Positions 1-64,000 of a stretch of 64,000 nucleotides of DNA are shown one piece after another (within the stretch, counting starts at the first letter, position 1; the number at the start of each line of letters is the position of its first letter). Source of the stretch: Armatimonadota bacterium. Lineage in GTDB: Bacteria > Armatimonadota > Fervidibacteria > Fervidibacterales > Thermosaccharophagaceae. The notes under the pieces are model-generated. The model saw only the letters and a program-made list of their open reading frames with translations. It had not been told where the DNA came from and did not search any database. The position numbers were made by a program, and so were the translations under genes. The stretch covers positions 13,072-77,071 of the forward strand of contig JANXAS010000006.1 in the NCBI GenBank assembly GCA_025062195.1, in the 5' to 3' direction.

Positions 1-303
1 CCTTTGAAGCTTTTGAACAACCGCTCTTTGTGGCTTTGGCTTAACTTGCTTTGGCTTTTGCGGTTCGTGTTTAGTTTCAACCTGCTCAATCTCAACCCGT
101 ATCACTTGCTCACGGCTCACAAACTGCCTCTCACCAAAGAATATTGCTCCAAGCGGTAAAAGAGCGATATGCAAAATGAGCGACATCACAAAGCACTTTA
201 AAAGGCGCACATCGGTCTGCTGCGCAAGCGCAATTTGATAACTTGCCACGCCGTTTGCAATCCTCAGACCTTCCATAGCCTTATCACCACGCTTTAAATT
301 CAT
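1..303 (-). CDS. TonB/TolA-like energy transducer, N-terminal 101 codons (gene runs off the left edge)
   Basis: Absent from the ORF track because no stop lies in the window. Hand translation of the minus strand from ATG (303..301) is open for all 101 codons (MNLKRGDKAMEGLRIANG...). It has one hydrophobic anchor (LLKCFVMSLILHIALLPLGAIFF) followed by Lys/Pro-rich KHEPQKPKQVKPKPQ, the usual TonB/TolA layout. It lies downstream of exbB-exbD on the same strand. Confidence 0.5.
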   Translation of the reverse strand, partial: MNLKRGDKAMEGLRIANGVASYQIALAQQTDVRLLKCFVMSLILHIALLPLGAIFFGERQFVSREQVIRVEIEQVETKHEPQKPKQVKPKPQRAVVQKLQR

Positions 304-372
304 TCACTGCTTAAGAGGCATTCTCACAGTCAAAAGTTGCGCCCTCTTTTCAACGCCGTCATTTCCTTAAAA

Positions 373-495
373 TTAGGTAGTCACGCAGTTTACGCTGTTT
401 TTATGGGCGGACGATAGCCCTCCATAAATGCTGACAGAAGCGCATGATATGAGTGGCTTAATAGCTGCCCCTAAATCCAACTGCGTAACCCCTAA
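373..495 (+). repeat. Copy A of the dispersed ~120-nt inverted-arm structured repeat family
   Basis: Aligns block for block with 14625..14745. Arms are TTAGGTAGTCACGCAGTT and AACTGCGTAACCCCTAA; the centre reads ...ATGATATGAGTGGCTTAATAGCTGCCCC.... It is intergenic between exbD and the tonB-like gene. The 75-aa ORF 373..600(-) laid over it is rejected. Confidence 0.7.
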
Positions 496-735
496 AACTT
501 TCAGACCAGCTTCAAAGGCGATTGAAATAGAGGCTGCCACAACGCTATCCTTGTGCCGTTGATCGCCACCGACACCTTCTATGATAGCACTCCAACCCAT
601 ACGGAATTTAACCTCTTCACGATGCGAGACTGCGGTGGCATCTTGCCACAGATTTTAACGGGCATTATGCCCATGCCACACTTTTGAAATGATGCATGGC
701 AACAGAAAAATGAACTCCAAAATGACTTAATCGCT

Positions 736-1179
736 TCACTGCTTTCTTTCCCAGCGCTCCCATTCAATTCTCGGCACAGGCTCAGCTGCTAATGCTGCAG
801 CTCTTGCACCAACACGCTTAACGGCATCCATCACGGCGACGGCAACCCAGTATGGTATCTCTGCATCACCTCTGATTACAACTTCCCTTGTGCCCGTCTC
901 CTGAATGCGCTTTCGCAAAGCAGCCTCAAGTTGCGATGGCGAGACACGCTGCTCATCAAGCAAAATCTGCCTTTCAGCAGTTATGCGTATAGTTATCTCC
1001 TGTTGCCTTATCGGCTGCGGTGATAAAGCTCCCGGAAGTTTCAACTTTAATCCGGTGTCACGGGAAAATGTGGTCGTCAGCAGGAAGAAGATGATGAGCA
1101 AAAAAGCTATGTCAGCCATCGTCACCATCGGTATAGTTGGAGTGAGCCTTCTACGGCGCTGCAGCAACATGCTCACCAC
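736..1179 (-). CDS. exbD: ExbD/TolR biopolymer transport protein
   Basis: 147-aa ORF with a basic N-terminus (QRRRR), a single TM (MADIAFLLIIFFLLTTTF) and a periplasmic domain, as in ExbD/TolR. It overlaps the end of exbB. Confidence 0.85.
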   Translation of the reverse strand: MVSMLLQRRRRLTPTIPMVTMADIAFLLIIFFLLTTTFSRDTGLKLKLPGALSPQPIRQQEITIRITAERQILLDEQRVSPSQLEAALRKRIQETGTREVVIRGDAEIPYWVAVAVMDAVKRVGARAAALAAEPVPRIEWERWERKQ

Positions 1180-1804
1180 CTACCTCAACCGCTTTAATTT
1201 GCCTTTGTTGTTCAATCAGCTCCCTTGCAACTGCTTCCATCTCTATTACAAACGCATCCGACCTGTTGATGAAGTAGTTGTATGCTATGTTCGCCGGTAT
1301 CGCTATAACGAGTCCTGTGACGGTGGTTATAAGCGCTTCAGCTACACCGGCTGCAAACTTGGTCGGGTCGCCAAGCCCATAAACGGTTACCTCAACGAAG
1401 GCTTTATATAGCCCCGACACAGTCCCAAGGAAGCCAAGCAGCGGTGCTACCGTCGCTATAGTTGAAAGCCAAACAAGGTGCCTCTCAAGAAAAGACTGCA
1501 TTGATGCAATTGCAAATGTCATTGCATCCTGAGCATCGTTAGCGCCAAGGTGCCTCTTGCGCAGCCCGGCAGCCAAAACGGCACCAACCGTGCTCACCGT
1601 TGCCTCGCAACTCCTCAGGGCATCACCTACAGCACCACGCTTCAATGCCTCCATAACCTCTCGCTTCACGATGCTGTTGTTTCGTGAGACCACACGGTAT
1701 GTCCACAAGCGCTCAAGGAATAGCGCAACCATGATTATTGAACAGAACACAAGCACAATCTCAAATGGTCCGCCGCGCATAATAAACTCAACAACTGCTC
1801 CCAT
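1151..1804 (-). CDS. exbB: MotA/TolQ/ExbB proton-channel protein
   Basis: 217 aa with three predicted TM segments. The conserved C-terminal channel region is present (LLGFLGTVSGLYKAF ... ALITTVTGLVIAIPANIAYNYF). It is paired with exbD. Confidence 0.85.
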   Translation of the reverse strand: MGAVVEFIMRGGPFEIVLVFCSIIMVALFLERLWTYRVVSRNNSIVKREVMEALKRGAVGDALRSCEATVSTVGAVLAAGLRKRHLGANDAQDAMTFAIASMQSFLERHLVWLSTIATVAPLLGFLGTVSGLYKAFVEVTVYGLGDPTKFAAGVAEALITTVTGLVIAIPANIAYNYFINRSDAFVIEMEAVARELIEQQRQIKAVEVGGEHVAAAP

Positions 1805-1857
1805 CTCAAATCACCCTCCTTAAGCGTTTTCAATCCGCAGGTGGCTTTAGCGGCGCT

Positions 1858-4572
1858 TTAAAGCTTGCCCATGGCTTTAAGCCGCTCCTTTGCCCTATCA
1901 GCCCACTTCGTCTGCGAATACTTCTCAAGCACAGTCCTGTATGATTTCTCAGCGCGCTCACCCTCACCGAGACGCTCATAGCAAAGTCCAGCATAAAATT
2001 GAGCGGCGCCAGCCCACTCATGAACATCTTCGTAGAGTAAAGCAACGCGCAGGAACTCACGCAATGCTTCTTTCACATCGCCTTTGAGTAACAGGCACTC
2101 GCCAATCCTGAACTGAGCCTCAATTGTCATCTCGCCAGCATCGCTTGCAGCCACAGCCTTGTAAAGTTCAATAGCTGCATCAAACTGCTTTCGGTTTTGC
2201 TTCGCCCAGGCAAGCTCAAACTGCGCCCTCACTGACAGCGCATCCTTTGGATACCGCTCTATGAACTGCTGCAGCACAACCTCGGCATCGGCGAACTTCT
2301 CAAGCTCATTCAAACACCTGCCCTTGTATAGCAGTGCCTGCTTTGTAAAAGGCGAATTCGGAAACTCTTTAAGCAGGCGTTCAAAGGTAGTCAACGCCTG
2401 TGTAAACTTGCGAGCGTTGAATTGAAGGTAGCCGAGCTGGAGCAGCGCATCCGACTTGATCTCCTCGGGAATTTGCTTTCCCAATGCCCCTTCAAACGCA
2501 TTCATGGCGTCTGAGTCACGCTTCAACATAAGCAATGTCCACCCAAGTCTGTAAAGAGCCTTCCCACTCAGTTCCTCATCCTTCCCGGACGAAAGTTTCA
2601 CAGAGTGCTCGTAATGTGCAAGCGCTTCTTCAAAGCGCTTTTGCACAAACAGCAGCTCTCCGACGAGGAAATGAGCCTCAGGGATGTGTTGGCTCTTGCG
2701 ATGCTCATTAATCAAGCGCTCAAGCACCTTTAGCGCTTCAGCGCGCTTCCCGGCATCTATGTAGACCCAGCCAAGTTGATACAATGCTTTGTCGCACAAC
2801 TCCGAATTCGGATATTCCTTGAGCAAACGCTCAAACGCCGCAGCGGCTTCGTCAAAGCGCTTCAACTCGTAAAGGCAAAGCCCATCCCTGTAAAGGGCTG
2901 TTGCGAGTTTGACCTCGTCCTTTAAGCCGGAGTTGATGAATGCGACAAACTCTTCATGTGCCTCATTGAAGCGCTTAAGCATCCAAAGCGAATTTGCGCG
3001 CCAGTAACGAGCCTCTGGGACAAGTTTATCATTTGGGAAGCGCTTTATGAGTTCGCCATAAGCATTTGCAGCATCTTCAAAACGCTCACGGACAAAATCT
3101 ACAGCGCCAAGCGCAAACAGTGTTGCCGGGGCGATCGCAGCCTGTGGGAAATGCTCAAGGACGAACTTGTAAATTCGTTCGGCAGTATCATACTCCTTTT
3201 TTTCATATGCCACCTTGCCACTCTCAAGCAATGCTAAAGCCACATCCTCAGCTGCCTCACCGGTCAGTTTCAACTTTAAGATGACCTTTTGAATGCGCTC
3301 AAACTCACCGGCACGAATGAGCGCAACGATGAGCGATGTCACCGCAGCACGCATGCGCTCTTCCTTAAAAGCCATCTCCGCCAAATTTGTTAATTCCCTT
3401 ATAGCGCCCTCAACATTTCCGCCTTTGAGAGCGCATTCAGCCAACATCACTCTTATCAGCGCCACATCCCTTTCATCCTTTGCACGCTCAAGTGCTACCA
3501 TGAGTGACTTTGCTGCCTCGTCATAGCGCTCCATCGCCATGTATGCTTCTCCGAGCGCAAGATGCGCCCTGGCAACATATGGTGAGTTTGGCATCGTCCT
3601 AATGAGCAGGAGGAATTGCGCCGCAGCATTCTGTGGTTGCTTCATGCGAAGCAGGCATTGCCCACCCCAATAAATTGCATGGTCGGCAAATGGATGCGCC
3701 CTATCTTCGGCTACCTTTCTGTATATCTCCAATGCCTTTTCATAGCGCTTCAAGTTGAAGTGACAGTCAGCCTGTCGGACAATCGCTTCCATAGCAGCCT
3801 GTGTCTTCGGGTAGCGTGCCACCACCTCGCCAAAGAACTTGGCTGCCTCCTCATATTGACCGCTCTCAAAGCTCACCCATGCAATGCCGAGCATCGCGTC
3901 GGCTACTTCGCTGCTATTTGGGTAACGCTTGATAACCATCTCATAGGCTGCCTTTGCCTCTTCATATCGTTTCAGATCAAACAGGCATTCCCCAATCAAC
4001 CATTGGCACTGTGGCGCAACATCGCTTTCTGGGAATTCGGCAACACAACGCATGAAATACTTCAGCGCCTCTTCATGCCTTTTCATGTCACGAGCGATCA
4101 AACCGAGCGAATATAGCGCGTATGGTGCCTCCGTCCCTTTGGGGAACTTGCGCAGCACAAGCTCATACCACTTCTTGGCTTCGTCGTAGCGCTGCATCTG
4201 GTAATGGGCTTCGGCAGTCCAATATGTTGCTCTCGCCTCAACTTCGCGCTTGCCTCTTGCGGCGGCTTCGGCTGCAGCCCTCTCAAAAGCCTTGGCAGCT
4301 TGCTCGTATCGCTTCAGCCTGAAATTGCAATCGCCAAGTATGAACAACGCCTCCGGCACACGCTCATCCTTTGAATGCTGCTTTACAAATCTTTCGAGCT
4401 CATCAGCAGCGAGCGCAAACTCCTCCTTCTGATACAGTCGCATCGCAAAGACAAAATCCTCATCGGCAGTCCCAGCGCACACATGAGGCACATGCAGGGC
4501 AATTATGCAGACAGCACATATGAGAGCTTGAGCGAGCGAAAGCGAATAGCCACGCCATTCATCTACTTGCAT
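1858..4572 (-). CDS. Secreted tetratricopeptide-repeat protein (YbgF/CpoB-like repeats), 904 aa
   Basis: Hydrophobic signal-like N-terminus (LICAVCIIALHVPHVCAG) followed by many 34-aa TPR-like units with the recurrent pattern A..Y.LG......RY.EA...FE.....YP.S. It lies directly upstream of exbB on the same strand. Confidence 0.8.
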   Translation of the reverse strand: MQVDEWRGYSLSLAQALICAVCIIALHVPHVCAGTADEDFVFAMRLYQKEEFALAADELERFVKQHSKDERVPEALFILGDCNFRLKRYEQAAKAFERAAAEAAARGKREVEARATYWTAEAHYQMQRYDEAKKWYELVLRKFPKGTEAPYALYSLGLIARDMKRHEEALKYFMRCVAEFPESDVAPQCQWLIGECLFDLKRYEEAKAAYEMVIKRYPNSSEVADAMLGIAWVSFESGQYEEAAKFFGEVVARYPKTQAAMEAIVRQADCHFNLKRYEKALEIYRKVAEDRAHPFADHAIYWGGQCLLRMKQPQNAAAQFLLLIRTMPNSPYVARAHLALGEAYMAMERYDEAAKSLMVALERAKDERDVALIRVMLAECALKGGNVEGAIRELTNLAEMAFKEERMRAAVTSLIVALIRAGEFERIQKVILKLKLTGEAAEDVALALLESGKVAYEKKEYDTAERIYKFVLEHFPQAAIAPATLFALGAVDFVRERFEDAANAYGELIKRFPNDKLVPEARYWRANSLWMLKRFNEAHEEFVAFINSGLKDEVKLATALYRDGLCLYELKRFDEAAAAFERLLKEYPNSELCDKALYQLGWVYIDAGKRAEALKVLERLINEHRKSQHIPEAHFLVGELLFVQKRFEEALAHYEHSVKLSSGKDEELSGKALYRLGWTLLMLKRDSDAMNAFEGALGKQIPEEIKSDALLQLGYLQFNARKFTQALTTFERLLKEFPNSPFTKQALLYKGRCLNELEKFADAEVVLQQFIERYPKDALSVRAQFELAWAKQNRKQFDAAIELYKAVAASDAGEMTIEAQFRIGECLLLKGDVKEALREFLRVALLYEDVHEWAGAAQFYAGLCYERLGEGERAEKSYRTVLEKYSQTKWADRAKERLKAMGKL

Positions 4573-4667
4573 CTTTTATGCCTTTGCCTCCTTTCAACCG
4601 TTAAAGGTTGCCAACCCAAATTGATGATTCTCAAATCGGTGCAGTTGCACACTGTCAGTTGACAACG

Positions 4668-6068
4668 CTACCGCTTTGCGCGCGCATCTGAAAGCTTTCC
4701 CGGAAGGCTTATCACAAGTGGTTGCTGCTTGCGTTTGGCAAAGCCCATTGTTCGGCACACCTCGCCAGCAAATGCCCAATCGGCTGTTGAAAAGCCGTGC
4801 CCAATCCAAGGATGATATGCATGAAGTGTGTATACTCCAGGCACCGACCCATCCACTCTGAAGACGCCATGTTCATCAGTTGATGATGGCGATGTGCGAG
4901 AATCGTGCACCCATACCATTGCGTCGGGGACAACATTACCATCGGAGTCAACAACAGCGCCTTCATGTGACATGCGCTGCATATATGGCTCCGCTGCAGT
5001 AACGGGAAAGATGTCAAACTTGCTTTCGTTCCCCCTGAACAAATTTTCATCGCTTATGTCCGGTGTGCTTGTCCCCCACCAGATTTGATGTGCAATTACC
5101 TCGTGTCCGCCAACAGCGTCGCTTATAAGCACCGGTGAAATTATCCTGTTGCAACCGCCACGAGTATGTATTCGCACAACTCTCTCATGCTTAGCTGCCT
5201 TACCCCGTATATGTATTGCACCCCAACCATGCTTACCTCCCATATCGGCTATAGTTACATCTTCAATTGTGATGCTCGGGAAACTGCCCTCATCATTTGG
5301 CAGCGCAGCGAATGTGCCACACCCTTTAATCAGGCAGTAGAAGAGCGTAAACGACCTTCCGATTGCTGAGAGCGCGAAGCGTTTAAAGTTGCGTATGGTG
5401 CAATGCTCAAGGTATGCATCGCCACCAACAGCATCCATCTCGCCATCTTCGATCAGGCAATACCTTGCAACAGCATGTTCGCCAAGCATCAGCGCGCCAT
5501 TCCCGCACCTTCGTATCCTTGAACATTCAATCACACCAGCATGAATTGTCACCGCAAACTTCAAAGCATCGTTGACTCCGACATCTTCAAACCAGCAATA
5601 GCCCACATAGACTGGCGCCTCGGCGCTCAACGGGCGCTGAAGATGTCTAAACACGCAGTGCTTAAATGCTGTGCCCTTGGTTGCCCTCTCATCAGATGGG
5701 TTAGCTGTCTTCGTGACAGTTATTCCAACTGCAAGCCCGTTGCGCCATTGCTCCTCGTTGAGACCTCTAATCAGAATCGGCTTTGTCGGACTGCCTATAG
5801 CGCGCAGCTCCCCCGAGACGATTATGCTTGCTGGCGATTTGCTGCTACCGTAAAATTCAACAACGACTCCGGGCTCTATCGTCAAACTCACGCCCTTAGG
5901 TATGCGCAACTCTCCCTCAACGCGCACCGGGCTGTCCTGATGACGCCAAACCTCGCTGCGGTGCATAGTCCCAGAGCGCACAATAGCTGCGATACAAGCG
6001 CTTTGCAGGAACAAAACGAGCAATGACAGTTGTATCGTGAGCAACGCTACACACTTCATGCAGAGCAC
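4668..6068 (-). CDS. Secreted hypothetical protein; beta-helix-like core with a carboxypeptidase-regulatory-like C-terminal domain (tentative)
   Basis: 466-aa ORF with a signal peptide (MKCVALLTIQLSLLVLFLQSACIAA). The C-terminal segment VVDSDGNVVPDAMVWVHD...DEHGVFRVDGSVPGVYTLHAY looks like a CarboxypepD_reg fold. The domain calls come from pattern recognition only. Confidence 0.55.
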   Translation of the reverse strand: MLCMKCVALLTIQLSLLVLFLQSACIAAIVRSGTMHRSEVWRHQDSPVRVEGELRIPKGVSLTIEPGVVVEFYGSSKSPASIIVSGELRAIGSPTKPILIRGLNEEQWRNGLAVGITVTKTANPSDERATKGTAFKHCVFRHLQRPLSAEAPVYVGYCWFEDVGVNDALKFAVTIHAGVIECSRIRRCGNGALMLGEHAVARYCLIEDGEMDAVGGDAYLEHCTIRNFKRFALSAIGRSFTLFYCLIKGCGTFAALPNDEGSFPSITIEDVTIADMGGKHGWGAIHIRGKAAKHERVVRIHTRGGCNRIISPVLISDAVGGHEVIAHQIWWGTSTPDISDENLFRGNESKFDIFPVTAAEPYMQRMSHEGAVVDSDGNVVPDAMVWVHDSRTSPSSTDEHGVFRVDGSVPGVYTLHAYHPWIGHGFSTADWAFAGEVCRTMGFAKRKQQPLVISLPGKLSDARAKR

Positions 6069-6254
6069 CCCGCCATTAAATGCATACTGCGCAGCACCGT
6101 TTATGAGGAACTCGCCAAACTTGGGAAAAGGCTGTCATGCGCTGGTTTCAAATCACAAGGATTGAACTTGTCTTTGCGCGCATCAATTTGATGGCTCTAA
6201 CACATGAACGGTTGCTAAATCTATAGTGCGCATGTCAGCATAGCGAATCACATT

Positions 6255-7229
6255 TCACATTTGCAGCACACTTGCAGCAAAGCGCTCCAAATGAACTTGC
6301 CGAGGAAAATCAAAGCGCTGCTGCGTTGAACCCTTCTCTCCTGGGAACACAGATTTGATGATTTTTTTAGCCCATTCCTCAGGCATGGGCAACGAAAGCG
6401 CATACGCCACTGTGGGAGCTACATCGCATATTGATATCTTCCCGCTTAACTCGCCGCGCTGCTTAACAGCACCGCCAGAGAATATGAGCGGTATGAGCAA
6501 GTCTCTTTCATCTTTCCCGTAGTGCCATCTCCCATGCCCACCATGATCGGCAGTGATAACGAGCAACGCTCTATCCCACATCTTGAACTCTTTCAGCGCC
6601 TTCACAACAGCACCGATGTGAGCATCACACTTTCTCACCTCATCAAGTTGCGCTTTGCTCCCCCATCCGCGCTCATGCCCCACCCAATCAGGCTCTGGGA
6701 AGTGGATGAAAAGGACATGCGGCTGCATTTGCTTTAGGCATTCCAATGCCGCATTTAAAATCTTTGTTGCGTTTGCCCTTTTAATCCTCGGGGCATAATT
6801 GACCCAATTTGGGTTTGCTATGTGAAACAGCTTCTTCTTGCCCACGATCATAGCGGTGCTCAAGCCCTTCGCCCTCGCAAATGTGAACAGTGTCCTGCGC
6901 TGCACATAACCCCTCTCAGGGATGTAGGAGTCAAAGTCAAACCCGTGAACAGATGGCGGCACCGCTGTAAAAAGAGAGACATGTGCCGGCAGTGTTGCCG
7001 ATGGTCTGACTGTCCTTGCATTGAGCGTGTAACAGCCATGGTTCATTAGCTGGCGTATGTTCGGGGCATCAGCCAACTTCAGCACCCAAGAGGCAAGCCC
7101 ATCAACAGTTATTATGATGGCTCTTTCTGCAAACGGCTCGGGCGCATTCCCACAACGACCACATGAAAGGGAGCGCACCAGACTGAATATTGAGGCGAGG
7201 GAAAGAGCGAGCAACTTAACCCTCTTCAT
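6255..7229 (-). CDS. Alkaline-phosphatase-superfamily protein (nucleotide pyrophosphatase/phosphodiesterase-like)
   Basis: Motifs IIITVDGL, PSATLPAHVSLFT and ITADHGGHG are present. I moved the start to the ATG at 7229, which is preceded by AGGAGG and gives a signal peptide MKRVKLLALSLASIFSLV. The track ORF starts at 7289. Confidence 0.8.
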   Translation of the reverse strand: MKRVKLLALSLASIFSLVRSLSCGRCGNAPEPFAERAIIITVDGLASWVLKLADAPNIRQLMNHGCYTLNARTVRPSATLPAHVSLFTAVPPSVHGFDFDSYIPERGYVQRRTLFTFARAKGLSTAMIVGKKKLFHIANPNWVNYAPRIKRANATKILNAALECLKQMQPHVLFIHFPEPDWVGHERGWGSKAQLDEVRKCDAHIGAVVKALKEFKMWDRALLVITADHGGHGRWHYGKDERDLLIPLIFSGGAVKQRGELSGKISICDVAPTVAYALSLPMPEEWAKKIIKSVFPGEKGSTQQRFDFPRQVHLERFAASVLQM

Positions 7230-7365
7230 CTTCCACCTCCTAAACCAATAGCTCTCAACTAACATTGGCGCGAACAGCTCATATTGCAATGCGAAGGGCG
7301 GTTGGAACAGTTTGCCGAAAAGTCCTCATGTGCGGAATGCCACCACTTCGCACCCGTCAATTAAA

Positions 7366-8520
7366 TCACATCTGCGCTTTGCCGAGCCGCACTGTGAATT
7401 TCATTCTCTGACCGCCACGCACAACTTCAACTATAGCATCAGAATACGGTTCGGCGATCCAAACTTCCCTGAGCAAACTTATGCCAGAGTGTATTGGCTT
7501 ACCATTGAATCGTATAATGATGTCTCCGGCTTGCAATCCAGCATTTGCAGCTGGGCTGCCCTGATGAACCCGCAAGATTAAAGCGCCCTCCATGGGCTTA
7601 ATCCCGTAGCGAGCCACCTTGGGGTCGTTGGCATTCTCAACGACGACGCCAAGATAAGCATGCTCAACCACACCGCCTTTCATGAGCCTGTCAAGCAGCG
7701 CCTTCACAGTATTTATCGGTATGGCAAATCCAATGCCTATACCAACTCTCTCACCGGATGGATTGTAAATGAATGTGTTGATGCCAATCACGTTGCCATT
7801 CAAGTCAAGCAACGGTCCGCCACTGTTGCCCGGATTTATCAAGGCGCTCGTCTGAAGGTATGAATGCACACTCCTTCTGCCCTCAACGGATTCAAATTCC
7901 CTCTCCTTCGCGTTTATGAACCCGATTGTTACGGTTTGCCCAAGCCCAAACGGATTCCCAATTGCTATAGCCCAGTCGCCGACCTCAACCCTGTCGGAAT
8001 CGCCAAACTCAAGCGTCGGTAATGGTCCTTGGGCACTCACTTTTAGGACCGCCAAGTCAAGCCATGGGTCAACACCCACAACCTTAGCTGCAAGCTCGCT
8101 TTTGTCATGCAAACCAACGCGAATGCTCCTTGCGCCCTCAATCACATGTGAGTTTGTGAGTATGTAACCATCGCTTCGGAATATGAAGCCTGAGCCAATA
8201 CCTTCGGAGCGCGGCAACGGTTCCCCGAAGAATTCGTAAAGCAATCGCTCAAATGGGTCGGCAACTACCCTAACAGCCCGTATGTGCACAACTGCTGGCT
8301 CAGCTCGCTTTGCAATTCTTGCAAATGCCTTCTTCCAATCCGATTGTGTCAACCCTGATTGCGCACCAGAAGCGGTATCCCTTACGGGTATAAAAGCGTA
8401 GTTTGATGTTTCGGTTCGCTGCTTTGCGCCGCTCCACCCACCAACCCTGTAACCGAGCGCGAACCCGAGCAGCAAAGAGATGAGCATACCAATCAGAACC
8501 CTCTTTGATACGCGCATCAC
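7366..8520 (-). CDS. htrA: HtrA/DegP-family serine protease with PDZ domain
   Basis: Contains an N-terminal TM, the trypsin-like motifs GYILTNSHVIEG and GNSGGPLLDLNGNVIGINT, and a C-terminal PDZ-like segment (GALILRVHQGSPAANAGLQAGDIII). Confidence 0.9.
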   Translation of the reverse strand: MMRVSKRVLIGMLISLLLGFALGYRVGGWSGAKQRTETSNYAFIPVRDTASGAQSGLTQSDWKKAFARIAKRAEPAVVHIRAVRVVADPFERLLYEFFGEPLPRSEGIGSGFIFRSDGYILTNSHVIEGARSIRVGLHDKSELAAKVVGVDPWLDLAVLKVSAQGPLPTLEFGDSDRVEVGDWAIAIGNPFGLGQTVTIGFINAKEREFESVEGRRSVHSYLQTSALINPGNSGGPLLDLNGNVIGINTFIYNPSGERVGIGIGFAIPINTVKALLDRLMKGGVVEHAYLGVVVENANDPKVARYGIKPMEGALILRVHQGSPAANAGLQAGDIIIRFNGKPIHSGISLLREVWIAEPYSDAIVEVVRGGQRMKFTVRLGKAQM

Positions 8521-8595
8521 ACTATCACCTCGTCAGAGCTTATAACGGTTTTGGGGCGAGACGCATACCTCAAATGGAAAATTCACACACCCTCA

Positions 8596-11500
8596 TTATT
8601 TAATTTGGACTTGCAAGGTGAGCGGCTTTGCTCCTTGCTCTTCAAACCAGATTTTGCCACCACGAACCATATCCACCTTGAGCGTGTAAGCGCCTGCCTT
8701 CTTGGGGGCTTTCAGAGGAACATCAAGCTCAACGCTGTCATCCATCTGTATGTCCTTCGGCAAATTTGAAAGGATGCCAAACTCAAAAACTGCTCCCTTC
8801 TCATCCACCCAGCGGTATCCAAGCTGAACGATATCTTCACCTACCGCACGCCATGTTAAAGCACCTCTGTTTTTAACATGCACTTTGACTCTATAAGTTT
8901 GACCCGAAATAAGCTCCCCCGGGATATCGTGCGAGACGATTTCATAATCATACTCGGCAATCACTTTCACCGGCACATTGAGAGATGGCGAACCACGCTC
9001 GCTAAACCATCCAACACCCTCCAAGTGCAAATCCCAGCGCAGCACAAATAAGCCGACCTGCTTCGGAGCGCGCACCCTCGCCTTTAGAGTCACACCCTCC
9101 TTAAACCCGACATCCCTCGGAAGAGGTGTTCTAAGCCGAACAACCCCTTTAAGCTCGTTACCATTGGCATCCAACCAATGGTAGCTGAGTGTGACGGGAT
9201 GCTCACCGGCAGCCATCCATGTCATTGTTCCGAGATTTGTTAATGTCATCCCGACTTCGTATTCATGCCCGACGACCATCACAGTCGGATGCTGTATAGG
9301 TTGAAACTCAGCAACGCATATTGGGCGCTGCACCATCACTTCAACTCTTAGTGTCGGTGAGCCCATATGCGAGAATGGCATATTGCCAGCACGAAGCAAA
9401 TCCCAGTGCAAAGTGTAATTACCGCTTACTGGTGGGGCTTGCACCCTCGCTGCGACTTCAACCGTCTCTCCGGGCATGACATCATACGGCACCGGTGTCT
9501 CTATCGTTGGCGTAACAAGCTCTTTGCCCTCCGGATTAAACCACCGGTATACTACAGCGACGCATCTCAGTCCTTTGCTCTCCCACGCCACAGCACCGAT
9601 GTTTCTGAGCCGCAAGTTAACGAGGTAGATTTGACCCGGATACATTGTCCTTGGAGTGTTGTGCCATAAGTATGCGACTGCATAAGGCACTTTGACGCTA
9701 ACCGGATGCGCTTCAAATTCATCTCCAAAATCCGAGAACCAAGATTGCTTGCCAGCCTGCCCCTGAAGAGCCAAATCCCAAAGCAAGCTGTATTCACCTG
9801 GGACAGACGGAGAGCGCACTCTAACGCTCATTTCAATCATCTCACCCGGTTTGACATCCTCACCAATCGGCGTCAATATTGGCTCCTCATCAATCCTTGC
9901 TCCATTCTGGTCAAGCCAATGGTAGCCGACCAAGACTTTGGTAGGGGCATCTTTACCATCCCATGTCATAGCACCTATGTTGCGCACCCTCACCCTAACG
10001 GTGTAAATCTGTCCCGGAGCCATCTCCTTTGGGGCGTTGTGCCAGACAACTTGAGCTGCGTAGCGCTTTACAACTCTCACAGGTATGTTCAGCGTCTCAC
10101 AACCTTCCTCCGAAAACCAAATCGCACCTCCGTGACATAGATCCCACTCAAGCGTATAAGTGCCGGGCTTGCTTGGCGCAACAACAGTCGCTGTCACCTG
10201 CACCTCCTCCGACTCATTCACAGCCTTAGGGAGGGCGAATCTCTCGCCACGCATCACGACAAAGCCATTTTCATCCTTCCAGCGATACGACAATGTAACC
10301 GCATATCTGCCAGCGGCAAGCCATGTCAGCTTGCCTGTGTTGCGCAACTTTATTAGGACTTGCACCGCATCCAATGTGAGCATCTCTTCCGGAACAGTAT
10401 GCTCAACATACGATACACCATAGACCCTCTCGGCGAGCACCGTCACTCTGTCCTCGTTTGAATCATTTTCCTCATCATATGCACGAAGGCGCAATGTGAG
10501 CGTGCCACTAAGTTGAGTAACATCCCAAGTGGCTATATGTTCGTCCTCAACTTGTCTTAAACCGTCTTTAATCTCAATCTCTGTCCATGAGGTTGGTTCA
10601 GCGCCACGCCCATACTCAAGCGTCAAATGTTTCAGCTTGCCATACGGGACTTTTACAGTCGCCCTGATTTTTACAACCCCTTCAACCCTTGCACCGTCTC
10701 TTGGTGATGTTATTTGCACATGCGGTAGTTTCCTCTCAAGCTCCAAGAGGAATATTTCCCTATTGCCATCAACCATGGCATCATATGCGATCATATTTCC
10801 CTTTGGCGACCAACTTGGCGATGATGGATTTTCGCCCGGAGCCTCAATAGCTTTGCAAGTGCCACCATCAGAGCTGATTATGACAAGCTCATATCGCCTC
10901 CCAATACGCCTCACCGCACAGAGCCACTTTCCATCCGGCGACCATGATGGTGAGCGCCCATCCGGCAAGAGCAACTTTTCTTTGCGCTCGTATAAGTCCA
11001 TCACCCAAATACCGCTAACTCCATCATCCTTCGCCACAAATGCCAATTGTCTCCCATCGGGAGACCAAGCCGGCTCCCACGCGTTATGGCGCAACTTCCT
11101 TGCTTTATCAGTGCCATCCAAATCAAGCAGCCAAATCGCATCAGCGCCATCCCTATCAGAGACAAAGGCGATGCGCTTCCCATCGGGGGATATAGCTGGC
11201 ATCCAATCAATTCCGGGTGAATCCGTCATACGGCGCAGCTTGCCAGTTGAGAGCTCAAGCAGCCAAACATCAATGTTGCCGAAACGGTTGCTCACAAATG
11301 CGAGCAAATCAACATGCCATGCCAACGATGGATTGCTCGCAAACTCACCCTCAGATTCACACCTCACAAGTTTTTGCAAATTGCCTGTGAGCACATCAAG
11401 CATCCATATCTCGTTCATGCCGTCCCTGCCTGAGACAAATGCGAGCCTGCTTCCGTCGCCAAACCAAGCTGGCTGAGCCTCAACTGCCGGTGAACTCGCC

Positions 11501-11628
11501 ACACGCTTAGTTGAACGAACCGATATGACAGCCCCACACGATGCATAGGTGGCGAATGCACAGAAGATGGCGAGCGAAACCAACGCAAGCCTTGATAACC
11601 TCATTAGCCAGTCCACCCCCAAAGCCAC
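8596..11628 (-). CDS. TolB-like beta-propeller protein fused to five tandem Ig-like (NBR1-Ig-like pattern) domains, 1010 aa
   Basis: Signal peptide, then PD40/WD40-like blades (FVSGRDGMNEIWMLD, FVSNRFGNIDVWLLE, FVSDRDGADAIWLLD, FVAKDDGVSGIWVMD). Five ~110-aa repeats follow, each ending in G.Y.L.WDL...G..WFS..G (YTLEWDL, YSLLWDL, YTLHWDL, FVLRWDL, YTLKVDM). Confidence 0.8.
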   Translation of the reverse strand: MALGVDWLMRLSRLALVSLAIFCAFATYASCGAVISVRSTKRVASSPAVEAQPAWFGDGSRLAFVSGRDGMNEIWMLDVLTGNLQKLVRCESEGEFASNPSLAWHVDLLAFVSNRFGNIDVWLLELSTGKLRRMTDSPGIDWMPAISPDGKRIAFVSDRDGADAIWLLDLDGTDKARKLRHNAWEPAWSPDGRQLAFVAKDDGVSGIWVMDLYERKEKLLLPDGRSPSWSPDGKWLCAVRRIGRRYELVIISSDGGTCKAIEAPGENPSSPSWSPKGNMIAYDAMVDGNREIFLLELERKLPHVQITSPRDGARVEGVVKIRATVKVPYGKLKHLTLEYGRGAEPTSWTEIEIKDGLRQVEDEHIATWDVTQLSGTLTLRLRAYDEENDSNEDRVTVLAERVYGVSYVEHTVPEEMLTLDAVQVLIKLRNTGKLTWLAAGRYAVTLSYRWKDENGFVVMRGERFALPKAVNESEEVQVTATVVAPSKPGTYTLEWDLCHGGAIWFSEEGCETLNIPVRVVKRYAAQVVWHNAPKEMAPGQIYTVRVRVRNIGAMTWDGKDAPTKVLVGYHWLDQNGARIDEEPILTPIGEDVKPGEMIEMSVRVRSPSVPGEYSLLWDLALQGQAGKQSWFSDFGDEFEAHPVSVKVPYAVAYLWHNTPRTMYPGQIYLVNLRLRNIGAVAWESKGLRCVAVVYRWFNPEGKELVTPTIETPVPYDVMPGETVEVAARVQAPPVSGNYTLHWDLLRAGNMPFSHMGSPTLRVEVMVQRPICVAEFQPIQHPTVMVVGHEYEVGMTLTNLGTMTWMAAGEHPVTLSYHWLDANGNELKGVVRLRTPLPRDVGFKEGVTLKARVRAPKQVGLFVLRWDLHLEGVGWFSERGSPSLNVPVKVIAEYDYEIVSHDIPGELISGQTYRVKVHVKNRGALTWRAVGEDIVQLGYRWVDEKGAVFEFGILSNLPKDIQMDDSVELDVPLKAPKKAGAYTLKVDMVRGGKIWFEEQGAKPLTLQVQIK

Positions 11629-11675
11629 AGTTAAACAAGCAGCCGCTCAACATTGCTTGTGCTGCATCGCTCACC

Positions 11676-12332
11676 CTATGATGTCTTAACAGCCCTGCAC
11701 ACAAGCGAGATGCCAAATGGGAGTTCAAGGCGTTTTATTAAACGCGCTTCAAGCCCAAGCATGCCAATAAAAAGCTCGTTCAAGGGCTTCGGAAGCTTTA
11801 TAATAGCGGTGTGCTTGCGAGCACCGCTTTGAGCAATCAGCTGCAGCTTGCGAAACAGGAACACAAACGGAAGCAGCGGGCATATGGCAAATGAGATTTT
11901 TTCAACCTTGAATCCGACGGCAATTAGCTTCGCTTCAAGCTCCGCTCTTGCATATCGCCTGAAGTGTCTGAGAGCGATGTCATGCCCGCTCCAAAGCCAT
12001 TTGAAAGCTGGCACGGTGAGCACCAAAACGCCACCGGGAGATAATATGCGCCAAAGCTCCTTGAGCGCACTGACATCATCTTCAATGTGCTCAAGCACGT
12101 CAAGCGCTGCCAAAAGCCCGACTGCACCATCGCGCAATGGCAACCTAAGCGCATCGGCGCATATTAGTAAGCCATCCCAATGCTCCCTGCACAGCGATAG
12201 CGCAAATGGCGAGATGTCCACACCGATACAGACGCCGTAGGATGACAACAGCTCCAAATTGCCACCTGTGCCGCAACCAACATCCAACACCAAGCCACTG
12301 CTACCGCAAGGCAAATTATAACCTCCAACCAA
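11676..12332 (-). CDS. Class I SAM-dependent methyltransferase (5' end unresolved)
   Basis: SAM-binding motif VLDVGCGTGGN and LDVLEHIED are present. The track start is a TTG at 12332, but the same frame stays open upstream to 12446 and encodes family-typical ...ERSYWWFVGRRKIIRAL with no ATG/GTG/TTG in it (see findings). Confidence 0.75.
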   Translation of the reverse strand: MVGGYNLPCGSSGLVLDVGCGTGGNLELLSSYGVCIGVDISPFALSLCREHWDGLLICADALRLPLRDGAVGLLAALDVLEHIEDDVSALKELWRILSPGGVLVLTVPAFKWLWSGHDIALRHFRRYARAELEAKLIAVGFKVEKISFAICPLLPFVFLFRKLQLIAQSGARKHTAIIKLPKPLNELFIGMLGLEARLIKRLELPFGISLVCRAVKTS

Positions 12333-12604
12333 CGCCCTGATAATCTTGCGCCGCCCGACAAACCACCAGTATGAGCGTTCAAGATTAAACTGCTCAATGT
12401 ATTGACACTCCTCCAGTTCGCTTCCCCCTTCCCGCTTGACAGCAAACTAAACTGATGGAGCACGAACTTGCACACCCTTGCCAATGTATAGCCCATTTGC
12501 CACAATCAGTCTTGCGATCGCTTCATCATTCAAAACATGCTTTAGAAGCGCAATTTCATACTGTGCCAACCGCAAACTAAAGTGACAGCACATCCTCTAA
12601 GCGG

Positions 12605-13252
12605 CTAAGTGCGTTCCCCTGCAAGCCCATCGTTGCCGTGCTGCATGATGAACTTGAGCACATGGCTCAACCTGAACCGTCTTTGGTTGCCCGAAGTCCT
12701 ATAGTGTTCAAGCAAGCCAGAGTTTGTGTATCTTCGGACAGTCGTCTCACAGACATCAAGCAACACAGCCACATCTCTAATTGACATGTCAGGGTCAAGC
12801 AACCTGCTCAGGAGCTTCCACCTCGGGCTTCTGTCGGCATAGTTGCCCACCTCTGCCTGTAAGCGAGCTATCTGAAACAACATTCGTTTTAGCAACTCGT
12901 CAAGCCTGTTTTGGCTTCTCGGACTTTTGATCCCGAACCAAAATGAACGCCTTTGTAATATCTGCGTTCTCGCTTGACCTTCATCCTCACTTGGTTTGGG
13001 CGGTTGCTGAGTTTGTTGCACCTGCTGCATTCTTTGGGGCTGTGTAAAATTCTGCGGTGCACGAATTTGCTGCCTTGGAATGCGCCCCAACGACAACGGT
13101 CTGAAAGCGCTGATATGCTGTGGCGCCGCCTGCCTCTCAACAGCCTGAACACCTTCATCCTTCCCCTCAACTTGCTTATGCGCAGCCCTCTCCTGCTCCT
13201 CTAAGTAGCGCATCCACTCCTTCAGCGACATACCCTTTCTTTGCTCACCCAC
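12605..13252 (-). CDS. Hypothetical protein with C-terminal excisionase/MerR-type helix-turn-helix
   Basis: 215 aa. The N-terminal half is Gln/Pro-rich and low-complexity. The C-terminus IRDVAVLLDVCETTVRRYTNSGLLEHYRTSGNQRRFRLSHVLKFI fits an HTH_17-like DNA-binding domain. It is divergent from recA. Confidence 0.6.
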   Translation of the reverse strand: MGEQRKGMSLKEWMRYLEEQERAAHKQVEGKDEGVQAVERQAAPQHISAFRPLSLGRIPRQQIRAPQNFTQPQRMQQVQQTQQPPKPSEDEGQARTQILQRRSFWFGIKSPRSQNRLDELLKRMLFQIARLQAEVGNYADRSPRWKLLSRLLDPDMSIRDVAVLLDVCETTVRRYTNSGLLEHYRTSGNQRRFRLSHVLKFIMQHGNDGLAGERT

Positions 13253-13447
13253 AGCCGCTCACCTCTCAGTGCCTGAGGCGGACAATTCTCATTCATGGCT
13301 GCAGTGTTTAAATGCCCATTGCTATTATGCATCCTCAAAGCTATAGCGATATAACGCATGCGCTAAAATGACTTATAGTGCTGCCCGTAAAAATATTGGG
13401 GAGCAATTGTCATTTCAATGGGTAGCCATCGGAGGTGACCCCATTAC

Positions 13448-14599
13448 ATGCCAAGACGCCAAAAGGGCGAAGAGGGGCAACAAAGCTTTATAGATGTTGA
13501 GGTGACACAAACAGAATCAACGACACGAGCGCAAGTTAACGGTGAGAAACTTGAGGCGCTCGAGAGCACAATAAGCCGCATTGAAAAGAGGTTTGGGAAG
13601 GGCAGCATAATGCGCCTAAGTGACCAACCGACAAAGATGAGAGTTGATGTGATACCGACGGGGTCAATAGCGCTTGATATTGCTACAGGTATCGGCGGCA
13701 TACCGAGAGGACGAATAACGGAGATATTCGGACCGGAGGGCTCCGGTAAGACTACCTTGGCATACCACATCATCGCGGAGGCACAAAAGATGGGCGGCAT
13801 TGCCGCCTTCATAGATGCGGAGCATGCTATGGACAGAAATTATGTTGTGGCATTGGGGATTGACCTTGACAGGCTCTACATCTCGCAGCCCGATTCCGGT
13901 GAGCAAGCGCTTGAGATTGCCGATGAGCTTGTGCGCAGCGGCGCAATTGATGTGCTTGTGATTGACTCGGTTGCTGCACTCGTCCCGAGAGCCGAGCTTG
14001 AGGGCGAGATGGGCGACCAACACATGGGCTTGCAGGCAAGGCTTATGTCACAGGCATTGCGCAAGCTTGCCGGCTCAATAAATCGCTCTCGGACCGCAGC
14101 TGTGCTGACGAACCAAGTCCGTGAGAAAATCGGGATAATGTTTGGCAGCCCTGAGGTGACACCCGGCGGTAGGGCGTTGAAATTCTGGGCGTCACTCAGG
14201 TTGAGGATAAGCAAGGAAGATTCAATTCGCTCCGGAAACGAAATTGTAGGGCACATTTGCACCGTTAAGGTCGTTAAGAATAAGCTTGCGCCGCCATTCC
14301 GTGACGCCGGCTTTGAAATACTTTTCGGAAAGGGCATCTGCCGATATAGCAACATCTTAGATGTGGCAACGCAGCTTGAGATAGTCACAAAGGTAGGCAC
14401 TTGGTATAGTTACAATGAAGAGCGCCTTGGACAAGGGCGCGAGAATGCATGGCGCTACCTTGAGCAGCATCCGGAGTTAGCAGCCGAGATTGAATTACAA
14501 ATACGAAGGAAAAGAGGGTTGCCAATTCCGCCGTGGCTTGAGGAGCTTGCAAGCGGGCGCAAAGAGGCTGCGCCTGTAACCGGTGCTGCTGAAGGTTAG
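13448..14599 (+). CDS. recA: Recombinase RecA
   Basis: Motifs [13 protein letters not shown], the Walker A in [29 protein letters not shown] and LKFWASLRL are present. GGAGGTG lies 10 nt upstream of the ATG. It carries ~25 extra N-terminal residues compared with typical RecA. Confidence 0.95.
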
Positions 14600-14624
14600 G
14601 TGCGACTTTGAGGCTCTATACCGA

Positions 14625-14745
14625 TAGGAGTTGCGCAGTTGTTGTTTTGTGTGGCGGATGATAGTCCGCCAAACAGACGCCGACAAAAATGAATGATGCG
14701 GGCGGCTTAACAGCTGCCCTCCACACTCAACTGTGTAACTCCTAA
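14625..14745 (+). repeat. Copy B (best-folding exemplar) of the ~120-nt structured repeat family
   Basis: 5' arm AGGAGTTGCGCAGTTG and 3' arm CAACTGTGTAACTCCT pair at 16/16 positions (2 G-U). Internal hairpins are GGCGGA-TGATAG-TCCGCC and GGGCGGC-TTAACA-GCTGCCC. It fills the recA-recX spacer in the sense orientation. Confidence 0.75.
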
Positions 14746-14809
14746 CCGAATCAAATGACCAACACAGATACTCTTTTCCAAGATGCGCAAACTGTCAGGT
14801 GGGTTGCTG

Positions 14810-15388
14810 ATGCGCAGATTGAGGGCAGCTAATCAAAAGATGAATGCAGTGAGCAAAGCAACCGATTATTGCATGCGCCTGTTATCATACAGGCAGTATA
14901 GCAAGGGCGAGCTTGAAGAGAAGTTAAGGAAGCGCGGCTATGGCGAACGGACGATAATGATGGTCATCAACAGGCTGAATGAACTTGGTCTGGTTGATGA
15001 CGAGGGGTTGAGCAAGGGTCTTGTTCAGTCAGCTATTGAAAGGCAGAATCGCGGCAGACATGCCGTGATAGCCGAAATGAGAAGGCTTAAACTGCCAGAG
15101 GATTGCATCCAGAGCGCCATTGAGATGTTTGACCTGGAGACGGAAATTAATATTGCTGTAAAGTTGATGCGCAAATGGCTCTCTGATGAGCATTGTAAAT
15201 ATGTGAGCGCCTCACTGTGCGATAGCGGTGAGAATCAAAAGGTGAGGCAACTAATCTTGCGCCTATTGAGGCGCGGCTTCAGCCATGAAGCCATAATGGG
15301 AGCGTTAAGGCGCATAGGATGCAAGCCCCCTGTATATAGCGATGCTGACGAAGTGTTTCCCTTGCAGAGCGCCATAGAGAACACTTAA
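14810..15388 (+). CDS. recX: Recombination regulator RecX
   Basis: RecX-like three-repeat helical pattern (DYCMRLLSYRQYSKGELEEKLRKRGY ...), located directly after recA. I prefer the start at 14810 because AGGTGGG lies 6 nt upstream. The track start is 14783. Confidence 0.8.
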   Translation: MRRLRAANQKMNAVSKATDYCMRLLSYRQYSKGELEEKLRKRGYGERTIMMVINRLNELGLVDDEGLSKGLVQSAIERQNRGRHAVIAEMRRLKLPEDCIQSAIEMFDLETEINIAVKLMRKWLSDEHCKYVSASLCDSGENQKVRQLILRLLRRGFSHEAIMGALRRIGCKPPVYSDADEVFPLQSAIENT

Positions 15389-15468
15389 AGGGCAATCCTG
15401 TCAAGCTCCAAAAGCTGCCCTCAAGCTGAGGCATCAGCTGCCCCCAAGAGAAAGGTGGTGAGAAATTC

Positions 15469-17007
15469 ATGAACGCCGTTACGCTCGCAGTGTCTATGTT
15501 CGGCTTCCTCTTTGGCGCCCTCATTGGCGCTATCATCGGCTATGTGATTTTGCATCTGCAGCGCCGAAGGAGCGAAGAAGAACTGAAGCAAATGGAGCGG
15601 CGCATGAGAGGGGCAGAAAAGGCTAAAATGGACGAGCTAATTCGGGCACGGGAGGAGTTGCAGCGCCAGCGGAATGAACTTGAGCAAGAGCTGCGTGAGA
15701 GGCGAAAGGAGTTGCAACGCCTTGAGGAACGGGTGAGGGAGAGAGAGGACTTGCTTGTTAGGAAGGAGCAAGCCCTTGACAGCCGCGAGGCAGAACTAAG
15801 GAAGCTTGAGCAGAGCTTAAGGGAGCGACAGAAAGAAATTGAAGGCATGGAGGCAGAGTATAGGCGCAGGCTCGAAGAAGTGGCTGAAATGTCAAGTGCC
15901 CAAGCTAAAAGGCTCCTGCTTACAGCGCTTGAGGAGGAATTGAGTGACGAAATAGCAAGGCGCGTTGCCGAAGCTGAAGAGAGGGCAAGGGAGGAAGCCG
16001 AAAGGCGCGCTCAGGAGATTGTGGTTTCAGCGATGCAAAAGTGTGCCGTGCAGGCAGCCACCACAGCAACCATATCTGTTATCACGCTGCCAAGTGAGGA
16101 GATGAAGGGAAGAATCATAGGGAGAGAGGGGCGCAACATAAGGGCTTTTGAGATGCTCACCGGCGTGGATGTGATAATTGATGACACTCCGGAGACAATA
16201 GTGCTCTCCTCATTTGACCCAGTGAGGCGTGAGATTGCAAGACTGGCAATGGAAATGCTAATAGCTGACGGACGCATTCACCCGGCAAGCATTGACGAGG
16301 CAGTTGAGAAAGCGAGGCAGGATGTTGAGGCTCAAATGCTCAAAGCAGCTGAAGCGGCTGTCACGGAAGCCGGTGTTGATAGACTGCCGCAGGGTCTGAT
16401 GAAACTGCTTGGCAGACTCGCCTTCAGGATGAGCTACGGTCAAAGTGTGCTTTGGCATTCGGTTGAAGTCGCCATACTGGCTGGATTGATGGCTGGTGAA
16501 ATAGGTGCCGATGTTGAAGTGGCAAAGAGGGCTGGCTTGCTGCATGACATAGGCAAAGCAGTTGACCATCAGGTTGATGGTGGGCATGTTCAAATAGGCG
16601 CCGAGATATTGCGCAGGTATGGTGAGAGCGAAGCTGTGATTAAAGCAATGCTTTCGCATCATGAGGATGTAGAACCAGAGAGCGTTGAGGCTGTGCTTGT
16701 TACTCTTGCCGATGCTATATCAGCATCCCGCCCAGGGGCACGCAGGGAGAGCCTTGAGGCTTACATACGCAGGCTTGAGGCAATGGAACAAATTGCATAC
16801 TCATTTGATGGCGTGCATAAGGCATACGCAATAAGGGCTGGAAGGGAAGTGCGAGTTATAGTGAACCCGGATAAGGTGAGCGACTTACAGCTGGCAAAGC
16901 TGGCAAGGGATATAGCGAAGGCAATTGAACAACAAATTCAACACCCAGGACAAGTCAAGGTCATGGTCATAAGGGAGAAGCGCCATGTGGAATATGCCCG
17001 CCGGTGA
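15469..17007 (+). CDS. rny: Ribonuclease Y
   Basis: N-terminal TM, a long Glu/Arg-rich coiled coil, a KH domain (GRIIGREGRNIRAFEMLTGVDVIIDD) and an HD domain (LLHDIGKAVDH). Confidence 0.95.
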   Translation: MNAVTLAVSMFGFLFGALIGAIIGYVILHLQRRRSEEELKQMERRMRGAEKAKMDELIRAREELQRQRNELEQELRERRKELQRLEERVREREDLLVRKEQALDSREAELRKLEQSLRERQKEIEGMEAEYRRRLEEVAEMSSAQAKRLLLTALEEELSDEIARRVAEAEERAREEAERRAQEIVVSAMQKCAVQAATTATISVITLPSEEMKGRIIGREGRNIRAFEMLTGVDVIIDDTPETIVLSSFDPVRREIARLAMEMLIADGRIHPASIDEAVEKARQDVEAQMLKAAEAAVTEAGVDRLPQGLMKLLGRLAFRMSYGQSVLWHSVEVAILAGLMAGEIGADVEVAKRAGLLHDIGKAVDHQVDGGHVQIGAEILRRYGESEAVIKAMLSHHEDVEPESVEAVLVTLADAISASRPGARRESLEAYIRRLEAMEQIAYSFDGVHKAYAIRAGREVRVIVNPDKVSDLQLAKLARDIAKAIEQQIQHPGQVKVMVIREKRHVEYARR

Positions 17008-17078
17008 TTCAAACTTTTACGGATGAATAAGGGCGCAACACGAGCAACTGATGCATCACAGATTGGAGTGAAGGTGGC

Positions 17079-17885
17079 GTGCGCATATTGTGCGTTGGCG
17101 ATGTAGTTGGACAGGTTGGAAGGAGGGTGATCAAAAGGCTCCTTCCAACGCTGATAAAGGTGAAGAATGTTGACTTCGTCATAGCAAACGGCGAGAACGC
17201 TGCTGGCGGACTGGGCATAACGCCTCAAGTTGCCGATGAGCTATTTAATGCCGGTGTGAATTGCATAACCACAGGCAATCACATATGGCGTCACAAGGAG
17301 ATAATTGAGCGTGTTGCAAAAGACGCAAGGCTGCTCCGCCCAGCAAACTATCCACCAGATACGGTTGGGTGCGGCTGGACGATATTGCGTCCAAACAGGC
17401 GCGTCAAAACGGAGAGGGCTGTATGTGTTGTTTGTATGCTCGGATTGATATTCATGGAAGCGCTTGACTGCCCATTCCGAACGATTGACAGGATATTGGA
17501 AGAAGTGAATGACCTTACGAATGTCATCGTGGTTGACTTTCACGCTGAGGCAACCTCAGAGAAGCAAGCATTTGCAAGATATGTAGATGGGAGGGTGAGC
17601 TTGGTCTTTGGGACACACACACATGTCATGACTGCCGATGAGTGCATTTTGCCGAATGGCACAGCTTACATTACCGATGTCGGGATGACCGGTCCTATAG
17701 ACAGCGTGATCGGAATGAAAGCCGAAGCGATTATTCACAGGCTCGTGACGAAGCTGCCGGTGAAGTTTGAGCCAGCTTCAGGAAGGGGGATGCTTTCAGC
17801 CGTCCTTGTTGATGTGGATGATTCAACCGGTAAGGCAAGGTCAATAGAACGAATCTCGGTTCAAGAGCCCGAGATGGTTGAATGA
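17079..17885 (+). CDS. ymdB: YmdB-family metallophosphoesterase (2',3'-cyclic-nucleotide phosphodiesterase-like)
   Basis: Motifs MRILCVGDVVG, ANGENAAGG, TTGNHIW, DFHAEATSEK and GTHTHV are present. It follows rny as in Bacillus. Confidence 0.9.
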   Translation: MRILCVGDVVGQVGRRVIKRLLPTLIKVKNVDFVIANGENAAGGLGITPQVADELFNAGVNCITTGNHIWRHKEIIERVAKDARLLRPANYPPDTVGCGWTILRPNRRVKTERAVCVVCMLGLIFMEALDCPFRTIDRILEEVNDLTNVIVVDFHAEATSEKQAFARYVDGRVSLVFGTHTHVMTADECILPNGTAYITDVGMTGPIDSVIGMKAEAIIHRLVTKLPVKFEPASGRGMLSAVLVDVDDSTGKARSIERISVQEPEMVE

Positions 17886-18102
17886 CAACACCATGATGGA
17901 TTGCCACTTGCGCATGTGACATATCCAAGTTAAATTGTGTGATGGCACAATCTTGGCAGTGAGATGGCTAACGAGTTGGCAAGTTAGTTTGCCTTTAAAC
18001 CCAATCAAAGTGAGGCACAAAATTGTGCACAAGGAAGGACACAGTGAAAGGAACGGAAGAGGGCGCTACAGGAGGGCAACGAAGCACAGGGGCGGATCGG
18101 AC

Positions 18103-18399
18103 ATGAACTACAGGGAGCGTCACAGGCAAGGGCATACAGAGGTCCTTAGAGTCTCATCAAAATCAAAGCCAAACACTGTTGCCGGTGCTGTCGCTGGCGT
18201 CATCCGTGAAAAGGGGCGGGTTGAGATACAGACTATAGGTGCCGGCGCGCTCAATCAAGCCATAAAAGCAATAGCTATAGCGAGGGGTTTCCTTGCGCCA
18301 TCCGGAATTGACATCGTGTGCATACCGTCATTTTGCGATGTCATCATAGACGGGCAAGAGAGGACTGCCATAAGGCTTGTCGTTGAGGCGCGCACATAA
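18103..18399 (+). CDS. spoVS: SpoVS-family protein
   Basis: LRVSSKSKPNTVAGAVAGVIREKGRVEIQTIGAGALNQAIKAIAIARGFLAPSGIDIVCIPSF matches SpoVS almost end to end. The start is trimmed to the ATG at 18103. The track ORF from 17935 adds an implausible 56-aa leader. Confidence 0.85.
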   Translation: MNYRERHRQGHTEVLRVSSKSKPNTVAGAVAGVIREKGRVEIQTIGAGALNQAIKAIAIARGFLAPSGIDIVCIPSFCDVIIDGQERTAIRLVVEART

Positions 18400-18500
18400 G
18401 TGTTAATGCGAACAGCTTGCTGAGCTGATGCCGGCGATAGCCACAGGCGCACACTAACAACATTAATCGGAATGGCACCCGCATTAGAGGTGTGTAATTT

Positions 18501-19403
18501 GTGTCTGCAGATGACAAAGCGATGCGTCTCCTTCTTATCATCAATCCTGTTGTGGCTCAAACTCACGAAGCACAGGTTAGACAGGTTGTAGACCTGCTCA
18601 GAGGGTTATGCAAGGATGTGGAAATGGTATGGACTGCAAAAGGCGCTGAGGTCCGAAAGGCAGCATCATCTGCGGGAGAATTTGACCGAGTGGTGGTTGT
18701 CGGTGGCGATGGGACGATAAACGAGGTTGCAAACATATTTGTGGGCTGCACAAAGCCTCTTGCCGTTATACCACTTGGGACGGGAAACACCTTTGCGACC
18801 AACTTCGGTATACCGATGGAACTCAAGGAGGCATGTCAAACAGCCATACACGGCAAAGTGACATGCATTGATGTAGGGCAACTTGACGGCCGCTACTTCG
18901 TGTGCGTTGCTGGGGTTGGCTTTGATGCGCATGTTCTCCACCAGCTTCAACCATCCTTCAAGCGAAAGCTCGGCAAGTGGGCATATGCCGCAGCATCAAT
19001 TTGGCACCTTGTGCGCTATAGGCAATCGGAATTGCGTGTGAGGATGGATCACGAGGAATTCAGTGTGAACGCATGGCTGACAGTCGCAAGCAATGTCCCA
19101 ACATACGCCCTTAACCTCAAATTTGCACCTCAGGCAAGACCCGATGACGGTCACCTTGATGTCTGCATATTTTTTGCCCGCTCAAAGCTTGAGAGGCTCA
19201 TGCAAGCTGCGCTATCGCTCTTTGGCTACCATATCTATCTTGGCAGCGTAGTGTATCGGCGCACAAGGTGTGTTGAGCTGGATAGTCAACCGCCAGTTTG
19301 GGCGCATGTTGATGGCGAACCTGTCCGGATGACGCCGGTAAATATCAGCATATTGCCGAGGGCGCTAAATGTGGTTGTGCCACACGGGTCTAGGATGAGT
19401 TGA
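18501..19403 (+). CDS. Diacylglycerol/lipid kinase family protein (YegS/BmrU-like)
   Basis: Motifs LLLIINPVV, VVVVGGDGTINEVAN and PLGTGNTFA are present. An alternative start lies at 18522. Confidence 0.85.
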   Translation: MSADDKAMRLLLIINPVVAQTHEAQVRQVVDLLRGLCKDVEMVWTAKGAEVRKAASSAGEFDRVVVVGGDGTINEVANIFVGCTKPLAVIPLGTGNTFATNFGIPMELKEACQTAIHGKVTCIDVGQLDGRYFVCVAGVGFDAHVLHQLQPSFKRKLGKWAYAAASIWHLVRYRQSELRVRMDHEEFSVNAWLTVASNVPTYALNLKFAPQARPDDGHLDVCIFFARSKLERLMQAALSLFGYHIYLGSVVYRRTRCVELDSQPPVWAHVDGEPVRMTPVNISILPRALNVVVPHGSRMS

Positions 19404-19509
19404 TATTTAGCGGTTGGAAAAGTGGTTGCAATTTCCCACCGAAGGGCTCGCAGCGAGGGAATGAATAAGATGCGCACAAGGTCATTTAAACGGGGGTGAC
19501 GAAAGAAAC

Positions 19510-20769
19510 ATGGATAGGGTGCGAGTTGCTGCTGTGGGTGCAGGTGGCATATTTCGCGGCGCACATCTTCCGTCATATCCGCAAATACACGAGGCTAAGC
19601 TTGTTGCGCTTTGCGACATAAGCGAGGCAAGCTTGACGGAATCACTCCACGCCGCAAGAAGGATTTATGAGAGACAAGCAGAGCAGCTAAAAGAGTCAGG
19701 CAGGGGTGATATTGCGGAGCAGCTGCTAAAAGATGTTGAGGAGCTAAAGCTATACCGGGATTACGACCGGATGCTGCAAGAGATAAAGCCAGACATTGTG
19801 GACATATGCACGATGCCAGATACGCACGCCAAGGTCGCGATTGCCTCTTTAAAGTCCGGCGCTCATGTGATGTGCGAAAAGCCTATGGCGAGGACATGGC
19901 TTGAATGCGCCGAAGTTATTGAAGCCGTTGAGGAGAGCGGGCGGTTCTATCAACACAACGAGAACTGGATTTACGACCCGCTATACCACACGCTTCGCAG
20001 GCTTGTTCAAATGGGTGCATTTGGCGAATTGCAACTTGTCTTCATAAGCTGTGCGCACCAAGGTCCGGAGAACAGGACTGCATTTTGGGATCCGATGATT
20101 AACGGTGGCGGAGCAATGGTTGATATGGCTGTGCATGCATTTACTACGGCATGGTTCCTTGCCGGGTTCAACATGAAGCCAGTTTGGGTTAAGGCTGCTG
20201 AGCCAAACGGCATATGCATCAAGATACGAGAGAGAATTATTGCCAACACGCCAAGGAACATCGAGGTTGAAGATGATGCACATATACTTGTGCATTTTGA
20301 GGAGCCAAATAGCGGCAAGTGGTCTAATGCGCATGTTGAGGGTTCGTGGAGTGGCAAAGACGCAATTGACGGATTGTTTATAGGCACGCAAGCTGTGGCT
20401 CGCTGCAAATTCGTTGACGGCAGACCACAAATTGAGCTTACAGACACCTTTGGCAAACAGCATTTGGTTGAGGCTATCGGTCCAAACTGGACACATTGGC
20501 CTTCAAGCTTTTACGGCGAAATAAGGACGATGATTGAGTGCGTGCTCCAAAACAGAAAGCCACCTTGCGACCACATAATTGGCGCTGACACACAAGCTGC
20601 GATGGGCGCTGCATACCTCTCGCAACTTGAGGGCATGAGGAAAGTGACACTTGAGGAATACAAGGAGTGGGCTTTGAGCATAAAGAGGAAAGCTAAGAGA
20701 AATGCAAGCGAAGCGCTCATCCGTGAGCAACTGAAGGCGTTGAAGGTTGGTTTGGGGCAGGGCACATAA
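19510..20769 (+). CDS. Gfo/Idh/MocA-family oxidoreductase
   Basis: N-terminal Rossmann motif VRVAAVGAGGIFRGAHLPSY and the EKP motif (VMCEKPMA). Confidence 0.85.
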   Translation: MDRVRVAAVGAGGIFRGAHLPSYPQIHEAKLVALCDISEASLTESLHAARRIYERQAEQLKESGRGDIAEQLLKDVEELKLYRDYDRMLQEIKPDIVDICTMPDTHAKVAIASLKSGAHVMCEKPMARTWLECAEVIEAVEESGRFYQHNENWIYDPLYHTLRRLVQMGAFGELQLVFISCAHQGPENRTAFWDPMINGGGAMVDMAVHAFTTAWFLAGFNMKPVWVKAAEPNGICIKIRERIIANTPRNIEVEDDAHILVHFEEPNSGKWSNAHVEGSWSGKDAIDGLFIGTQAVARCKFVDGRPQIELTDTFGKQHLVEAIGPNWTHWPSSFYGEIRTMIECVLQNRKPPCDHIIGADTQAAMGAAYLSQLEGMRKVTLEEYKEWALSIKRKAKRNASEALIREQLKALKVGLGQGT

Positions 20770-20771
20770 CC

Positions 20772-21980
20772 ATGAAGGGCGACATAAAAGAGGCGGTCAT
20801 ACTTTGCGCTGGGCGCTCAACAAGAACATACCCGATGACACTGCGCAAGCCGAAGCCGATGCTCAAGATAGCCAATAGGAGGATAATTGAGCATTTGCTT
20901 ATGCAACTTCAAGGGTTAGTTGAGCGAGTTGTGATCGTCATCGGCTTTGAAGGGCAGCAGCTGGTCAGAGCACTTGGGAAGCGATTTAACGATGTGCAAA
21001 TCACATATGTTGAGCAAAAGGAACAGCGCGGCACCGGCGATGCACTCCTAACGGCTCAAAATCACCTCTCGGAGAGATTCCTCATGCTTAACGGTGATGA
21101 CTTACTCAAGCGAGCGGCAATTGAATTGCTCCTGCGGCACGAGTTATGTGTGCTTGCCTCGCCTCACCCACAACCTTGGCGATTTGGAGTGCTCATGACT
21201 GAAGGCGAGTTCGTGAAAGCAATATTGGAAAAGCCAAAGGACGCACCACCAAACAGCATTGTGAGCACCGGCGCATATGCTCTCACGGGCGCTGTGTTTG
21301 AAATGCTGAGGCGTATCCAACCGATTGATGGAAGAGAGGTCATGTTCACTGACATCATTCCGATGCTATCAAGCTTGGGTCTGAGATACGAAGTCACAAA
21401 CGATGGCTGGATGCCGGTCACATACCCGTGGGATATTTTGCTTTGCACCGATTGGCTCATGAGCGAAATGTATGGGCGCAACATAGGCGGGCACATCGGG
21501 AGCAATGTGAAACTCATCGGTCCGATTGAGATGGGCAGCAATTGCTATGTGGGCAGCGGCGCAATCATTCACGGTCCGTGCAAGCTTGGCGATTCAGTGA
21601 ACATCGGTGAGAGAACCATAGTTCGCTCATGCGCCATCGGCGACAATGTGACTATTGGGCACGGCTGCGAACTAAACGGATGCGTCATTTACGACGGCGC
21701 ACGCATCGGTAACAATGTTCGCCTGAAAAGGTCAGTGGTTGGTGATGGTGTGAAAATCTGCGATGGTGTCTCAACATTGTCAGAAACTGAATCCGGCGTG
21801 ACTGTCACATCGGTCATTAAGGGAGAAGCTGTTGATACGGGTTTGAAAGAAGTGGGTGCCTTCATTGGTGATGGAGCATTTATCGGCGAGGGATGCAAAT
21901 TGATGGCTGGTGTTAAAGTTTGGGCAGAGGCTTATATACCACCATACTGCACGGTTGAAGCAGATGTGATTGAAGGATGA
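20772..21980 (+). CDS. Sugar-phosphate nucleotidyltransferase with C-terminal left-handed beta-helix (GlmU/RmlA-like)
   Basis: AVILCAGRSTRTYPMTLRKPKPML is the G-x-G-T-R-type NTP-transferase signature. The C-terminal third consists of hexapeptide repeats (IGDNVTIGHGCELNGCVIYDGARIGNNV...). Confidence 0.75.
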   Translation: MKGDIKEAVILCAGRSTRTYPMTLRKPKPMLKIANRRIIEHLLMQLQGLVERVVIVIGFEGQQLVRALGKRFNDVQITYVEQKEQRGTGDALLTAQNHLSERFLMLNGDDLLKRAAIELLLRHELCVLASPHPQPWRFGVLMTEGEFVKAILEKPKDAPPNSIVSTGAYALTGAVFEMLRRIQPIDGREVMFTDIIPMLSSLGLRYEVTNDGWMPVTYPWDILLCTDWLMSEMYGRNIGGHIGSNVKLIGPIEMGSNCYVGSGAIIHGPCKLGDSVNIGERTIVRSCAIGDNVTIGHGCELNGCVIYDGARIGNNVRLKRSVVGDGVKICDGVSTLSETESGVTVTSVIKGEAVDTGLKEVGAFIGDGAFIGEGCKLMAGVKVWAEAYIPPYCTVEADVIEG

Positions 21981-22759
21981 TTGACACTCACGCCCACCTG
22001 AACCACCCGATGTTCTACAGCGACTTTCCGGAGGTTATCAAGCGCTCCTCTGATCTCGGTCTTCAAGCCATCATCAACATCGGTTATGACTTGCACTCAA
22101 GCGAGCTCGCCATTAAGCAGGCACTCGCCTTTAGTGGCTTCATATGGGCAAGCGTTGGCATTCACCCGCATCATGCAAGTTCATTCACAAAGGGAATATT
22201 TGAGAGGCTGTATGAACTTGCGGCGCACTATTCCGTGGTCGCAATAGGCGAATCCGGCTTGGACTTTTACCGCAACCTATCACCTAAGGATGCTCAACTA
22301 AGTGCATTTGAGGCACAAATTGAAATTGCGTGTGAACTCGGGAAGCCACTCATCGTGCACATGCGAAATGCTTCAGAGGATACAATACGCATCCTGAACC
22401 GATATACAAACCGTCTGAGAGGAGTTGTAGTGCATTGCTTTGATGGCAATGAGCAACTCGCAATGAGATTGATTGAAATCGGATGCCACATAGGCATTGC
22501 TGGGAATGTCACTTACAAGGGTGCAGAGAGCTTGCGCTGTGTTGCCCGTTCAATCCCGATTGATAGGCTCTTGCTTGAGACCGACTCGCCGTATCTCGCA
22601 CCGGTGCCGCACAGGGGGAAAAGGAATGAACCATCATACCTAAAGCATGTGGCTGAGCGCATCGCAGTGCTGCGCGAAGTAACGATGGATGAGTTGATAG
22701 GGGCGACGGTAAGGAATGCTGTCAACCTTTTCAAATTGCCGATTGCCACGCAGCTTTGA
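21977..22759 (+). CDS. tatD: TatD-family metal-dependent hydrolase
   Basis: Motifs MIDTHAHL, GESGLDFY, VVHCF and ETDSPYLAP are present. It overlaps the upstream gene by 4 nt. Confidence 0.9.
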   Translation: MIDTHAHLNHPMFYSDFPEVIKRSSDLGLQAIINIGYDLHSSELAIKQALAFSGFIWASVGIHPHHASSFTKGIFERLYELAAHYSVVAIGESGLDFYRNLSPKDAQLSAFEAQIEIACELGKPLIVHMRNASEDTIRILNRYTNRLRGVVVHCFDGNEQLAMRLIEIGCHIGIAGNVTYKGAESLRCVARSIPIDRLLLETDSPYLAPVPHRGKRNEPSYLKHVAERIAVLREVTMDELIGATVRNAVNLFKLPIATQL

Positions 22760-23061
22760 ATCCGACACCTTGCCATCGTCAGAAGCTGCGCGGTTGAATG
22801 CAGGGAAGGCTGCTAACACCCTAAAGAAACCAAAATAACATGACTGCTGCGCGGATCACGAAGCGACAAAACTTTCACCATGTAGCGTGGCTGCTTCTGG
22901 GCGTCGGAATTTAAACGCTCATAGCTGACAAGCCACGGCACTGCAAATTTTGCATAAGCTGCCCTATTGATGGTTTCTCTTGAAATCAAACTCATCGCTG
23001 CTCCTGAAGGTGAAAACACAGAGCGTTATTGCAGCAGGGGCTAAAATGATGGGAGCGAAAA

Positions 23062-24303
23062 TCAAGCCGGTCGCATGTTGCGTTCCTTCCTTTTCGACAT
23101 CAAATCAACATTCTTCAGCATCTCAATGGAGGCTTCCGTCAGGTAAAAGCCCCTCTCTCGGAGGGTTTTTGCTGGGTCTCTCATGAGCTTCACCCTGAAG
23201 ACGGGGTCTTCAGCGCTGAGCATGAAAACCTGCTCAAGTTGAATTTCGTCAAGCTGCTGTATAGCTGCTTTGGCTGGTTCGGCGAAGATACCATTTGGCT
23301 CCATTGACAGGACTCGTTGATATTCACGCATTGCGCTCGCATATGCTCCCTTCTGATGATAAAGTGTGGCGAGCCTGAACCTTGTGAATGTATCCATTGG
23401 GGCGATGTGCACAAGCCGAGTCAGCGCCTGTATAGCTTCATCCAGATTGCCCATTTGAAGGTGGGCAAAGGCGAGCATGTCAAGCAGCAGAGGTTCATCT
23501 GGTGAATGGCGCAGGGCTTTACTGCAGCATTCAACTACCCTGCTGTAGTTGCCCAACTCCATATACAATTCGGAGAGCACTATGTTTATGCTCTCATCGT
23601 CAGTTTCGGCTGCAGCACTCTCAAGGATTTCCACAGCCTTCCCGAGTTCGCCAAATTCGTGATACAGTTCAGCAGCCTTCAATTTCAGCTCCACATCAGC
23701 TACGCCCTTTGAGAGAGCCTTAATGATAATGCTGAGTGCCTCCTCTCTTTTCCCGATGCGCCTCAGTATTTCGGAGAGCAAAAGGTATGCCTCTGGCAAT
23801 GTGTCATTTTTTGCCAACGCAATCATGCAACATTCCTTTGCGAGAGCGTATTCCCTCACCTCAAACGCTATCTTTGCGAGCCTTAACATTGCCCCGGCAT
23901 CATCCCTGTATCCTCTCATTGCGCGCTTTACATCCATAATCGCCTCATCACGGCGCTCCAAAGAGGCGAGTATTTGAGCCCTAAGCAAATTGCAGAATGG
24001 ATTGCGCCTGAAATTCGCGCAGGCTGTATTCGCATATGTGAGTGCCTCTTCATAGCGCTGCAGTGCACTCAATGCGCGCACCAAGCTGGTCAAGATGCTC
24101 AACCACAACTCCTTCAACTGCCTGTCAGCTCTCCTCACCGAGATGAACTCACTTGCTATCTCATGGGCATCATGAAGCTCTCTCAAAGCCCCCTCGTATT
24201 CACCCTTTGATAGGAGCTGCGCGGCGTTGCTTAGGTGTTGCTCAATATCCTTTATCGGACTGCTCCTTCCGCGCATCACACCTTTACCCTCCGATTCTTC
24301 CAA
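23062..24303 (-). CDS. TPR-repeat protein, 413 aa
   Basis: Repeated TPR-like helices throughout. The last ~60 aa (AEDPVFRVKLMRDPAKTLRERGFYLTEASIEMLKN) weakly resemble an NHLP/Nif11-like helical module; that resemblance is tentative. Confidence 0.7.
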   Translation of the reverse strand: MEESEGKGVMRGRSSPIKDIEQHLSNAAQLLSKGEYEGALRELHDAHEIASEFISVRRADRQLKELWLSILTSLVRALSALQRYEEALTYANTACANFRRNPFCNLLRAQILASLERRDEAIMDVKRAMRGYRDDAGAMLRLAKIAFEVREYALAKECCMIALAKNDTLPEAYLLLSEILRRIGKREEALSIIIKALSKGVADVELKLKAAELYHEFGELGKAVEILESAAAETDDESINIVLSELYMELGNYSRVVECCSKALRHSPDEPLLLDMLAFAHLQMGNLDEAIQALTRLVHIAPMDTFTRFRLATLYHQKGAYASAMREYQRVLSMEPNGIFAEPAKAAIQQLDEIQLEQVFMLSAEDPVFRVKLMRDPAKTLRERGFYLTEASIEMLKNVDLMSKRKERNMRPA

Positions 24304-24309
24304 ACCTGC

Positions 24310-26181
24310 TTAATTTGCGGGAGAAGATTGGCTGCTCTGAGCCTGCGCCGCAACTTGCTGCGGCTGCCATCCGGGACGCATCTCCATGATAATCTGGTCA
24401 ATCTCGTCCCCGGTTATGCTCTCCTTCTCCATCAGGCGCCTAACAATTTGCTCAAGTATGTCTCTGTTGTCCTCAAGCAACCTTTTTGCGCGCTCGTAGC
24501 ATTCGCTTATAATCTTTTTGACCTCCCTATCAATCTCGTTAGCCATTGCCTCGCTGTAGTTCCTGTCCTCAACCAAGTCCCTGCCGAGGAATATCGGACC
24601 TGTTCTTCTCCCGAGCGTCATCGGTCCGAGGGTTGACATACCAAATTCACAGACCATCTTTCTCACCATCTCAGTGGCATGCTCAAGATCATTTTGAGCG
24701 CCGGTCGTCGCCTCACCGAACACCGTCTCTTCCGCAACTCTGCCGGCAAGCAGACTGGTTACTTGATCAAGCAGCTCATTCCTCGTCCAAAGATGCTTAT
24801 CCTCCCACGGAAATTGAAGTGTGTATCCGAGGGCAAGACCGCGAGGTATAACAGTCACCTTGCGAACTTGCTGACCATGGGGCAAAAGCTTTGAGACAAG
24901 CGCGTGCCCAGCTTCATGATATGCTAATATCCGCTTCTCCCTATCGCTCAACCTCCTGCTCTTTCTTTCAGGCCCTGCAGCTACCTTCTCAAGCGCCTCC
25001 TCAAAATCAGCCATGCTTATCTTGTCCTTGCCTTTCCTTGCAGCGAGTATTGCAGCCTCGTTCACCATGTTTGCCAAATCAGCACCGGAAAAGCCGGGTG
25101 TCAACTTGGCGAGCACCTCAAAGTCAACATCGTTTTCAAGCGGCTTGCCGCGAGCGTGAACTTTAAGTATTTGCTTCCTTGCGTCTGCATCCGGATAATC
25201 AACGACGACTCGTCTGTCAAAACGCCCGGGACGAAGCAAAGCTGGGTCAAGCACATCCGGTCTGTTTGTAGCAGCCATGAGCACAATTCCAGTGTTAGGG
25301 TCAAAGCCATCCATCTCAACGAGGAGTTGGTTGAGCGTTTGCTCTCGCTCATCGTGCCCGCCACCCAAGCCGGCAAACCTCAACCTGCCAACAGCATCAA
25401 GCTCATCAATGAAGATAATGCACGGCTTTAATGCCTTAGCCTGTTCAAACAGGTCTCTCACCCTTGCAGCGCCAACACCAACAAACATCTCAACGAACTC
25501 AGAACCACTTGCATGTATGAACGGGACATCAGCTTCACCTGCAACAGCTCTTGCAAGCAGCGTCTTACCGCACCCGGGCGGACCAAGAAGCAATATGCCC
25601 TTTGGCATATTAGCGCCAAGTGCCTGAAACCTTTGCGGGTTCTTGAGGAACTCAATTACCTCTCGCAGTTCCTCCTTTGCCTCGTCACACCCAGCAACAT
25701 CTTCAAATGTGACTCGCTGCTGCCCTCTCATGTATCTCTTTGCCCTGCTGCGTCCGAACGATAGCGCCTGGTTGCTTGTTTGAGTCATTTGGCGGAGCAA
25801 GAACCAAATGATCCCAAACATGAATAACACCATCACAATGAACATAAGCACATTGCCAGCATTCCCCCATGATGGGCGCCTCCTGAAATGCACCTTCACA
25901 TCGTGCTTTTCAAGCAGGTTCAGCAGGGTCGGCAAGACATTCTCCGGGGGAAGTTGCACCCTGAACTTCCCGCGCTTGGACTTAAACACACCGAAAGCTT
26001 GGTCGCCAGAAATTGTCACCTCAGCAATCTCGCCCGAACTGATAGCTGAACGAAATTCAGTATAGGAGAGTTCAACCGTTTGGAAGCCCGGCAGACGACC
26101 AATCTGCGCAAGGAAGCTCAGCCCAAATGCTATAAGAGTTAGCATGAGCAACAGCCTTAACATGCGAGCCATAATCGCCAT
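24310..26181 (-). CDS. ftsH: ATP-dependent zinc metalloprotease FtsH
   Basis: Two N-terminal TMs, Walker [19 protein letters not shown], Walker [10 protein letters not shown] and the zinc site HEAGHALV. Confidence 0.95.
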
Positions 26182-26304
26182 ACCTCACATAAGTATTCAG
26201 AACAAAACAATTCAAAGCTCGCCTCAAAGCAGCATCACAAATTGCGAGCGTCATCTCAGTATTATACTTAACCCATCACTCAAGTATGCCACTAAAGTCC
26301 AAAT

Positions 26305-27432
26305 TCAATCCCTCTGCTTTAGATGCTGACCTATATTCCCCGGTTTAAACAGCGCCACTGAATCGCCCTCAATCAAAAGCGTGCATTTTGAGGGCATTGT
26401 AAGCATAGCGCGGTCGCTGCGCCTATTTATCAAATCCACAGCCCTGTCAATGTGCTCCATCGTCAAGATAAAGTTCTCACCCTGAAGCCTCTGCCAAAGT
26501 GCCCTTATCATGCGCCTCTGTATGGCAATGTGCTGTGAAAGGAAGCGCCCCCGTGAAATGCGAACATAGCCATCGCCATAATCAATGAGAGCTTCGTCCA
26601 AAGCAGCCTGCGTTATTGATTCAAGCAACTCATTATCGGCGCGCAGCAGTTCAACCATACGAAAAACCGCTGTATCAGCATCCTGATACAACCTCTCCTT
26701 AAGAAGCGGTAAAAGCTGCAGCCGAATGAAGTTGCGCCTTATCGTCGGATCAAGGTTTGTGGTGTCAACCCTTATTGGGAGGCGATTCACCTTGCAATAG
26801 ACATTCGTCTCGGAGCGCCTGCAAAACATCATTGGGCGTATGAACAAACCATCGCTCACTGGCGGGATGCCCAAAAGACCATTTAATCCAGTCCCACGAA
26901 AGATATTCAGCAAGACCGTCTCAATGACATCATCGGCAGTGTGCCCAAGGGCAACCCTATTAAAGCCGAGTTCGTTGCATAGCGAGCGTAGAAACTCATA
27001 CCTGACAGCCCTGCCAGCCTGCTCAATTGACATGCCCATCTCCCTTGCCACCGAACGCACATCAACGGTGTGTATGGTGCAGGGCAGCGAGAACGATTTT
27101 GAAAGCTCGCAAACAAATTGCGCATCCATGTCTGCCTCCTCGCCGCGCAGCTTATGATTGATATGCGCAATGTGCAATTTATATCCATGCGATTGCGATA
27201 GAACAATCATCACATGCATCATCGCCACAGAATCAGCCCCGCCGGAAACAGCGAGCACAACGCCATTACCATCATTCAGCATTCCAAAGCGCCTTATAGC
27301 TATCTCAGCTTTTGCGACGACCGCCATCGGAGCCGGTATGTATTCCCACTCATTCAACCCTTCAACAACAGCGCATGGCATGTCACAAATGCTAAATGGC
27401 TCTTTAAGGGCTTTATCTAATCTGCCTTTCAC
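26305..27432 (-). CDS. tilS: tRNA(Ile)-lysidine synthase
   Basis: PP-loop VLAVSGGADSVAMMHV and HINHKLRGEEAD are present. It shows the classic tilS-ftsH adjacency. Confidence 0.85.
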   Translation of the reverse strand: MKGRLDKALKEPFSICDMPCAVVEGLNEWEYIPAPMAVVAKAEIAIRRFGMLNDGNGVVLAVSGGADSVAMMHVMIVLSQSHGYKLHIAHINHKLRGEEADMDAQFVCELSKSFSLPCTIHTVDVRSVAREMGMSIEQAGRAVRYEFLRSLCNELGFNRVALGHTADDVIETVLLNIFRGTGLNGLLGIPPVSDGLFIRPMMFCRRSETNVYCKVNRLPIRVDTTNLDPTIRRNFIRLQLLPLLKERLYQDADTAVFRMVELLRADNELLESITQAALDEALIDYGDGYVRISRGRFLSQHIAIQRRMIRALWQRLQGENFILTMEHIDRAVDLINRRSDRAMLTMPSKCTLLIEGDSVALFKPGNIGQHLKQRD

Positions 27433-27696
27433 CGCTGTTCACCTGCCATGCTGCGATAATTATTCCAAAATCTCGCGGCAGTTTGGGACAAATGGTATCT
27501 CATACGCCCGCAATTTAAACGGGACGAAAAGCCCTCACTATGCGGCGTTGCCACTTCTGCGGCGAAATTTAAAAGACCGCCAATGAACAAGCCACGAACC
27601 TGCATGGGTTGGATATTGCCTTAATCTTTGAAAGTGGCGGCGCACCATTTTTGGAATGGTGTAAGATAAGCCCTGTCCACGAGTGAGCGGATGGAG

Positions 27697-28575
27697 CTAT
27701 TCAAACCGAGATGAAAGATGAAATGCACGCTTTGAAAAAAATTCGCTATGGCGTTCCCTCAGCCTGAGCACATATGCGTATGGCACGGCGATATCACCAA
27801 GCCTAACAGAGACATTACTCTCACTGTGGAAGTCAGTCCCGCCGGTGATGATTAAACCGAAGTTCGCTGCCAATTTAACGAGCCGTTCGCTATCCGCCTT
27901 TGAAAGGCGCGGATGAAATGCTTCAATGCCATCGGCACCACATTTGACAACTTCACAAACCAACTCCAAGTTGCCCAAGTCGCACGGGTGTGCCAAAACA
28001 GCCAATCCCTTCGCGCGATGAATCAACCTTATGGCGTCATAGCAGCTGATGCGCTTCCTCGGGACATATGCTGGGGCGGCGTCCCTTAAATACCGTTGGA
28101 AAGCATCTAAATAATCTTCGGCATAGCCCAACTGGACAAGCGCCCTTGCAACATGCGGACGACCGATCGCCTCCCCGTGAGCCTGCGAGAGCACATCCTC
28201 AACCGTTATTCGTATGCCGAGTTGATTCAGCCTTGCAACAATCTTGAACAAACGCTTCATGCGTTCCCTGCGCATCTCGGTGAGCGCATCAATCAACTCA
28301 CTTGAAGTGTGGTCAATTAGGTAGCCGAGCATATGCACTTCAACACCTCTATACTCTGATGTGATCTCAACACCGGGGATAACCTCAACATCATACTTGC
28401 CGCTGGATGTAAGCTCAACAGCCTCGGGGATGGCATCAATGGAATCGTGGTCAGTTATTGAGATTGCATTTATGCTGCGCTCATGTGCCATGCGCAGGAG
28501 TGCTTCCACGCTGTGCGAGCCATCAGAATGAGATGAGTGAACATGCAAATCCGCAAAGCCGTTTTCTCCAGCCAT
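27697..28575 (-). CDS. PHP-domain phosphoesterase
   Basis: Motifs ADLHVHSSHSDGS, ISITDHDSIDA and GGTDFHS are present. Confidence 0.8.
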   Translation of the reverse strand: MAGENGFADLHVHSSHSDGSHSVEALLRMAHERSINAISITDHDSIDAIPEAVELTSSGKYDVEVIPGVEITSEYRGVEVHMLGYLIDHTSSELIDALTEMRRERMKRLFKIVARLNQLGIRITVEDVLSQAHGEAIGRPHVARALVQLGYAEDYLDAFQRYLRDAAPAYVPRKRISCYDAIRLIHRAKGLAVLAHPCDLGNLELVCEVVKCGADGIEAFHPRLSKADSERLVKLAANFGLIITGGTDFHSESNVSVRLGDIAVPYAYVLRLRERHSEFFSKRAFHLSSRFE

Positions 28576-28936
28576 GTTCCCAGTTCCCCCTAATGCCGTA
28601 TGCGAAGGATGGTAAGGGCATTTGAGAGAGAGTCCTCATTGGCGAGGGCATGGCTCAAGCATGCTCGCAACAAGGCGCAAAGCAAGACGCTCATCAAGAA
28701 AGCAAATGGCGCCATTGCGCCATCGCCCCGCAGCTTGATATGAACCACGCATGCCAGGACGCACGCACCACATCAATTAAGGCAGCATCTAACATATTCG
28801 TAGCTCAATCCCTTAAAGACGCAAAGGACGGTAAGGACATCTTGACGAAGGTTTTCATTGGCAAGGTGCCCATACAGCATTTCTTGCGCCCTTACCACAC
28901 ATCCAAAATTTTGCTAACCGCTGCTCGGGCATTCAA

Positions 28937-31081
28937 TTAAGCCTCGGTGAGCAAAATGCGCGCGTCAAGGACTGTAGCACCCTCTCCCCTCTGAAAGACC
29001 ATTAACGGATTGACATCCAGCTCCTCAATATCTTCGCAATCAAGCGCCAGCTGAGACAGCCTGCATATGCACTCAACTATCGCATCTATGTCCGAAGGTG
29101 GTTGTCCCCTGTAACCCTCAAGTATTGCTGCTGAGCGAACGCTCCTTATCATCCTCAATGCATCCAATTCCCTAACCGGCGCAACCCTAAATGTCACATC
29201 CTTAAGCACTTCAACATAAACGCCGCCAAGACCAAACATCAGCATTGGTCCAAACAGTTGGTCCCTCTTCATTCCGATAATAGTCTCAATGCCCTTTGTC
29301 GCCATCTTCTGAATTAAAACGCCGTCAATTCTCGCCCCGGGACACCTCTCACTTACCTGTTGCATCATTCTATCAAATGCCTCAATGACGGAGCGCTCAT
29401 CGCCCAAGTTCAAGATAACACCGCCAACATCAAACTTATGCACTATGTCCGGGGAGAGTATCTTCATCGCCACCGGAAAGCCGATCTCACAAGCTACTTT
29501 GGCAGCCTCTTCTCGTGTGCTTGCTATGCCCCAGGGTATCAAAGGGAAGTTGTATGCCTCAAGTATGCTCAATGCCTCATCTTCGCGCAACATCCTCCTT
29601 TTGGAAGCTCTAACGGCTTGGATTATCTCTTTGGCACGCTCAACATTAACATCAGTGAATACCTTCACCTCTGTTCTTGGGCGAGTGAGCCACTTGACGA
29701 AGTTATACATTGCGCTGAGCGCCCTTACGGCTTGTTCTGGAAAGCTGTAATGCGGGATTCCGTTTTCGTTAAGAACTTTAACTCCCGGAGAGACATCATA
29801 CCAACCCATGAAGGTTGCCACAATGGGTTTGCCATCCGCTTTTGAGATGCGCACTATCGCCTTTGCCACTTCCTCAACATCCGTCATAGCCTGCGGGGTT
29901 AGCAGGACGGATATCATGTCCACATTCGGGTCCTTCATAACCATTCCGAGGGCAAGTTCGTAGCGGTCATGCTGGGCATCTCCGATCAGGTCAATTGGGT
30001 TGTGCACAGATGCTGCGGGCGGAAGAGAACTCTTCAACTTACTCCTCGTGGTCTCCGTCAGGTTGGCAAGCTCAAGACCGTAGCGCATGCATGCATCTGC
30101 AGCCATTATTGCTGGACCACCGGCATTCGTGACTATAGCCAACCTTGGTCCGTTTGGCAGCGGCTGGTTGACAAACGCCTCAGCATAATCAAAGAGTTCC
30201 TCAACCGATTCAACCCTTAGCACACCAGCTTGTGCGAGTATTGCTTCATATACTTCGTCGCTTCCCGATAGAGCACCCGTGTGCGATGATGCAGCCCTTG
30301 CACCGGCTGGCGTCCTTCCGGCTTTGATAGCAAGTATTGGTTTTGGTTGGGGCAGCTCGCTGGTTATCACACGCGCAACTTCAAAGAACCTGCGCCCACT
30401 TGTAAGCTCCTCAAGATACATCAAGATGACACTCGTCTGAGGGTCTTCGGCGAGAGCCACAAGTATATCAGACTCATCAACATCGGCTTTGTTGCCCATG
30501 CTCACTATCTTTGAAAAACCGATGTTCTGTCCGCGAGCGTAATCAAGGACAGCCGTGCAAAGAGCGCCGCTTTGAGAGATGAAAGCGATTCGCCCAGCCT
30601 GCGGCATCCTTCCGGCAAAGCTCGCATTCATTGAGACAGCTGGGTCAGTGTTTATCACGCCAAGACAATTTGGTCCGATGAGGGCAATGCCATAATTGTC
30701 AGCGATCTCCTTAATTCGCCTTTCGCGCTCAATTCCTTCCCCGCCTATCTCTTTGAAGCCAGCTGAAATTACAATGGCGCCTTTAACACCCTTACGCCCA
30801 CACTCATCCAACACCTGCGGAACTATTGGCGCTGGCACAACTATGACAGCCAAATCAACATCGCCGGGAACTTCCATTATGCTTGGGTAAGCCTTCACGC
30901 TGAGTATGAAATCAGCCCTCGGGTTAACCGGGTAAAGCACACCACGATAACCGCCCATCAATATGTTGCGAAAGATTGACTGCCCAACGCTGTTTGGATC
31001 CCTTGAAGCACCTATGACTGCAATTGAGTGCGGGCAAAACACAGGCTTCAGATCTTTTCTCGGCTTGAGAGCGCTCATCAT
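28937..31081 (-). CDS. ADP-forming acetyl/acyl-CoA synthetase (fused alpha-beta, acetate--CoA ligase family)
   Basis: CoA-binding N-terminus SIAVIGASRDPNSVG, a succinyl-CoA-synthetase-like ligase region and a C-terminal ATP-grasp (VAMKILSPDIVHKFDVGGV). The start is trimmed to the ATG at 31081 to avoid overlap with the upstream ABC gene; 31126 and 31189 are also possible. Confidence 0.85.
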   Translation of the reverse strand: MMSALKPRKDLKPVFCPHSIAVIGASRDPNSVGQSIFRNILMGGYRGVLYPVNPRADFILSVKAYPSIMEVPGDVDLAVIVVPAPIVPQVLDECGRKGVKGAIVISAGFKEIGGEGIERERRIKEIADNYGIALIGPNCLGVINTDPAVSMNASFAGRMPQAGRIAFISQSGALCTAVLDYARGQNIGFSKIVSMGNKADVDESDILVALAEDPQTSVILMYLEELTSGRRFFEVARVITSELPQPKPILAIKAGRTPAGARAASSHTGALSGSDEVYEAILAQAGVLRVESVEELFDYAEAFVNQPLPNGPRLAIVTNAGGPAIMAADACMRYGLELANLTETTRSKLKSSLPPAASVHNPIDLIGDAQHDRYELALGMVMKDPNVDMISVLLTPQAMTDVEEVAKAIVRISKADGKPIVATFMGWYDVSPGVKVLNENGIPHYSFPEQAVRALSAMYNFVKWLTRPRTEVKVFTDVNVERAKEIIQAVRASKRRMLREDEALSILEAYNFPLIPWGIASTREEAAKVACEIGFPVAMKILSPDIVHKFDVGGVILNLGDERSVIEAFDRMMQQVSERCPGARIDGVLIQKMATKGIETIIGMKRDQLFGPMLMFGLGGVYVEVLKDVTFRVAPVRELDALRMIRSVRSAAILEGYRGQPPSDIDAIVECICRLSQLALDCEDIEELDVNPLMVFQRGEGATVLDARILLTEA

Positions 31082-31158
31082 ATTCCAAACGCACCTCCAT
31101 TTGGCACCGTGAATTAAATGTCCCATTTGCGATGCACCAATGACACTTGCATCGCTGA

Positions 31159-33761
<2,603 letters not shown>

Positions 33762-33765
<4 letters not shown>

Positions 33766-35750
33766 CGAGCATGTGGCACATCAAAAACGAGCATCGCGTG
33801 CCCGCCAAACTTTGGTATAGTGCAAGAGACAACTTTGCCATCAAATTCAAAACCTATTTCCAGCCCATCAGGCGCAATATACACCCTTGTAGGACGCCTG
33901 TCCAAACGGAGCGCAATTGAAATGTTATGCAACTCCGGCAAGAGATCAATCTGTTCGGGATGCTCACCTCGCCTTGTCACATGGTAATTGACCAAATGAA
34001 CAATTAGCCTTCCGTCCTGCTTTGTGACGGTTGCTTCAACTGTTGAGGGTGCATCCGTATGCAGCAACTTTTCCGGCATAAGCAACGATATGCAGTTTGC
34101 AATTAGCTGTCTGTAGGCGAAGTTGCCATGGTTGTGGTAAGCGCTGAATATAGGCGCGTAGATGTAAGTGACATTGCCGTTGCGTATTACAGCCGGTGCG
34201 ACATCCCTCTCCTTAACCGGGGCATATTGATGCGATGTGAAGTGCTCCCAAGTGCGCTCAAAGTATGGATGATGAACACTCGCAAGAACTTGCGCCCAGT
34301 TGTGCGCTTCCACCCTGCACGAACGCTCATACATGACATAATCAAACTTCTCAAGCCCATGGGACAACTCATCGCCAACGCTGAAGTAATCTGGCACTAT
34401 AGGCGAGTCGCCAATGTAGCTTGCCCCCATCTCATCAGAAAGAGCAAATTGACACGTATGCTCATCCAAAAGCGCCTTGTAAGATAACAGCAGCTTACCG
34501 CCATCGCCTATAAATCGCCTAAGCTTTCGGACGAGTTCATTATCTGGAGCACCGTCGTCGGCAACGATGATAAGTTCGTATTTCCTAAAATCGTGTGATG
34601 GGTCAATGACATCAAACTGATGGTGCAATTCCATGAGCATCCTGCAGGCTCCGTAGTCCGATAATGAGGGCGCATCAATCATGAGCAGTGCTATTTGCGT
34701 TAACGGCTCAGCACCAATGCACCACCTTTCCTTGCTCGCCACATTCCCGTATATGCTTCCTATGAGCTTGTAAACAGCGCCATCAAGTTTCATCCTCGGA
34801 TGAGCTTGATCGCCAATTGAACATGCAGCGCAGTTTGCAAGCATTGAACCGCACTCATACTCCAGCTGTGCGCTTGTCTTCAACCCACCAAAGTCACCCC
34901 AGGATTTGTGGAAACGAGCTGTCATGCCCAAAACGGGCAACCCGAAATTGCGCACATAGCGCACCCACATCGGGAAGTAAAGGTAGCCCCATCCACCGGT
35001 GGGCAAAGCCTCAATCTCAACATGCGACATGTATTTCGCCCACTGTCCAAAGCCATACCTTACAGCACCATTGTAGAATATAGTGGCGTTGCGCCTTTTG
35101 CTCCATATCAAATTGCTCATGCGCTCCATAAATCTGAGCGTGACATTAAGACCGTGCTTTTTCCTATCGGACGGATTTGATGGGTCAAGCCCCATGCGCT
35201 TCATCTCGTCAAAGCAATAGCGGCAGCAACATCCGTCAAGCTGCATGAAGACGATGTCAAAGAAAAAGCCGTCAACATCATAGCCGTCAAGCAACTCGTT
35301 GACTTGAGCCTCAATGTAATCAACATATGGTGTATTAATGCACACATGCTTCCAACCGGCTTGAAACGGCTCTGCGCCAACCGGCTTCCCATTGGCGTCC
35401 ATTCGGCGCCACTCGGGATGCGTCTCAGCAATGTGGTTATCCCAAATGACCGAGTAGTAGATTGGGCAGCGTATGTCGGCTCTATGACAAGCTTCAATTT
35501 GCCACCCGAGCAAGTCAAACTTGAGTGCTGGATGGCGGACGCCCACTTTCGTATCGTAATAAGACATGCCATGATGGCACTTGGCGAAGCAAGTGATGGA
35601 ATTAACTGATGCTGCTTTAAGCACCTTTACAAATTCATCCGCTTCAAAATCCGCACCCACATCATCTATCGCCGAAGATGTGTGAAAGTCAAGGTGAACC
35701 TGCCTAAATGGCAAAACGAATTTGTGCCGCTCATACATGCCATAGCCCAC
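33762..35750 (-). CDS. Putative glycoside-hydrolase-like TIM-barrel protein (GHL6 / beta-galactosidase-trimerisation-like), 662 aa
   Basis: The N-terminal FRQVHLDFHTS ... CFAKCHHGMSYYDT pattern is one I associate with the GHL6 family. The assignment comes from memory of the motif only. Confidence 0.5.
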
Positions 35751-35755
35751 CTCCG

Positions 35756-36808
35756 CTATCCAATTAACTCAACGACACCGCCACTCATAGCGCTTTCATA
35801 AACTGCTTCAGCTATGCGCAGTGACCAATAGCCATCCCAAAGGTCTGGACCGCCGGAAGCCTCATTTAGGCAGCGCTTGATGAAATGTTCAACCTCGCTG
35901 AGGTATCCAAATGTCCTTCTGCTGTCAATTATTCCAGTCCATGTTGGCGAGAAGACACAAAGGTATCTTCCGGCATGCGGTGCTGCATCGGTAAAATCGC
36001 TGCGCCTTTGCCAATACAACCTGAGCATGTCCTCGCAAACTATGTGGGTCTCATAGCCGATGAGTTCAAGCACTTCGCATATGTCCCTGAAACCCTGCTT
36101 ACAATCCAAGCTGCTCAGATAAAGTTGTGAAAGCGCCCCCGAGGCAAACTGGAGATTGACCAGGAAGGCAAACTGAGTTGGCGTTACTTCACGATACAAC
36201 GCATGCACACACCTAACATCGCCGCCGAAATAACGCACCAAGTCAAATATGTGGCAGAGCTGCCCTATTAGCATCGCCTTGCAAGGCGGCTCAATACCCC
36301 AAATGCTTGGATAAGGTCCTTGAGCAAACTTACATCTTATGATATGCAATTGCCCAAACTCATCTCGGCTCACAATCTCCTTAGCCATCCTATAGACATC
36401 GGCGAAGCGTTTCATGAAGCCAACTTGTCCAAATGTGCTGTGGGCATCTGCAAGCTCAGCCAATTCCATAGCCTGCTGCGCTGTCACTGCAGATGGCTTT
36501 TCAACATACACTGGAATGCCCCTTCTCAAAGCCTTCGGCGCAAGCTCATAGTGCATTGGTGCAGGCCCGATGATGAAGACGCCATCAAGTTCCTCGCTGT
36601 CAAGCATCTTCTCCATGTCCGAATAGTAGCGCCTTGCGCCGAACCTGCGCGCAGCATCCATTGCCCTTTCAGCAACGATGTCACAGACCGCCACCAAATC
36701 GGCGCTCGGAATGAAGGCGAAGTTTGGAAGGATGGAGCGCGATGAAAAGCTTCCGCACCCAACTACAGCCACCCTCGCACGCCTCTCCGAATTTACCATC
36801 GCATTCAC
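35756..36808 (-). CDS. Gfo/Idh/MocA-family oxidoreductase
   Basis: Rossmann motif ARVAVVGCGSFSSRSILPNF and the EKP motif (VYVEKPSA). It overlaps coaBC by 4 nt. Confidence 0.85.
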   Translation of the reverse strand: MNAMVNSERRARVAVVGCGSFSSRSILPNFAFIPSADLVAVCDIVAERAMDAARRFGARRYYSDMEKMLDSEELDGVFIIGPAPMHYELAPKALRRGIPVYVEKPSAVTAQQAMELAELADAHSTFGQVGFMKRFADVYRMAKEIVSRDEFGQLHIIRCKFAQGPYPSIWGIEPPCKAMLIGQLCHIFDLVRYFGGDVRCVHALYREVTPTQFAFLVNLQFASGALSQLYLSSLDCKQGFRDICEVLELIGYETHIVCEDMLRLYWQRRSDFTDAAPHAGRYLCVFSPTWTGIIDSRRTFGYLSEVEHFIKRCLNEASGGPDLWDGYWSLRIAEAVYESAMSGGVVELIG

Positions 36809-38079
36809 CCCTTAAGTGTGCCCTTTGCAATCAGCATTTCCCTGACATGGTTAAGCAAGCGATGAGCCACTTCAAGCTTGCTCATTATCGGCAAATCCTC
36901 AAGAACGCCATCCCTTCTGATTATGGTGACGATGTTAGTATCAACACCGAAGCCAGCACCCTGTCTTGTTATGTCATTTGCCACAACCATATCCAAGCCC
37001 TTGCGATGCATCTTCTCGGTTGCCCCAGCAACCGGCTCGCCATATTCGGCGGCGAAGCCAATAAGCAGCAAGTCTTTGTAACGCTCTCTCACCGCAGCCA
37101 TTATGTCCGGTGTTGGCTCAAGCTCAATTCTCAGCCTCTCGTGTTCGGCGCGCTTTAGCTTGCCCTCGGTAACTTCAACCGGTCGGAAGTCACACGGTGC
37201 CCCGGCGCCGATCACGACATCGTAGTTTTCCTTTGAAAGCTCATCAAGTATGGAACAAAGCATCTGTCGCGTTGTAGTGACATTGATGACCTTAGCACCC
37301 TTTGGCGGAGTGACATCAATATGACCGCACACGAGAGTGACAGCAGCGCCACGCTCAATTGCAGCGCTGGCTATTGCGCACCCCATTTTACCGGTTGATG
37401 GATTGGACAGAAATCTAACGGCATCAATTGGCTCCCTTGTTGCGCCTGCGGTGATAAGCATCCTCACACCCTCAAGGTCTCTCAATGGCGGCTTAATGGC
37501 TCTTTCAATCGCCTCAATAATGCGTTCAACCGGAGCTAACCTGCCCTTCCCGAGCCTTCCCGAGGCGAGCCAGCCAACATCTGGCTCAACGATAGTGACG
37601 CCCCTGTCTTTCAATATGCCCAAGTTGGTTTGCGTTGCCGGATGCTCATACATGTCCGCATCCATCGCAGGGGCAACTATGATGGGGCAGCGGACGGCAA
37701 GCAATGTTGTGCTGAGCAGATCGTCGGCGATACCGTGCGCCATCTTGGCGATGATGTTAGCCGTGGCTGGTGCGACAACCACCACATCGGCACTTTTGGC
37801 AAGCTCAATGTGAGCCAATGGCGGCTCGCTCGGATTCTCAAACGGGTCAATGAAAACCGGATTGCCAGAAAGTGTCGCAAAGGTGAGCGGCGCCACAAGT
37901 GCTGCGCCATGCCTCGTCATGACAACATGAACGGATGCACCGCGCTGGCGAAGATGAGAAACAAGTTGGGCAGCTTTGAAAGCGGCAATGCTGCCAGTTA
38001 TACCGATGAGTATTCGCTTACCCTCAAGTAAGTCACTCACGGCTTTGTCACCCTCCTGATGCCAAACTACTCCACGCAT
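36805..38079 (-). CDS. coaBC: Bifunctional phosphopantothenoylcysteine decarboxylase/synthetase
   Basis: Flavoprotein half KRILIGITGSIAAFKAAQLVSHLRQRGASVHVVMT and PAMDADMYEHPATQ; the synthetase half ends ...DMVVANDI. The start is trimmed to the ATG at 38079. Confidence 0.9.
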   Translation of the reverse strand: MRGVVWHQEGDKAVSDLLEGKRILIGITGSIAAFKAAQLVSHLRQRGASVHVVMTRHGAALVAPLTFATLSGNPVFIDPFENPSEPPLAHIELAKSADVVVVAPATANIIAKMAHGIADDLLSTTLLAVRCPIIVAPAMDADMYEHPATQTNLGILKDRGVTIVEPDVGWLASGRLGKGRLAPVERIIEAIERAIKPPLRDLEGVRMLITAGATREPIDAVRFLSNPSTGKMGCAIASAAIERGAAVTLVCGHIDVTPPKGAKVINVTTTRQMLCSILDELSKENYDVVIGAGAPCDFRPVEVTEGKLKRAEHERLRIELEPTPDIMAAVRERYKDLLLIGFAAEYGEPVAGATEKMHRKGLDMVVANDITRQGAGFGVDTNIVTIIRRDGVLEDLPIMSKLEVAHRLLNHVREMLIAKGTLKG

Positions 38080-38224
38080 GATGCATCGCCCCTTACAGCT
38101 CCCTTTCCTTTCGGTTGCTGCCGCAATGTTAGTGATGAGATAGCCGATAAGACACACTCCAAAATGAACAACAACGCAAATGACCTGCCAGCCAAAATCT
38201 CACCGGTTATGTCTTATCATTGGC

Positions 38225-41200
38225 TCACTGCTTTTCGCCCTTGAAATACCGATATTGGAAGGTGGCGGAATTGCCCGCAGCATCAAAGATGCGCACATCA
38301 AGCGTGTGTTTTCCGGATGGCAATCTATCAACTGGTATGATGAGTTCCTCCTCACGGGAGTCAAAGCTCCCATCGGCACACATCAGCGGATACCACTTAT
38401 CTCCAACTTTAAACTCCGCCCTCAAGACCCATGTGGTCTCATCGCGCACAAATATACGCTGTGGCGGCGCACCGAATGTTTCGTCGCCTACGCCTTTTGC
38501 ATCCTTTACCTCCGTCATCTTTGGCGAGACGACAATCGGCGGCGTATTATCAATGATAAAGCTCGGTGAGACGGCTTCCGCCTTCATCTGATTCAGTGGG
38601 TTGCTTAACACGTCTGAAGCCACAACCTTGAGCACATACCTACCATCGGGTAATTGTGTTGTGTCCCATTCAAGCTTTTGCTTCCGCCAAGTCTGCTCCG
38701 TCGCCGCGCTTTCGGATGTAACCTGTTCAACCAACTCTTCGGAGACCTCTGGCATAGGCGGTGTCTCAACAACTATGCCCGTTTCACCCTTCTGCAGCTC
38801 TGGCCGTTGTCCATCACCTTCTTGTTTAACACCCTCCTGAGCCGATGTATCCTTAGAGCTTTCACTCTCAGCTTTTTTGCCCTTCCTCTCCGGCTTGGCT
38901 TCCTTAACTCGTTGCCAGGTCTTTCCGCCATCACTTGAGCAGTAAATCTCAAATTCAAGTTCGTCACCATTGGCGTCGTATGCCTTCCACTCAACCGTCA
39001 CAGTCTTTGCGATTATAGCGCCCGCAGCCGGCGAGACAAACTGAACGCTTGGCGCAACATTGATGGGCGTGAAAGAAACCACAGCTCCGTAAAGCTTTGG
39101 ATGCGCATTGTTGTTGCTCTCGACTTTTATGCGCCATTGTAACGCTCTTGCTGGTGGAGATTTGATGAGAAAGCCATCCTCCGACAGCTCAGCCCTTTCC
39201 CAATCAGACCATGTCTCATCCGGCAACTCGCTGTTGCCAGAGCGCGATTCAACAACTACAACTGCATCATCGCCGGCATCCATAAGGCACTTCAGGATAC
39301 GCCAATTGGCAATGCTTGGGAGCACAAACGCCGGCGAGATGTATTCGCCAATACCAGATCTATACAGCTTTACAACCTTGCCACTGATTGACATGACGCT
39401 GAGCAAGCCATCGGCGCTTGAAACAAATTGCGCTGCAAACTCGTTGCTAAATTTGAGTGCCTGCCCGTGTGCGCTATCCATATCAACTAAGTAAATAGCG
39501 TGGGGCGTAATTCCGCTCACAATGAGCGTGCCATCGCCTGAGGGATAAATGTCAGCGATGTGCCTTGAGGGTGTATCGCAAAGCAATTTGCACTCGCCGC
39601 TGCCGGATAGGCGAAATATCTCGCCATGCGGCGTTGTGCCAATGTAAACATCGCCATCAGGAGAAGCATACAGTGAGGATATTGCGCCCCTCTTTGTCTC
39701 CCAAATTAGCCTGTAACTTCCATCCGGCAATATGCGCCAAAGTTTCCCCATAGGGTAAGTGCCAGCGTATATTGAGCCATCATTGCCAACTGAAAGCGCC
39801 ATCACATGTTCATCAAGCGCCTCAAGGAGAAGCTTTGTCCGACCATCTTTTGTGACTTGAAACACTCTCCCCGGAAGACCAGTCCCAATGAGCACATCAC
39901 CTGAGCGAGATTGGCGCATTGCCCATATGTGCTTGCAATCAATTTTGAGCCAGACGCCCGGCGTAACTGAACCATCATTGTCGGAGACATTCATTGAGTA
40001 GACTTCGCCATTCGGTGATGTGCCGATGAGCAGCCTATCACCGAGCAGCAGCAAAGCCGTCGGGATGCAATGCAGCCCATCTTTGCCGTGAAAGCTGCAA
40101 ATCGCCTTTGCAGAACCGTTTGAGATGGAGTAGACAATTCCGCTTTGCCACGAACACGCATACAAAGTCCCGTTATCAAAAATTGCGGCTCGCCATATTC
40201 CGCCGTCGCCAAGCTCAACTAAGCTGCTCGCTTTCAAACCGATTCTCACTGAACCGTCGCTTGCCACAAATGCGCCATCGCACTTGCCCCTCATCAACTC
40301 CTTTTGCGACTTAAGTTCAATCTTGCGAGCCTTAAGAGCTCCCTCAGGGAGATGCTGCATCCTATCGCCTTCTGTTGCTCTTTGAGCCGACTCATCCTGA
40401 ATCTTCTCCTCATCACCTTGCTCATCACTCGCTTCACCCGTGAGCTCACCCGCTGGTTCTTCCTCCTCCCCACCCTGAAGTGATAGCGCAAACATGCCCG
40501 ACCACAACTTGGCAAGCACCTTCAATGTCATATTGTTTGAGCCACAGATAGCCTCGCCCTGTATGCCGAGCAACTGACCAAGCTGCTCAAAAAGCTCAAG
40601 TGCGCCCTCCTCTTGACGCATGCGAGCCCTCTCAAGCTCTTGCGATGGTTGCGGCACATCCTTTGTATACTCAGGCTCAATCCTTATGCTCAACATTTTC
40701 ATCCCGCGAACAACATACCCAACATCAATGCACTTTGAGAGTTCGCCATAGCCAACATGAAACATGTCATCGCCCAGGGCATTCATCTCCTCAAGTATCT
40801 TAAAAGGCATATTGTGAGCAAGTCTTCCGTTGACCCATGCATCCATGCTCGGCAACTGAAGACACACAAACAGCTGGTCATTTCTCTCCCTGTTCACCAG
40901 CCCCTCAATGAGCTGCGAGAGCGAGTTTGGGCGGCGCTGCAATATACCAAGACGGTTGCGCAAACGCTGTGCATCAGCACCGCCAGAGACGCCGATTCGC
41001 AGCGTGCAAACTCGCCTTACATCCGGCAGACATAACTTGATTTCCTTTTGCTCCCAACCACCATGAGCTCGGCGCATGTGTATTGTGAGCTTCACTTCGT
41101 CCTTGGGGCGAGCCACGCGCTTATCGCAAACGACACGCTCAATGAAGGCTTCCTGTCTCTTGCTTGTATTCTCGAGCTTTACAAGGACGCTTTTAACATT

Positions 41201-42553
41201 CACCCTCTCAAATCTGTTCTCCTCAAGCAGCAGGAGCGTTTGAATTAGCTCGGCAGTTGAAGGCATTGAATAACCCAAGAGCTTTTCAATCAAGCTCGCC
41301 CTGCTCTCAACGAATGCGTTCTGGCGCTTTATCTTCGGCAAACCATCAGCGCTTATCTCGTAGGATACGAATGTTGTCCCGCTGGGAATACCGCTTGTGA
41401 CATTCGTGAATGCGAGCGAAATGAGCAGATCAACCAGCAGCACAGTCAGCTCACGGTGCCTGAAAACGGATACATTGAAGAGGCGCTTAACACCCCTGTC
41501 ATTATCACTCACAGAGATGCCCAACTGGAGCATCTTCGGGCGCAACCCAACTATGCCAGACATGGCAAATGCCCTGTCCTGAGTGAAAGCACCAACTACG
41601 CTGAGCGGTGATGCGAGTTTGATGGATATGTATTGGCTCGGTAATACGCCATGCACATATGCAGTTGTGAGCGGTATGCTCGTCTCACCAGCGAGAAGGA
41701 ATGGATGCCCAAACGCCAAAATGACATTCCCCTTGCGATATGTTAGAGCCCCTATCGCTGTTAGTTCAATATCACCGCAAGTTAGCTGTGCTCCGACTGC
41801 CGCGCCAGGCTCAAGCGAGACCTTGAGTTTTGGTGCATTGACTGGCTTACCCGGAGATAGCATGGGGATGAGAGCATATGGTTGAAGGAGTTTCTTCAAA
41901 CGCTCAAGCGAAGCCTTCGGCATGCCATGAACCATTAACGGTGTTGCCACAGGGACAAGCAATATCTCATCCTGCGAAACTCTTATCTCACCTTCATCCG
42001 GTAAGCAAGTCCTCAACCTTACCGACTTTATACGCCTTCCTGAAAGGAGTATGCTTCCGCTTACAGGCTTTAACCTCACAGTCTTTGGCATGCTCGCAGC
42101 ACCAGTTGCAGACGCAGCGAAGGTTGACTCAACCATGCTTTTTATCGGCGTCACACCAGCTATCGGTGCTTTTGAGAAAGCCCATGCATATGAAATGGCT
42201 CCAGCAAGCTTTCCAGCAATGTAAACTGGAGAGCCACTCATACCGGCGGCAACTCCCCAGCCATTTGAAACGACTGGACCACCATCAATCCGTATGAGTA
42301 TTAAGTCCATGCCAAAGTCAACGCCTTTGAGCACACCTATGACTGTCACCGGGAGGGTGCTCACCTTAGTGCCATTAAATGTGCTCTTGCAGTAGCCGCG
42401 CATGCCCGTGGATATGCGTTCTACCGGAATGTATTCATTTGGTGGGAGCAACTGATGGAGTTCTTTGGCACAGGTCAATCCACAAGCTGCGGCAAGAAAA
42501 ATCAACACCATAGTGGCGAATCTAATGCGCCAAAGAGCTACAACGCTACTCAT
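38225..42553 (-). CDS. Giant secreted protein: SpoIVB-like peptidase S55 domain, beta-propeller-like repeats and Ig-like C-terminal domains, 1442 aa
   Basis: Signal peptide. AAGMSGSPVYIAGKLAGAISYAW resembles the SpoIVB catalytic-serine region, and ILAFGHPFLLAGETSIPLTTAYV is S55-like. An acidic linker (GGEEEEPAGELTGEASDEQGDEE) follows. Repeats of the form G..G.VY...... come next (LLIGTSPNGEVYSM, VLIGTGLPGRVFQV, IYAGTYPMGKLWRI, VYIGTTPHGEIFRL). The C-terminus reads ...LPDGRYVLKVVASD...IIDNTPP. Confidence 0.75.
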   Translation of the reverse strand: MSSVVALWRIRFATMVLIFLAAACGLTCAKELHQLLPPNEYIPVERISTGMRGYCKSTFNGTKVSTLPVTVIGVLKGVDFGMDLILIRIDGGPVVSNGWGVAAGMSGSPVYIAGKLAGAISYAWAFSKAPIAGVTPIKSMVESTFAASATGAASMPKTVRLKPVSGSILLSGRRIKSVRLRTCLPDEGEIRVSQDEILLVPVATPLMVHGMPKASLERLKKLLQPYALIPMLSPGKPVNAPKLKVSLEPGAAVGAQLTCGDIELTAIGALTYRKGNVILAFGHPFLLAGETSIPLTTAYVHGVLPSQYISIKLASPLSVVGAFTQDRAFAMSGIVGLRPKMLQLGISVSDNDRGVKRLFNVSVFRHRELTVLLVDLLISLAFTNVTSGIPSGTTFVSYEISADGLPKIKRQNAFVESRASLIEKLLGYSMPSTAELIQTLLLLEENRFERVNVKSVLVKLENTSKRQEAFIERVVCDKRVARPKDEVKLTIHMRRAHGGWEQKEIKLCLPDVRRVCTLRIGVSGGADAQRLRNRLGILQRRPNSLSQLIEGLVNRERNDQLFVCLQLPSMDAWVNGRLAHNMPFKILEEMNALGDDMFHVGYGELSKCIDVGYVVRGMKMLSIRIEPEYTKDVPQPSQELERARMRQEEGALELFEQLGQLLGIQGEAICGSNNMTLKVLAKLWSGMFALSLQGGEEEEPAGELTGEASDEQGDEEKIQDESAQRATEGDRMQHLPEGALKARKIELKSQKELMRGKCDGAFVASDGSVRIGLKASSLVELGDGGIWRAAIFDNGTLYACSWQSGIVYSISNGSAKAICSFHGKDGLHCIPTALLLLGDRLLIGTSPNGEVYSMNVSDNDGSVTPGVWLKIDCKHIWAMRQSRSGDVLIGTGLPGRVFQVTKDGRTKLLLEALDEHVMALSVGNDGSIYAGTYPMGKLWRILPDGSYRLIWETKRGAISSLYASPDGDVYIGTTPHGEIFRLSGSGECKLLCDTPSRHIADIYPSGDGTLIVSGITPHAIYLVDMDSAHGQALKFSNEFAAQFVSSADGLLSVMSISGKVVKLYRSGIGEYISPAFVLPSIANWRILKCLMDAGDDAVVVVESRSGNSELPDETWSDWERAELSEDGFLIKSPPARALQWRIKVESNNNAHPKLYGAVVSFTPINVAPSVQFVSPAAGAIIAKTVTVEWKAYDANGDELEFEIYCSSDGGKTWQRVKEAKPERKGKKAESESSKDTSAQEGVKQEGDGQRPELQKGETGIVVETPPMPEVSEELVEQVTSESAATEQTWRKQKLEWDTTQLPDGRYVLKVVASDVLSNPLNQMKAEAVSPSFIIDNTPPIVVSPKMTEVKDAKGVGDETFGAPPQRIFVRDETTWVLRAEFKVGDKWYPLMCADGSFDSREEELIIPVDRLPSGKHTLDVRIFDAAGNSATFQYRYFKGEKQ

Positions 42554-42733
42554 AGTCTAACGCCTCCCTGTCTAAAGGCGTGAAGCCAAAGTAGAGAGCC
42601 ATGAGGGTCACACATGGCTTGAGGTATCCCATTGCCAGCACGACATGCTTAAGACAAGCCTTCGCGCTACCATTGTAACTCAAACCGCAGGGTATAAGCA
42701 AACTGGCAGCGAAAAAACTATATCAGGCTGATA

Positions 42734-43126
42734 GATAATCAGTTTCACTTTTTGCACTACCAAGTCAAGTTCAATGTTGAGTGCAATGTTCTGAATTCAA
42801 AGTTTGCTTCGGAGGGCGAGGCTATTGCCGAACCGAAAAATCTGCGTGCCATGTAGGGGCAGGAAAAGCCTGTCCGAAAAATTCGGCAAGCCAGTAGGCT
42901 TGCCCTACGAGGACAAAACGAAAATTCTTGGCAAACCAAGGTTGTGCCATTAAAGATGACGGAAAAAATCGGAAGGCGAGGCTACTGCCGAGCCGAAAAG
43001 AAAATTTTCCTCGCCGTCTAAAGACGGCGCAAGAGAATTCGTCACTGACCATGGGCTAAAGCCCATAGCATGGTTTTGAAAAGCGCATACCAACAATATT
43101 TGAAGCAAAGAGCGAAACTGATTATC
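42734..43126. repeat. Inverted-repeat-bracketed array of short hairpins (MITE-like or structured-RNA locus)
   Basis: 22-nt arms GATAATCAGTTTCACTTTTTGC (42734..42755) and GCAAAGAGCGAAACTGATTATC (43105..43126) are 20/22 complementary. The interior holds several hairpins and a 32-nt direct repeat (42809..42840 vs 42969..43000, 28/32). Confidence 0.6.
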
Positions 43127-43151
43127 CGACAGACATCAGGGGGTTAATCCG

Positions 43152-43775
43152 ATGTTAGTTTGCATAACTCGGGTAGTATGCTGCTTTCACCTCTTCACAT
43201 TGAAGCCATCACATGAGGGATGTGATGATTCTGGTGAGGGCAGACTGCTGCCCATCATCTGCATCCCGATAGGTGTTGATGAGGATTTGCTCGCGATGGC
43301 GCTGAGAGAAGTTGAAAGAAGCCTTCCCGGAACAAAGTGCATAATACAGCGTGCTGAATCACCCATAGACTTATCAACAGCCTTCGTCAGGCGACGAAAC
43401 CAGCATCTCGCTGATACCATCCTTAAGAGCTTACCAGCTCCTGAGGGTGATAGCCGTCTTATCGGTGTCGTTGATGTGGATATCTACAGCGGGAGCCTTA
43501 ACTTCGTCTTCGGTATAGCTGAGTTGCCTGGCAAAAGGGCGCTCGTATCAACATACAGGTTGCAATTGGGTAATGTGCCGCATGAGCTTTTAGTTGAACG
43601 CCTGACGAAGGAGATAGTCCATGAGCTTGGGCACACATTCGGATTGCGACATTGCAGCAACAAGAGGTGCGTAATGTGCTTCAGCAACTCCATTATGGAC
43701 ACGGACTATAAGTCGGCAAGGCTTTGCGAAATTTGCTTTGAGAAATACCGCCATGCAACATCGCGCCCTGACTAA
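43152..43775 (+). CDS. amzA: Archaemetzincin-like zinc metallopeptidase (peptidase M54 pattern)
   Basis: HELGHTFGLRHCSNKRCVMCFSNSIMDTDYKSARLCEIC fits the archaemetzincin signature HExxHxxGxxxCxxxxCxM...CxxC. AGGGGG lies 7 nt upstream of the ATG. It has ~30 extra N-terminal residues. Confidence 0.75.
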   Translation: MLVCITRVVCCFHLFTLKPSHEGCDDSGEGRLLPIICIPIGVDEDLLAMALREVERSLPGTKCIIQRAESPIDLSTAFVRRRNQHLADTILKSLPAPEGDSRLIGVVDVDIYSGSLNFVFGIAELPGKRALVSTYRLQLGNVPHELLVERLTKEIVHELGHTFGLRHCSNKRCVMCFSNSIMDTDYKSARLCEICFEKYRHATSRPD

Positions 43776-44142
43776 GGTCCGTTTTTAATCCACCTACACC
43801 TCAACTTTGAGTGTGATGCTCCACACCGAGCTAAAAACTTCAGGCTCACCAATAGGTTCGCCCGCTCAATTTCGGATGGCGATGCCCCCCGCCGAATCTT
43901 AAAGAAGTGAACCCAATGGGAAGCCTGCCCTCAGAGCGCATCACCACAATGTTCACACCCGTTTACACTACCGTCTCGGCAAGAAATGTATGGCGCATGA
44001 AGCGCAGGTGGATTTCTTCTGAAGGGCTGTTGTCCGTCCATAAGGAGAAAACCACCGCTGCCTAAAGACCGCGCTCATGAAAAACCACAAGTTAATATGG
44101 GCTATAGCTCATAACAATGGATCGGAAAAAGTGTTCACTGAA

Positions 44143-44212
44143 GGCGTTTTGTGTAAAGGCGTTTTGTGTAAAGGCGCTTTGTGTAAAGGCGCTTTGTGTA
44201 AAGGCGTTTTTG
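44143..44212. repeat. 15-bp tandem repeat GGCG(T/C)TTTGTGTAAA, four full units plus a partial fifth
   Basis: Units at 44143, 44158, 44173 and 44188; the first two have T and the last two C at position 5. A partial unit starts at 44203. The repeat lies in the convergent spacer between the amzA-like gene and the 330-aa membrane protein gene. Confidence 0.9.
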
Positions 44213-44272
44213 CTACGGACAATCGTCCGCCCTCACGAAGTAGAACCAACTTCGCAACCCCTCTTGATTGCA

Positions 44273-45265
44273 TCAACGCATCGTCTCTATGGGGATGCCA
44301 AGATATGCCTTAACAACGGTCTCAACGCTTTCGGGGTCAATGAACCTGTGAGCAAGTGGCTCTGCATCTAATCTGACCACCTTAGTTTGACTCCCAACTT
44401 TAACCAAGTGCCTGTAACTACCGTTAACGAGGACGCAGGGACCTTGAATTAGCCCTTCCATGCGAGCCTTCATTGCCTCTTCGCTCATCATATCAATTAT
44501 CTTTACTGAGAGCCTTTCACCATGCTGCTTTCTCAGTCTTTCAACTCGTTCAATGGCTTCTGGGAAGTTAGTCACCCCCGGCGTGTCCTTTGGCGGCATA
44601 TAGAACACGACTTCAACCTTCTCGCTCGGCTTTGCTACAGGTATGCCCTTAAGCTCTTCGCCTTTGGTAGCCCTGTCTGCGAACACCTGCCTGACAAAGT
44701 TTGCAGCCTCTTGCATTGTGGCTTTCGCCCACTTCTGCTTGAGCTGCTCAACAGCCTTTGTATTCATTCCGCTCCCGTAAGCCTTCTTGAGCAGTTCGTC
44801 AATCTTTGTGATCAATCCGACAACATCCGCCTGAGGACCTGAGGAAATAACTTCGCCATTTGCAAGTATCGTGGCACAGTGGACATTTCGCTTCTCCATA
44901 GCCTTTGAGCCCTCTGGAGAATGCATATTGTAAAGCTCAAGATGAATGCGCTTACCCTCAGCCTTTAACACTTCAATCAACAAGGCTATGTTTATCATGT
45001 GACATTCAACATCAAATGGAAGGAATGCCTCAATACGCACCTTTGCATCCTTTGCACCAGCGATGTATGTGTTTGGCATGCCGGTTTGAATTTGAGGCAC
45101 CAGTTCTGTTGGCTTCGTTGTCTGCTGGATCGGCTTTCGTTGTGCACTCATCATGGATTGCTCATAGCGATACGCAAAAAACGAGGAGACGAGCACCGCA
45201 GCGATGAACCCCAAGATAAATATGCAGGCAATTATCTCCGTTGGGCGAAAGCGCCTTACAACCAT
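44273..45265 (-). CDS. Membrane-anchored hypothetical protein, 330 aa
   Basis: Long ORF with an N-terminal TM (IIACIFILGFIAAVLVSSFFAY). I recognise no family. Two internal segments look vaguely thioredoxin-fold-like but lack CxxC. Confidence 0.55.
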   Translation of the reverse strand: MVVRRFRPTEIIACIFILGFIAAVLVSSFFAYRYEQSMMSAQRKPIQQTTKPTELVPQIQTGMPNTYIAGAKDAKVRIEAFLPFDVECHMINIALLIEVLKAEGKRIHLELYNMHSPEGSKAMEKRNVHCATILANGEVISSGPQADVVGLITKIDELLKKAYGSGMNTKAVEQLKQKWAKATMQEAANFVRQVFADRATKGEELKGIPVAKPSEKVEVVFYMPPKDTPGVTNFPEAIERVERLRKQHGERLSVKIIDMMSEEAMKARMEGLIQGPCVLVNGSYRHLVKVGSQTKVVRLDAEPLAHRFIDPESVETVVKAYLGIPIETMR

Positions 45266-45279
45266 CTAACATCACCGCC

Positions 45280-45768
45280 TCAAAGCTCATGGATGGTTAC
45301 TTCAAGGTTCTCCAAGTCAAGCACAACTACAGTTGAAAGTCCCGTAAGCCATCCACAAGCCTCTCCCGGATTAATGGCGAGGCATTGATCTCGCTCAATG
45401 GAGAGCTTGTGAGTGTGCCCGTAAACGATGACATCAAACATCCGGCTTCTCTTCATCGCCTCAAGTGGTTCTGGCTCATGAATGACGGCGATGCTTCTTC
45501 CCTCAACTTCTAAAACAGCCATCTTAGCGTGCAGCTTGCCAAAGCTCTCAACTGCTCTGAGCAAACCAATTCGTTCGCCATCGTTGTTTCCAAACACAGC
45601 CACAAGATTGCAACTCAGCCTTGAGAACGGCTTGACCGAGAACGGCGCAACGAAATCACCAGCGTGAATGACCAACCCAACACCCTGTGATTCAAACACT
45701 TTGACCGCTGCCTCTATCTTAGCCATGTTGTCATGCGTGTCAGCTATCAAGCCCACCTTCATACTCAT
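45280..45768 (-). CDS. YfcE/MJ0936-family metallophosphoesterase
   Basis: Motifs MKVGLIADTHDN, IHAGDFV, GNNDGE and YGHTH are present. The start is trimmed to the ATG at 45768 behind GGAGGG; 45762 is also possible. Confidence 0.85.
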   Translation of the reverse strand: MSMKVGLIADTHDNMAKIEAAVKVFESQGVGLVIHAGDFVAPFSVKPFSRLSCNLVAVFGNNDGERIGLLRAVESFGKLHAKMAVLEVEGRSIAVIHEPEPLEAMKRSRMFDVIVYGHTHKLSIERDQCLAINPGEACGWLTGLSTVVVLDLENLEVTIHEL

Positions 45769-46303
45769 CCCTTCCCTCCGAGTGTAATCATGCCAATTAA
45801 CAATTGTAATCACTTGCCCAATCGGCTATCCAATTGCTGCCGGACTGACCGGATGTCACGCAAACCGTTAACGGTTAAAATAGCACGAGCAAAGTCTCAC
45901 ACGCAACTTGAAACCATTGCGACGCAAATACCGAGAGTGATGAAAGGTGACACCCAAACTATCCATAGCAGGGATTACTCAGCTGAATGTATGGGTGGCT
46001 GCTAATCTGCAGCGCATATTTTGCTTTCTGGCGAGCTGTCGTCCACACCGCTGCAAATGAAGATGGCTGTGCAAGCCCTGCGCAATTTAACCCCCCTAAC
46101 GATGCACGGTGCGATGGCAGACTCATTCACCAAAAGTTTTTGTAGGCAGGATATCCACGCTGCATTTTTGTGGCTCGGGCAAACTGTCTCCAAGCAGTTG
46201 CACCTGTGCTTGTAATAAATTGAGCGAGCTTATTCCCATGTCGGGTTTTGGGTTAGCGGCAGCGTGGTATAAACATGTTGGTGCTAACGAGTGTCTAAAG
46301 AAG

Positions 46304-46373
46304 CGGCGGCATCCTTGATGCCACCGTTATTCACACCCCCACACAGCCACCGCAGCCTCTAAGGATGCCGCCG
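46304..46373 (-). terminator. Long hairpin downstream of icd (possible terminator)
   Basis: Perfect 13-bp inverted repeat CGGCGGCATCCTT (46304..46316) / AAGGATGCCGCCG (46361..46373) with a 44-nt loop. On the icd strand it is followed by CTTCTTT. The loop is unusually large for an intrinsic terminator. Confidence 0.4.
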
Positions 46374-46419
46374 ATGCCGCTATTAATCTTCAACGGCTTT
46401 CATCAAGCACAATTATGCC

Positions 46420-47673
46420 CTACCGATGATGAAGGTGACATATAACTTCGTTTGCGAATTCGGAGCAGCGAAGCACTTTCACATCGCCGTCAATGTGCCT
46501 CGCCAAATCCTGCGTCATCTTCTGGGATTTGATTGTAAGGCTAAGCGCATTGTAAATCAAGTCGGCAGCTTCACGCCATCCAATATATTGCAACATCATT
46601 GCTCCGGAAAGGATCATTGAACTCGGATTGGCTACATCCTTACCAGCATACTTTGGAGCGCTACCGTGAGTCGGCTCAAATAACGCATGGTAATCCCCAA
46701 AGTTTGCCCCCGGTGCTATGCCCAACCCGCCAACTTGTGCCGCACAGGCATCGCTAAGGTAATCCCCATTCAAGTTTGGAAGCACTATGACGTCGTAATC
46801 CTCGGGGCGAGTAAGCACCTGTTGAAACATATTGTCTGCGAGCACATCCTTGATTATGAGCCTTCCGGCGATGTGCTCTTTAAATGCCTCTTTAATCTCG
46901 CGCTGTGTTACAACATGCTCTCTGAACTCGTTCAGCGCAACTTCATACGCCCATTGAGCGAAAGCTCCCTCGGTGAACTTCATGATGTTTCCTTTGTGGA
47001 CTATGGTTATGCTCTTCCTTCCGTTCTCAAGCGCATACTTGATCGCCTTCCGCACGAGTCGCTTCGTTGCGCGTTCACTTATTGGCTTGATGCCGATTCC
47101 GGAGTCCTCAGGTATAATCACATTGAACTCTTCCCTCAGGAATTGAATCACACGCCTTGCACCGTCGCTACCCATCTCCCACTCAATGCCCGCATAAACA
47201 TCCTCCGTCGTCTCACGAAATATGACCACATCAAGTTTCTCGGGGTGCTTGACAGGCGATGGGACTCCTTCAATCCACTTGATTGGACGAACACACGCAT
47301 ACAAATCAAGCTCTTGCCTCAAAGTCACATTGAGTGAACGGTATCCGCTAATCGGGGGTGTAGTCAACGGACCTTTGATCGCCACCACAAATTGATCAAT
47401 TGCCTTTAAAGTATCCTCGGGGAGCAACTCTCCATACAGCTTAAGTGCTTTCTCACCAGCAAATGCTTCGCACCACGCAATTTTCCTATAACCACAGTAG
47501 GCAACTTCAACTGCAGCGTCAATCACACGGCGCGCAGCACGCCATACATCCGGACCAATACCGTCACCTTCAATGAACGGTATTATCGGGACATCGGGGA
47601 CGCACAGCCTTCCATCAACAACTTTTATTGCCTCCCCACTCTCCGGGAGCCTTAGCTTTCGGAAGCCATGCAC
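46420..47673 (-). CDS. icd: NADP-dependent isocitrate dehydrogenase
   Basis: Motifs [32 protein letters not shown] and [10 protein letters not shown] are present, and the 417-aa length fits. Confidence 0.95.
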
Positions 47674-47954
47674 CCCTCACACCACCTTTATGCTCACAGC
47701 GCAAGAGTGGATGGTGTTAACAGCGTCGGAATCAAAAGGAGCACTCCAAAGCACTCCAAAACTCACCTGTTGATATTTCGTTCAGTTTCGTTCATTGTGG
47801 GCTTGCCCTTCAATTCCTGTTTGCTCTCACAAATTCACTTTAGCGAAATTGCAATGCAGCAACGAGATCAAATGGCGCTCATCCCTGTGCGCACCATTTT
47901 CATTTTGCTCACTGCCAAAAAGCAATGTAGCATCACATCGCTCATAAAAATGCA

Positions 47955-48029
47955 TGGAGCTGGCGGCGGGATTTGAACCCGCGACCTGGGGATTACAAAT
48001 CCCCCGCTCTGCCGCTGAGCTACACCAGC
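47955..48029 (-). tRNA. tRNA-Thr (anticodon UGU), CCA encoded
   Basis: Hand-folded cloverleaf from the reverse complement: GCTGGTG TA GCTC AGCGGCA GAGC G GGGGA TTTGTAA TCCCC AGGTC GCGGG TTCAAAT CCCGC CGCCAGC T CCA. All four stems pair, with one G-U in the acceptor stem. Confidence 0.9.
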
Positions 48030-48120
48030 TCCTTATCTTCGCCAACTCATAACTTAGCGCGCAAGCCCTTCACTGTGAACATTATCAACATTGCAACAGC
48101 ATGCGCGCCCCACATTTCGG

Positions 48121-48230
48121 TTGGGAGTTACGCTCTTGGATTCGGGCAGCTTTAAATCCGCCCAAATTTGTCACTATTTGTGGCTTCAACCTGCCCTCGC
48201 AAAAACGACACTAACTGCCTACCCCCTATT
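48121..48230 (-). repeat. Copy C (divergent) of the ~120-nt structured repeat family
   Basis: The minus strand reads ...GGGCGGATTTAAAGCTGCCCGAATCCAAGAGCGTAACTCCCAACCGAAAT. This matches copy B's GGGCGGCTTAACAGCTGCCC...GTAACTCCTAACCGAAT. The 5' arm and hairpin 1 are degenerate. It lies 92 nt from the tRNA-Thr. Confidence 0.55.
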
Positions 48231-48532
48231 AGTATCGCTGCGCCTTGCAGGCAACGGCAGTTAAAACGGGAAATCTAAAGCGCCATCTTTTACGGGCGAT
48301 GGATGTTCAACGACCATCAGCGACAAGCCATGACACCGCAAAGTTCAGGGCATCCAACCCTCCTCACCATGAACCTTGTCAGTGCAGCGACATTTGGATC
48401 ATGCCGCCCTTCTTGCTGGCTTTAATCCGACGCTTCTATGAGCAGCGCTGTTTTTAGCGAAGAGCGTCACATATATTATGCCACCAGAGGAAACTTATGC
48501 CATCAACTGCACATAAAGAGTTGTTAAAGCCG

Positions 48533-49450
48533 TTATGAAAGATAACGCACAAGTTGATTAACAGCGCTTAAGCTCCCCAGCAGCCCAAAGATGAGACCAA
48601 CAACTGTTAAGCTCGCAAAGAAATGCCAGTTCGGAACAGCCACATGAAACAGCGTCAGCAATATTTTGTTTGTCTCAACAAGCCTCAGAAGCGATGTATG
48701 CGCCCCATAGACCATCAGCGACGCGAACGCTCCGCCAATTAAGCCGTAAACCAATCCCTCAAGCAAAAGTGGCGCCCTTATGAACCAAATTGTAGCCCCG
48801 ACAAGCTGCATTATTCGTATGGCTTCTCTGCGCGCATATATTGTCAGTCTGATCGCGTTGGCAATCAGCGTCAATGTGGCAAGGGCTGTAATAATGACGA
48901 GGGTAAGCCCGCATAACCTGACGAGCCCGAAAATGCGCGAAAGTTGCCTTACCACATCAGCCATGCATATCACGCTTTCAACTCCCGGAAGTCGTTCAAG
49001 CCTCTTTGCACACTCAACTGCATCTTCAAAGTTTACGGCGACCACATCAAGCCTATGCGGCAATGGGTTGCCGCCGGCTAAATTGCGCAGCGATATGTTA
49101 TCACCCATTGCGGCTTCCATTTCTTTCAAGCCCTCGTCCTTGTGAACGAATCTGACACTTTTAACGAGAACCCAACGTTGAATCCTTCTTTGTAGCTCCC
49201 TTGCCTGCTGCTCTGTTACGCTGTTATGAAGGTAGACACGCATGTGGTTAACCTTTTCCGATTCGTGAATAACAGCCGAACGGATATAAAGCACAATGAG
49301 CACAAGCAGACCAAATATGGCTACCGAGATGGCTGCGCTAACTGTTGCAGCCATGCTCATCAACCAGTGTCTTCGCATGCTTGTGAATGCTTCAGATAAG
49401 CAATGTTCAATGAAGCGAAAGGGCACCGCGATACACCCCTTCCGGCTCAT
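48533..49450 (-). CDS. ftsX: Cell-division ABC transporter permease FtsX
   Basis: 305 aa with four TMs and a large periplasmic loop between TM1 and TM2. It lies immediately after ftsE, overlapping its 3' end. Confidence 0.85.
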   Translation of the reverse strand: MSRKGCIAVPFRFIEHCLSEAFTSMRRHWLMSMAATVSAAISVAIFGLLVLIVLYIRSAVIHESEKVNHMRVYLHNSVTEQQARELQRRIQRWVLVKSVRFVHKDEGLKEMEAAMGDNISLRNLAGGNPLPHRLDVVAVNFEDAVECAKRLERLPGVESVICMADVVRQLSRIFGLVRLCGLTLVIITALATLTLIANAIRLTIYARREAIRIMQLVGATIWFIRAPLLLEGLVYGLIGGAFASLMVYGAHTSLLRLVETNKILLTLFHVAVPNWHFFASLTVVGLIFGLLGSLSAVNQLVRYLS

Positions 49451-50102
49451 CCCTTACAACAGTGCCGTTGCGCAACTCAATGACTCGCTTCTTCAAAAAA
49501 TCAACTATGTATTTGTCGTGCGTTGCCACAACAACAGTTGTGCCGCGCTGATTCACGCGCTCAAGCAGTGAAGCAATCTCCAAAGATGAATCTGGATCAA
49601 GATTTCCAGTCGGCTCGTCGGCAAGCAGTATCAAAGGGTTATTTACGATAGCCCTCGCTATGCAAACCTTCTGTTGCTCACCGCCAGACAGCTGCCTCGG
49701 GTATGCATCCCACTTCTCTATCAACCCGACAAGCTGCAATGCGCTGCAGACAGCGTCACGGATCTCCGAGCGCATTGCGCCGATAACTTTGAGCGCGAAT
49801 GCGACATTCTCCCAGACCGTCTTATCCTGAAGCAGAAGGAAGTCCTGAAACACGAACCCGATTGAGCGGCGAAGGAATGGGACTTGTGATGGACGCAGCG
49901 TAGCAACATTGATCCCATTGACGATGACCTTGCCACTCGTCGGAAGAAGCTCCCGGTTAATTAGCTTGAGGACTGTTGATTTCCCAGAGCCAGTTGGTCC
50001 GACGATGAAAACAAACTCACCCTTGTTTACCGTGAACGACGCATCCCTAAGAGCCACAATTCCACCCTTAAACTTAACGGTCACATTGTGAAGCTGTATC
50101 AT
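49407..50102 (-). CDS. ftsE: Cell-division ATP-binding protein FtsE
   Basis: MIQLHNVTVKF..., Walker A GPTGSGKST, signature LSGGEQQ and Walker B ILLADEPTGNLD. The start is trimmed to the ATG at 50102. Confidence 0.9.
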   Translation of the reverse strand: MIQLHNVTVKFKGGIVALRDASFTVNKGEFVFIVGPTGSGKSTVLKLINRELLPTSGKVIVNGINVATLRPSQVPFLRRSIGFVFQDFLLLQDKTVWENVAFALKVIGAMRSEIRDAVCSALQLVGLIEKWDAYPRQLSGGEQQKVCIARAIVNNPLILLADEPTGNLDPDSSLEIASLLERVNQRGTTVVVATHDKYIVDFLKKRVIELRNGTVVRDEPEGVYRGALSLH

Positions 50103-50118
50103 GCTCCGTTCACCGCTT

Positions 50119-51207
50119 TCACTCAATTGCCTCTGGGTAAGAGCCAAGCACTTTTAAGAATAGGCACTCCTTGCGCATCTCTTCAAGCGCTGCCTTTACA
50201 GGTTCATCTTCAACGTGCCCTTGAAAGTCAACGAAGAAAAGATACTCCCAAGGTGTATGTCTTGCCGGTCTTGAGGCTATCATAGTCATGTTAATGTTGA
50301 AGCGCTGCAGCGCACCAAGAGCCCTGTATAGCGTTCCCGGACGATGCGCCACTGAAAACAGGATTGATGTTTTGTCCTGCCCGGTGGGCGGTTGGCTATC
50401 TTTGCCAATGACAAGGAAGCGGGTTTTGTTTCCCGGCATGTCTTCAATGTTTGAAGCAAGCACCTTTAAGCCATAGTGTTCAGCTGCCAATATGTGTCCT
50501 ATGGCTGCTGCATTTGGCTCGCTCGCAGCTCTCATCGCCCCTTCGGCAGTGCTGCTTACAGGACATAACTTCGCACTCGGAAGATGAGTTGAAAGCCACC
50601 CCTTGCATTGAGCCAGCGCACTGTCACGGGAATAAACGACCTTTATCTCCTCAAGCGAGCAATTAGCCATCAAGCAATGGTGAATGGGAAGGAGTGTCTC
50701 AGCGCATATCTTTAAGTTTGAGCGAGTGAACATATCAAGCGTATCGTTGACTTCACCCTCCGCCGTGTTCTCAACTGGCACGACACCATAGTTGGCATTG
50801 TCACGCTCAACTTCATAGAACACATCTTGAATTGTAGGCACCGGGTATAACTCAACGCCGTGTCCGAAATATTGCCTGCATGCCAAATCGGTATACGAAA
50901 ACTCAGGTCCAAGGTATGCAACTCTCACATGCCCTTCAAGCTTCCTGCAAGCGCTAAGTATCTCTCGGTAGATAGCCTTTAGTGAGTCCGAAGGTAAAGG
51001 ACCTTCATTTAGCCTTAGTAGCCTATTGAGTATTTGCGCCTCCCTTGATGGGGAATGTGGTGAGCGACCTCTAAGACGCTTATGGGCACCAATTGATATT
51101 GCAACCTGAGCACGCCTGTTCAAAAGACTCAATATCTTTTCGTCAATCTCGTCTATTTCTTTGCGCAGCTCCTCAAGGCGGTTCTGCCAATCCCCATTGC
51201 ATTCCAT
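50119..51207 (-). CDS. pheA: Bifunctional chorismate mutase / prephenate dehydratase (P-protein)
   Basis: Chorismate mutase helix LEELRKEIDEIDEKILSLLNRRAQVAISIGAHK, prephenate dehydratase motifs RVAYLGPEFSYTDLA and TRFLVIG, and the ACT domain SILFSVAHRPGTLYRALGAL. Confidence 0.9.
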   Translation of the reverse strand: MECNGDWQNRLEELRKEIDEIDEKILSLLNRRAQVAISIGAHKRLRGRSPHSPSREAQILNRLLRLNEGPLPSDSLKAIYREILSACRKLEGHVRVAYLGPEFSYTDLACRQYFGHGVELYPVPTIQDVFYEVERDNANYGVVPVENTAEGEVNDTLDMFTRSNLKICAETLLPIHHCLMANCSLEEIKVVYSRDSALAQCKGWLSTHLPSAKLCPVSSTAEGAMRAASEPNAAAIGHILAAEHYGLKVLASNIEDMPGNKTRFLVIGKDSQPPTGQDKTSILFSVAHRPGTLYRALGALQRFNINMTMIASRPARHTPWEYLFFVDFQGHVEDEPVKAALEEMRKECLFLKVLGSYPEAIE

Positions 51208-52144
51208 CTGCTATATCACCCCCCACACAGTGGGTCAAAATAGCCGTCAAACGAGCATTCGGGTATGTAAGGGAGCCCCCTAAGAACATCTCTTTAGAGA
51301 CGAACACAACTTGTCCCTTTAAAGCCACCAACGCATATCACACTATATTGCCATCCACCATGCACTTAGCTTGCTTTTAGTGTGGACATTTTAAATGATG
51401 AAAAAGCAGCAGGTGCAAAGTCAACCCCCAAAAATTTGTGGCACATTTCATGTGCCCATATCACTACAGTTTGCTCACCACCCGTCTGCTTAATCACCCT
51501 CACATAGTGTGTTAGAATAGCCATTGACATGCATTAGCACTAAAAGGCTGCAGCCATCAAGACTTCAAACAACCATGATAGCATTGATGAAAGCATTTGA
51601 CACCTCTAAGTTGCAACCTTAAAGGACGGCATACAGACTCTTAACAAAGCATCATTTTGATAAAGGTGTGGCTTTACAAGACGGCGTATAAGCCCATGGG
51701 CTTTGATACTCAAGCATGTGTAAGGCAATTTTGCGAGCTTGACGAAGGCGTGGGCTTTTCCAACAGCACATATAAGATGCATCAATATAAGGCGCTTCAG
51801 CCCGAACAAAGTATTTTAGCCATGAAAAAATCTCTCGGCTGAAGCTGCTCCTTATACCACATAACTGCAGTATAGATACTGTTACCTTCTCAGACAATGC
51901 TCTTTGCTCAAAAAGATGTCGGTGAGCGGTCATCCATTTCGCCGGCTTAGCCAGAGAGCGCCTTTATTGGGGCGACTTTCCCGAGGCAATGAAAAAGAGA
52001 AATTATGAGTGCCCCATGAGGGGCACCTTCCAGAAAGCTTGAGAGCCTTCAGGGGCTGTGGTTTAAAGTTCATATTTGGCAAAGGCATCCATTAACGACA
52101 TTCCCGGCAAGGAGCAAAATCAAGCATGTCGGTGGTGATGAGAT

Positions 52145-52954
52145 GTGGGTGATGCGAAAGCAACTTTGGTGAGCGAGGCTGAGGAGAACCTCTGGGTTAA
52201 GTGCGAAAAGTGTAACGCCCTCACATACCGTAAGGAATACGAACGAGAATTGAGAGTGTGTCCTCAGTGCGGTTATCATGAACGCCTCGGCGCATGGGAA
52301 CGGTTAAAAATAACTGTTGATGAAGGGACATTTGAGGAATGGGATTCGGAGATTTCCCCAGCAGACCCTCTTAACTTCCCCGAATACAAAGATAAGCTTG
52401 AAAAGAGCCAGAGGACGACTAACCTGAAGGATGCGGCATTGACTGGCGTTGCAGAGATTGAGGGCATACCTGTGGCGATAGGCATAACTGACTTCAAGTT
52501 CATGGGTGGCAGTATGGGCAGCGTCCTTGGCGAGAAGATAACGAGGCTTTTTGAGAGGGCTGTAAAGCATCGCCTGCCAGTCTTCATAATCTCCGGTTCA
52601 GGTGGCGGCGCAAGAATGCAAGAGGGATTGCTCTCACTAATGCAGATGCCAAAGACATGCGCAGCTTGCGCAAAGCTCCATCAGGCAAGGTTGCCCTACA
52701 TCATTCTGCTCACGGATTCAATGGCTGGTGTCCAAGCGAGCTTTGGAGCTCTTGCAGACATCACACTCGCTGAACCCGGTGCCATGGTTGGATTTACAGG
52801 TCCAAGAGTTATTGAGCTATCGCTCAAGATCAAAGTCCCCATTGAGCATCGCATGGCTGAGTTTCAATTTGAGCACGGCATGATAGACATGATCGTCCCA
52901 AGGAAGCTTGTGCGCCCAACGGTCGCAAAACTGCTGAGATGGATGTGTAAGTGA
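52145..52954 (+). CDS. accD: Acetyl-CoA carboxylase carboxyltransferase beta subunit
   Basis: N-terminal zinc ribbon CEKCNALTYRKEYERELRVCPQCGYHERL and FMGGSMGSV. GTG start. No accA is adjacent. Confidence 0.9.
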   Translation: MGDAKATLVSEAEENLWVKCEKCNALTYRKEYERELRVCPQCGYHERLGAWERLKITVDEGTFEEWDSEISPADPLNFPEYKDKLEKSQRTTNLKDAALTGVAEIEGIPVAIGITDFKFMGGSMGSVLGEKITRLFERAVKHRLPVFIISGSGGGARMQEGLLSLMQMPKTCAACAKLHQARLPYIILLTDSMAGVQASFGALADITLAEPGAMVGFTGPRVIELSLKIKVPIEHRMAEFQFEHGMIDMIVPRKLVRPTVAKLLRWMCK

Positions 52955-52957
52955 GGA

Positions 52958-53989
52958 GTGCCAACCATGCATGATCATCACAGCTTCAACAAACTCTCTA
53001 TCATTGTTCCCGTCTTCAACGAGGAGGGCAATCTGCGCAGGCTGCATGAAGAACTCGTTAGCGTAGTTGAGGCGCTCGGAATTGATTATGAGCTTTTGTT
53101 TGTTGATGACGGTAGCACGGACGGCAGCTACAAGGTGCTTAGGGAACTCGCCCTCTCAAATCCGCACACAATCGTTGTTAAGCTGACTCGCAACTTCGGT
53201 CAGACGCTCGCCATGCAAGCCGGAGTGGATCATTCAAGTGGCGATGTAATCGTATTCATTGATGCCGACTTGCAAAACGACCCGAGAGACATCCCAAGGC
53301 TGCTTGAGAAGTTGAAAGAAGGCTATGATATCGTTAGCGGTTGGAGGAAACGGCGTAAGGATAAACTGCTGACTCGCCGGCTGCCATCATTAATCGCAAA
53401 CTGGCTTGTCTCAATGATGAGCGGAATTCACTTGCACGATCATGGGTGCACACTTAAGGCATATAGGCGCAACGCAATAACTTCTCTCAGGCTATATGGC
53501 GAGATGCATCGCATGCTATTGGCATACCTTGGGCAGCTCAAGTTCAGAGTTACAGAAATTGAGGTTAACCATCGCCCAAGAACTTGGGGGCGCTCAAAGT
53601 ATGGGCTTGAAAGGACACTTAAGGTTTTCCTTGACCTGCTTGCAGTCAAGATGCTATACAAGCTTTTGACCAAGCCGCTTTATGCTATCGGCATTTGGGG
53701 ACTGACAACGACTCTATTTGGCGTATTAACGGCGTGTGGTTCGTTCATTTGCTACGCACTGGAAGCATCCACCATAGCATCGCCATTGCTTTGCATCAGC
53801 GCAATCGCAATCGTTGGTGGAATACAACTCCTCATGCTCGGTCTAATTGCTGAAGTGCTAATGCGCACATACTATCAAACTCAAGGTATAAAGCCATACG
53901 ATGTAAAAGAGGTCATCCATGCAGGCGCACAGACAAAGGGTTCAGATGAAGCGTCGCTAAGCACGACACAAGCAATGCGTCTCCACTAA
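52958..53989 (+). CDS. Family-2 glycosyltransferase, polyprenyl-phosphate sugar transferase-like (GtrB/ArnC/DPM1-like)
   Basis: Motifs LSIIVPVFNEEGNL, FVDDGSTDGS and IDADLQNDP are present, with two C-terminal TM helices. Confidence 0.85.
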   Translation: MPTMHDHHSFNKLSIIVPVFNEEGNLRRLHEELVSVVEALGIDYELLFVDDGSTDGSYKVLRELALSNPHTIVVKLTRNFGQTLAMQAGVDHSSGDVIVFIDADLQNDPRDIPRLLEKLKEGYDIVSGWRKRRKDKLLTRRLPSLIANWLVSMMSGIHLHDHGCTLKAYRRNAITSLRLYGEMHRMLLAYLGQLKFRVTEIEVNHRPRTWGRSKYGLERTLKVFLDLLAVKMLYKLLTKPLYAIGIWGLTTTLFGVLTACGSFICYALEASTIASPLLCISAIAIVGGIQLLMLGLIAEVLMRTYYQTQGIKPYDVKEVIHAGAQTKGSDEASLSTTQAMRLH

Positions 53990-54183
53990 CAACATTTCAC
54001 TGCAGCGCAACTGCTCAAGCAACAAAACACTCGGGTTAGCTGAGTTGTGTTAAAGTCGCGCTGCTTCAACACACAGCTGCACAGAGAAGCAGTTTCATCA
54101 CCTTGACCTGCAATTGCATCTTTGAGCATGCTTGCAAACGGAGGCGCGCCACAGCTCGGCGCAAAAAGAAAGCTGTTGGTGGG

Positions 54184-54212
54184 TTGACAAATGGCATTTT
54201 TCTCACTATATT
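54184..54212 (+). promoter_or_regulatory. Near-consensus sigma-70 promoter (TTGACA-17 nt-TATATT)
   Basis: TTGACA at 54184..54189, an exact 17-nt spacer, then TATATT at 54207..54212. It lies ~260 nt upstream of the prepilin-like gene. Confidence 0.5.
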
Positions 54213-54473
54213 AAACAATGACGATTCGTGCGGGAGAGACTTCAGCCCCGAACAGGAACACAAATTAAGGATAAGGGTTGAAGGAGCTTGAGAGGATGTT
54301 TCCGTGGCTGAAGCTAATTTTATCCATTATGCCTTATGTCGTGCAGGCACTTCGCAAGCTCAAGGGAGTGATGAGAGCACAAACTAACCGTAAGCATAGT
54401 AGGCTTCGTTGTGCTATGTGAGGCAGTGAATGTAAGTTTAGTGCTCAAACCAAAGACGAAAGGAAGGTGATGA

Positions 54474-55136
54474 ATGATGCGCAGCAATAGCGCATTGACT
54501 TCAAAGAGTCGTAGAGCAATCGGTTTCACATTAATAGAGCTGCTTGTGGTGATTGCCATAATCGCCATCCTGGCAGCGATACTATTTCCGGTGTTTGCAA
54601 GGGCGAGGGAGAAAGCAAGGACAACAAGCTGCACGAACAACCTGCGCCAACTCGGCATGGGCACAATTATGTATGCTCAAGATTATGACGAGATGTTGCC
54701 CATCGGATATAGAGGACCAACATGGTGCGCCGACTTCGCTTCATGGAAGCAGCTCATCCTGCCGTATGTGAAAAACACACAGCTTTATGTGTGCCCATCA
54801 ACTGGCGAAAGGTATCCATGCCCCGCTGGAAGTCAACTCCCATACACTGCAACTTACGGCGCAAATGCATACTGGAGCGAGAGTGGGATATACGCGCTTT
54901 CCAGGTTTGATCAACCCTCAAGGACATTTCTCATCGGAGAGAACGGTGACGGTGATTGGGTTGTGGAGCCACCACAAGGTCAATGCACAGGTGCTGTTTG
55001 GCCGCAACCTGGCTGGATAGCTTTTCCGCACATTGATGGAAGCGTATGGGCATATGTGGATGGGCATGCAAAGTGGCTTCCTAAGGAGAGGGCTTTTGAG
55101 AACGACTGTTATGAGTGGCGCGTGACCAAGCCGTAG
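54474..55136 (+). CDS. Prepilin-type N-terminal cleavage/methylation domain protein with H-X9-DG motif (DUF1559-like)
   Basis: [33 protein letters not shown] is a type IV pilin-like leader and helix. The C-terminal [12 protein letters not shown] is H-X9-DG. Confidence 0.85.
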
Positions 55137-55222
55137 TGTTTACACAATTGAATTAATGCGGCATTATTAGTAGCGGTATACTGGTGCACAGGTGGAGAAT
55201 ATTTTTGACGGAAGAAAGAGAG

Positions 55223-55261
55223 AGCGCATGCGTTTATAGAGGCGCATGCGCTTTTGTGTTT
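55223..55261 (+). terminator. Rho-independent terminator
   Basis: Perfect 10-bp stem AGCGCATGCG (55223..55232) / CGCATGCGCT (55243..55252) with a 10-nt loop, followed by TTTGTGTTT. It lies 87 nt after the prepilin-like gene stop. Confidence 0.65.
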
Positions 55262-55357
55262 GCGGTGGGCACTTAACCTTATGCCGAGTAGCGCGGCATC
55301 ATGTTAAATGATGACCCATCTGAATCCTCAGACGCCGTCGTGCGCAAATTGAAGAGT

Positions 55358-55594
55358 GTGAGTTACGCGGTTGAACATAGAAGCAGCTGTTAAGCTGCCA
55401 GCATCATTCGCTTTTGAATAACACACCGTAAACGACATATCATTCATAAGTGGCTTTAGCCACGAAAACTTATTGGGTGATAAAAGCTCTAACTTGCGGA
55501 TTTACAATTTGCGCCGTTTGCACTATTTGTTTTTGTGGTGGCTTATTGTGGGCTACTGTCAGCACTTACAAGATAATGCAGCTGCGTAACTCCC
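55358..55594 (-). repeat. Copy E (long, ~237 nt variant) of the structured repeat family
   Basis: The 3' part on the minus strand, AATGATGCTGGCAGCTTAACAGCTGCTTCTATGTTCAACCGCGTAACTCAC, matches copies B and D1. A GTGGC-TAAA-GCCAC hairpin replaces hairpin 1. A matching 5' arm GGGAGTTACGCAGCTG lies at 55579..55594. The extent of the element is an inference. Confidence 0.5.
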
Positions 55595-55671
55595 GGAGTT
55601 AGCTAAAGTTGCAGCTCCGAAAGCTACTTGGCAGGTGGGCAAGGTGTTATCCGAGGGGGTGTAGTGAGGTT

Positions 55672-56055
55672 GTGAAAGGAACTATACACGAACTCACAAT
55701 CCAAACCGATCACAAAGAGCAACTGGTGGACATAACTGATGCACTACAAAAACTCATAACTGATGCTGGGTTGGAAGAAGGATTCGTGTGCATCTATGTG
55801 CCTCACACAACTGCGGCTGTGAGCATCCACCGAGATATCTCAGGGGAACACACACCAAAGCTTAACGAGCTGTTACGGCAATTCAATCACATAGTTAGCA
55901 ACTCGCCCGAGTATACCAAAGCTGCTTTGGTCGCACCAACTGAAGTTATTCTTGTTAAGGACGGGAAGTTGCTAATGGGTGATGACCAACGCATCATATT
56001 CTACGAGTTTGACGGGCCAAGGGAAAGGAGAATATATGTCTACTTTTCCCCATAA
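55672..56055 (+). CDS. yjbQ: YjbQ/UPF0047-family protein (secondary thiamine-phosphate synthase-like)
   Basis: ...ITDALQKLITDAGLEEGFVCIYVPHTTAAVSI... is typical of UPF0047. The start is moved to the in-frame GTG at 55672 (GTGAGGT just upstream), giving the usual ~127 aa. The track start is 55609. Confidence 0.8.
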   Translation: MKGTIHELTIQTDHKEQLVDITDALQKLITDAGLEEGFVCIYVPHTTAAVSIHRDISGEHTPKLNELLRQFNHIVSNSPEYTKAALVAPTEVILVKDGKLLMGDDQRIIFYEFDGPRERRIYVYFSP

Positions 56056-56240
56056 ACTTGGCAATATTTTGGCATTGCGAGCCAACTTAGACGAACATAT
56101 GTATGCAGCATAATGTATAAAGAGCATTTTGATCATGAAAGCATGCTATAAGCTTTAGCCATAGCCTTTTATGATTCTTATTATGAACGCCACCTTCAAA
56201 GGACGGAAGAGGCTTGTTGATGCTCTTTACCGTAAAGCTG

Positions 56241-56359
56241 TAGAAGTTACACAGATGACGTTACTTAGTGAGGGTTAACGACAGCCCGCCAAGCACTATT
56301 AAAAGCAAATGATGTGGGCAGCTTGACAGCTATCCCTATACTCATGTGCGTAACTTTTA
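56241..56359 (+). repeat. Copy D1 of the structured repeat family (first of a tandem pair)
   Basis: Arms AGAAGTTACACAGATG / CATGTGCGTAACTTTT; centre ...CAAATGATGTGGGCAGCTTGACAGCTATCCC.... Confidence 0.65.
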
Positions 56360-56364
56360 TGTTA

Positions 56365-56487
56365 AAGGACCTGCGCAGTTGGCGTTGTTTCATGGGGGCA
56401 GATGACGGTCTGCTCGAAAAATCATCGCAAAAAGTTGCTGGTTCGGGCAGATTTCATCCGCTCCCACATTCAACCGCGTAACTCCTA
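56365..56487 (+). repeat. Copy D2 of the structured repeat family (second of a tandem pair)
   Basis: Arms AGGACCTGCGCAGTTG / CAACCGCGTAACTCCT pair at 13/16 positions. Hairpin 1 is GGCAGA-TGACGG-TCTGCT, whose stem differs from copy B by compensatory changes. Confidence 0.7.
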
Positions 56488-57180
56488 TGTTATTGGCGGA
56501 TAATTTTCCTGGGACATGATACAGGCTAAAGCCAGCAGTCATTGACGAAATTTTCTGGGTGCAACCTTTAGAGGGCGAAAATCTCTCACAGGATGAGTTT
56601 AAGCTTGCCGATTTTAGGACACATTTCCCGATGAGTGAAATCTTTCGGCAAGGCAGCAATTATGCCTTACAATTTGTTGCGGCAGTAACCTTGCCCTCCC
56701 ACGCTGCTACGAATTCGGTGATCATTCGTTTTCGCCATTAACGGCTGGCTAAAGCCAGGGGGATGGATCACCATGAAGCAATAGATTTTTGGGCGAAGAG
56801 TTCTATTACGAGAATCGCTCTTTACTACGAACTTTGTTGTTTGAGTTTGTAGTTAGCCACGAAGCGAAAGCGGGGTGGCGAAAAAATTAGTGCGTAGTGC
56901 GATGTAGAGAGTGCAGCCCTGTTTTGCGCTTTGCACTCCGCATTAGCACTTTGTATTTTGTCCGCACTTCTCACTCAGTTACGGCACTCCGCTTAGCTCC
57001 GTGCCTAACTGCGAACCAACAGACTTTAAAGTAAGGAGCGCCGAGAATTTTTTAAAAACGGCATTAATTGTGGCATCTTTGCGGGCAAGCGGTGAGATAA
57101 AAGCCATGTTGTTCGTCAAAAGTTGGCACATTTGTGGAAGTGCTGCAGAAAAATAAGAGTTGGTGGGGGGTGTAAAATTA

Positions 57181-58743
57181 ATGCAAGGGAGGGAGCAAGC
57201 ATCCCTGGAAGAAATTTGGGAAAAATCTCTGAAATTGTTGCAAGAGCGTGTCAGTGGTGCCGCATACAAAAGTTGGATGCGCTCAATGCGCCCAACACGA
57301 TTGCAAGATAGTATATTGATAATCACAGTTCCAAATCAGTTTACTAAAGATTTGCTCGAATCAAGATATAAAGATTCAATAGAAAAGGCAATCAGCGAGG
57401 TGATTGGAAGACCTGTCAGCATTCAATTTTGCCTCGGCATAACGCAACTTGAACTGCCCTTGAACTTTTCTGGGGAAGATTTTGGGAAAAAAACGGAAAA
57501 GCTTCAACGGGAGGGAATGGAAATGGAGGAAAAAAACCAACAACATGAGAAAACTAATGATAAAACTCCGCAAGATTTTGAGGCTGTAGTTGGCAGATCT
57601 TCAGGAAAGGAATTGAGGGAACATGTTTTATCAATCTCAACTCACTATCACTCAAATGGTTCATTTGATGATATACCAACAGATTTCAGTTCAATACCAT
57701 TAAATCCAAAGTATACATTTGAACGATTTGTTGTAGGAAGAAGCAATTCGCTAAGTCATGCTGCTGCGTGGAGTGTGGCTCATCACCCTGCGGAAAAGTA
57801 TAACCCGTTGTTCATCTACGGGGGTGTTGGTCTGGGCAAAACACATTTAATGCACGCTATTGGGCACAAAGTTAGGGAAATATATCCGAACCTTCGTGTA
57901 GCGTATGTCTCTGGCGAGACATTTCTCTTCCATGTGGTAACTGCTATAAGGGAGGATAAAACGGCAGAATTCAGGCGAACATACAGAGGCGTTGATGTAT
58001 GGCTCGTTGATGATATTCAGTTTATTGCCTCCGCTGAAAGGACAGAGGTTGAATTCTTTCACATATTTAACGAACTTTATGACACAAATAGGCAGATTGT
58101 CATTTGCAGTGATCGCCCGCCTAAGGAATTAAACCTCGGTGAAGCAAGACTGCGTTCAAGATTTGAATGGGGATTGATAACCGAAATCACCCCGCCAGAC
58201 CTTGAACACAGAATTGCAATTTTGCAAAGAAAAGCCCGGGAGGAAAATGTCAATCTTCCCGAGGATGTTGCGTTATTTATGGCACAATCAATACAAACTA
58301 ACATTAGAGTCCTTGAGGGAGCGTTAACGAGGGTGATAGCATATGCATCGTTGATTGGAAAGCCAATCACACTTGAAATAGCAAGGGAGGGATTGAGGGA
58401 TTATTGTGATTTAAGGCAATACAACATAGAACTAAGGCACATACTCAAAGTTGTGGCAGAACACTTCAACATTACAGTTGAAGATCTGCGCAGCGCGAAG
58501 CGAAATAGAAGCCTTGTTCAACCGAGGCATATCGCCATGTATTTAGCCAGGGAAATGACCACAGAGTCGCTATCAGACATAGGCAGAGCTTTTGGAAAAG
58601 ACCACACATCGGTTATATATGCTTATGAAAAAATTCGGGAAGAAATTCACACTAATCAGGCTGCTGCAAGGCTTATTGATGAATTAAAAGCAAGGGTGGA
58701 GCATACAGCACAGGCTGAATCACTTCAGCAACAGAAGCTGTGA
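57181..58743 (+). CDS. dnaA: Chromosomal replication initiator DnaA
   Basis: N-terminal domain I (IWEKSLKLLQERVSGAAYKSWM), AAA+ Walker A GGVGLGKTHL, Walker B WLVDDIQF, and domain IV (...HIAMYLAREMTTESLSDIGRAFGKDHTSVIYAYEKI). The start is trimmed to the ATG at 57181. Confidence 0.95.
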   Translation: MQGREQASLEEIWEKSLKLLQERVSGAAYKSWMRSMRPTRLQDSILIITVPNQFTKDLLESRYKDSIEKAISEVIGRPVSIQFCLGITQLELPLNFSGEDFGKKTEKLQREGMEMEEKNQQHEKTNDKTPQDFEAVVGRSSGKELREHVLSISTHYHSNGSFDDIPTDFSSIPLNPKYTFERFVVGRSNSLSHAAAWSVAHHPAEKYNPLFIYGGVGLGKTHLMHAIGHKVREIYPNLRVAYVSGETFLFHVVTAIREDKTAEFRRTYRGVDVWLVDDIQFIASAERTEVEFFHIFNELYDTNRQIVICSDRPPKELNLGEARLRSRFEWGLITEITPPDLEHRIAILQRKAREENVNLPEDVALFMAQSIQTNIRVLEGALTRVIAYASLIGKPITLEIAREGLRDYCDLRQYNIELRHILKVVAEHFNITVEDLRSAKRNRSLVQPRHIAMYLAREMTTESLSDIGRAFGKDHTSVIYAYEKIREEIHTNQAAARLIDELKARVEHTAQAESLQQQKL

Positions 58744-58749
58744 AAAACT

Positions 58750-59135
58750 TGTGGAAAAGATGTGAATAAATTGTGGAAAAGGTGTTAAAAAACTGTGAGG
58801 AGGATGTGAAAATTGGTTAAAAAATACCGCTATTTTTAATCAAGCTGTGGAAAAGTTGTGGAATTTCCACAGTTGACAAGTTCAGATTTTGTGAATTAGT
58901 TTGTGAAAAAAATGTGGATAACTTGTGAAATGGGTGTGGAATACTCATTGGCACAACTTATTACGGAAAGTTATTCACAGGCTGTGGAAAACTGATCAAA
59001 GTTTTCCACAGGTGGTTGTGGAAAACTCGAGGGAATTTCTCCGGCAAAACTCGGGAAAAAACACAGAAACCAAATTTTTTTCACAATTTTCACACTGCTA
59101 ATAATAACAACAATAAGACGGAGTAATAATTAAAG
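58750..59135. other. oriC candidate: DnaA-box cluster plus AT-rich unwinding region
   Basis: There are six perfect TGTGGAAAA/TTTTCCACA boxes (58750, 58772, 58846, 58983, 59002 reverse, 59017) and one perfect TGTGGATAA (58913). A palindromic TGTGGAATTTCCACA lies at 58857..58871. TGTGGAATA (58935), TTATTCACA (58971) and several TGTGAAWWW half-strength sites are also present. An AT-rich tract CTAATAATAACAACAATAAGACGGAGTAATAATTAAAG follows at about 59098..59135. Confidence 0.8.
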
Positions 59136-59244
59136 CGATGCAGTTAGCGTGAGACGGATAGAATTTCACGGAGTTGTAAAATTTGAAGTTGACAGAAGTC
59201 AGGCTGTGTAATATTCAAAACGCTCAAACGGGAGGGTGAAGAAG

Positions 59245-60402
59245 ATGAAGGTCGTATGCAACAGCTCAATGCTGGTTGACGGAGTGCGTGCAGCAGCACG
59301 AGTGGTTAGTCAAAGAGCAACATTGCCAATACTGCAAAACATAAAAATTGAGGCAGTGCTGGGTGAAGAGGGCGGAAAAATGCTGATAACCGGAACTGAT
59401 ATGAACACATGCGTGAAAAAAGCTATACCGGTAGAAGAGATTGAAGTTGAAGGAGCAACAACAGTGCCAGCAAAGCTTTTCCTGGAACTTGTAGAACAAT
59501 TCAGAGAGGCAAAACGAATCTCATTAGAGTTAAGAGGCAATCTTTTATTCCTTCGGGATGAAGACTCGGAATCCGAACATTCGCTTCCCACTGTTCCAGC
59601 TGATGAGTTCCCACTTATTCCGGAGTTGGCAAAGCCTCAAGTATGTGAGATTAGTCAAAGCATGCTGCGCAAAATGATAAGACGATCAGCATTTGCTGCT
59701 GCTACTGAAGAGAGTGCCGGAGTTTGCACAGGTATACTTGTTGAGATTGAGGGTGATAAACTCACATTAGTAGCAACAGATACACATCGCATGTCCGTTG
59801 TCCGAACAAGCATTCCGACTCCTATGCAAGAGCGGGTTGAGGCAATAATTCCTGCCACAGTTATGCGAGAGATACACCGTCTGCTTAGCGATGCTGATGA
59901 ACCTGTCAAGCTTGCTATTGATGTCACGCACATGCAGATTGAAACAGGGGATATGCAATGCATAACCCTCAAGATGCAGGGTCAATTCCCAAACTATAAG
60001 CGAGTTATACCAACGCAATTTGCGCGCAGGTTAGTAATTGACACAAAAGAATTCATCACCAAAATAAAGCGAGTTGCGCTGCACGCAAACGAAGATATTC
60101 CGCAAATCGTGATGAGAATCAGCAAAGATAAATTGATTATCGTTGCCGAGGATCCAGAAGCCGGGCGAGGAAAGGGGAAGGAAGTGTTGTTACCGATTGA
60201 ATATGAGGGAGAACCGATAATCATCGCATTCAATGCCGATTTCATGGCTGAATTTCTATCAAATGTTGAAAGCCCAACAACACTCGTGGAAATGAATGAA
60301 AATCGCCAACCAGTTGTTATGCGACCAACCTTGGCAAGTGAAGGTGAAGAGTGGATTTACATTGCTATGCCAATGCAACCGCCTGAAGAAACAGAATTTT
60401 GA
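59245..60402 (+). CDS. dnaN: DNA polymerase III beta sliding clamp
   Basis: ~385 aa with three-domain length and periodicity. The N-terminus MKVVCNSSMLVDGVRAAARVVSQRATLPILQNIKIEA is typical. It lies between dnaA and recF. The ATG at 59245 sits 8 nt after GGAGGG; the track uses the GTG at 59236. Confidence 0.95.
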   Translation: MKVVCNSSMLVDGVRAAARVVSQRATLPILQNIKIEAVLGEEGGKMLITGTDMNTCVKKAIPVEEIEVEGATTVPAKLFLELVEQFREAKRISLELRGNLLFLRDEDSESEHSLPTVPADEFPLIPELAKPQVCEISQSMLRKMIRRSAFAAATEESAGVCTGILVEIEGDKLTLVATDTHRMSVVRTSIPTPMQERVEAIIPATVMREIHRLLSDADEPVKLAIDVTHMQIETGDMQCITLKMQGQFPNYKRVIPTQFARRLVIDTKEFITKIKRVALHANEDIPQIVMRISKDKLIIVAEDPEAGRGKGKEVLLPIEYEGEPIIIAFNADFMAEFLSNVESPTTLVEMNENRQPVVMRPTLASEGEEWIYIAMPMQPPEETEF

Positions 60403-60428
60403 AACCTCATAGACAGGAGTGGCAAGAT

Positions 60429-61571
60429 TTGCATATCTGCCGAATAATGGCGAGAAATTTCCGAATTTACTCAGTGATTGATATTGCTTTACCAACAGGT
60501 ATTATTGCAGTTGTAGGTGATAACGCACAAGGGAAAACCACATTTGTAGAGGCTATTGCATTTGCATTGACTGGAGAATCGCCAAGAACACACGATGACA
60601 GAGAAGTATTACAAAAAGGGGCAAAATATGCGGTAGTGAAAGTGCTTGTCAGGCTTGAAAAGGGCGAAGAACACTGGCTCGAGATCGCCATTGCGGACGG
60701 AAGGAAAAGGTGGATTATTGACGGGAAAGCGAGGCGAAAATGGGAGGAAGGATGGGCTCCATTCCATGTAGTTTACTTCATGCCACATGAGATTCAAATA
60801 GTAAGCGGAGAACCCCGTGGAAGACGAGAGTTGCTTGATAAAACGCTCTCCCATTGGAACCATAGTTATCACTTTAACTTACTGAACTACCGCCGTGCAA
60901 TATCTCATAGGAATGCTTTACTTGAGAGAATAAATCAGGAAGGCAATCTGACGAAGGAGTCAAGAGCCGAGATTGATAACTGGAACATGCAGGTTGCAAA
61001 ATATGGCGCCAGATTGATTGGAATGAGGCTTGAATTTATCCAGCGATGGCATCCACTTGTTTGGGAATTCTTCTCGGAACTCGGCGGGGTGGGTAGAGTA
61101 GAATTGCGCTATGTTTCGTCACTTGGAGAGGACGCATTAAAACTCTACAGCAGTGGGAAAATAGAGGCATTATTGGAACGATATATTGAGTTGCTTGAAG
61201 AGGCATTACTGCGAGACATAGAAACAACAGCCACAAGCGTCGGACCTCACAGAGATGATTTGCAAATTTTGATTGATAACATGGATGTGCGAGATTACGG
61301 CTCATCTGGTCAGCAAAAACTCACGTTACTGGCTATGAAACTTTCGCTTGGCAAGCTGCATGAGCTGGAGAGAAAAATGTCATCAATAATTCTACTTGAT
61401 GATGCATTATCTCAGCTTGACAACAAGCGCCGGAGAAAATTGTTTGAAGTCATCCAAAGGTATGAGCAATGCATAATTACAATGACAAGTTTTGAGGATA
61501 TACCTCAACCTTTTAGGGATATTTGCGCTCTCTTCCAAATAGAGAGGGGTAAGGTGACAAGAATCAAATGA
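60429..61571 (+). CDS. recF: DNA replication and repair protein RecF
   Basis: NFRIY near the N-terminus, Walker A GDNAQGKTTFVEAI, signature GSSGQQKLTLLAMKL and Walker B IILLDDALSQLD. I prefer the TTG at 60429 (AGGAG 10 nt upstream); the track start is 60399. Confidence 0.9.
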   Translation: MHICRIMARNFRIYSVIDIALPTGIIAVVGDNAQGKTTFVEAIAFALTGESPRTHDDREVLQKGAKYAVVKVLVRLEKGEEHWLEIAIADGRKRWIIDGKARRKWEEGWAPFHVVYFMPHEIQIVSGEPRGRRELLDKTLSHWNHSYHFNLLNYRRAISHRNALLERINQEGNLTKESRAEIDNWNMQVAKYGARLIGMRLEFIQRWHPLVWEFFSELGGVGRVELRYVSSLGEDALKLYSSGKIEALLERYIELLEEALLRDIETTATSVGPHRDDLQILIDNMDVRDYGSSGQQKLTLLAMKLSLGKLHELERKMSSIILLDDALSQLDNKRRRKLFEVIQRYEQCIITMTSFEDIPQPFRDICALFQIERGKVTRIK

Positions 61572-62188
61572 AAGATAGATTGATATCAATAAGCGAAGTC
61601 ATAGAAGATTGGGTTAAAAGATCAAAGAAACTTAAAGGAAATGTGAATTCCGCTTCCCAGGGGAGGGACTTTGAGGAATCGAGGCAGCAACAACTCGTTT
61701 TTTCCTGTTGGGAAGAGGCGGTTGGAAAGAAGGTAGCAAGTGTTGTCACACCTTATAAGTTTGAGCGTGGAATTCTCTATGTTTGCACAGAATCATCATC
61801 ATGGGCGCAGGAAATATCCTTCATGAAAATGGAAATAATCCGAAAGATAAATGAAAAACTTGGTGGAAACTTTGTTGCTGACATATATTGTCGTATTGGA
61901 ATGCCTGGCGGTATTGCAAAGCAAAGGCGAGGTGAGAGAGAATCTAAAACGCTAATTGCAACGCAACTTGCCAAAATAAAGCTGCCAAAGGAAATTGAGC
62001 AACGCGTGAATGAAATGGTTTCGGCAATACAGAATGATGAATTAAGGGATCTGATGAGGCGTGTTTTTACGCTTCACATGAAACTCAAGTTATGGCGCCA
62101 AAGGCACGGATTAAAGCGATGTGAGAATTGTGGGGAGGTCTATAAAGCTGATGAGAAAGCCTGCCCAATTTGCTCAATAAAGGAATGA
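61568..62188 (+). CDS. DUF721 (DciA/RemB-family) protein with C-terminal zinc-ribbon extension
   Basis: WEEAVGKKVASVVTPYKFERGILYVCTESSSWAQEISFMKMEIIRKINEKLG fits DUF721. The C-terminus has CENCGEVYKADEKACPIC. It overlaps recF by 4 nt. Confidence 0.7.
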   Translation: MKDRLISISEVIEDWVKRSKKLKGNVNSASQGRDFEESRQQQLVFSCWEEAVGKKVASVVTPYKFERGILYVCTESSSWAQEISFMKMEIIRKINEKLGGNFVADIYCRIGMPGGIAKQRRGERESKTLIATQLAKIKLPKEIEQRVNEMVSAIQNDELRDLMRRVFTLHMKLKLWRQRHGLKRCENCGEVYKADEKACPICSIKE

Positions 62189-62961
62189 TTCTTGGAAGGA
62201 AGGGGTCAGATGTGAAAAGTAACGAGAAAGACTGGCAGGTTGAGGCAGAGATTAGAAACTTGCTTTTACGAGCAAATGTTGAAAGAACCCGTGGAAATTA
62301 CCAGAGGGCACTTGAGCTTGTAAAGCGTGCTTATGAACTTGCGCCTGATAACCCACAAGTCCTTGAGCTGTATGGCGACATACTCCGCGCTCGTGGTAGA
62401 CTAAAAGAAGCCTTGGAAATGTATCAGGCAGCACTTCAAAAAGTTCACCACAAACCCTCGGTTGAAGAAAAGATAGCATCGCTAACCCTTGAACTATCAG
62501 AGATAGCAAGGCAAGAGGAACTGAGAGCATGGCTGAGAGAGCATCCAGAACATCGTCCAAGAGCAAAAAATCCCACATTAGCGGTTTTAGCCTCAATGAT
62601 GATTCCGGGTGCAGGGCAAGTTTATAACGGAGATTTTGTCAAAGGATTTGCGCTATTTGGTGTTTCTCTTCTAAGTTTTGCTGGGTGGCTGACTCCAGTA
62701 TTTGATGCTTTGGGAAAAGCTGCCAAGAAATTTGGGGCAATTAGCCTTAATTCCTTGCTTGAGGTCATGCGTGATTGGAGCACGCTAAAATTGGTCTTGT
62801 TGCTCGTTGTGATGATGGTTTTCTTTTTGGCATGGACTTATGCAATTATTGAGGCGGGTATAACGGCATTTCAATTGCAAAAGGCAGCACAGCTTGAATT
62901 TGAAGAAGCTTTTAGAAGGCGTAAAGAAGAAAACCAACAATTACAAAGTTCAAAAGATTAG
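62185..62961 (+). CDS. TPR-repeat membrane protein
   Basis: N-terminal TPR units (RGNYQRALELVKRAYELAPDNPQVLELYGDILRARGRLKEALEMYQAAL), then TM helices including MMIPGAGQVYNGDFVKGFALFGV. The ATG at 62185 overlaps the upstream stop (ATGA). Confidence 0.65.
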   Translation: MILGRKGSDVKSNEKDWQVEAEIRNLLLRANVERTRGNYQRALELVKRAYELAPDNPQVLELYGDILRARGRLKEALEMYQAALQKVHHKPSVEEKIASLTLELSEIARQEELRAWLREHPEHRPRAKNPTLAVLASMMIPGAGQVYNGDFVKGFALFGVSLLSFAGWLTPVFDALGKAAKKFGAISLNSLLEVMRDWSTLKLVLLLVVMMVFFLAWTYAIIEAGITAFQLQKAAQLEFEEAFRRRKEENQQLQSSKD

Positions 62962-63003
62962 TCTTGAATATAGTAAAAACAATGGCTTTGGTGATAGCAA
63001 AAT

Positions 63004-64000
63004 ATGTTATCAAACGAAATTAATGCTATAAGGAAAATTCGCACAGAGTTGCGCGAAAGCGAGCTAATAAATCGTCATGCCCAATATATGCGGTTTTTGA
63101 GCTCGCTGATTAAAGGAGGGGATAGAGATAAAGCAATTGAAAAACTCAATCAAATGAAGCATGACTGGAGAGAACACTTGAGCAAATGCGCCGGAATTTT
63201 TCCCCCACCTCTCCCCTATAAAGGGCAGCTTATACGCCGTCATCCATCAAGATACTCAACTTCCGAATGGGTTCTTGAACTCAGCGATGGCTTGCAAATA
63301 TCATTCATCGTCCTTTCGCCCGAATTTGTGACAAAACCGCATGCTAACATTTTGCTAATACCGCCATTGGGCGAACGAACTGGCTTGGGATCCCGAAAAG
63401 AAGACACTGCCGAGCGTTATGGTAGTCTAATTGCGGACGCCGGCTATAGGGTTATTATTCCGGACTTGCCAACATTGGTATCAGTGAGCATATCAAGCGT
63501 AAAAAGATTGATATTGCTCGGGAAAACATTTATTGGCGAAATAGCCCGTGAGCTTATGGCACTGACAACATTTCTTGCCAATCAGGACAAATTTAGTGAA
63601 TTACCGACTGCAGTTATGGGTTGGGGTATATCCGGTTGGGCTGGGTTAGTATATTCAGCGCTTGATGAAAGGGTCTCTGGGGCATTTGTTTCAATGCCTT
63701 CAAGAATGACAATCCATGGATACATTCCCGGGATGTTTCGGAAATTCACATTCATTTCGGTTGGCATCCTTGTTTCTCCGAGGGTGCTTGCGATTTCTTC
63801 GTCTCTTGACAAATATCTTGAGGTTGAAGGCGATATTATCAAAGCAGCTTATGAAGTTGAGGGTGCCAAAGAAATGTATAAAAGGCTGGCATTATCTTGC
63901 CCGGATGATTTAGTCAAATGGTTTGTGGAGGAAGGTTCATTATGGGCACAAAATTCTCTTTACAGGCATAGCCTAAAAAGTGTGAGGGATATTAAGCCAA
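63004..64000 (+). CDS. Hypothetical protein, possibly alpha/beta-hydrolase-like (3' end beyond window)
   Basis: Not in the ORF track because no stop lies in the window. I translated it codon by codon from the ATG at 63004, and it is open for 332 codons to the window end (MLSNEINAIRKIRTELRES...). GWGISGWAG is only loosely nucleophile-elbow-like. The track ORFs 63582..63842(-) and 63716..63913(+) lie in other frames. Confidence 0.55.
   Translation, partial: MLSNEINAIRKIRTELRESELINRHAQYMRFLSSLIKGGDRDKAIEKLNQMKHDWREHLSKCAGIFPPPLPYKGQLIRRHPSRYSTSEWVLELSDGLQISFIVLSPEFVTKPHANILLIPPLGERTGLGSRKEDTAERYGSLIADAGYRVIIPDLPTLVSVSISSVKRLILLGKTFIGEIARELMALTTFLANQDKFSELPTAVMGWGISGWAGLVYSALDERVSGAFVSMPSRMTIHGYIPGMFRKFTFISVGILVSPRVLAISSSLDKYLEVEGDIIKAAYEVEGAKEMYKRLALSCPDDLVKWFVEEGSLWAQNSLYRHSLKSVRDIKP

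Follow-up and report, generated by a model that had tools for sequence, protein, structure and literature searches.

A decaying family of ~120-nt hairpin repeats with IS701/ISAba11-group ends, probably MITEs, in an Armatimonadota genome

Several families of short intergenic repeats with hairpin-forming potential have been described in bacteria. The Correia/NEMIS elements of Neisseria, MITEAba12 of Acinetobacter and the MaeMITEs of Microcystis are short, non-coding and multi-copy, carry terminal inverted repeats and target-site duplications, are largely intergenic and have the capacity to form a long hairpin; Correia elements duplicate TA, and MITEAba12 duplicates 9 bp. The ERIC/IRU and REP/REPIN sequences of Proteobacteria are likewise intergenic, measure ~30 to 130 nt and form hairpins when transcribed, and REPINs are not known to make target-site duplications. 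Among insertion sequences (ISs), the ISAba11 group of IS701 (ISAba11, ISMesi2, ISPlag1; NF049921, "transpos_IS701_2") comprises elements of ~1.05 to 1.3 kb with the terminal core TAGGA(G/C)TTACGCA(GTTG). The terminal repeat of ISPlag1 of Planktothrix, a member of the IS701 group, reads CAGGACTTACGCA... (PMC2464740). Short, non-coding 197-bp remnants of ISPlag1 with IS701-group repeats and a AGGACTTACGCA core flank the deleted mcy cluster of Planktothrix; these are described as local deletion remnants of inserted IS copies rather than a dispersed, amplified family, and their terminal repeats are longer (29 to 48 bp) and diverge past the core (PMC2464740). MITEs of Thiomargarita end in TATAG (PMC4853749) and may be related to the repeats described here, although the main text of that paper carries no sequence for comparison.

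The repeats that are the subject of this study share their terminal core with the ISAba11 group, to which it is identical, but are only 105 to 125 bp long (239 bp in one case), have no transposase gene and show no recognisable derivation of their interior from an IS body. From Correia/NEMIS, MITEAba12 and MaeMITEs they differ in parent IS family and in duplication length (here 5 bp), and there is no sequence similarity. ERIC/IRU and REP/REPIN elements differ in having no target-site duplications, no DDE-IS partner, unrelated sequences and a narrow taxonomic range. Taken together, the evidence below suggests, with a probability of about 0.9, that the ~120-nt repeat is a decaying MITE family with IS701/ISAba11-group ends, an ordinary genomic parasite rather than a new RNA gene.

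The window (the whole stretch of 64,000 nt that was analysed, from an Armatimonadota bacterium) had been described in a sequence-only reading as holding six copies of a dispersed ~120-nt repeat. All six segments were present and alignable, and the repeat was borne out both by inspection and by an nhmmer profile built from five copies, which recovered those five at E values of 1e-25 to 1e-36 and the 3' half of the sixth (copy E) at 9.5e-12. Profile and covariance-model searches of the window added a degenerate copy F and a copy G that keeps only its 5' half; the covariance model returned the same set as the profile plus one weak relic at 42832-42933. Copy limits were refined to run from the first T of TAGG to the last A of CCTA, which gives non-coding elements of 105 to 125 bp (copy E, 239 bp). 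Every copy is intergenic, in agreement with the earlier description, and no ORF of ≥80 aa lies within any of them, while two long mechanical ORFs cross D2 (56390-56659) and E (55609-56055).

Copy A (374-494, + strand; 77.4 bits with the covariance model) lies between exbD (736-1179, −) and a TonB-like ORF (−), with arms TAGGTAGTCACGCAGTT and AACTGCGTAACCCCTA and 5-bp flanks AAAAT and AAACT that match at four of five positions. Copy B (14625-14744, +; 100.8 bits) occupies the recA-recX spacer and has the best-preserved hairpin, its arms (17 to 18 bp) pairing over 16 to 20 bp; it is bracketed by an exact 5-bp target-site duplication, ACCGA (14620-14624 and 14745-14749). Copy C (48122-48228, −; 48.3 bits) is found between an ftsX-like gene (48533-49450, −) and tRNA-Thr (47955-48029, −), 92 nt from the end of the latter; its hairpin 1 is partly deleted and no target-site duplication is kept. 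Copy D1 (56241-56359, +; 77 bits), with the UPF0047 gene upstream and dnaA (57160-58743) downstream, has degenerate arms (TAGAAGTTACACAGAT and GTGCGTAACTTTTA). Copy D2 (56365-56487, +; 99.9 bits) starts 5 bp from the end of D1 and retains the exact duplication TGTTA (56360-56364 and 56488-56492). Since D2 is 77.6% identical to the subfamily consensus of the Armatimonadota metagenome-assembled genome (MAG) SKYB17 but only 55.6% identical to D1, the pair represents two independent insertions and no tandem duplication. These gene contexts (recA and recX around B, exbD and the TonB-like ORF around A, tRNA-Thr 92 nt from C, dnaA downstream of D1 and D2) are those reported before. Copy E (55357-55595, −), of which only the 3' half had been taken for a repeat, is indeed an element on the minus strand, but it has both arms (CGGGAGTTACGCAGCTG and CAACCGCGTAACTCACA) and a 239-nt body; it is a long variant with an interior ~120 nt longer than in the other copies, matched by the covariance model in two parts (55355-55476 and 55492-55597).

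The strongly degenerate copy F (~45965-46086, limits approximate, −; 56.7 bits, E = 1e-12) has as neighbours an icd-like gene (46420-47673, −) and a metallophosphoesterase gene (45280-45813, −). Copy G (~44211-44263, −; 19.5 bits, E = 0.007) consists of the 5' arm and hairpin 1 and begins 10 nt past the stop codon of an ORF at 44273-45265 (−). Directly adjoining G is a 15-nt tandem array at 44141-44210 (AAGGCGTTTTGTGTA, 4.7 copies, 96% matches), which may record how G lost its 3' half. The relic at 42832-42933 (21.4 bits, E = 0.002) is uncertain; it resembles a MITE interior (TGTAGGGGCAG...CTGTCCGAAAAA...CCCTAC) and has no recognisable arms. An exact duplication was kept in only two of the seven full-length window copies (B and D2), and inspection of the flanks of C, D1, E and F found no direct repeat left.

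Other features of the window were recorded alongside these copies. At 42734-43126 lies a second intergenic element of ~393 bp with 22-nt inverted repeats (GATAATCAGTTTCACTTTTTGC and GCAAAGAGCGAAACTGATTATC, 91% complementary), inside which a direct repeat of 31 nt occurs at 42809 and 42969; it has no Rfam match at gathering score. Its segment 43000-43114 is 84.7% identical to positions 3927-4043 of a locus in the Armatimonadota MAG SKYB71 (L085), while coding DNA of other Armatimonadota MAGs is only ~70% identical to the window. Candidates for its identity are another MITE and a conserved non-coding element. Between dnaA and the next gene (from 59236), nine DnaA-box-like 9-mers (TTATCCACA, at most one mismatch) cluster at 58750-59025, probably forming oriC; the cluster sits downstream of dnaA, and the region upstream of dnaA that holds D1, D2 and E contained no DnaA boxes. 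G+C content drops from ~0.49-0.51 to 0.428 over 56001-64000 (dnaA and downstream).

The distribution of the arms was established by scanning one genome per prokaryotic species with the two-block pattern GCAGTT-N70-100-YCAANNGYGTAACYCCYA. At least 120 loci were returned, against a chance expectation of ~34 (a rough estimate that assumes uniform base composition). Nearly all listed matches extend to TAGGAGTTACGCAGTTG ... CAACTGCGTAACTCCTA, including TA and GGAGTTAC, neither of which the pattern demands, and the upstream TA, which lies outside the pattern, was seen in 122 to 123 of 127 elements among the matches listed. The lineages with these arms, again among the matches listed, are Armatimonadota, Acidobacteriota (Pyrinomonadaceae), Chloroflexota, Myxococcota, Planctomycetota, Poribacteria, Desulfobacterota (including the cable bacteria Electrothrix and Electronema), Gammaproteobacteria (Thiomargarita, Competibacter, Chromatiaceae) and Methanosarcinales archaea. 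A single match in the viral contig collection (L002) has the two blocks but lacks the remainder of the arm; it seems to be a chance match within other sequence. Over 123 of the listed elements, information content is near 2 bits across ~18 nt at each end and ~0 bits in the interior: only the terminal ~18 bp are common between lineages, and the interiors are unrelated and lineage-specific. Such a combination is what a protein-recognition site at the termini of a mobile element would show, and it does not fit a conserved RNA fold. Elements with the same arms and a common interior of ~107 nt were present in MAGs of Methanotrichaceae and Methanosarcina (L004, L101, L102, L103, L111), and the transposase encoded on a plasmid of Methanosarcina barkeri shares 52% identity with that of the Desulfobotulus mexicanus IS copy described below (P0011); both the IS group and its MITEs therefore cross the boundary between bacteria and archaea.

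The partner IS was reached via solo left arms. In a Pyrinomonadaceae locus (L018), an ORF that starts MNPPK... lies 27 nt beyond such an arm, and a Desulfobacterales locus (L086) holds a complete homologue of 331 aa, the end of which lies inside the right arm. Pairs of arms 0.5 to 3.5 kb apart were also considered as an autonomous element and were discarded, being mostly a chance half-site and the next MITE enclosing ordinary genes. The 331-aa ORF matched the NCBIfam model NF049921 (IS701 family transposase) at 329.6 bits (cutoff, 250) as well as Pfam DDE_5, and had 2,362 homologues at E ≤ 1e-20. Many of these are on contigs of ~1.05 kb, as expected because the repeat breaks assemblies, and one 1,054-bp contig is exactly one IS from end to end. 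Genomic copies in Desulfobotulus mexicanus (P0011) and two further entries (P0038 and P0046) start with TAGGAGTTACGCAGTTG(A) and end with CAACTGCGTAACTCCTA; the start lies within ~50 nt of the annotated start of the gene (overlapping it in P0038) and the end falls at or just after the stop codon. The stop codon is inside the right repeat in L086 and in nine of the other IS loci (L123 to L125 and L127 to L132), and 2 nt upstream of it in L126; in L086 (87-110) and most of the right ends of L123 to L132 it is the TAA within CAACTGCG-TAA-CTCCTA. Judging from these sequences, the right end of the IS would be at once coding sequence (last codons and stop) and transposase-recognition site, an overlap that may help explain why the end sequence is conserved.

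In the plasmid collection, the transposase shared 55% identity with an "IS701-like element ISMesi2 family transposase" and 40% with transposases of the "ISAba11 family". An annotated ISMesi2 copy ends in TAGGAGTTACGCAGTTG and CAACTGCGTAAGTCCTA, an ISAba11-family copy ends in TAGGACTTACGCA and TGCGTAAGTCCTA with flanks TATAG/TATAG, and a Gloeocapsa copy has the end cAGGAGTTACGCAGTTG with flanks ATGCT/ATGCT; the latter two are thus bordered by a 5-bp repeat, as the MITEs are. The ends of ISMesi2, ISAba11 and ISPlag1 (the last from PMC2464740) all carry AGGA(G/C)TTACGCA. Some IS flanks are odd: the ISMesi2 copy on plasmid pMESIL01 of Allomeiothermus silvanus (L131) has a flanking repeat of 7 bp (TGGAGGA) instead of 5 bp, and inspection of the flanks of three full-length copies (L123, L124 and L127) found no duplication. 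Either the duplication differs in length between copies or recombination may have swapped the flanks. Full-length IS copies that combine these ends with an IS701-family transposase were found in other genomes, and a tblastn search of the 64-kb window found no IS701-type transposase. Terminal repeats of the ISAba11 group on elements that have no transposase gene are what defines a MITE, and the window repeat is of this kind.

The flanks of the elements speak to how they spread. Just outside TA...TA, an exact 5-bp direct repeat was found at 57 of 126 elements and at none of the permuted flank pairs (among the matches listed); other offsets or lengths of flanking repeat yielded only the expected spill-over. 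A Tc1/mariner-IS630-type MITE of the Correia or Nezha kind, which would duplicate TA only, was first suspected from the TA ends: TA flanks GGAG...CTCC in >95% of elements among the matches listed, and the long-hairpin folding and ~120-nt length resemble Correia elements. The 5-bp statistics ruled this candidate out, the direct repeat being 5 bp long and outside the TA, which itself belongs to the termini of ISs whose transposase is of the IS701 and not the IS630 family; we regard this origin as exceedingly improbable. A REP/REPIN element, for which the long hairpin would serve a RAYT (Y1/HUH) transposase as substrate, is disfavoured. The whole-element hairpin of ~110 to 120 nt, the intergenic location and the many copies would suit such an element, but these repeats have target-site duplications, which REPINs are not known to make, their arms do not consist of self-palindromic REP units, an IS with a DDE transposase is bounded by the same arms, and no RAYT-like gene was seen adjoining any copy examined, so that there is next to no probability left for a REPIN.

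Movement by the family is seen in a Desulfobulbaceae genome (UBA5173; L011, 5798-6797), where a copy interrupts an IS5-like transposase, the reading frame of which (...GISESTV) runs straight into the arm; this nested insertion is direct evidence of transposition by the family. At the recA-recX locus, two syntenic relatives (L134 and L136) keep the gene order merR-like, recA, recX, rny, ymdB, spoVS, and their recA-recX spacers measure 93 and 90 nt versus 210 nt in the window. Aligned with the window, both loci match at the end of recA and at the start of recX, with the gap falling where copy B sits, and the difference of ~117 to 120 nt is close to the 125 nt expected for the element plus one duplication. 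The shorter spacer in the relatives is, on this alignment, the apparent empty site for copy B. This comparison covers one site, the nearest available RecX relatives are distant (~60 to 62% identical), and the two loci are too diverged for the precise single-copy ACCGA to be read. Among the fetched loci, no syntenic Armatimonadota pairs with and without the MITE overlapped usefully. Target-site duplications and an empty site together indicate that the copies arrived by transposition. The sequence-only reading had offered a non-autonomous mobile element with the arms as terminal inverted repeats as one of its possibilities, and the match to IS ends, the 5-bp duplications, the empty site and the occurrence of the arms in many phyla with unrelated interiors support it directly. 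It had also held that presence/absence polymorphism with target-site duplications would make the repeat an ordinary MITE; both were judged to be present, and by that measure the repeat is one.

The state of the copies differs between genomes. Within each of the Armatimonadota MAGs SKYB17 and QQ.bins.148 copies are 93 to 95% identical, suggesting recent amplification bursts. Window copies are only 45 to 67% identical to one another, which marks them as fossils, and 52 to 78% identical to the subfamily consensuses of SKYB17 and QQ.bins.148; their arms carry one to several mismatches each. The window copies are most likely old, immobile fossils tolerated in intergenic DNA.

The competing reading is that of a structured non-coding RNA family (a small RNA or a cis-acting attenuator or stabiliser), in which arms and hairpins would be selected for folding and copy B would modulate read-through from recA to recX. 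The fold proposed for copy B, with paired arms and two hairpins, was confirmed in prediction (−61.5 kcal/mol, z = −8.8, on the + strand, versus −46.9 on the − strand). Across 31 Armatimonadota copies, 87.7% of cells were paired and 13 pairs had changes on both sides, pairing values above all 500 shuffles and the slid controls, and 11 of the 16 copies between co-oriented genes were in sense orientation. However, related sequences can exceed shuffles in such a test without any structure, and the strongest covarying pair (14 C-G, 14 A-U) splits along the boundary between two subfamilies and may reflect a single event. The 11:5 split is not significant (binomial estimate, P ≈ 0.2), and copy A is antisense to its operon. 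Nor is the strand asymmetry of copy B a trait of the family: energies on the two strands are similar, and in many copies the opposite strand folds equally well or better. Beyond Armatimonadota, conservation is limited to the arms, with unrelated interiors, the arm helix is itself under constraint as a transposase site, and the duplications and empty site point to arrival by transposition.

Database and signal searches were in line with this. The Rfam comparison advised earlier matched no RNA family to the repeat: the only gathering-score match in the window was tRNA (tRNA-Thr), and none was obtained at E ≤ 1 over 14550-14800. Copy B has no terminator-like site, and neither promoter nor terminator scans of the copies exceeded shuffle expectation. 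Without an Rfam match, a terminator, a consistent strand asymmetry or a significant orientation bias, the RNA-gene reading is unsupported, and we consider it very unlikely. The compensatory change in hairpin 1 (GGCGGA/TCCGCC in B, GGCAGA/TCTGCT in D2) had been put forward as a sign of selection on a folded RNA; both variants are present in the sequence, but the argument rested on one change and did not hold up, and neither did the suggestion of a multi-copy small RNA or attenuator. With arms complementary to each other, a transcript or single strand that runs through any copy forms a long stem, and we take the fold to be a side effect of how MITEs are built.

The internal hairpins nevertheless keep their pairing, with some double changes and above shuffle controls, even in copies that have diverged to 45 to 67% identity, which leaves a small probability that they are constrained or co-opted. 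That the Armatimonadota subfamily has been co-opted as a cis RNA element, for instance as a processing site for RNase III or RNase Y or an mRNA-stabilising stem between co-transcribed genes such as recA and recX, is distinctly unlikely in our view; if it were true, sense copies inside operons would be retained by selection and not by mere tolerance. The predicted stem of copy B inside the recA-recX transcription unit is very stable, but on the MITE reading effects on neighbouring genes, such as that of this stem in the recA-recX transcript, are hypothetical and would be incidental.

Classification as a MITE rests on short elements with no transposase ORF, terminal inverted repeats, a duplication of fixed length, termini shared with an IS and an empty site; assignment to the IS701/ISAba11 group rests on the match of the transposase to the family model and on a terminal sequence common to named members. 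In the mechanism that we propose, a full-length IS of ~1.05 kb would supply an ISAba11-group DDE transposase in trans, which would bind both ends of the element and excise or copy it, and insertion at a 5-bp staggered cut would generate the 5-bp target-site duplication. In the Armatimonadota subfamily, two short hairpins lie between the arms. Binding of the transposase to the arms and mobilisation in trans are both inferred.

This MITE family is a new member of a well-known class of element, and its parent IS group is well known too. Our literature search found no paper describing it by sequence, and a full-text search for the arm sequence GGAGTTACGCAGTT likewise found none. For annotation, these ~120-nt hairpins, present at about one copy per 8 kb of this window, are best masked as MITEs rather than treated as candidate small RNAs or riboswitches. 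The end sequence TAGGA(G/C)TTACGCAGTTG (17 to 18 bp), now known from at least eight bacterial phyla and from Methanosarcinales archaea, can serve as a marker of ISAba11-group elements and their MITEs. The findings leave the current understanding of MITEs unchanged; what is mildly notable is that the same 18-bp end recurs across many phyla and that the right end overlaps the last codons and stop of the transposase.

Follow-up and report, generated by a model that had tools for sequence, protein, structure and literature searches.

Results

Organization of the locus and its syntenic relatives

The element lies in a 598-nt spacer (42554-43151) between two divergently oriented genes of the window, by which we mean the whole 64-kb stretch of DNA analysed. 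The rightward gene is amzA-like and encodes an archaemetzincin-type peptidase, and the leftward gene encodes a secreted-type, S55-like protein with Ig-like domains; the identities that the initial annotation proposed for both genes agree with the domain matches listed in Table 1. Seven relatives carry AmzA proteins of 61-70% identity and, where the contig is long enough, the same gene order, with the S55-like gene diverging from amzA and amzA followed by a 320-aa gene, Metallophos and Iso_dh. Their spacers measure 171, 124, 334, 334, 280, 244 and 134 nt, compared with 598 nt in the window. Comparison of the orthologous spacers, which the initial annotation had recommended, finds the element absent from all seven relatives: neither the arms nor the subterminal blocks occur there, and the sole stretch that aligns is a 24-nt box located outside the element, to its left. 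This box contains overlapping, back-to-back -10-like hexamers, of which the leftward TACAAT is invariant, and as read from the sequence it is probably the ancestral bidirectional promoter core of the S55-like gene and amzA.

In L003, the closest-spaced relative, 37 nt separate the end of the box from the amzA ATG. The corresponding interval in the window consists of 49 nt, the 393-nt element, and 25 nt that include the AGGGGG ribosome-binding site of amzA. As judged by these box-to-ATG distances, the extra length of the window spacer is essentially the element itself.

The element-free relatives L005 (2583-2601) and L030 (~548-566) carry unrelated hairpins of their own in the interval from the box to amzA, and hairpins are likewise found in L007. 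The L005/L030 hairpin, GGCAAGCC-GTAA-GCTTGCC, resembles the window hairpin at 42885-42904. We considered orthology between the two and rejected it, since the match is short, palindromic and marginally above shuffles, and is probably due to chance. The hexamers GGCAAG and CTTGCC each occur more than 40 times in the window.

Table 1. Coordinates of the element, its parts and the flanking features in the window
Feature	Position	Strand	Remarks
Divergent secreted-type protein gene, 1442 aa, S55-like with Ig-like domains	38225..42553	-	weak precomputed S55 match on orthologues
Conserved 24-nt box TTCGCGCTACCATTGTAACTCAAA	42661..42684		outside the element, to the left; in all seven syntenic relatives
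-10-like hexamer TACCAT in box	42668-73	+	overlaps TACAAT
-10-like hexamer TACAAT in box	42677-72	-	invariant
Candidate target-site duplication ATCAGG, left	42722..42727		last base overlaps outer extension
Outer left extension GCTGATA	42727..42733		imperfectly inverted relative to 43127-43134; partly in common with L017 (ACCGACA); nhmmer alignment begins at 42727
Left terminal inverted repeat GATAATCAGTTTCACTTTTTGC	42734..42755		21/22 identical to L017 left arm
Left subterminal block	42756..42842	+	~80% identical to L017; unit TCGGAGGGCGAGGCTATTGCCGAACCGAAAA; three 9-mers TKCAAWGTT
TKCAAWGTT 9-mers	42770-78, 42782-90, 42796-804	+	in left subterminal block
Variable core (hairpin array)	42843..43071	+	not conserved in L017
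Perfect hairpins in core	42885-42904, 42927-42940, 43012-43029, 43051-43066		
A-rich linkers in core	42875, 42919, 42962, 42994		
Strain differences inside core	42963, 42973, 42978, 43045		
Right subterminal block AACAA..ATTT..TTGAAG.AAGAGCG	43072..43104	+	common to L017
Right terminal inverted repeat GCAAAGAGCGAAACTGATTATC	43105..43126		homologous to L017 right arm, L017 2598-2617
Outer right extension CGACAGAC	43127..43134		CGACA identical in L017; BLAST homology to 43131; nhmmer right block to 43141
Candidate target-site duplication ATCAGG, right	43135..43140		overlaps amzA ribosome-binding site
amzA ribosome-binding site AGGGGG	43138-43143		
amzA-like gene, Peptidase_M54 (archaemetzincin-type), 207 aa	43152..43775	+	Peptidase_M54 E 5e-24

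Architecture of the element

The element measures 393 nt, or ~407 nt when the imperfect outer extensions are counted. It is bounded by a 22-nt inverted repeat, the arms of which are complementary at 20 of 22 positions (91%) and enclose 349 nt. A search of the 64 kb at up to three mismatches returns just these two arms, with 0.01 matches expected from shuffles. The description given in the initial annotation holds: the coordinates and pairing of the inverted repeat, which is unique in the 64 kb, and the positions of all four hairpins in the interior. The right arm does lie close to the amzA start, although it ends 25 nt before the ATG (43152) and not 26 nt. Similarly, the direct repeat in the interior has the 160-nt spacing given for it, but extends over 31 nt at 90% identity (42809-42839 versus 42969-42999) where 32 nt had been reported. 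The spacer motif said to recur between the hairpins does so as described, with CGAAAA occurring five times on the + strand at spacings of 41, 44, 43 and 32 nt. These five occurrences within the 598-nt spacer (~0.2 expected) compare with 21 on the + strand of the whole 64 kb, and the - strand of the spacer has none; two of the five fall within the direct repeat. The strict form CGAAAAATY is not enriched, with 3 occurrences window-wide against 1.7 expected.

The left subterminal block contains a tandem 12-mer, and its 9-mer is also duplicated in the second copy of the element, L017, which is described below. Because the CGACA of the outer right extension is identical in that copy, the element probably extends past the 22-nt arm on its right side.

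Internal origin of the core and differences between strains

Part of the core can be traced to the left end of the element. Positions 42901-42999 are a degenerate duplicate of the left block 42754-42840 (nhmmer E 4e-6), and a 29-nt unit is present in inverted form at 42882-42910, which is 76% complementary to 42969-42997. In accordance with this, the + strand minimum free energy structure contains a 24-bp pairing of 42803-42829 with 42890-42917. The CCGAAAA tail of the 29-nt unit and of its derivatives accounts for several of the "constant linkers". The window contains three 29-nt units and L017 one; an nhmmer profile of the unit run over 290 kb, including the window, returns three in-family copies only, the next matches having E values of 0.18-0.27.

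Three contigs encode an identical AmzA protein, and the two of them that were retrieved are NCBI MAG assemblies labelled Armatimonadota. GCA_033582355.1 is 100% identical to the window over the 6.6 kb compared, and GCA_026418135.1 (L001) differs from it by seven point differences in 6.6 kb, four of which fall within 83 nt of the core (Table 1); one of the four, G42978A, breaks a predicted pair.

Two other repetitive regions of the window deserve mention. In the convergent spacer downstream of amzA, 44143-44205 is a tandem repeat of the 15-nt unit TTTGTGTAAAGGCGY with ~4 copies in the window; it is 30 nt longer in L001, which corresponds to two extra units and makes it a strain-variable VNTR. 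Farther away, a region of ~1.1 kb (56056-57160) without an ORF of at least 100 aa is rich in hairpins and CGAAAA-type motifs, in a style that recalls the core of the element; its hairpins include CTGGC-TAAA-GCCAG at 56745-56758 and a long imperfect hairpin at 56647-56695. It has no significant similarity to the element core and no Rfam match (best E 0.078).

A second copy at an unrelated locus

We scanned 185,579 genomes, one per species and the window's own genome not among them, with the terminal inverted repeat pattern GATAATCAGTTTCNCTNTTTG; the exact-pattern scan misses diverged copies. Twelve loci were returned, of which 11 are single chance matches without a partner arm nearby and one is a true relative. 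This copy, L017, belongs to the Armatimonadota MAG SKYB58 (GCA_025060305.1), in which a single arm matched the exact pattern, and spans 246 nt in total (2372-2617). It is 80% identical to the window over the left 115 nt (BLAST E 2.9e-22) and 88% identical over the right 33 nt (BLAST); an nhmmer profile of the right block scores E 1.7e-16 in the window and E 2.6e-13 in L032, whose positions ~7764-8191 correspond to L017 2219-2646. The arms of L017 are complementary at 18 of 20 positions (90%) and stand 206 nt apart. Its genomic context is unrelated to that of the window element: a GFO/IDH/MocA oxidoreductase gene ends on one side of it and a porin gene begins on the other, and the copy is oriented against local transcription.

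The two copies have the following in common: (i) the arms; (ii) the left block, with three TKCAAWGTT and TCGGARGGCGAGGCTAY-N7-CCGAAAA; (iii) the right block, ..AACAA..TTGAAG.AAGAGCGAAAC.GATTATC; and (iv) beyond the right arm, CGACA..TCAGG. The core of L017 is different and shorter. It has no hairpin array, folds weakly (z -2.2, -3.1) and contains no terminator-like sites. Thus, the hairpin array is specific to the window copy, as it is built partly from rearranged copies of the left block, differs between strains and is missing in L017, and to judge from these comparisons it looks like a copy-specific, unconstrained and rearrangement-prone core rather than a conserved device.

The comparison divides the claims of the initial annotation. 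A discrete element bounded by inverted repeats had rightly been flagged, and recurs at the unrelated L017 locus. The idea of an arrangement of unknown class, in which a constant linker joins variable hairpins, is not supported, given the absence of the array from L017, the internal duplication and the strain differences. By the yardstick of conservation that the initial annotation had itself proposed, the array is refuted as a functional device: neither the hairpins nor their periodicity are conserved in the related genomes compared.

Porin homologues place the SKYB58 lineage close to Fervidibacter (class Fervidibacteria), a hyperthermophilic group. When we searched for an empty site by means of porin orthologues, the region upstream of the L017 porin proved to be rearranged relative to Fervidibacter relatives, so that there is no usable empty site. 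Within L017 2219-2646, nucleotide homology between SKYB58 and Fervidibacter stops 32 nt upstream of the porin start, and the gene upstream of the porin is the GFO oxidoreductase in SKYB58 and MobA/MobB in L026-L029; since both the homology and the gene order change here, the L017 copy lies beside a synteny breakpoint. Just outside its right arm, L017 2623-2638 forms a partial arm-like repeat, TTCAGGTAAAAAGCGA, that is 81% identical to L017 2591-2606 and matches 9 nt of the left arm with perfect complementarity. On sequence grounds this repeat may have been left behind by a second end or by a nested insertion.

Folding, signals and coding capacity

Folding on both strands had been suggested in the initial annotation, and the whole element indeed folds better than shuffles on either strand, with z-scores of -7.0 (+) and -6.5 (-). 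With the arms removed, the core scores -5.95 (+) and -2.94 (-). Rfam 15 gives no match above the gathering score at the element, the best match in 42400-43300 at permissive thresholds having an E value of 0.38; the sole Rfam/ARAGORN match in the window is a tRNA-Thr (TGT) gene on the - strand (47955-48029).

No sigma-70-like promoter was found in 42300-43151 by a simple scan, for which the promoter consensus of the phylum may differ, and inspection of the conserved blocks by eye likewise gave nothing convincing. The initial annotation had raised the possibility that the element supplies or modulates the amzA promoter; the conserved promoter-like box is situated to the left of the element. Two adjacent terminator-like modules, each a hairpin with a U-tract, are present on the - strand (42904-42885 and 42940-42927). 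The region is not enriched in such sites, 3 being present in 2.1 kb where shuffles give 2.2 +/- 1.7. On the sense strand the tracts that follow the hairpins are A-rich rather than U-rich, so that intrinsic terminators are not predicted there. A CRISPR array was rejected, as the constant part is just ~8-10 nt compared with the repeats of at least 23 nt that would be needed and TRF finds no array; helically phased A-tracts, which would produce DNA curvature, were rejected as well (Rayleigh p ~0.5).

Both copies contain short ORFs only, and a chimeric six-frame query built from the two, designed to catch copies in Logan and ENA assemblies by way of spurious ORF calls, has no match at E<=10 among 5.8 billion proteins. 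From these results, together with the absence of an Rfam match, we take the element to be non-coding. A conserved small ORF was entertained and dismissed: a 34-aa peptide in the window and a 26-aa peptide in L017 are similar, but the start codon and ribosome-binding site are not conserved, and the pair displays no clear third-codon-position bias in substitutions and has no homologues.

Flanking repeats and copy number

In L017 a perfect 5-bp CGACA abuts both arms. The flanks of the window copy read TGATA/CGACA (3/5) in the same register; alternatively, a perfect ATCAGG lies 7-8 nt outside the arms. Because the registers of the flanking repeats disagree between the copies, and the right flank CGACA..TCAGG is common to both, unlike random target sites, the true ends and the target-site duplication are uncertain by ~15 nt. 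With the duplication read as ATCAG(G), the reconstructed, predicted empty site is ...ACTATATCAGGGGGTTAATCCGATG.

Two loci are known for the family. An arm search, blastn-short with the spacer and nhmmer profiles of both subterminal blocks revealed no further copies in the 64 kb of the window or the 290 kb of compared sequence. A scan of JGI metagenomes with TCGGARGGCGAGGCTAY-N7-CCGAAAA gave 0 matches and one with a degenerate arm pattern gave 5, all due to chance; the viral scan gave 0, and blastn against plasmids and phages gave no match. Among the 185,579 genomes, the pattern scan returned no paired arms around a transposase that would indicate a cognate autonomous insertion sequence. With two loci only and no more from the genome and metagenome scans, the copy number appears low, unlike the high numbers usual for MITEs. 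The initial annotation had considered that many near-identical copies flanked by target-site duplications would mark the element as a plain MITE; the finding is halfway, as the single copy found elsewhere is diverged and the flanking repeats are ambiguous.

Discussion

A probable MITE-like insertion

We propose, with a probability of roughly 0.6, that the element is a non-autonomous, non-coding, MITE-like transposable insertion, and that it represents a small family known only from two hot-spring genomes of Fervidibacter-related Armatimonadota. The assignment fits because the element is small, non-coding, bounded by terminal inverted repeats (TIRs) and provided with conserved subterminal repeats, is absent in syntenic relatives and recurs at an unrelated locus. 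The copies, at 393 and 246 nt, fall under the ~600 bp of non-coding MITEs; the arms are conserved between them; and the family is both dispersed, with its second copy elsewhere, and subject to presence and absence, being missing in the seven syntenic relatives. The class is thus MITE-like, not a proven MITE. What weighs against this reading, besides the two known loci, the ambiguous flanks, the rearranged porin upstream region and the negative search for an autonomous partner, is the + strand fold of the core (z -5.95), which could reflect RNA-level selection rather than junk.

If the MITE-like assignment is correct, the TIRs (22-24 nt) together with the left (~90 nt) and right (~35 nt) subterminal blocks would be the sites for a transposase supplied in trans. 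Insertion would have taken place in the amzA leader, at a point 49 nt rightward of the ancestral promoter box and directly before the ribosome-binding site. The core of the window copy would then have grown by a degenerate internal duplication of ~100 nt, giving the 160-nt spacing, and by an inverted 29-nt unit, and would still be changing between strains. Should amzA still be transcribed from the box, we infer that the mRNA leader would grow from tens of nt to ~470 nt. The arms might pair in this leader and loop out the insertion, so that 12 nt would separate the closing stem from the ribosome-binding site downstream; any effect of the element on amzA is putative. A more ambitious proposal, to which we give little credence, is that the unit is a regulatory cassette that spread by mobility and was then domesticated, acting either as a recombinase-flipped switch for surface-protein loci of hyperthermophilic Fervidibacteria or as a self-folding leader RNA with a closing stem and hairpin/A-tract modules that would tune amzA at high temperature.

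Alternative explanations

The main alternative to a MITE-like insertion is an inverton, in which a recombinase would flip the segment bounded by the inverted repeats and so determine whether the leftward surface-protein gene or the gene on the right is expressed, one invertase serving several loci with common inverted repeats and a promoter-bearing block. Genes for secreted and outer-membrane proteins are typical targets of phase variation, and the left end lies at a similar distance upstream of the start of a secreted or outer-membrane gene in both copies: 181 nt in the window (S55-like/Ig-domain) and 186 nt in L017 (porin). Inverted repeats of 20-22 nt flank 206-349 nt in the two copies, conservation covers the arms and a single asymmetric internal block, the remainder being variable, and ATCAG-like motifs recur around the ends. 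Against these similarities, a single orientation is seen in the available assemblies, which are assembled contigs, and the simple scan places no sigma-70-like promoter in the window element and a single site, at about shuffle level, in the non-conserved core of L017. The neighbouring genes scanned at both loci contain no recombinase domain, although a recombinase could act in trans. Furthermore, the S55-like gene has a conserved TACAAT box of its own in all relatives, located outside the element, and absence from every syntenic relative fits an insertion better than an ancestral switch. On balance, we regard an inverton as unlikely. A structured RNA is slightly less probable still. Here the element would be a cis-acting 5' leader of amzA or a small RNA gene, with a functional conserved 5' block and arm stem and the hairpin array as its body, and it would explain why the + strand folds far better than shuffles, whole or as core, compared with the - strand core. 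A domain closed by the arms 12 nt upstream of the ribosome-binding site and a sense strand free of terminators are also consistent with it. The L017 copy, by contrast, runs against local transcription, folds weakly and has no hairpins; Rfam gives no match; the arm mismatches follow no compensatory or strand-consistent pattern in the two copies; and the strain difference G42978A disrupts a predicted pair.

Growth of the spacer in place, by slippage and duplication or by a REP/BIME-like build-up of genome-wide palindromic units with the inverted repeat incidental, is the least probable of the explanations, and we consider it very improbable. The internal duplication and inverted unit of the core are what such growth would produce, the next spacer contains a VNTR, and L005, L030 and L007 carry unrelated hairpins at this location, including GGCAAGCC..GCTTGCCC, similar to 42885-42904. 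That similarity is, however, short, palindromic and in L005 barely above shuffles, and the 29-nt unit is not dispersed, its best other matches in the 64 kb having E values of ~0.2. Growth in place cannot explain why a second genome has the arms and both subterminal blocks at an unrelated locus; local growth without mobility is largely refuted by the L017 copy.

Significance

Our literature search yielded no account of mobile DNA in Armatimonadota, nor did we come across a MITE reported from Fervidibacteria. A defined TIR family would provide an entry point for studying the genome plasticity of this hyperthermophilic Fervidibacteria lineage, and the window copy provides a natural case in which an insertion of ~400 nt is tolerated directly upstream of a ribosome-binding site. 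Otherwise the feature is of an ordinary kind; it opens no new class and resolves no open question.

Comparison with known systems

The element resembles invertons such as fimS and the invertible promoters of Bacteroides in being a segment of a few hundred bp, bounded by inverted repeats common to several loci and located upstream of surface-protein genes; a second orientation, an internal promoter and an invertase set invertons apart, none of these having been observed for the element. With the REP/BIME sequences of enterobacteria it has in common imperfect palindromic units that alternate in orientation (U0 +, U2 - and U4 + in the element) and short recurring linkers. The palindromic unit of REP/BIME is nevertheless the conserved repeat and occurs genome-wide, whereas the unit of the element is not dispersed, its hairpins are mostly unrelated and the whole is bounded by TIRs.

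The pneumococcal BOX element consists of boxA, a variable number of boxB units and boxC. Its boxB units are near-identical, in tandem and present at high copy number, in contrast to the strongly diverged modules of the element, one of them inverted, in its two known copies. In both, conserved complementary ends surround a modular middle of varying length, the modules of the element being periodic at ~42 nt and 160 nt.

Among bacterial MITEs, Correia/NEMIS of Neisseria and ERIC/IRU of enterobacteria are co-transcribed with neighbouring genes. These units are ~100-155 nt long and occur in tens to hundreds of copies, compared with 246-393 nt and two copies for the element, with which they have no sequence similarity. 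No TA duplication is seen in the element, and a promoter, an IHF site and RNase III processing are features of the known MITEs. Like the element, however, Correia/NEMIS and ERIC/IRU are small, non-coding, TIR-bounded intergenic units located by a gene start, would form a long arm-arm stem if transcribed, and are present or absent between related genomes.

Follow-up and report, generated by a model that had tools for sequence, protein, structure and literature searches.

RESULTS

Genes and repeats in the 2 kb upstream of dnaA

Upstream of dnaA, positions 55137 to 57180 of the window (by which we mean the whole 64-kb stretch of DNA that was analyzed) hold a single supportable gene, yjbQ (UPF0047), a public gene call on the plus strand at 55672 to 56055 that matched Pfam family PF01894 with 73 bits. 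It was the sole open reading frame in these 2 kb with any family match, in agreement with the preliminary description of this DNA. Further upstream, 3′ of a prepilin-like gene, lies a plus-strand hairpin followed by a T-run (55223 to 55262), with perfect 10-nt arms at 55223 to 55232 and 55243 to 55252. This hairpin is conserved at two related loci (L024 and L025) and is likely to be a terminator that lies outside the repeat family described below.

The region also carries three copies of a repeat family ~120 nt in length, situated 0.7 to 1.8 kb 5′ of the dnaA start. The first, E (55357 to 55595), is a long, decayed copy on the minus strand; its place and strand had been described correctly, and its length is 239 nt rather than the ~237 nt first given. 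It matched our covariance model, R1, at 30.9 bits on the minus strand (E = 1.4e-5) and was not a member of the R1 training set. A regular-expression search that permitted up to 3 mismatches found 3 mismatches in the terminal repeat at each end. The interior of E holds ~120 extra nucleotides, which, sought as a known repeat nested within E, had no match in any sequence compared, and no target duplication was recognizable in its flanks. Neither L025 nor L024 has the stretch corresponding to E at the homologous site.

The other two copies, D1 (56241 to 56359; 119 nt) and D2 (56365 to 56487; 123 nt), scored 86 and 97.6 bits with R1, of which both were training members. As had been stated, both lie on the plus strand and are exactly 5 nt apart, with D2 directly 3′ of D1. 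The sequence TGTTA fills the whole gap between them (56360 to 56364) and, as read from the flank, recurs directly after D2 (56488 to 56492), these being the left and right halves of a D2 target site duplication. The target duplication of D1 is gone, its flanks (AGCTG and TGTTA) being mismatched. The TIRs of D2 agree with the family consensus at 13/17 and 16/17 positions; D1 and E are more decayed. A second dispersed repeat, F2 (56827 to 57016, plus strand), which is unrelated to this family, lies in the yjbQ-dnaA spacer. F2 is 68.6% identical over 191 nt (E = 1e−17) to positions 2381 to 2554 of locus L070, which also contains a partial copy at 303 to 338.

Across one end of E, at 55579 to 55620, a 3′-arm-like string is immediately followed by a 5′-arm-like string (GCAGCTGCGTAACTCC C GGAGTTAGCTAAAGTTGCAGCTCC), where it had been reported to be. 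The hairpin that this junction could form is no better folded than shuffled sequence (z = −0.9). The part that adjoins the end of E, GAGTTAGCTAAAGTTG (55596 to 55613, plus strand), agrees by eye with the family end at ~12/15 positions if a 2-nt indel is permitted, and R1 had no match there; this part is a remnant of a solo end or else ancestral flanking sequence. The homologous place in L025 reads GAGTGAGCC..CAAAG. The junction may consist of two abutted elements, or of one duplicated arm.

Other copies of the family in the window

With the covariance model we counted seven solid copies and one probable copy in the 64-kb window, where six had been recognized; a second assembly has a further copy 8 kb beyond the left edge of the window. 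All eight window copies are intergenic, at about one copy per kilobase of spacer. They are 107 to 239 nt long, are found on both strands, and are ~65% identical to one another, and the open reading frames that overlap them had no Pfam match. Allowing up to 2 mismatches, the end motif CAACYGYGTAACYCC occurred nine times in the window, far above the 0.4 expected by chance.

The best-preserved copy, c2 (14625 to 14744, plus strand; 120 nt; R1 109.5 bits), matches the consensus of the TIRs at 16/17 positions at each end and is flanked by an exact target duplication, ACCGA (14620 to 14624 and 14745 to 14749). Copy c1 (374 to 494, plus strand; 121 nt; R1 83.4 bits) has flanks that agree at 4/5 positions (AAAAT and AAACT). 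Copy c4 (48122 to 48228, minus strand; 107 nt; R1 54.5 bits), which adjoins a tRNA-Thr gene (47955 to 48029), had no target duplication in its flanks. A degenerate copy absent from the first list, c5 (45969 to 46080, minus strand), scored 38.5 bits (E = 1.7e-7) and was not used in training. The probable, degenerate copy is c3 (44126 to 44263, plus strand), which has the end motif at 44247 with 2 mismatches, contains five 15-nt units in tandem, and matched R1 weakly (14.8 bits on the minus strand at 44156 to 44263; 8.1 bits on the plus strand at 44129 to 44252).

When folded as DNA and compared with shuffled sequence, c2 gave a z score of −5.9 and D2 one of −2.5, whereas D1 (−0.8) and E (+0.35) fold like shuffled sequence. 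D1 and E are old, decayed copies.

The repeats are copies of a noncoding MITE

The family has TIRs of 17 bp, TAGGAGTTACGCAGTTG ... CAACTGCGTAACTCCTA; in the consensus of the MITEs from relatives, the GGACTT form stands at the 5′ end and the GGAGTT form at the 3′ end. Among 134 related elements that we sampled, 56 were flanked by exact 5-bp repeats, in register 0 only, against ~0.13 expected, and 40 unrelated interiors were found behind the same ends. In the window itself, the exact target duplications are those of c2 (ACCGA) and D2 (TGTTA). We considered TA as the target duplication, as in IS630-like elements, because TA stands at both ends, and rejected it: this TA belongs to the inverted repeat, and the duplicated nucleotides are the 5 that lie beyond it. 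The window repeats are copies of a noncoding MITE, a nonautonomous DNA transposon: they have TIRs and a target duplication of fixed length, they are small, noncoding, and multicopy, and related genomes are without them. As no target duplication is recognizable for E or D1, it is their membership of the family and their absence from relatives that speak for them as independent insertions.

The ends of the family match those of an IS701 family insertion sequence

A BLAST query with the ends only, run against plasmids, recovered full-length insertion sequences (IS) of an ISMesi2-like type; the whole cyanobacterial-type MITE, run against plasmids, gave noise only. One end of the IS is TAGGAGTTACGCAGTTG and the other is TAGGACTTACGCAGTTG, identical or nearly identical to the family ends; the MITE consensus from relatives, with its GGACTT and GGAGTT forms, thus has one of each IS end. 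Two 1,092-bp copies of ISMesi2 lie on plasmid pMESIL01 of Allomeiothermus silvanus (L147, 20002 to 21093 and 38401 to 39492), with the same ends and with the 5-bp duplications CTGCT and ATTAA, and a 1,139-bp IS with the same ends and the duplication ACCAT lies on a plasmid of Methanosarcina barkeri (L146, 9967 to 11105). The Methanosarcina transposase scored 398 bits against NCBIfam model NF049921 (transpos_IS701_2, IS701 family), the cutoff of which is 250, and that of A. silvanus is annotated as belonging to the IS701-like ISMesi2 family. The window family is therefore probably IS701 derived, by two marks: its ends match those of a full-length, transposase-encoding IS, and its target duplication has the same length (5 bp). 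At two further loci (L004 and L083), transposase fragments adjoin the same end.

Unlike the ISMesi2-like IS, which are 1,092 to 1,139 bp long and encode a transposase of 330 to 343 amino acids, the window elements are 107 to 239 nt long and have no open reading frame, and their interiors had no detected similarity to the IS. A tblastn search of ~77 kb of this organism (the window plus older loci) found no ISMesi2-like transposase. Nor did we find a full-length partner at the metagenome loci, where we looked for paired ends 0.4 to 6 kb apart and for open reading frames beside solo ends; between separate MITEs there were ordinary genes only. The transposase itself falls into at least 6,776 protein clusters and is 58 to 80% identical among named homologues that span bacterial and archaeal phyla.

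The dnaA-proximal copies are absent from relatives and away from the DnaA boxes

The preliminary description regarded the copies as conspicuously clustered within 2 kb of the origin and offered two explanations, insertion into permissive DNA or a role tied to dnaA/oriC. A DnaA-box cluster that is probably the core of oriC lies 3′ of dnaA, in the dnaA-dnaN spacer (58750 to 59025). This segment contains 9 of the 18 matches to TTATCCACA in the window (up to 1 mismatch), and four 22-nt repeats lie at 58735 to 58930; by the same search, no DnaA box was present in 55137 to 57180. E, D1, and D2 are thus 2.3 to 3.4 kb from the boxes, farther than had been thought. The oriC of Bacillus subtilis is bipartite, with DnaA-box clusters flanking dnaA. 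What the window copies share with that arrangement is a position 5′ of dnaA, whereas the boxes here are confined to the dnaA-dnaN spacer. Nor was the clustering significant once intergenic length was counted: the probability that at least 3 of 8 copies fall in this region was 0.087, and the probability that any span of 2,044 nt holds at least 3 copies was 0.34.

The gene order is shared by three relatives, the DnaA proteins of syntenic relatives being 71 to 84% identical, whose yjbQ-dnaA spacers are 25 (L022), 145, and 260 nt long, compared with 1,125 nt in the window; prepilin-yjbQ spacers of syntenic relatives are 125 and 226 nt. Short, copy-free yjbQ-dnaA spacers of this kind had been named beforehand as one finding that would tell against the initial suggestion. 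The spacers of the syntenic relatives (L022 to L025) had no R1 match with an E value below 1, and the copies are absent from the same place in all of them, the flanks being too diverged for an exact empty site to be read. Positions 56077 to 57157 had no similarity to the spacers of the relatives, that is, this region is unconserved.

An origin role for E, D1, and D2 is not supported, given the relatives without copies, the lack of a DnaA box in the region, and the nonsignificant enrichment. Insertion into permissive DNA, by contrast, is supported by the 5-bp duplications, the IS701-type ends, the intergenic location of the copies, and the relatives that do not have them. In this lineage, a long spacer next to dnaA that is filled with repeats should not be counted as part of oriC.

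DISCUSSION

E, D1, and D2 are very probably worn copies of a MITE mobilized by an IS701 family transposase, lying in spare intergenic DNA and unrelated to the origin. The 17-bp ends would be the sites at which the transposase of an ISMesi2-like IS701 insertion sequence binds and cleaves. A transposase encoded elsewhere, presumably in this genome and acting in trans, would excise or copy the element and insert it with a 5-bp duplication. The copies would have landed at different times in nonessential spacers on both sides of yjbQ, D2 later than D1 and into a TGTTA beside the D1 end, giving the appearance of a head-to-tail pair. Such insertions, along with at least one more dispersed repeat (F2), would have lengthened a yjbQ-dnaA spacer of originally tens or hundreds of nucleotides to 1,125 nt. 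The copies would then lie close to dnaA on account of the spare intergenic DNA available there and not because they serve the origin.

A more ambitious interpretation would treat the interchangeable interiors as selected structured modules within a pan-prokaryotic MITE superfamily, in which the yjbQ-dnaA copies have rewired dnaA transcription, for instance by insulating dnaA, beside the origin, against read-through from upstream. We consider this improbable. Less probable still is that the copies have simply been co-opted for dnaA/oriC, serving as modules of a promoter, terminator, or insulator type or, by virtue of their DNA structure, affecting initiation. The insertions do separate two genes that are 25 nt apart in L022, so that the transcriptional coupling of yjbQ and dnaA must have changed; E contains one weak terminator-like hairpin; and the internal hairpins of the family carry compensatory changes (7 pairs, compared with 2.8 ± 1.2 in shuffles), from which their structure may be under selection. 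Against co-option, the relatives do without the copies, the region has no DnaA boxes, and structure has been lost from D1 and E. Sites resembling promoters or terminators are no commoner than in shuffled sequence, and the family occupies at least seven unrelated spacers.

That the repeats are not mobile DNA but genes of a structured small RNA family, or a riboregulator, is very unlikely. The strong folding of intact copies (z of about −6) and the two conserved internal hairpins with their few compensatory pairs would suit such a function, but an RNA gene would not account for exact 5-bp target duplications, for ends identical to those of an IS, or for 40 unrelated interiors sharing these ends; the copies moreover lie on both strands and are decayed. 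Searches against Rfam 15, extended to E ≤ 1, gave no match to the family: only the tRNA-Thr gene reached the gathering score in the window, and nothing meaningful appeared at E ≤ 1 in 55000 to 59400.

That D1 and D2 arose by local tandem duplication of one copy, through unequal crossing-over or slippage, is scarcely credible: they share a strand, are 5 nt apart, and are each directly followed by TATGTTA (7 nt), but D2 has TGTTA to its left and to its right, exactly as expected of a 5-bp target duplication, the left flank of D1 (AGCTG) is unrepeated, and on inspection of the alignment D1 and D2 resembled each other no more closely than each resembles c2, ~41 kb away (65 to 69% identity of each to c2). 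The head-to-tail arrangement first described therefore stands, and the tandem pair becomes a second, independent insertion beside an older copy, the D1-D2 gap being the target duplication of D2. We rejected a preference for insertion beside existing ends; there were three abutting pairs in 0.79 Mb, none with a 5-nt gap, and the adjacency of D1 and D2 thus looks like a one-off.

Classical MITEs, such as Correia of Neisseria, Nezha of Anabaena and Nostoc, and MITEAba12, are likewise short, noncoding, and multicopy, with TIRs and target duplications, and are mostly intergenic and stably folding. The window family differs from them in its 5-bp duplication, its IS701-type ends, and the occurrence of these ends in several bacterial phyla and one archaeon. 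The target duplication of Correia elements is TA. For Nezha, the direct repeat is given as 10 bp (PMC6042816), compared with 5 bp here, and we rejected it as the same family for that reason. Bacterial MITEs are believed to be mobilized in trans by the transposase of an IS (PMC3184786). The REP/BIME repeats resemble the window family in being intergenic, hairpin forming, and high in copy number; REPs are single palindromes of 20 to 40 nt without TIRs or target duplications (PMC3733652), whereas the window family has both.

Searches of a collection of papers for the family end sequence and for the name ISMesi2 gave no relevant match, and the family therefore seems to be undescribed, though of a familiar kind. 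A scan of a genome collection with hairpin 2 and the 3′ end returned 11 stretches, most of them fortuitous hits to a Streptomyces gene, and yielded the first true relatives, L015, L017, and L021. A scan of viral contigs gave nine single matches, about the level of chance, one of which (L004) is an IS end. The 17-bp ends occur in Armatimonadota, Chloroflexota, Deinococcota, and Cyanobacteria and on one Methanosarcina plasmid, and they recur across many metagenomes, at at least 120 loci. For annotation, TAGGAGTTACGCAGTTG combined with a 5-bp duplication can serve as the mark of MITEs that are presumably mobilized by ISMesi2-like IS701 transposases.

The three repeat copies upstream of dnaA are decayed MITE insertions

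The genes here run accD, a family-2 glycosyltransferase gene, a gene for a prepilin-like DUF1559 protein (54474-55136), yjbQ (55672-56055), dnaA (57181-58743), dnaN, recF and dciA. As the preliminary description held, yjbQ is the single supportable gene in 55137-57180, being the sole Pfam match among the ORFs scanned there, and the three repeat copies in that interval are real. We fixed their bounds exactly, placing E at 55357-55595 on the minus strand (239 nt) and D1 (56241-56359) and D2 (56365-56487, 5 nt beyond D1) on the plus strand. All three are decayed MITE insertions of IS701 type and lie in dispensable DNA.

Read with their flanks, elements of this family measure ~120 nt and enclose two hairpins between the inverted ends TAGGAGTTrCGCAGTTG ... 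CAACyGyGTAACTCCTA. The end motif CAACYGYGTAACYCC (≤2 mismatches) occurs nine times in the window, against 0.4 expected. A covariance model of the family, R1, was trained on five copies from the window plus nine of a related lineage and run with filters off. It recovered its training copies, scored E, which lay outside the training set, at 30.9 bits and revealed an additional copy at 45969-46080 on the minus strand (38.5 bits, E = 1.7e-7) that had escaped the first reading. The repeats thus stand, but their number rises from the six originally counted to eight, including a probable degenerate copy, c3 (44126-44263). Five tandem 15-nt units (AAGGCGYTTTGTGTA) within c3, at 44126-44215, form a minisatellite that expanded out of the TTTTGTGT segment of the element. 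In a second assembly of the same organism (L148), a further copy lies 8 kb left of the window (19666-19790, 54 bits); the public annotation of that assembly has a 75-aa gene at 13973-14200 that overlaps copy c1 (14079-14199) and is probably a spurious call on the MITE.

5-bp target duplications mark the elements as transposition products

A metagenome scan for the two inner end halves 75 to 105 nt apart returned at least 120 stretches. Among the matches listed we recovered 134 paired elements, which had a median length of 117 nt, formed 40 unrelated interior clusters and were 79-100% conserved at the nine outermost 5′ bases, which the search pattern did not include. Of these 134 elements among the matches listed, 56 lie between exact 5-bp direct repeats (~0.13 by chance), and in other registers there were 15 exact repeats at +1, 3 at +2 and none at −1 to −3 or +3. 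Because exact 5-bp repeats so far exceed chance, the elements are transposition products with a 5-bp target duplication.

Full-length partners were found by BLAST of the bare ends against plasmids. Allomeiothermus silvanus pMESIL01 carries two 1092-bp copies, annotated "IS701-like element ISMesi2 family transposase," with ends TAGGAGTTACGCAGTTG / CAACTGCGTAAGTCCTA and 5-bp duplications CTGCT and ATTAA. A Methanosarcina barkeri MS plasmid carries a 1139-bp element (L146 9967-11105) whose ends are the same and whose duplication is ACCAT. The transposase it encodes (330 aa) scored 398 bits against NCBIfam NF049921 (IS701 family) and is 58% identical to that of A. silvanus. At two further loci, fragments of an ISMesi2-like transposase adjoin a matching end. 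These partners, with their matching ends and 5-bp duplications, argue that the window family is a MITE derived from, or mobilized by, ISMesi2-like IS701-family elements. No cognate transposase was seen in the ~77 kb of the organism that was read. An insertion sequence with common 17-bp ends occurs in both a bacterium and an archaeon. Named sources of transposase homologues with 65-80% identity are Deinococcota, Cyanobacteria, Actinobacteria, Thaumarchaeota and an Asgard archaeon, the Thaumarchaeota and Asgard ones being MAGs; together, these occurrences point to a wide spread of the insertion sequence across domains.

Genome records with true MITE copies came from an Armatimonadota MAG (L015, two copies) and a Chloroflexi MAG (L017 and L021). 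In the related lineage (L015, L043, L078 and others), copies are 90-100% identical to one another, a sign of a recent burst. The window copies are only ~65% alike, so that the family there looks old and is probably inactive. It appears to be undescribed, yet is of a well-known kind.

D1 and D2 are separate insertions

The best-kept copy, c2 (14625-14744), matches at 16 of 17 positions at each end, is flanked by ACCGA/ACCGA and folds with z = −5.9. D2 is flanked on both sides by TGTTA (56360-56364 and 56488-56492), and the left TGTTA constitutes the entire D1-D2 gap; D2 therefore inserted into the 5 bp directly after the end of D1. The head-to-tail geometry reported previously is correct, but the TGTTA on both sides of D2 makes the pair two separate insertions, not a tandem duplication of one copy. 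The alignments are in line with this, since the identity of D1 and of D2 to c2 is only 65-69% and the two appear no nearer to one another than to c2 when the family is aligned. The family does not habitually insert next to an existing end: abutting pairs numbered only three in 0.79 Mb, none with a 5-nt gap.

D1 retains no target duplication, and its folding is on a par with that of shuffled sequence (z = −0.8). E shows three mismatches in each end, a fold z of +0.35, no recognizable target duplication and ~120 extra internal nt that matched nothing in any sequence compared. Pairing persists in the internal hairpins, with some compensatory changes (7 pairs versus 2.8 ± 1.2 for shuffles); 93.6% of cells are paired, versus 32-44% with the partner slid. 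Such pairing may be needed for mobility or may only follow from common descent, and it does not demonstrate an RNA function.

The TAACTCC/GGAGTTA junction at 55579-55620, noted earlier as resembling two abutting elements or a duplicated arm, is present as described. Its right half, GGAGTTAGCTAAAGTTG, fits an element end at ~12 of 15 positions with a 2-nt indel allowed, and had no R1 hit, element body or partner end; the hairpin has no exceptional stability (z = −0.9). Because the syntenic relative L025 has GAGTGAGCC..CAAAG at the homologous place, ancestral flank may account for some of the resemblance. The right half could be what is left of a solo end, or the match could be coincidental.

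The copies lie in permissive DNA rather than at the origin

A role tied to dnaA or oriC, one of the two explanations first offered, is not supported: related spacers are short and lack R1 copies. We chose relatives through DnaA homologues at 84, 76 and 71% identity and fetched their contigs, in which the local gene order is preserved over the extent of each contig. In these relatives the yjbQ-dnaA spacers measure 260, 145 and 25 nt, versus 1125 nt in the window, and the prepilin-yjbQ spacers, in contigs covering them, 226 and 125 nt versus 535 nt. R1 found no copy with E < 1 in the relatives' loci (32 kb), an outcome that the preliminary description had put forward as refuting. Similarity to the relatives ends at 55313 and restarts at 55628, which argues that E and its surroundings are an insertion; window positions 56077-57157 had no match in the relatives.

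The window has 18 matches to TTATCCACA (≤1 mismatch), 9 of them at 58750-59025 within the dnaA-dnaN spacer and none in 55137-57180. The probable oriC core is 58735-59025, in that spacer, with nine DnaA boxes (≤1 mismatch; one perfect, 58913-58921) and four 22-nt repeats. Conservation of this core in the relatives L022 and L024 is partial.

The clustering near dnaA had seemed conspicuous but is unremarkable once intergenic length is considered. Every copy in the window is intergenic, and the two spacers make up 13.9% of its non-copy intergenic DNA; the probability that they hold at least 3 of 8 copies is 0.087, and that of some 2,044-nt span holding at least 3 of 8 random intergenic insertions is 0.34. 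Insertion into permissive DNA, the other explanation offered, is supported by the IS701-type MITE ends, the 5-bp duplications and the relatives without copies.

The long yjbQ-dnaA spacer is pieced together from several repeats, in keeping with permissive DNA; an Rfam search of the spacer region found nothing. A second dispersed repeat, F2 (56827-57016), unrelated to the MITE family, is rich in GTGCG/CGCAC inverted motifs and shares 68.6% identity over 191 nt with an intergenic stretch between convergent genes (2381-2554) in L070, a related Armatimonadota-like metagenome contig with a partial second copy at 303-338. A 40-nt stretch at 56814-56852 (ATCGCTCTTTACYACRAACTTTGTTG..) is 85% conserved in related contigs L043 (9514-9552) and L107 (10181-10219), in the latter just upstream of a tRNA-like sequence (judged by eye), and perhaps represents a promoter-type motif or the margin of a further repeat. 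Just upstream of D1, a perfect 10-nt inverted repeat, TAAAGAGCAT/ATGCTCTTTA (56118-56127 / 56220-56229), encloses 92 nt and could mark the ends of yet another small element; GCTCTTTAC is found again at 56817.

The exact 10-mer GGCTAAAGCC occurs four times in the 64 kb versus ~0.1 expected, three times inside the 2-kb region of E, D1 and D2 (55452-55461 on the minus strand, in E's extra segment; 56524-56533 and 56747-56758 on the plus strand) and once at 43054-43063 (plus strand), with a one-mismatch version at 56151 and only 3 occurrences in the other loci (~0.9 Mb). These are hairpin cores whose extended stem differs at each site. The 598-nt spacer at 42554-43151 is another repeat-laden spacer, with one GGCTAAAGCC hairpin, a weak R1 match (42836-42929, 16 bits) and a 31-nt direct repeat (42809-42839 and 42969-42999, 90% identical).

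What the first reader, a model, noticed from the sequence alone, without database searches (positions are those of the whole stretch)
56056..64000. Compositional step: dnaA-oriC-dnaN-recF-DUF721 and the following genes look about 10 G+C points lower than the rest of the window
I counted G+C by hand on single 60-nt lines. Lines within CDSs left of 56 kb include 14001: 36/60, 25201: 35/60, 40021: 36/60 and 54601: 36/60. About 20 lines sampled there range from 25/60 to 36/60, with a mean near 52 %.

From dnaA rightward: 57361: 24/60, 59521: 24/60, 61801: 20/60 and 63301: 24/60. Eleven lines sampled there have a mean near 42 %, with two at 32/60.

Core replication genes with a markedly lower G+C than neighbouring housekeeping genes are unusual. 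Possible explanations are horizontal replacement of the origin module, a large compositional domain, or an assembly/binning chimera with a junction near 56-57 kb. Repeat-family copies D1 and D2 (56241..56487) tie the DNA up to ~56.5 kb to the left part. I see nothing that ties 57.2-64 kb to it.
Basis: seen in the sequence. Interest (0 to 1): 0.55.

Follow-up and report, generated by a model that had tools for sequence, protein, structure and literature searches.

The report
Conserved low-GC replication-origin gene cluster
The drop in G+C is real, but it is a bounded dip of about 9 kb over the native replication-origin genes of a hot-spring Armatimonadota bacterium; related species have the same dip and each lineage keeps it low, so it is neither a mis-assembly nor a foreign insert.

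Summary
G+C is 0.503 left of 56 kb and 0.424 from dnaA to the window end. Third-codon-position G+C (GC3) falls from 0.536±0.021 in 34 genes to 0.385±0.016 in 5.

It is not a one-way step. The public contig continues past the window, and G+C returns to about 0.51 by about 67 kb. The feature is a trough of about 9-10 kb over dnaA-oriC-dnaN-recF-dciA-TPR(-hydrolase).

The organism is a Candidatus Thermosaccharophagus (Armatimonadota) metagenome-assembled genome. Three other species of the genus, and several independent assemblies, have the same gene order across both borders and the same trough.

Silent-site divergence is equal in trough and flanks, so the block was inherited vertically with its neighbours. 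A non-stationary substitution model strongly prefers a lower G+C equilibrium inside the trough over a fading import (LRT 34.6; 40 control gene sets gave at most 2.3). Chimera and recent horizontal transfer (HGT) are rejected; an ancient relic is disfavoured.

The cause is unresolved. The shift is sharpest at gene borders and strongest in A- versus G-ending Lys/Glu/Gln codons. That favours an operon-level codon or mRNA effect over a regional DNA effect. Interest is moderate to low.

The parts
55672..56055 (+). yjbQ, the last gene upstream of the trough (GC3 0.477, about 0.05 below the flank mean). It marks the left border.
   Evidence: NCBIfam TIGR00149; Pfam YjbQ; GC3. It lies directly upstream of dnaA in every species of the genus examined.
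56056..57180 (.). Non-coding spacer of 1.1 kb, specific to this species, G+C 0.448. It carries one copy of a ~55-nt hairpin repeat (56297-56355) and a partial copy (56469-56484).
   Evidence: No similarity to relatives, whose yjbQ-dnaA gaps are about 25-300 bp. No convincing ORF or Rfam match. Repeats.
57181..58743 (+). dnaA (520 aa), the first gene of the trough, GC3 0.378.
   Evidence: TIGR00362, 530 bits. The exact protein is found on 3 public contigs. It is 84 / 71.5 / 70.5 % identical to T. tengchongensis / gerlachensis / yellowstonensis.
58744..59244 (.). oriC in the dnaA-dnaN spacer (G+C 0.36). It holds a DnaA-box cluster at 58739-59085, then two TTTTCACA boxes (59077-59094), TGC, and a TAA/CAA trinucleotide run (59099-59117).
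   Evidence: All 6 exact and 7 of the 24 one-mismatch TGTGGAAAA matches in the 64-kb window fall here. The layout is conserved in relatives. Calling the trinucleotide run DnaA-trio-like rests on memory and was not tested.
59245..60402 (+). dnaN (DNA polymerase III beta clamp), GC3 0.386.
   Evidence: TIGR00663; GC3.
60429..61571 (+). recF, GC3 0.407.
   Evidence: TIGR00611; GC3.
61568..62188 (+). dciA (DUF721 family), GC3 0.386. It overlaps the recF stop codon.
   Evidence: NCBIfam DUF721; Pfam PF05258 DciA.
62212..62961 (+). TPR-repeat protein, GC3 0.356. It is the last trough gene shared by all four species.
   Evidence: TPR families. It follows dciA in all four species.
63004..64000 (+). 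First half of an alpha/beta-hydrolase gene (646 aa) that runs to about 64944, beyond the window. GC3 is 0.417, on the right shoulder of the trough.
   Evidence: It is present in this species and T. tengchongensis and absent in the other two. TPR-hydrolase adjacency also occurs in a distant relative.

Best explanation
This is the native replication-origin gene cluster of a Candidatus Thermosaccharophagus (Armatimonadota) genome: dnaA, oriC, dnaN, recF, dciA, a TPR gene and, in this species, a hydrolase.

Shown here:
- The cluster forms a bounded trough of about 9-10 kb.
- It is inherited vertically with its neighbours.
- It is present in all four sampled species of the genus.
- In every lineage its silent sites evolve towards a lower G+C equilibrium than the flanking genes, so the trough is actively maintained rather than being left over from an import.

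Inferred, with much lower confidence (about 0.4 of the mass): the force acts on the operon's coding sequence or transcript. It would be a preference for A/U-ending codons, strongest for Lys/Glu/Gln. Such a preference would keep these mRNAs AU-rich and translated with non-preferred codons, limiting or conditioning synthesis of the initiation proteins.

A DNA-level cause is the main alternative within the same overall picture. Examples are a recombination-cold zone that escapes GC-biased gene conversion, or selection for low duplex stability around oriC.
For: Bounded trough:
- G+C and GC3 return to flank values by about 67 kb.

Conservation:
- T. tengchongensis: flank GC3 0.55-0.64 versus trough 0.41-0.48.
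- T. yellowstonensis: 0.52-0.61 versus 0.42-0.45.
- T. gerlachensis: 0.44-0.50 versus 0.37-0.44.
- Gene order is identical in all: FtsX-FtsE-PheA | AccD-GT2-pilin-YjbQ-DnaA-DnaN-RecF-DciA-TPR ... DEAD-SIS/CBS.

Co-inheritance:
- 4-fold-site identity is the same in trough and flank for every species pair: 0.507/0.522, 0.385/0.409, 0.637/0.669.
- DnaA and DnaN are 84-86 % identical to T. tengchongensis, against 77-92 % for flank proteins.
- RecA and DnaA have the same nearest relatives, and in T. tengchongensis both appear to lie on one 115,453-bp contig, judged from matching contig lengths.
- Composition-normalised tetranucleotide usage of the trough correlates with the flanks at r = 0.76. Unrelated genomes give 0.12-0.36.

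Maintenance:
- In a two-state non-stationary likelihood model on ((W,T),(Y,G)), a shifted equilibrium beats the model with the same process and a different root.
- The LRT is 34.6 on all synonymous sites, 33.4 with gamma rate variation, 15.3 on 4-fold sites only, and 23-38 leaving out any one gene.
- 40 pseudo-troughs drawn from flank genes give at most 2.3.

Operon or codon level:
- In T. yellowstonensis GC3 changes from 0.59 to 0.43 across a yjbQ-dnaA gap of at most about 130 bp.
- Non-coding spacers beside the trough (0.448, 0.455) are like other intergenic DNA (0.475), while trough GC3 (0.385) is below that.
- The G-ending fraction of Lys/Glu/Gln codons is 0.32-0.43 in the trough versus 0.60±0.08. 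In all four species this logit shift is 2-2.7 times the G/A shift at 4-fold sites, by my own calculation from the frequencies.
Against: - The likelihood model is simple. It has two states and independent sites, and its equilibrium estimates for the internal branch are implausible (0.6-0.9). The strength of the test rests on the empirical control, not on the model's realism.
- A parsimony polarisation of changes gave similar per-site rates in trough and flank and was inconclusive because the counts were small.
- The shift affects all codon classes and also GC1 and GC2. That fits a DNA-level force as well as a codon-level one.
- No expression, tRNA or recombination data are available.
- The more distant relatives sampled either lack the trough or show it only in dnaN and recF. 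Its age and origin before the genus are therefore unknown.
Confidence: 0.8

Rival explanations
1. Ancient horizontal acquisition. The origin module entered the ancestor of the genus (or earlier) from a much more AT-rich donor and has not yet ameliorated.
For: - The borders are sharp and coincide with the operon.
- Flanking synteny differs from distant Armatimonadota-like relatives, which have rpmH-rnpA-yidC | dnaA-dnaN-recF-dciA-serS and no trough.
- Silent-site divergence since the genus root is only about 0.6 substitutions per site per lineage, so a residue of a very deep initial difference is arithmetically possible.
Against: - The relic model (same process, different root composition) is rejected against a shifted equilibrium: LRT 34.6, controls at most 2.3.
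- Trough G+C tracks each species' own genome G+C instead of converging.
- It would need a donor GC3 of about 0.1-0.2.
- The nearest named outgroup hits of DnaA are Abditibacteriota and Armatimonadota at 47-49 %; unnamed relatives reach 51-65 %. No low-GC phylum is closer.
- The tetranucleotide signature remains host-like, r = 0.76.
Confidence: 0.07
2. Assembly or binning chimera with a junction near 56-57 kb.
For: Only the compositional step itself, and the fact that the source is a metagenome-assembled genome.
Against: - The same junctions occur in at least 5 assemblies from different samples and 4 species.
- G+C returns to baseline on the same contig.
- Copies of the repeat family lie on both sides, at 55361-55420 and 65241-65290.
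- Silent-site divergence is equal in trough and flanks.
Confidence: 0.01
3. Recent homologous replacement of the origin module by DNA from a related, lower-GC species.
For: Conserved flanking synteny would allow homologous recombination. T. gerlachensis has a lower-GC genome.
Against: The trough genes give the same species tree and the same pairwise silent-site distances as the flanks. They are not closer to any sampled species than the flanks are. The trough exists in all four species.
Confidence: 0.02
4. No special process. The dip is a by-product of the amino-acid make-up of DnaA, DnaN and RecF, an AT-rich oriC spacer and low expression (weak codon bias).
For: - In 44 of 46 unrelated genomes the dnaA block has slightly lower total G+C than its left flank (mean -0.018).
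- Silent sites show no consistent shift in 28 unrelated genomes.
- DnaA has a low GC2 even in GC-rich relatives.
Against: - Here the deficit is in silent sites (GC3 -0.15; 4-fold sites all below the flank minimum).
- The 40 other genes, which must include weakly expressed ones, vary little in 4-fold-site G+C (sd 0.044); GC3 of the 34 left genes has sd 0.021.
- Trough GC3 lies below flank intergenic G+C, so relaxed codon selection alone cannot produce it.
Confidence: 0.08

Closest known systems
Low-GC genomic islands acquired by horizontal transfer
   Same: A multi-gene block with sharp borders, lower G+C and GC3, and a shifted tetranucleotide signature.
   Different: It holds core replication genes. 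There is no integrase, flanking tRNA or direct repeats at the borders. It is present in all species of the genus in the same place, its divergence matches the flanks, and its substitution equilibrium is shifted rather than ameliorating.
AT-rich unwinding region of bacterial oriC in the dnaA-oriC-dnaN arrangement
   Same: The dnaA-dnaN spacer holds a dense DnaA-box cluster, followed by a box pair, a short GC spacer and an A-rich trinucleotide run. Its G+C is 0.36.
   Different: Known AT-rich origin elements span tens to a few hundred bases of non-coding DNA. Here the AT shift covers about 6-9 kb of coding sequence, at silent sites.
Chromosome-scale GC3 structuring in prokaryotes (AT-richer terminus regions; named from my own knowledge of Daubin and Perriere 2003)
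   Same: Native G+C heterogeneity at silent sites that depends on position and is not due to transfer.
   Different: That pattern is a broad gradient with the lower G+C near the terminus. This one is a sharp trough the size of an operon, at the origin.
G+C heterogeneity linked to recombination (GC-biased gene conversion; Lassalle et al. 2015, cited in PMC8495750)
   Same: A local difference in equilibrium G+C at silent sites without any change in ancestry. The silent rate in the trough is slightly higher (multiplier 1.2-1.4).
   Different: No recombination data exist here. The stronger effect in two-fold A/G-ending codons than at 4-fold sites is not what a pure conversion bias predicts.

Membership tests
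Horizontally acquired genomic island | Composition atypical for the host genome | tested here: met
   GC3 0.385 versus 0.536. Tetranucleotide r = 0.76 versus 0.90 between flank segments.
Horizontally acquired genomic island | Patchy presence among close relatives, or a different location | tested here: not met
   Same block, same neighbours, in four species and several assemblies.
Horizontally acquired genomic island | Divergence or phylogeny discordant with flanking genes | tested here: not met
   4-fold-site identity is equal in trough and flanks for all six species pairs. Amino-acid identities are in the same range. No formal trees were built.
Horizontally acquired genomic island | Mobility hallmarks at the borders (integrase, tRNA, direct repeats) | tested here: not met
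   The only tRNA is at 47958-48029. There are no long repeats and no integrase among the annotated genes.
Horizontally acquired genomic island | Composition drifting towards that of the host (amelioration) | tested here: not met
   The shifted-equilibrium model is preferred over the relic model, LRT 34.6 against controls of at most 2.3. This is a simple model.
Assembly or binning chimera | Junction not reproduced in independent assemblies | tested here: not met
   The junctions are reproduced in the window, GCA_026418135.1, L003/L004/L007, L005/L092 and L006.
Assembly or binning chimera | Break in read coverage or read pairing at the junction | not testable with these tools
dnaA-oriC-dnaN type chromosomal origin | Cluster of DnaA boxes in the spacer between dnaA and dnaN | tested here: met
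   13 boxes (6 exact) lie in 58739-59085. All exact matches in the 64-kb window are there.
dnaA-oriC-dnaN type chromosomal origin | AT-rich unwinding element with DnaA-trio-like repeats next to a box | tested here: inconclusive
   TTTTCACA x2, TGC, then TAATAATAACAACAATAAG at 59077-59117, conserved in relatives. The match to the trio motif is judged from memory only.
dnaA-oriC-dnaN type chromosomal origin | Replication actually starts here (strand-skew switch, marker-frequency peak) | tested here: inconclusive
   G-C skew follows gene orientation and flips at about 51-52 kb, not at the box cluster. No replication data are available.
Native compositional domain with its own substitution equilibrium | Present at the same place in diverged relatives and tracking each genome's own G+C | tested here: met
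Native compositional domain with its own substitution equilibrium | Equilibrium G+C at silent sites differs from the flanks | tested here: met
   Logit shift of about -1.2; robust to gamma rate variation, to leaving out any one gene and to using 4-fold sites only.

The most novel reading that the evidence does not exclude
The replication-initiation operon (dnaA, dnaN, recF, dciA, TPR) is held by selection in its own A/U-ending codon regime, above all AAA/GAA/CAA for Lys/Glu/Gln. From general knowledge, those codons are read by wobble-uridine-modified tRNAs. Synthesis of the initiation proteins would then be throttled by, or coupled to, the state of the translation machinery. That would be codon-level control of chromosome replication conserved across a thermophilic genus. 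Similar silent-site troughs seen in a few unrelated lineages would be convergent cases.
Probability: 0.12. Interest if true: 0.7.

Novelty: new variant of a known kind. Interest (0 to 1): 0.35.

Why it matters
In practice, this contig should not be split or flagged as chimeric, and the origin genes should not be called foreign. Composition-based screens for islands and chimeras would give a false positive here.

Biologically, it is a clean natural case of two adjacent sets of vertically inherited genes that keep different silent-site G+C equilibria over long divergence. That bears on the open question of what sets G+C in bacterial genomes: mutation, selection on codons or mRNA, or biased gene conversion. 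Because the block is the replication-initiation operon, it also suggests a possible link between codon usage and control of initiation. I found no description of such an operon-wide, conserved trough in three of the four paper searches run. One paper only remarks in passing that genes near oriC tend to have lower G+C (PMC8495750).

Tried and rejected
- Long repeats at the borders: none found with seed 12 and minimum length 40.
- Rfam: only one tRNA in the window, and nothing credible in 55.1-59.3 kb.
- The 1.1-kb spacer has no convincing ORF. Promoter and terminator scans were not above shuffled expectation.
- Parsimony polarisation of silent changes gave counts too small and biased to be conclusive.
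- DnaA boxes scattered through the trough genes as a cause of AT-richness: not seen. There are only two one-mismatch matches in dnaA and none in 59.1-64 kb.
- 'A general rule in bacteria': total G+C of the dnaA block is slightly low in 44 of 46 genomes. Silent-site shifts are inconsistent, however (16 of 28 negative), and the sample was chosen by peptide words of this DnaA and so is biased. Strong troughs do recur in a few lineages: Nealsonbacteria, a Bdellovibrionales MAG, Atribacterota and a Lachnospira.
- Relaxed codon selection alone is rejected because trough GC3 is below flank intergenic G+C.
Full report
**1. The observation**

G+C is 0.503 for 1-56055, 0.448 for the yjbQ-dnaA spacer and 0.424 for 57181-64000. 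None of 493 windows of 6.8 kb to the left falls below 0.483. Sliding windows and a one-step fit place the change near 55.4-57 kb.

The step is carried mainly by silent sites. GC3 is 0.536±0.021 in 34 genes left of 52 kb and 0.385±0.016 in the five genes from dnaA to the TPR gene. GC1 and GC2 show smaller drops. All six exact copies of TGTGGAAAA in the window, plus seven one-mismatch copies, lie in the dnaA-dnaN spacer at 58739-59085, which marks oriC.

**2. It is a trough, not a step**

The exact DnaA protein is on three public contigs. One is JAOABW010000001.1 of GCA_026418135.1 (144 kb). The window differs from that record at five positions in 16.8 kb, so it comes from another assembly of the same species. 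RecA and DnaA are both recorded on a contig of 221.7 kb.

Reading the public contig beyond the window end shows recovery:

| Gene (window-equivalent position) | GC3 |
|---|---|
| hydrolase (63004-64944) | 0.417 |
| PD40/tricorn-like gene (65518-67197) | 0.448 |
| DEAD/DSHCT helicase | 0.514 |
| SIS-CBS gene | 0.500 |

Overall G+C is 0.49-0.52 from about 66.5 to 73 kb. The window therefore ends inside a trough of about 9-10 kb.

**3. Origin and relatives**

A scan of one genome per species found Candidatus Thermosaccharophagus (Armatimonadota). DnaA identity is 84 % to T. tengchongensis, 72 % to T. gerlachensis and 71 % to T. yellowstonensis. Metagenome contigs add further assemblies.

All of them share this gene order: FtsX-FtsE-PheA | AccD-GT2-pilin-YjbQ-DnaA-DnaN-RecF-DciA-TPR-[hydrolase in two species]-DEAD(-)-SIS/CBS(-). 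All show the same dip:

| Species | Flank GC3 | Trough GC3 |
|---|---|---|
| T. tengchongensis | 0.55-0.64 | 0.41-0.48 |
| T. yellowstonensis | 0.52-0.61 | 0.42-0.45 |
| T. gerlachensis | 0.44-0.50 | 0.37-0.44 |

In T. yellowstonensis GC3 falls from 0.59 in yjbQ to 0.43 in dnaA across a gap of at most about 130 bp.

**4. Tests of chimera and transfer**

Identity at 4-fold sites between species is the same in trough and flanks for all six pairs, for example 0.507/0.522, 0.385/0.409 and 0.637/0.669. Protein identities are in the same range. RecA, from the left part of the window, has the same nearest relatives as DnaA. In T. tengchongensis the two appear to lie on one 115,453-bp contig, judged from matching contig lengths.

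A ~55-nt hairpin repeat has copies at 435-489, 14684-14741, 55361-55420 and 56297-56355, and also at 65241-65290 to the right of the block.

Composition-normalised tetranucleotide usage:

| Comparison | r |
|---|---|
| Flank segment versus flank segment | 0.895±0.015 |
| Trough versus flanks | 0.757 |
| Unrelated genomes of similar G+C versus flanks | 0.12-0.36 |
| Segment right of the trough versus left flanks | 0.88-0.92 |

The nearest named outgroup hits of DnaA are Abditibacteriota and Armatimonadota. Chimera and recent replacement are therefore excluded.

**5. Relic or maintained**

I fitted a two-state (G/C versus A/T) non-stationary likelihood model to synonymous third positions of residues conserved in all four species, on the tree ((W,T),(Y,G)). 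W is this window's species; T, Y and G are T. tengchongensis, yellowstonensis and gerlachensis.

- A model in which trough and flank share the same branch-specific process and differ only in root composition (a fading import) is much worse than one with a shifted equilibrium in the trough.
- The LRT is 34.6, with a logit shift of about -1.2.
- It is 33.4 with gamma rate variation, 15.3 with 4-fold sites only, and 23-38 when any single gene is left out.
- Given the shift, no difference in root composition is needed (LRT 0.07).
- Forty pseudo-troughs made from flank genes gave at most 2.3.

The model is crude and its internal-branch estimates are implausible. The empirical control is what makes the result credible. 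A parsimony count of polarised changes was inconclusive.

**6. What kind of force**

- The shift is towards A/T-ending codons in every family, so it is not a single tRNA effect.
- It is strongest for Lys/Glu/Gln. The G-ending fraction is 0.32-0.43 in the trough against 0.60±0.08 in 40 other genes.
- In all four species the logit shift (-0.7 to -1.2) is 2-2.7 times the G/A shift at 4-fold sites, by my own calculation from the frequencies.
- Trough GC3 (0.385) is below the G+C of flank intergenic DNA (0.475). The non-coding spacers beside the trough (0.448, 0.455) are not depressed.
- Relaxed codon selection alone therefore cannot explain the trough.
- A purely regional DNA effect fits the sharp gene borders and the codon-class pattern less well than an operon or transcript-level effect.
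- None of these possibilities is excluded. I rate the operon-level codon or mRNA explanation at about 0.4 and DNA-level causes (escape from biased conversion, duplex-stability selection, local mutation bias) at about 0.35 together.

**7. How general**

- Distant relatives with DnaA 43-47 % identical and G+C of 58-66 % keep dnaA-dnaN-recF-dciA but show no trough.
- A relative at 51 % identity shows a dip only in dnaN and recF.
- In 46 unrelated genomes the dnaA block has slightly lower total G+C than its left flank in 44 (mean -0.018).
- Silent-site shifts in unrelated genomes are inconsistent.
- Dips of comparable size occur in a few lineages.
- That sample was selected by peptide words of this DnaA and is biased.
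- Three of the four paper searches run looked for a description of such a conserved operon-wide trough and found none; there is only a passing remark that genes near oriC have lower G+C.

**8. Verdict**

The chimera and HGT readings are rejected. The feature is a native, conserved and maintained AT-rich codon island on the replication-origin operon. Its cause is unresolved. Interest is moderate to low: it is useful as a caution for composition-based screens and as a small natural experiment on G+C evolution.

Noticed in passing
window 435-489, 14684-14741, 55361-55420, 56297-56355 (partial copy at 56469-56484); L002 13030-13079 (window-equivalent 65241-65290): A ~55-nt intergenic repeat family with a GGCAGCT-TAAC-AGCTGCC hairpin and a conserved ...CGCGTAACTC tail, 73-88 % alike. 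It may be a small REP/MITE-like element or a terminator family. Copies occur on both sides of the trough.
   Followed up: partly
window 56056-57180: Non-coding spacer of 1.1 kb between yjbQ and dnaA that is absent from the three related species (their gaps are about 25-300 bp). Three of the five differences between the window and GCA_026418135.1 fall inside it (56232, 56475, 57000).
   Followed up: partly
window 58739-59117; L007 11479-12001; L006 10088-10617; L005 11560-12055: The repeated origin box differs between species pairs: TGTGGAAAA in this species and T. tengchongensis, TGTGAATAA/TGTGAAAAA in T. yellowstonensis and T. gerlachensis. The element TTTTCACA x2 - TGC - TAATAATAACAACAATAAG next to dnaN is nearly invariant. 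This suggests co-evolution of DnaA and its boxes.
   Followed up: partly
window 1-64000: G-C skew follows the coding strand. It flips at about 13 kb, about 22.5 kb and about 51.5 kb where gene orientation flips, not at the DnaA-box cluster at 58.8-59.1 kb. Skew alone would misplace the origin by about 7 kb.
   Followed up: no
window 13448-18399: recA-recX-rny (RNase Y)-ymdB-spoVS are adjacent. From memory, this order resembles the recA-rny-ymdB-spoVS neighbourhood of Bacillus subtilis, here in an Armatimonadota genome.
   Followed up: no
window 38225-42553 (- strand): An ORF of 1442 aa with normal flank composition and no Pfam match at E <= 1e-5.
   Followed up: no
L025, L045 (Nealsonbacteria), L082 (Bdellovibrionales), L008-L010 (Atribacterota), L013 (Lachnospira): about 10-14 kb in each locus: dnaA and dnaN (sometimes also recF) have GC3 0.09-0.14 below their neighbours in these unrelated genomes. 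Troughs of this kind therefore recur outside Armatimonadota.
   Followed up: partly
L002 10793-14986 (window-equivalent 63004-67197): The hydrolase gene is present after the TPR gene only in this species and T. tengchongensis, though TPR-hydrolase adjacency also exists in a distant relative (L093). The PD40/tricorn-like gene is present only in this species. Both have intermediate GC3 (0.417, 0.448).
   Followed up: partly
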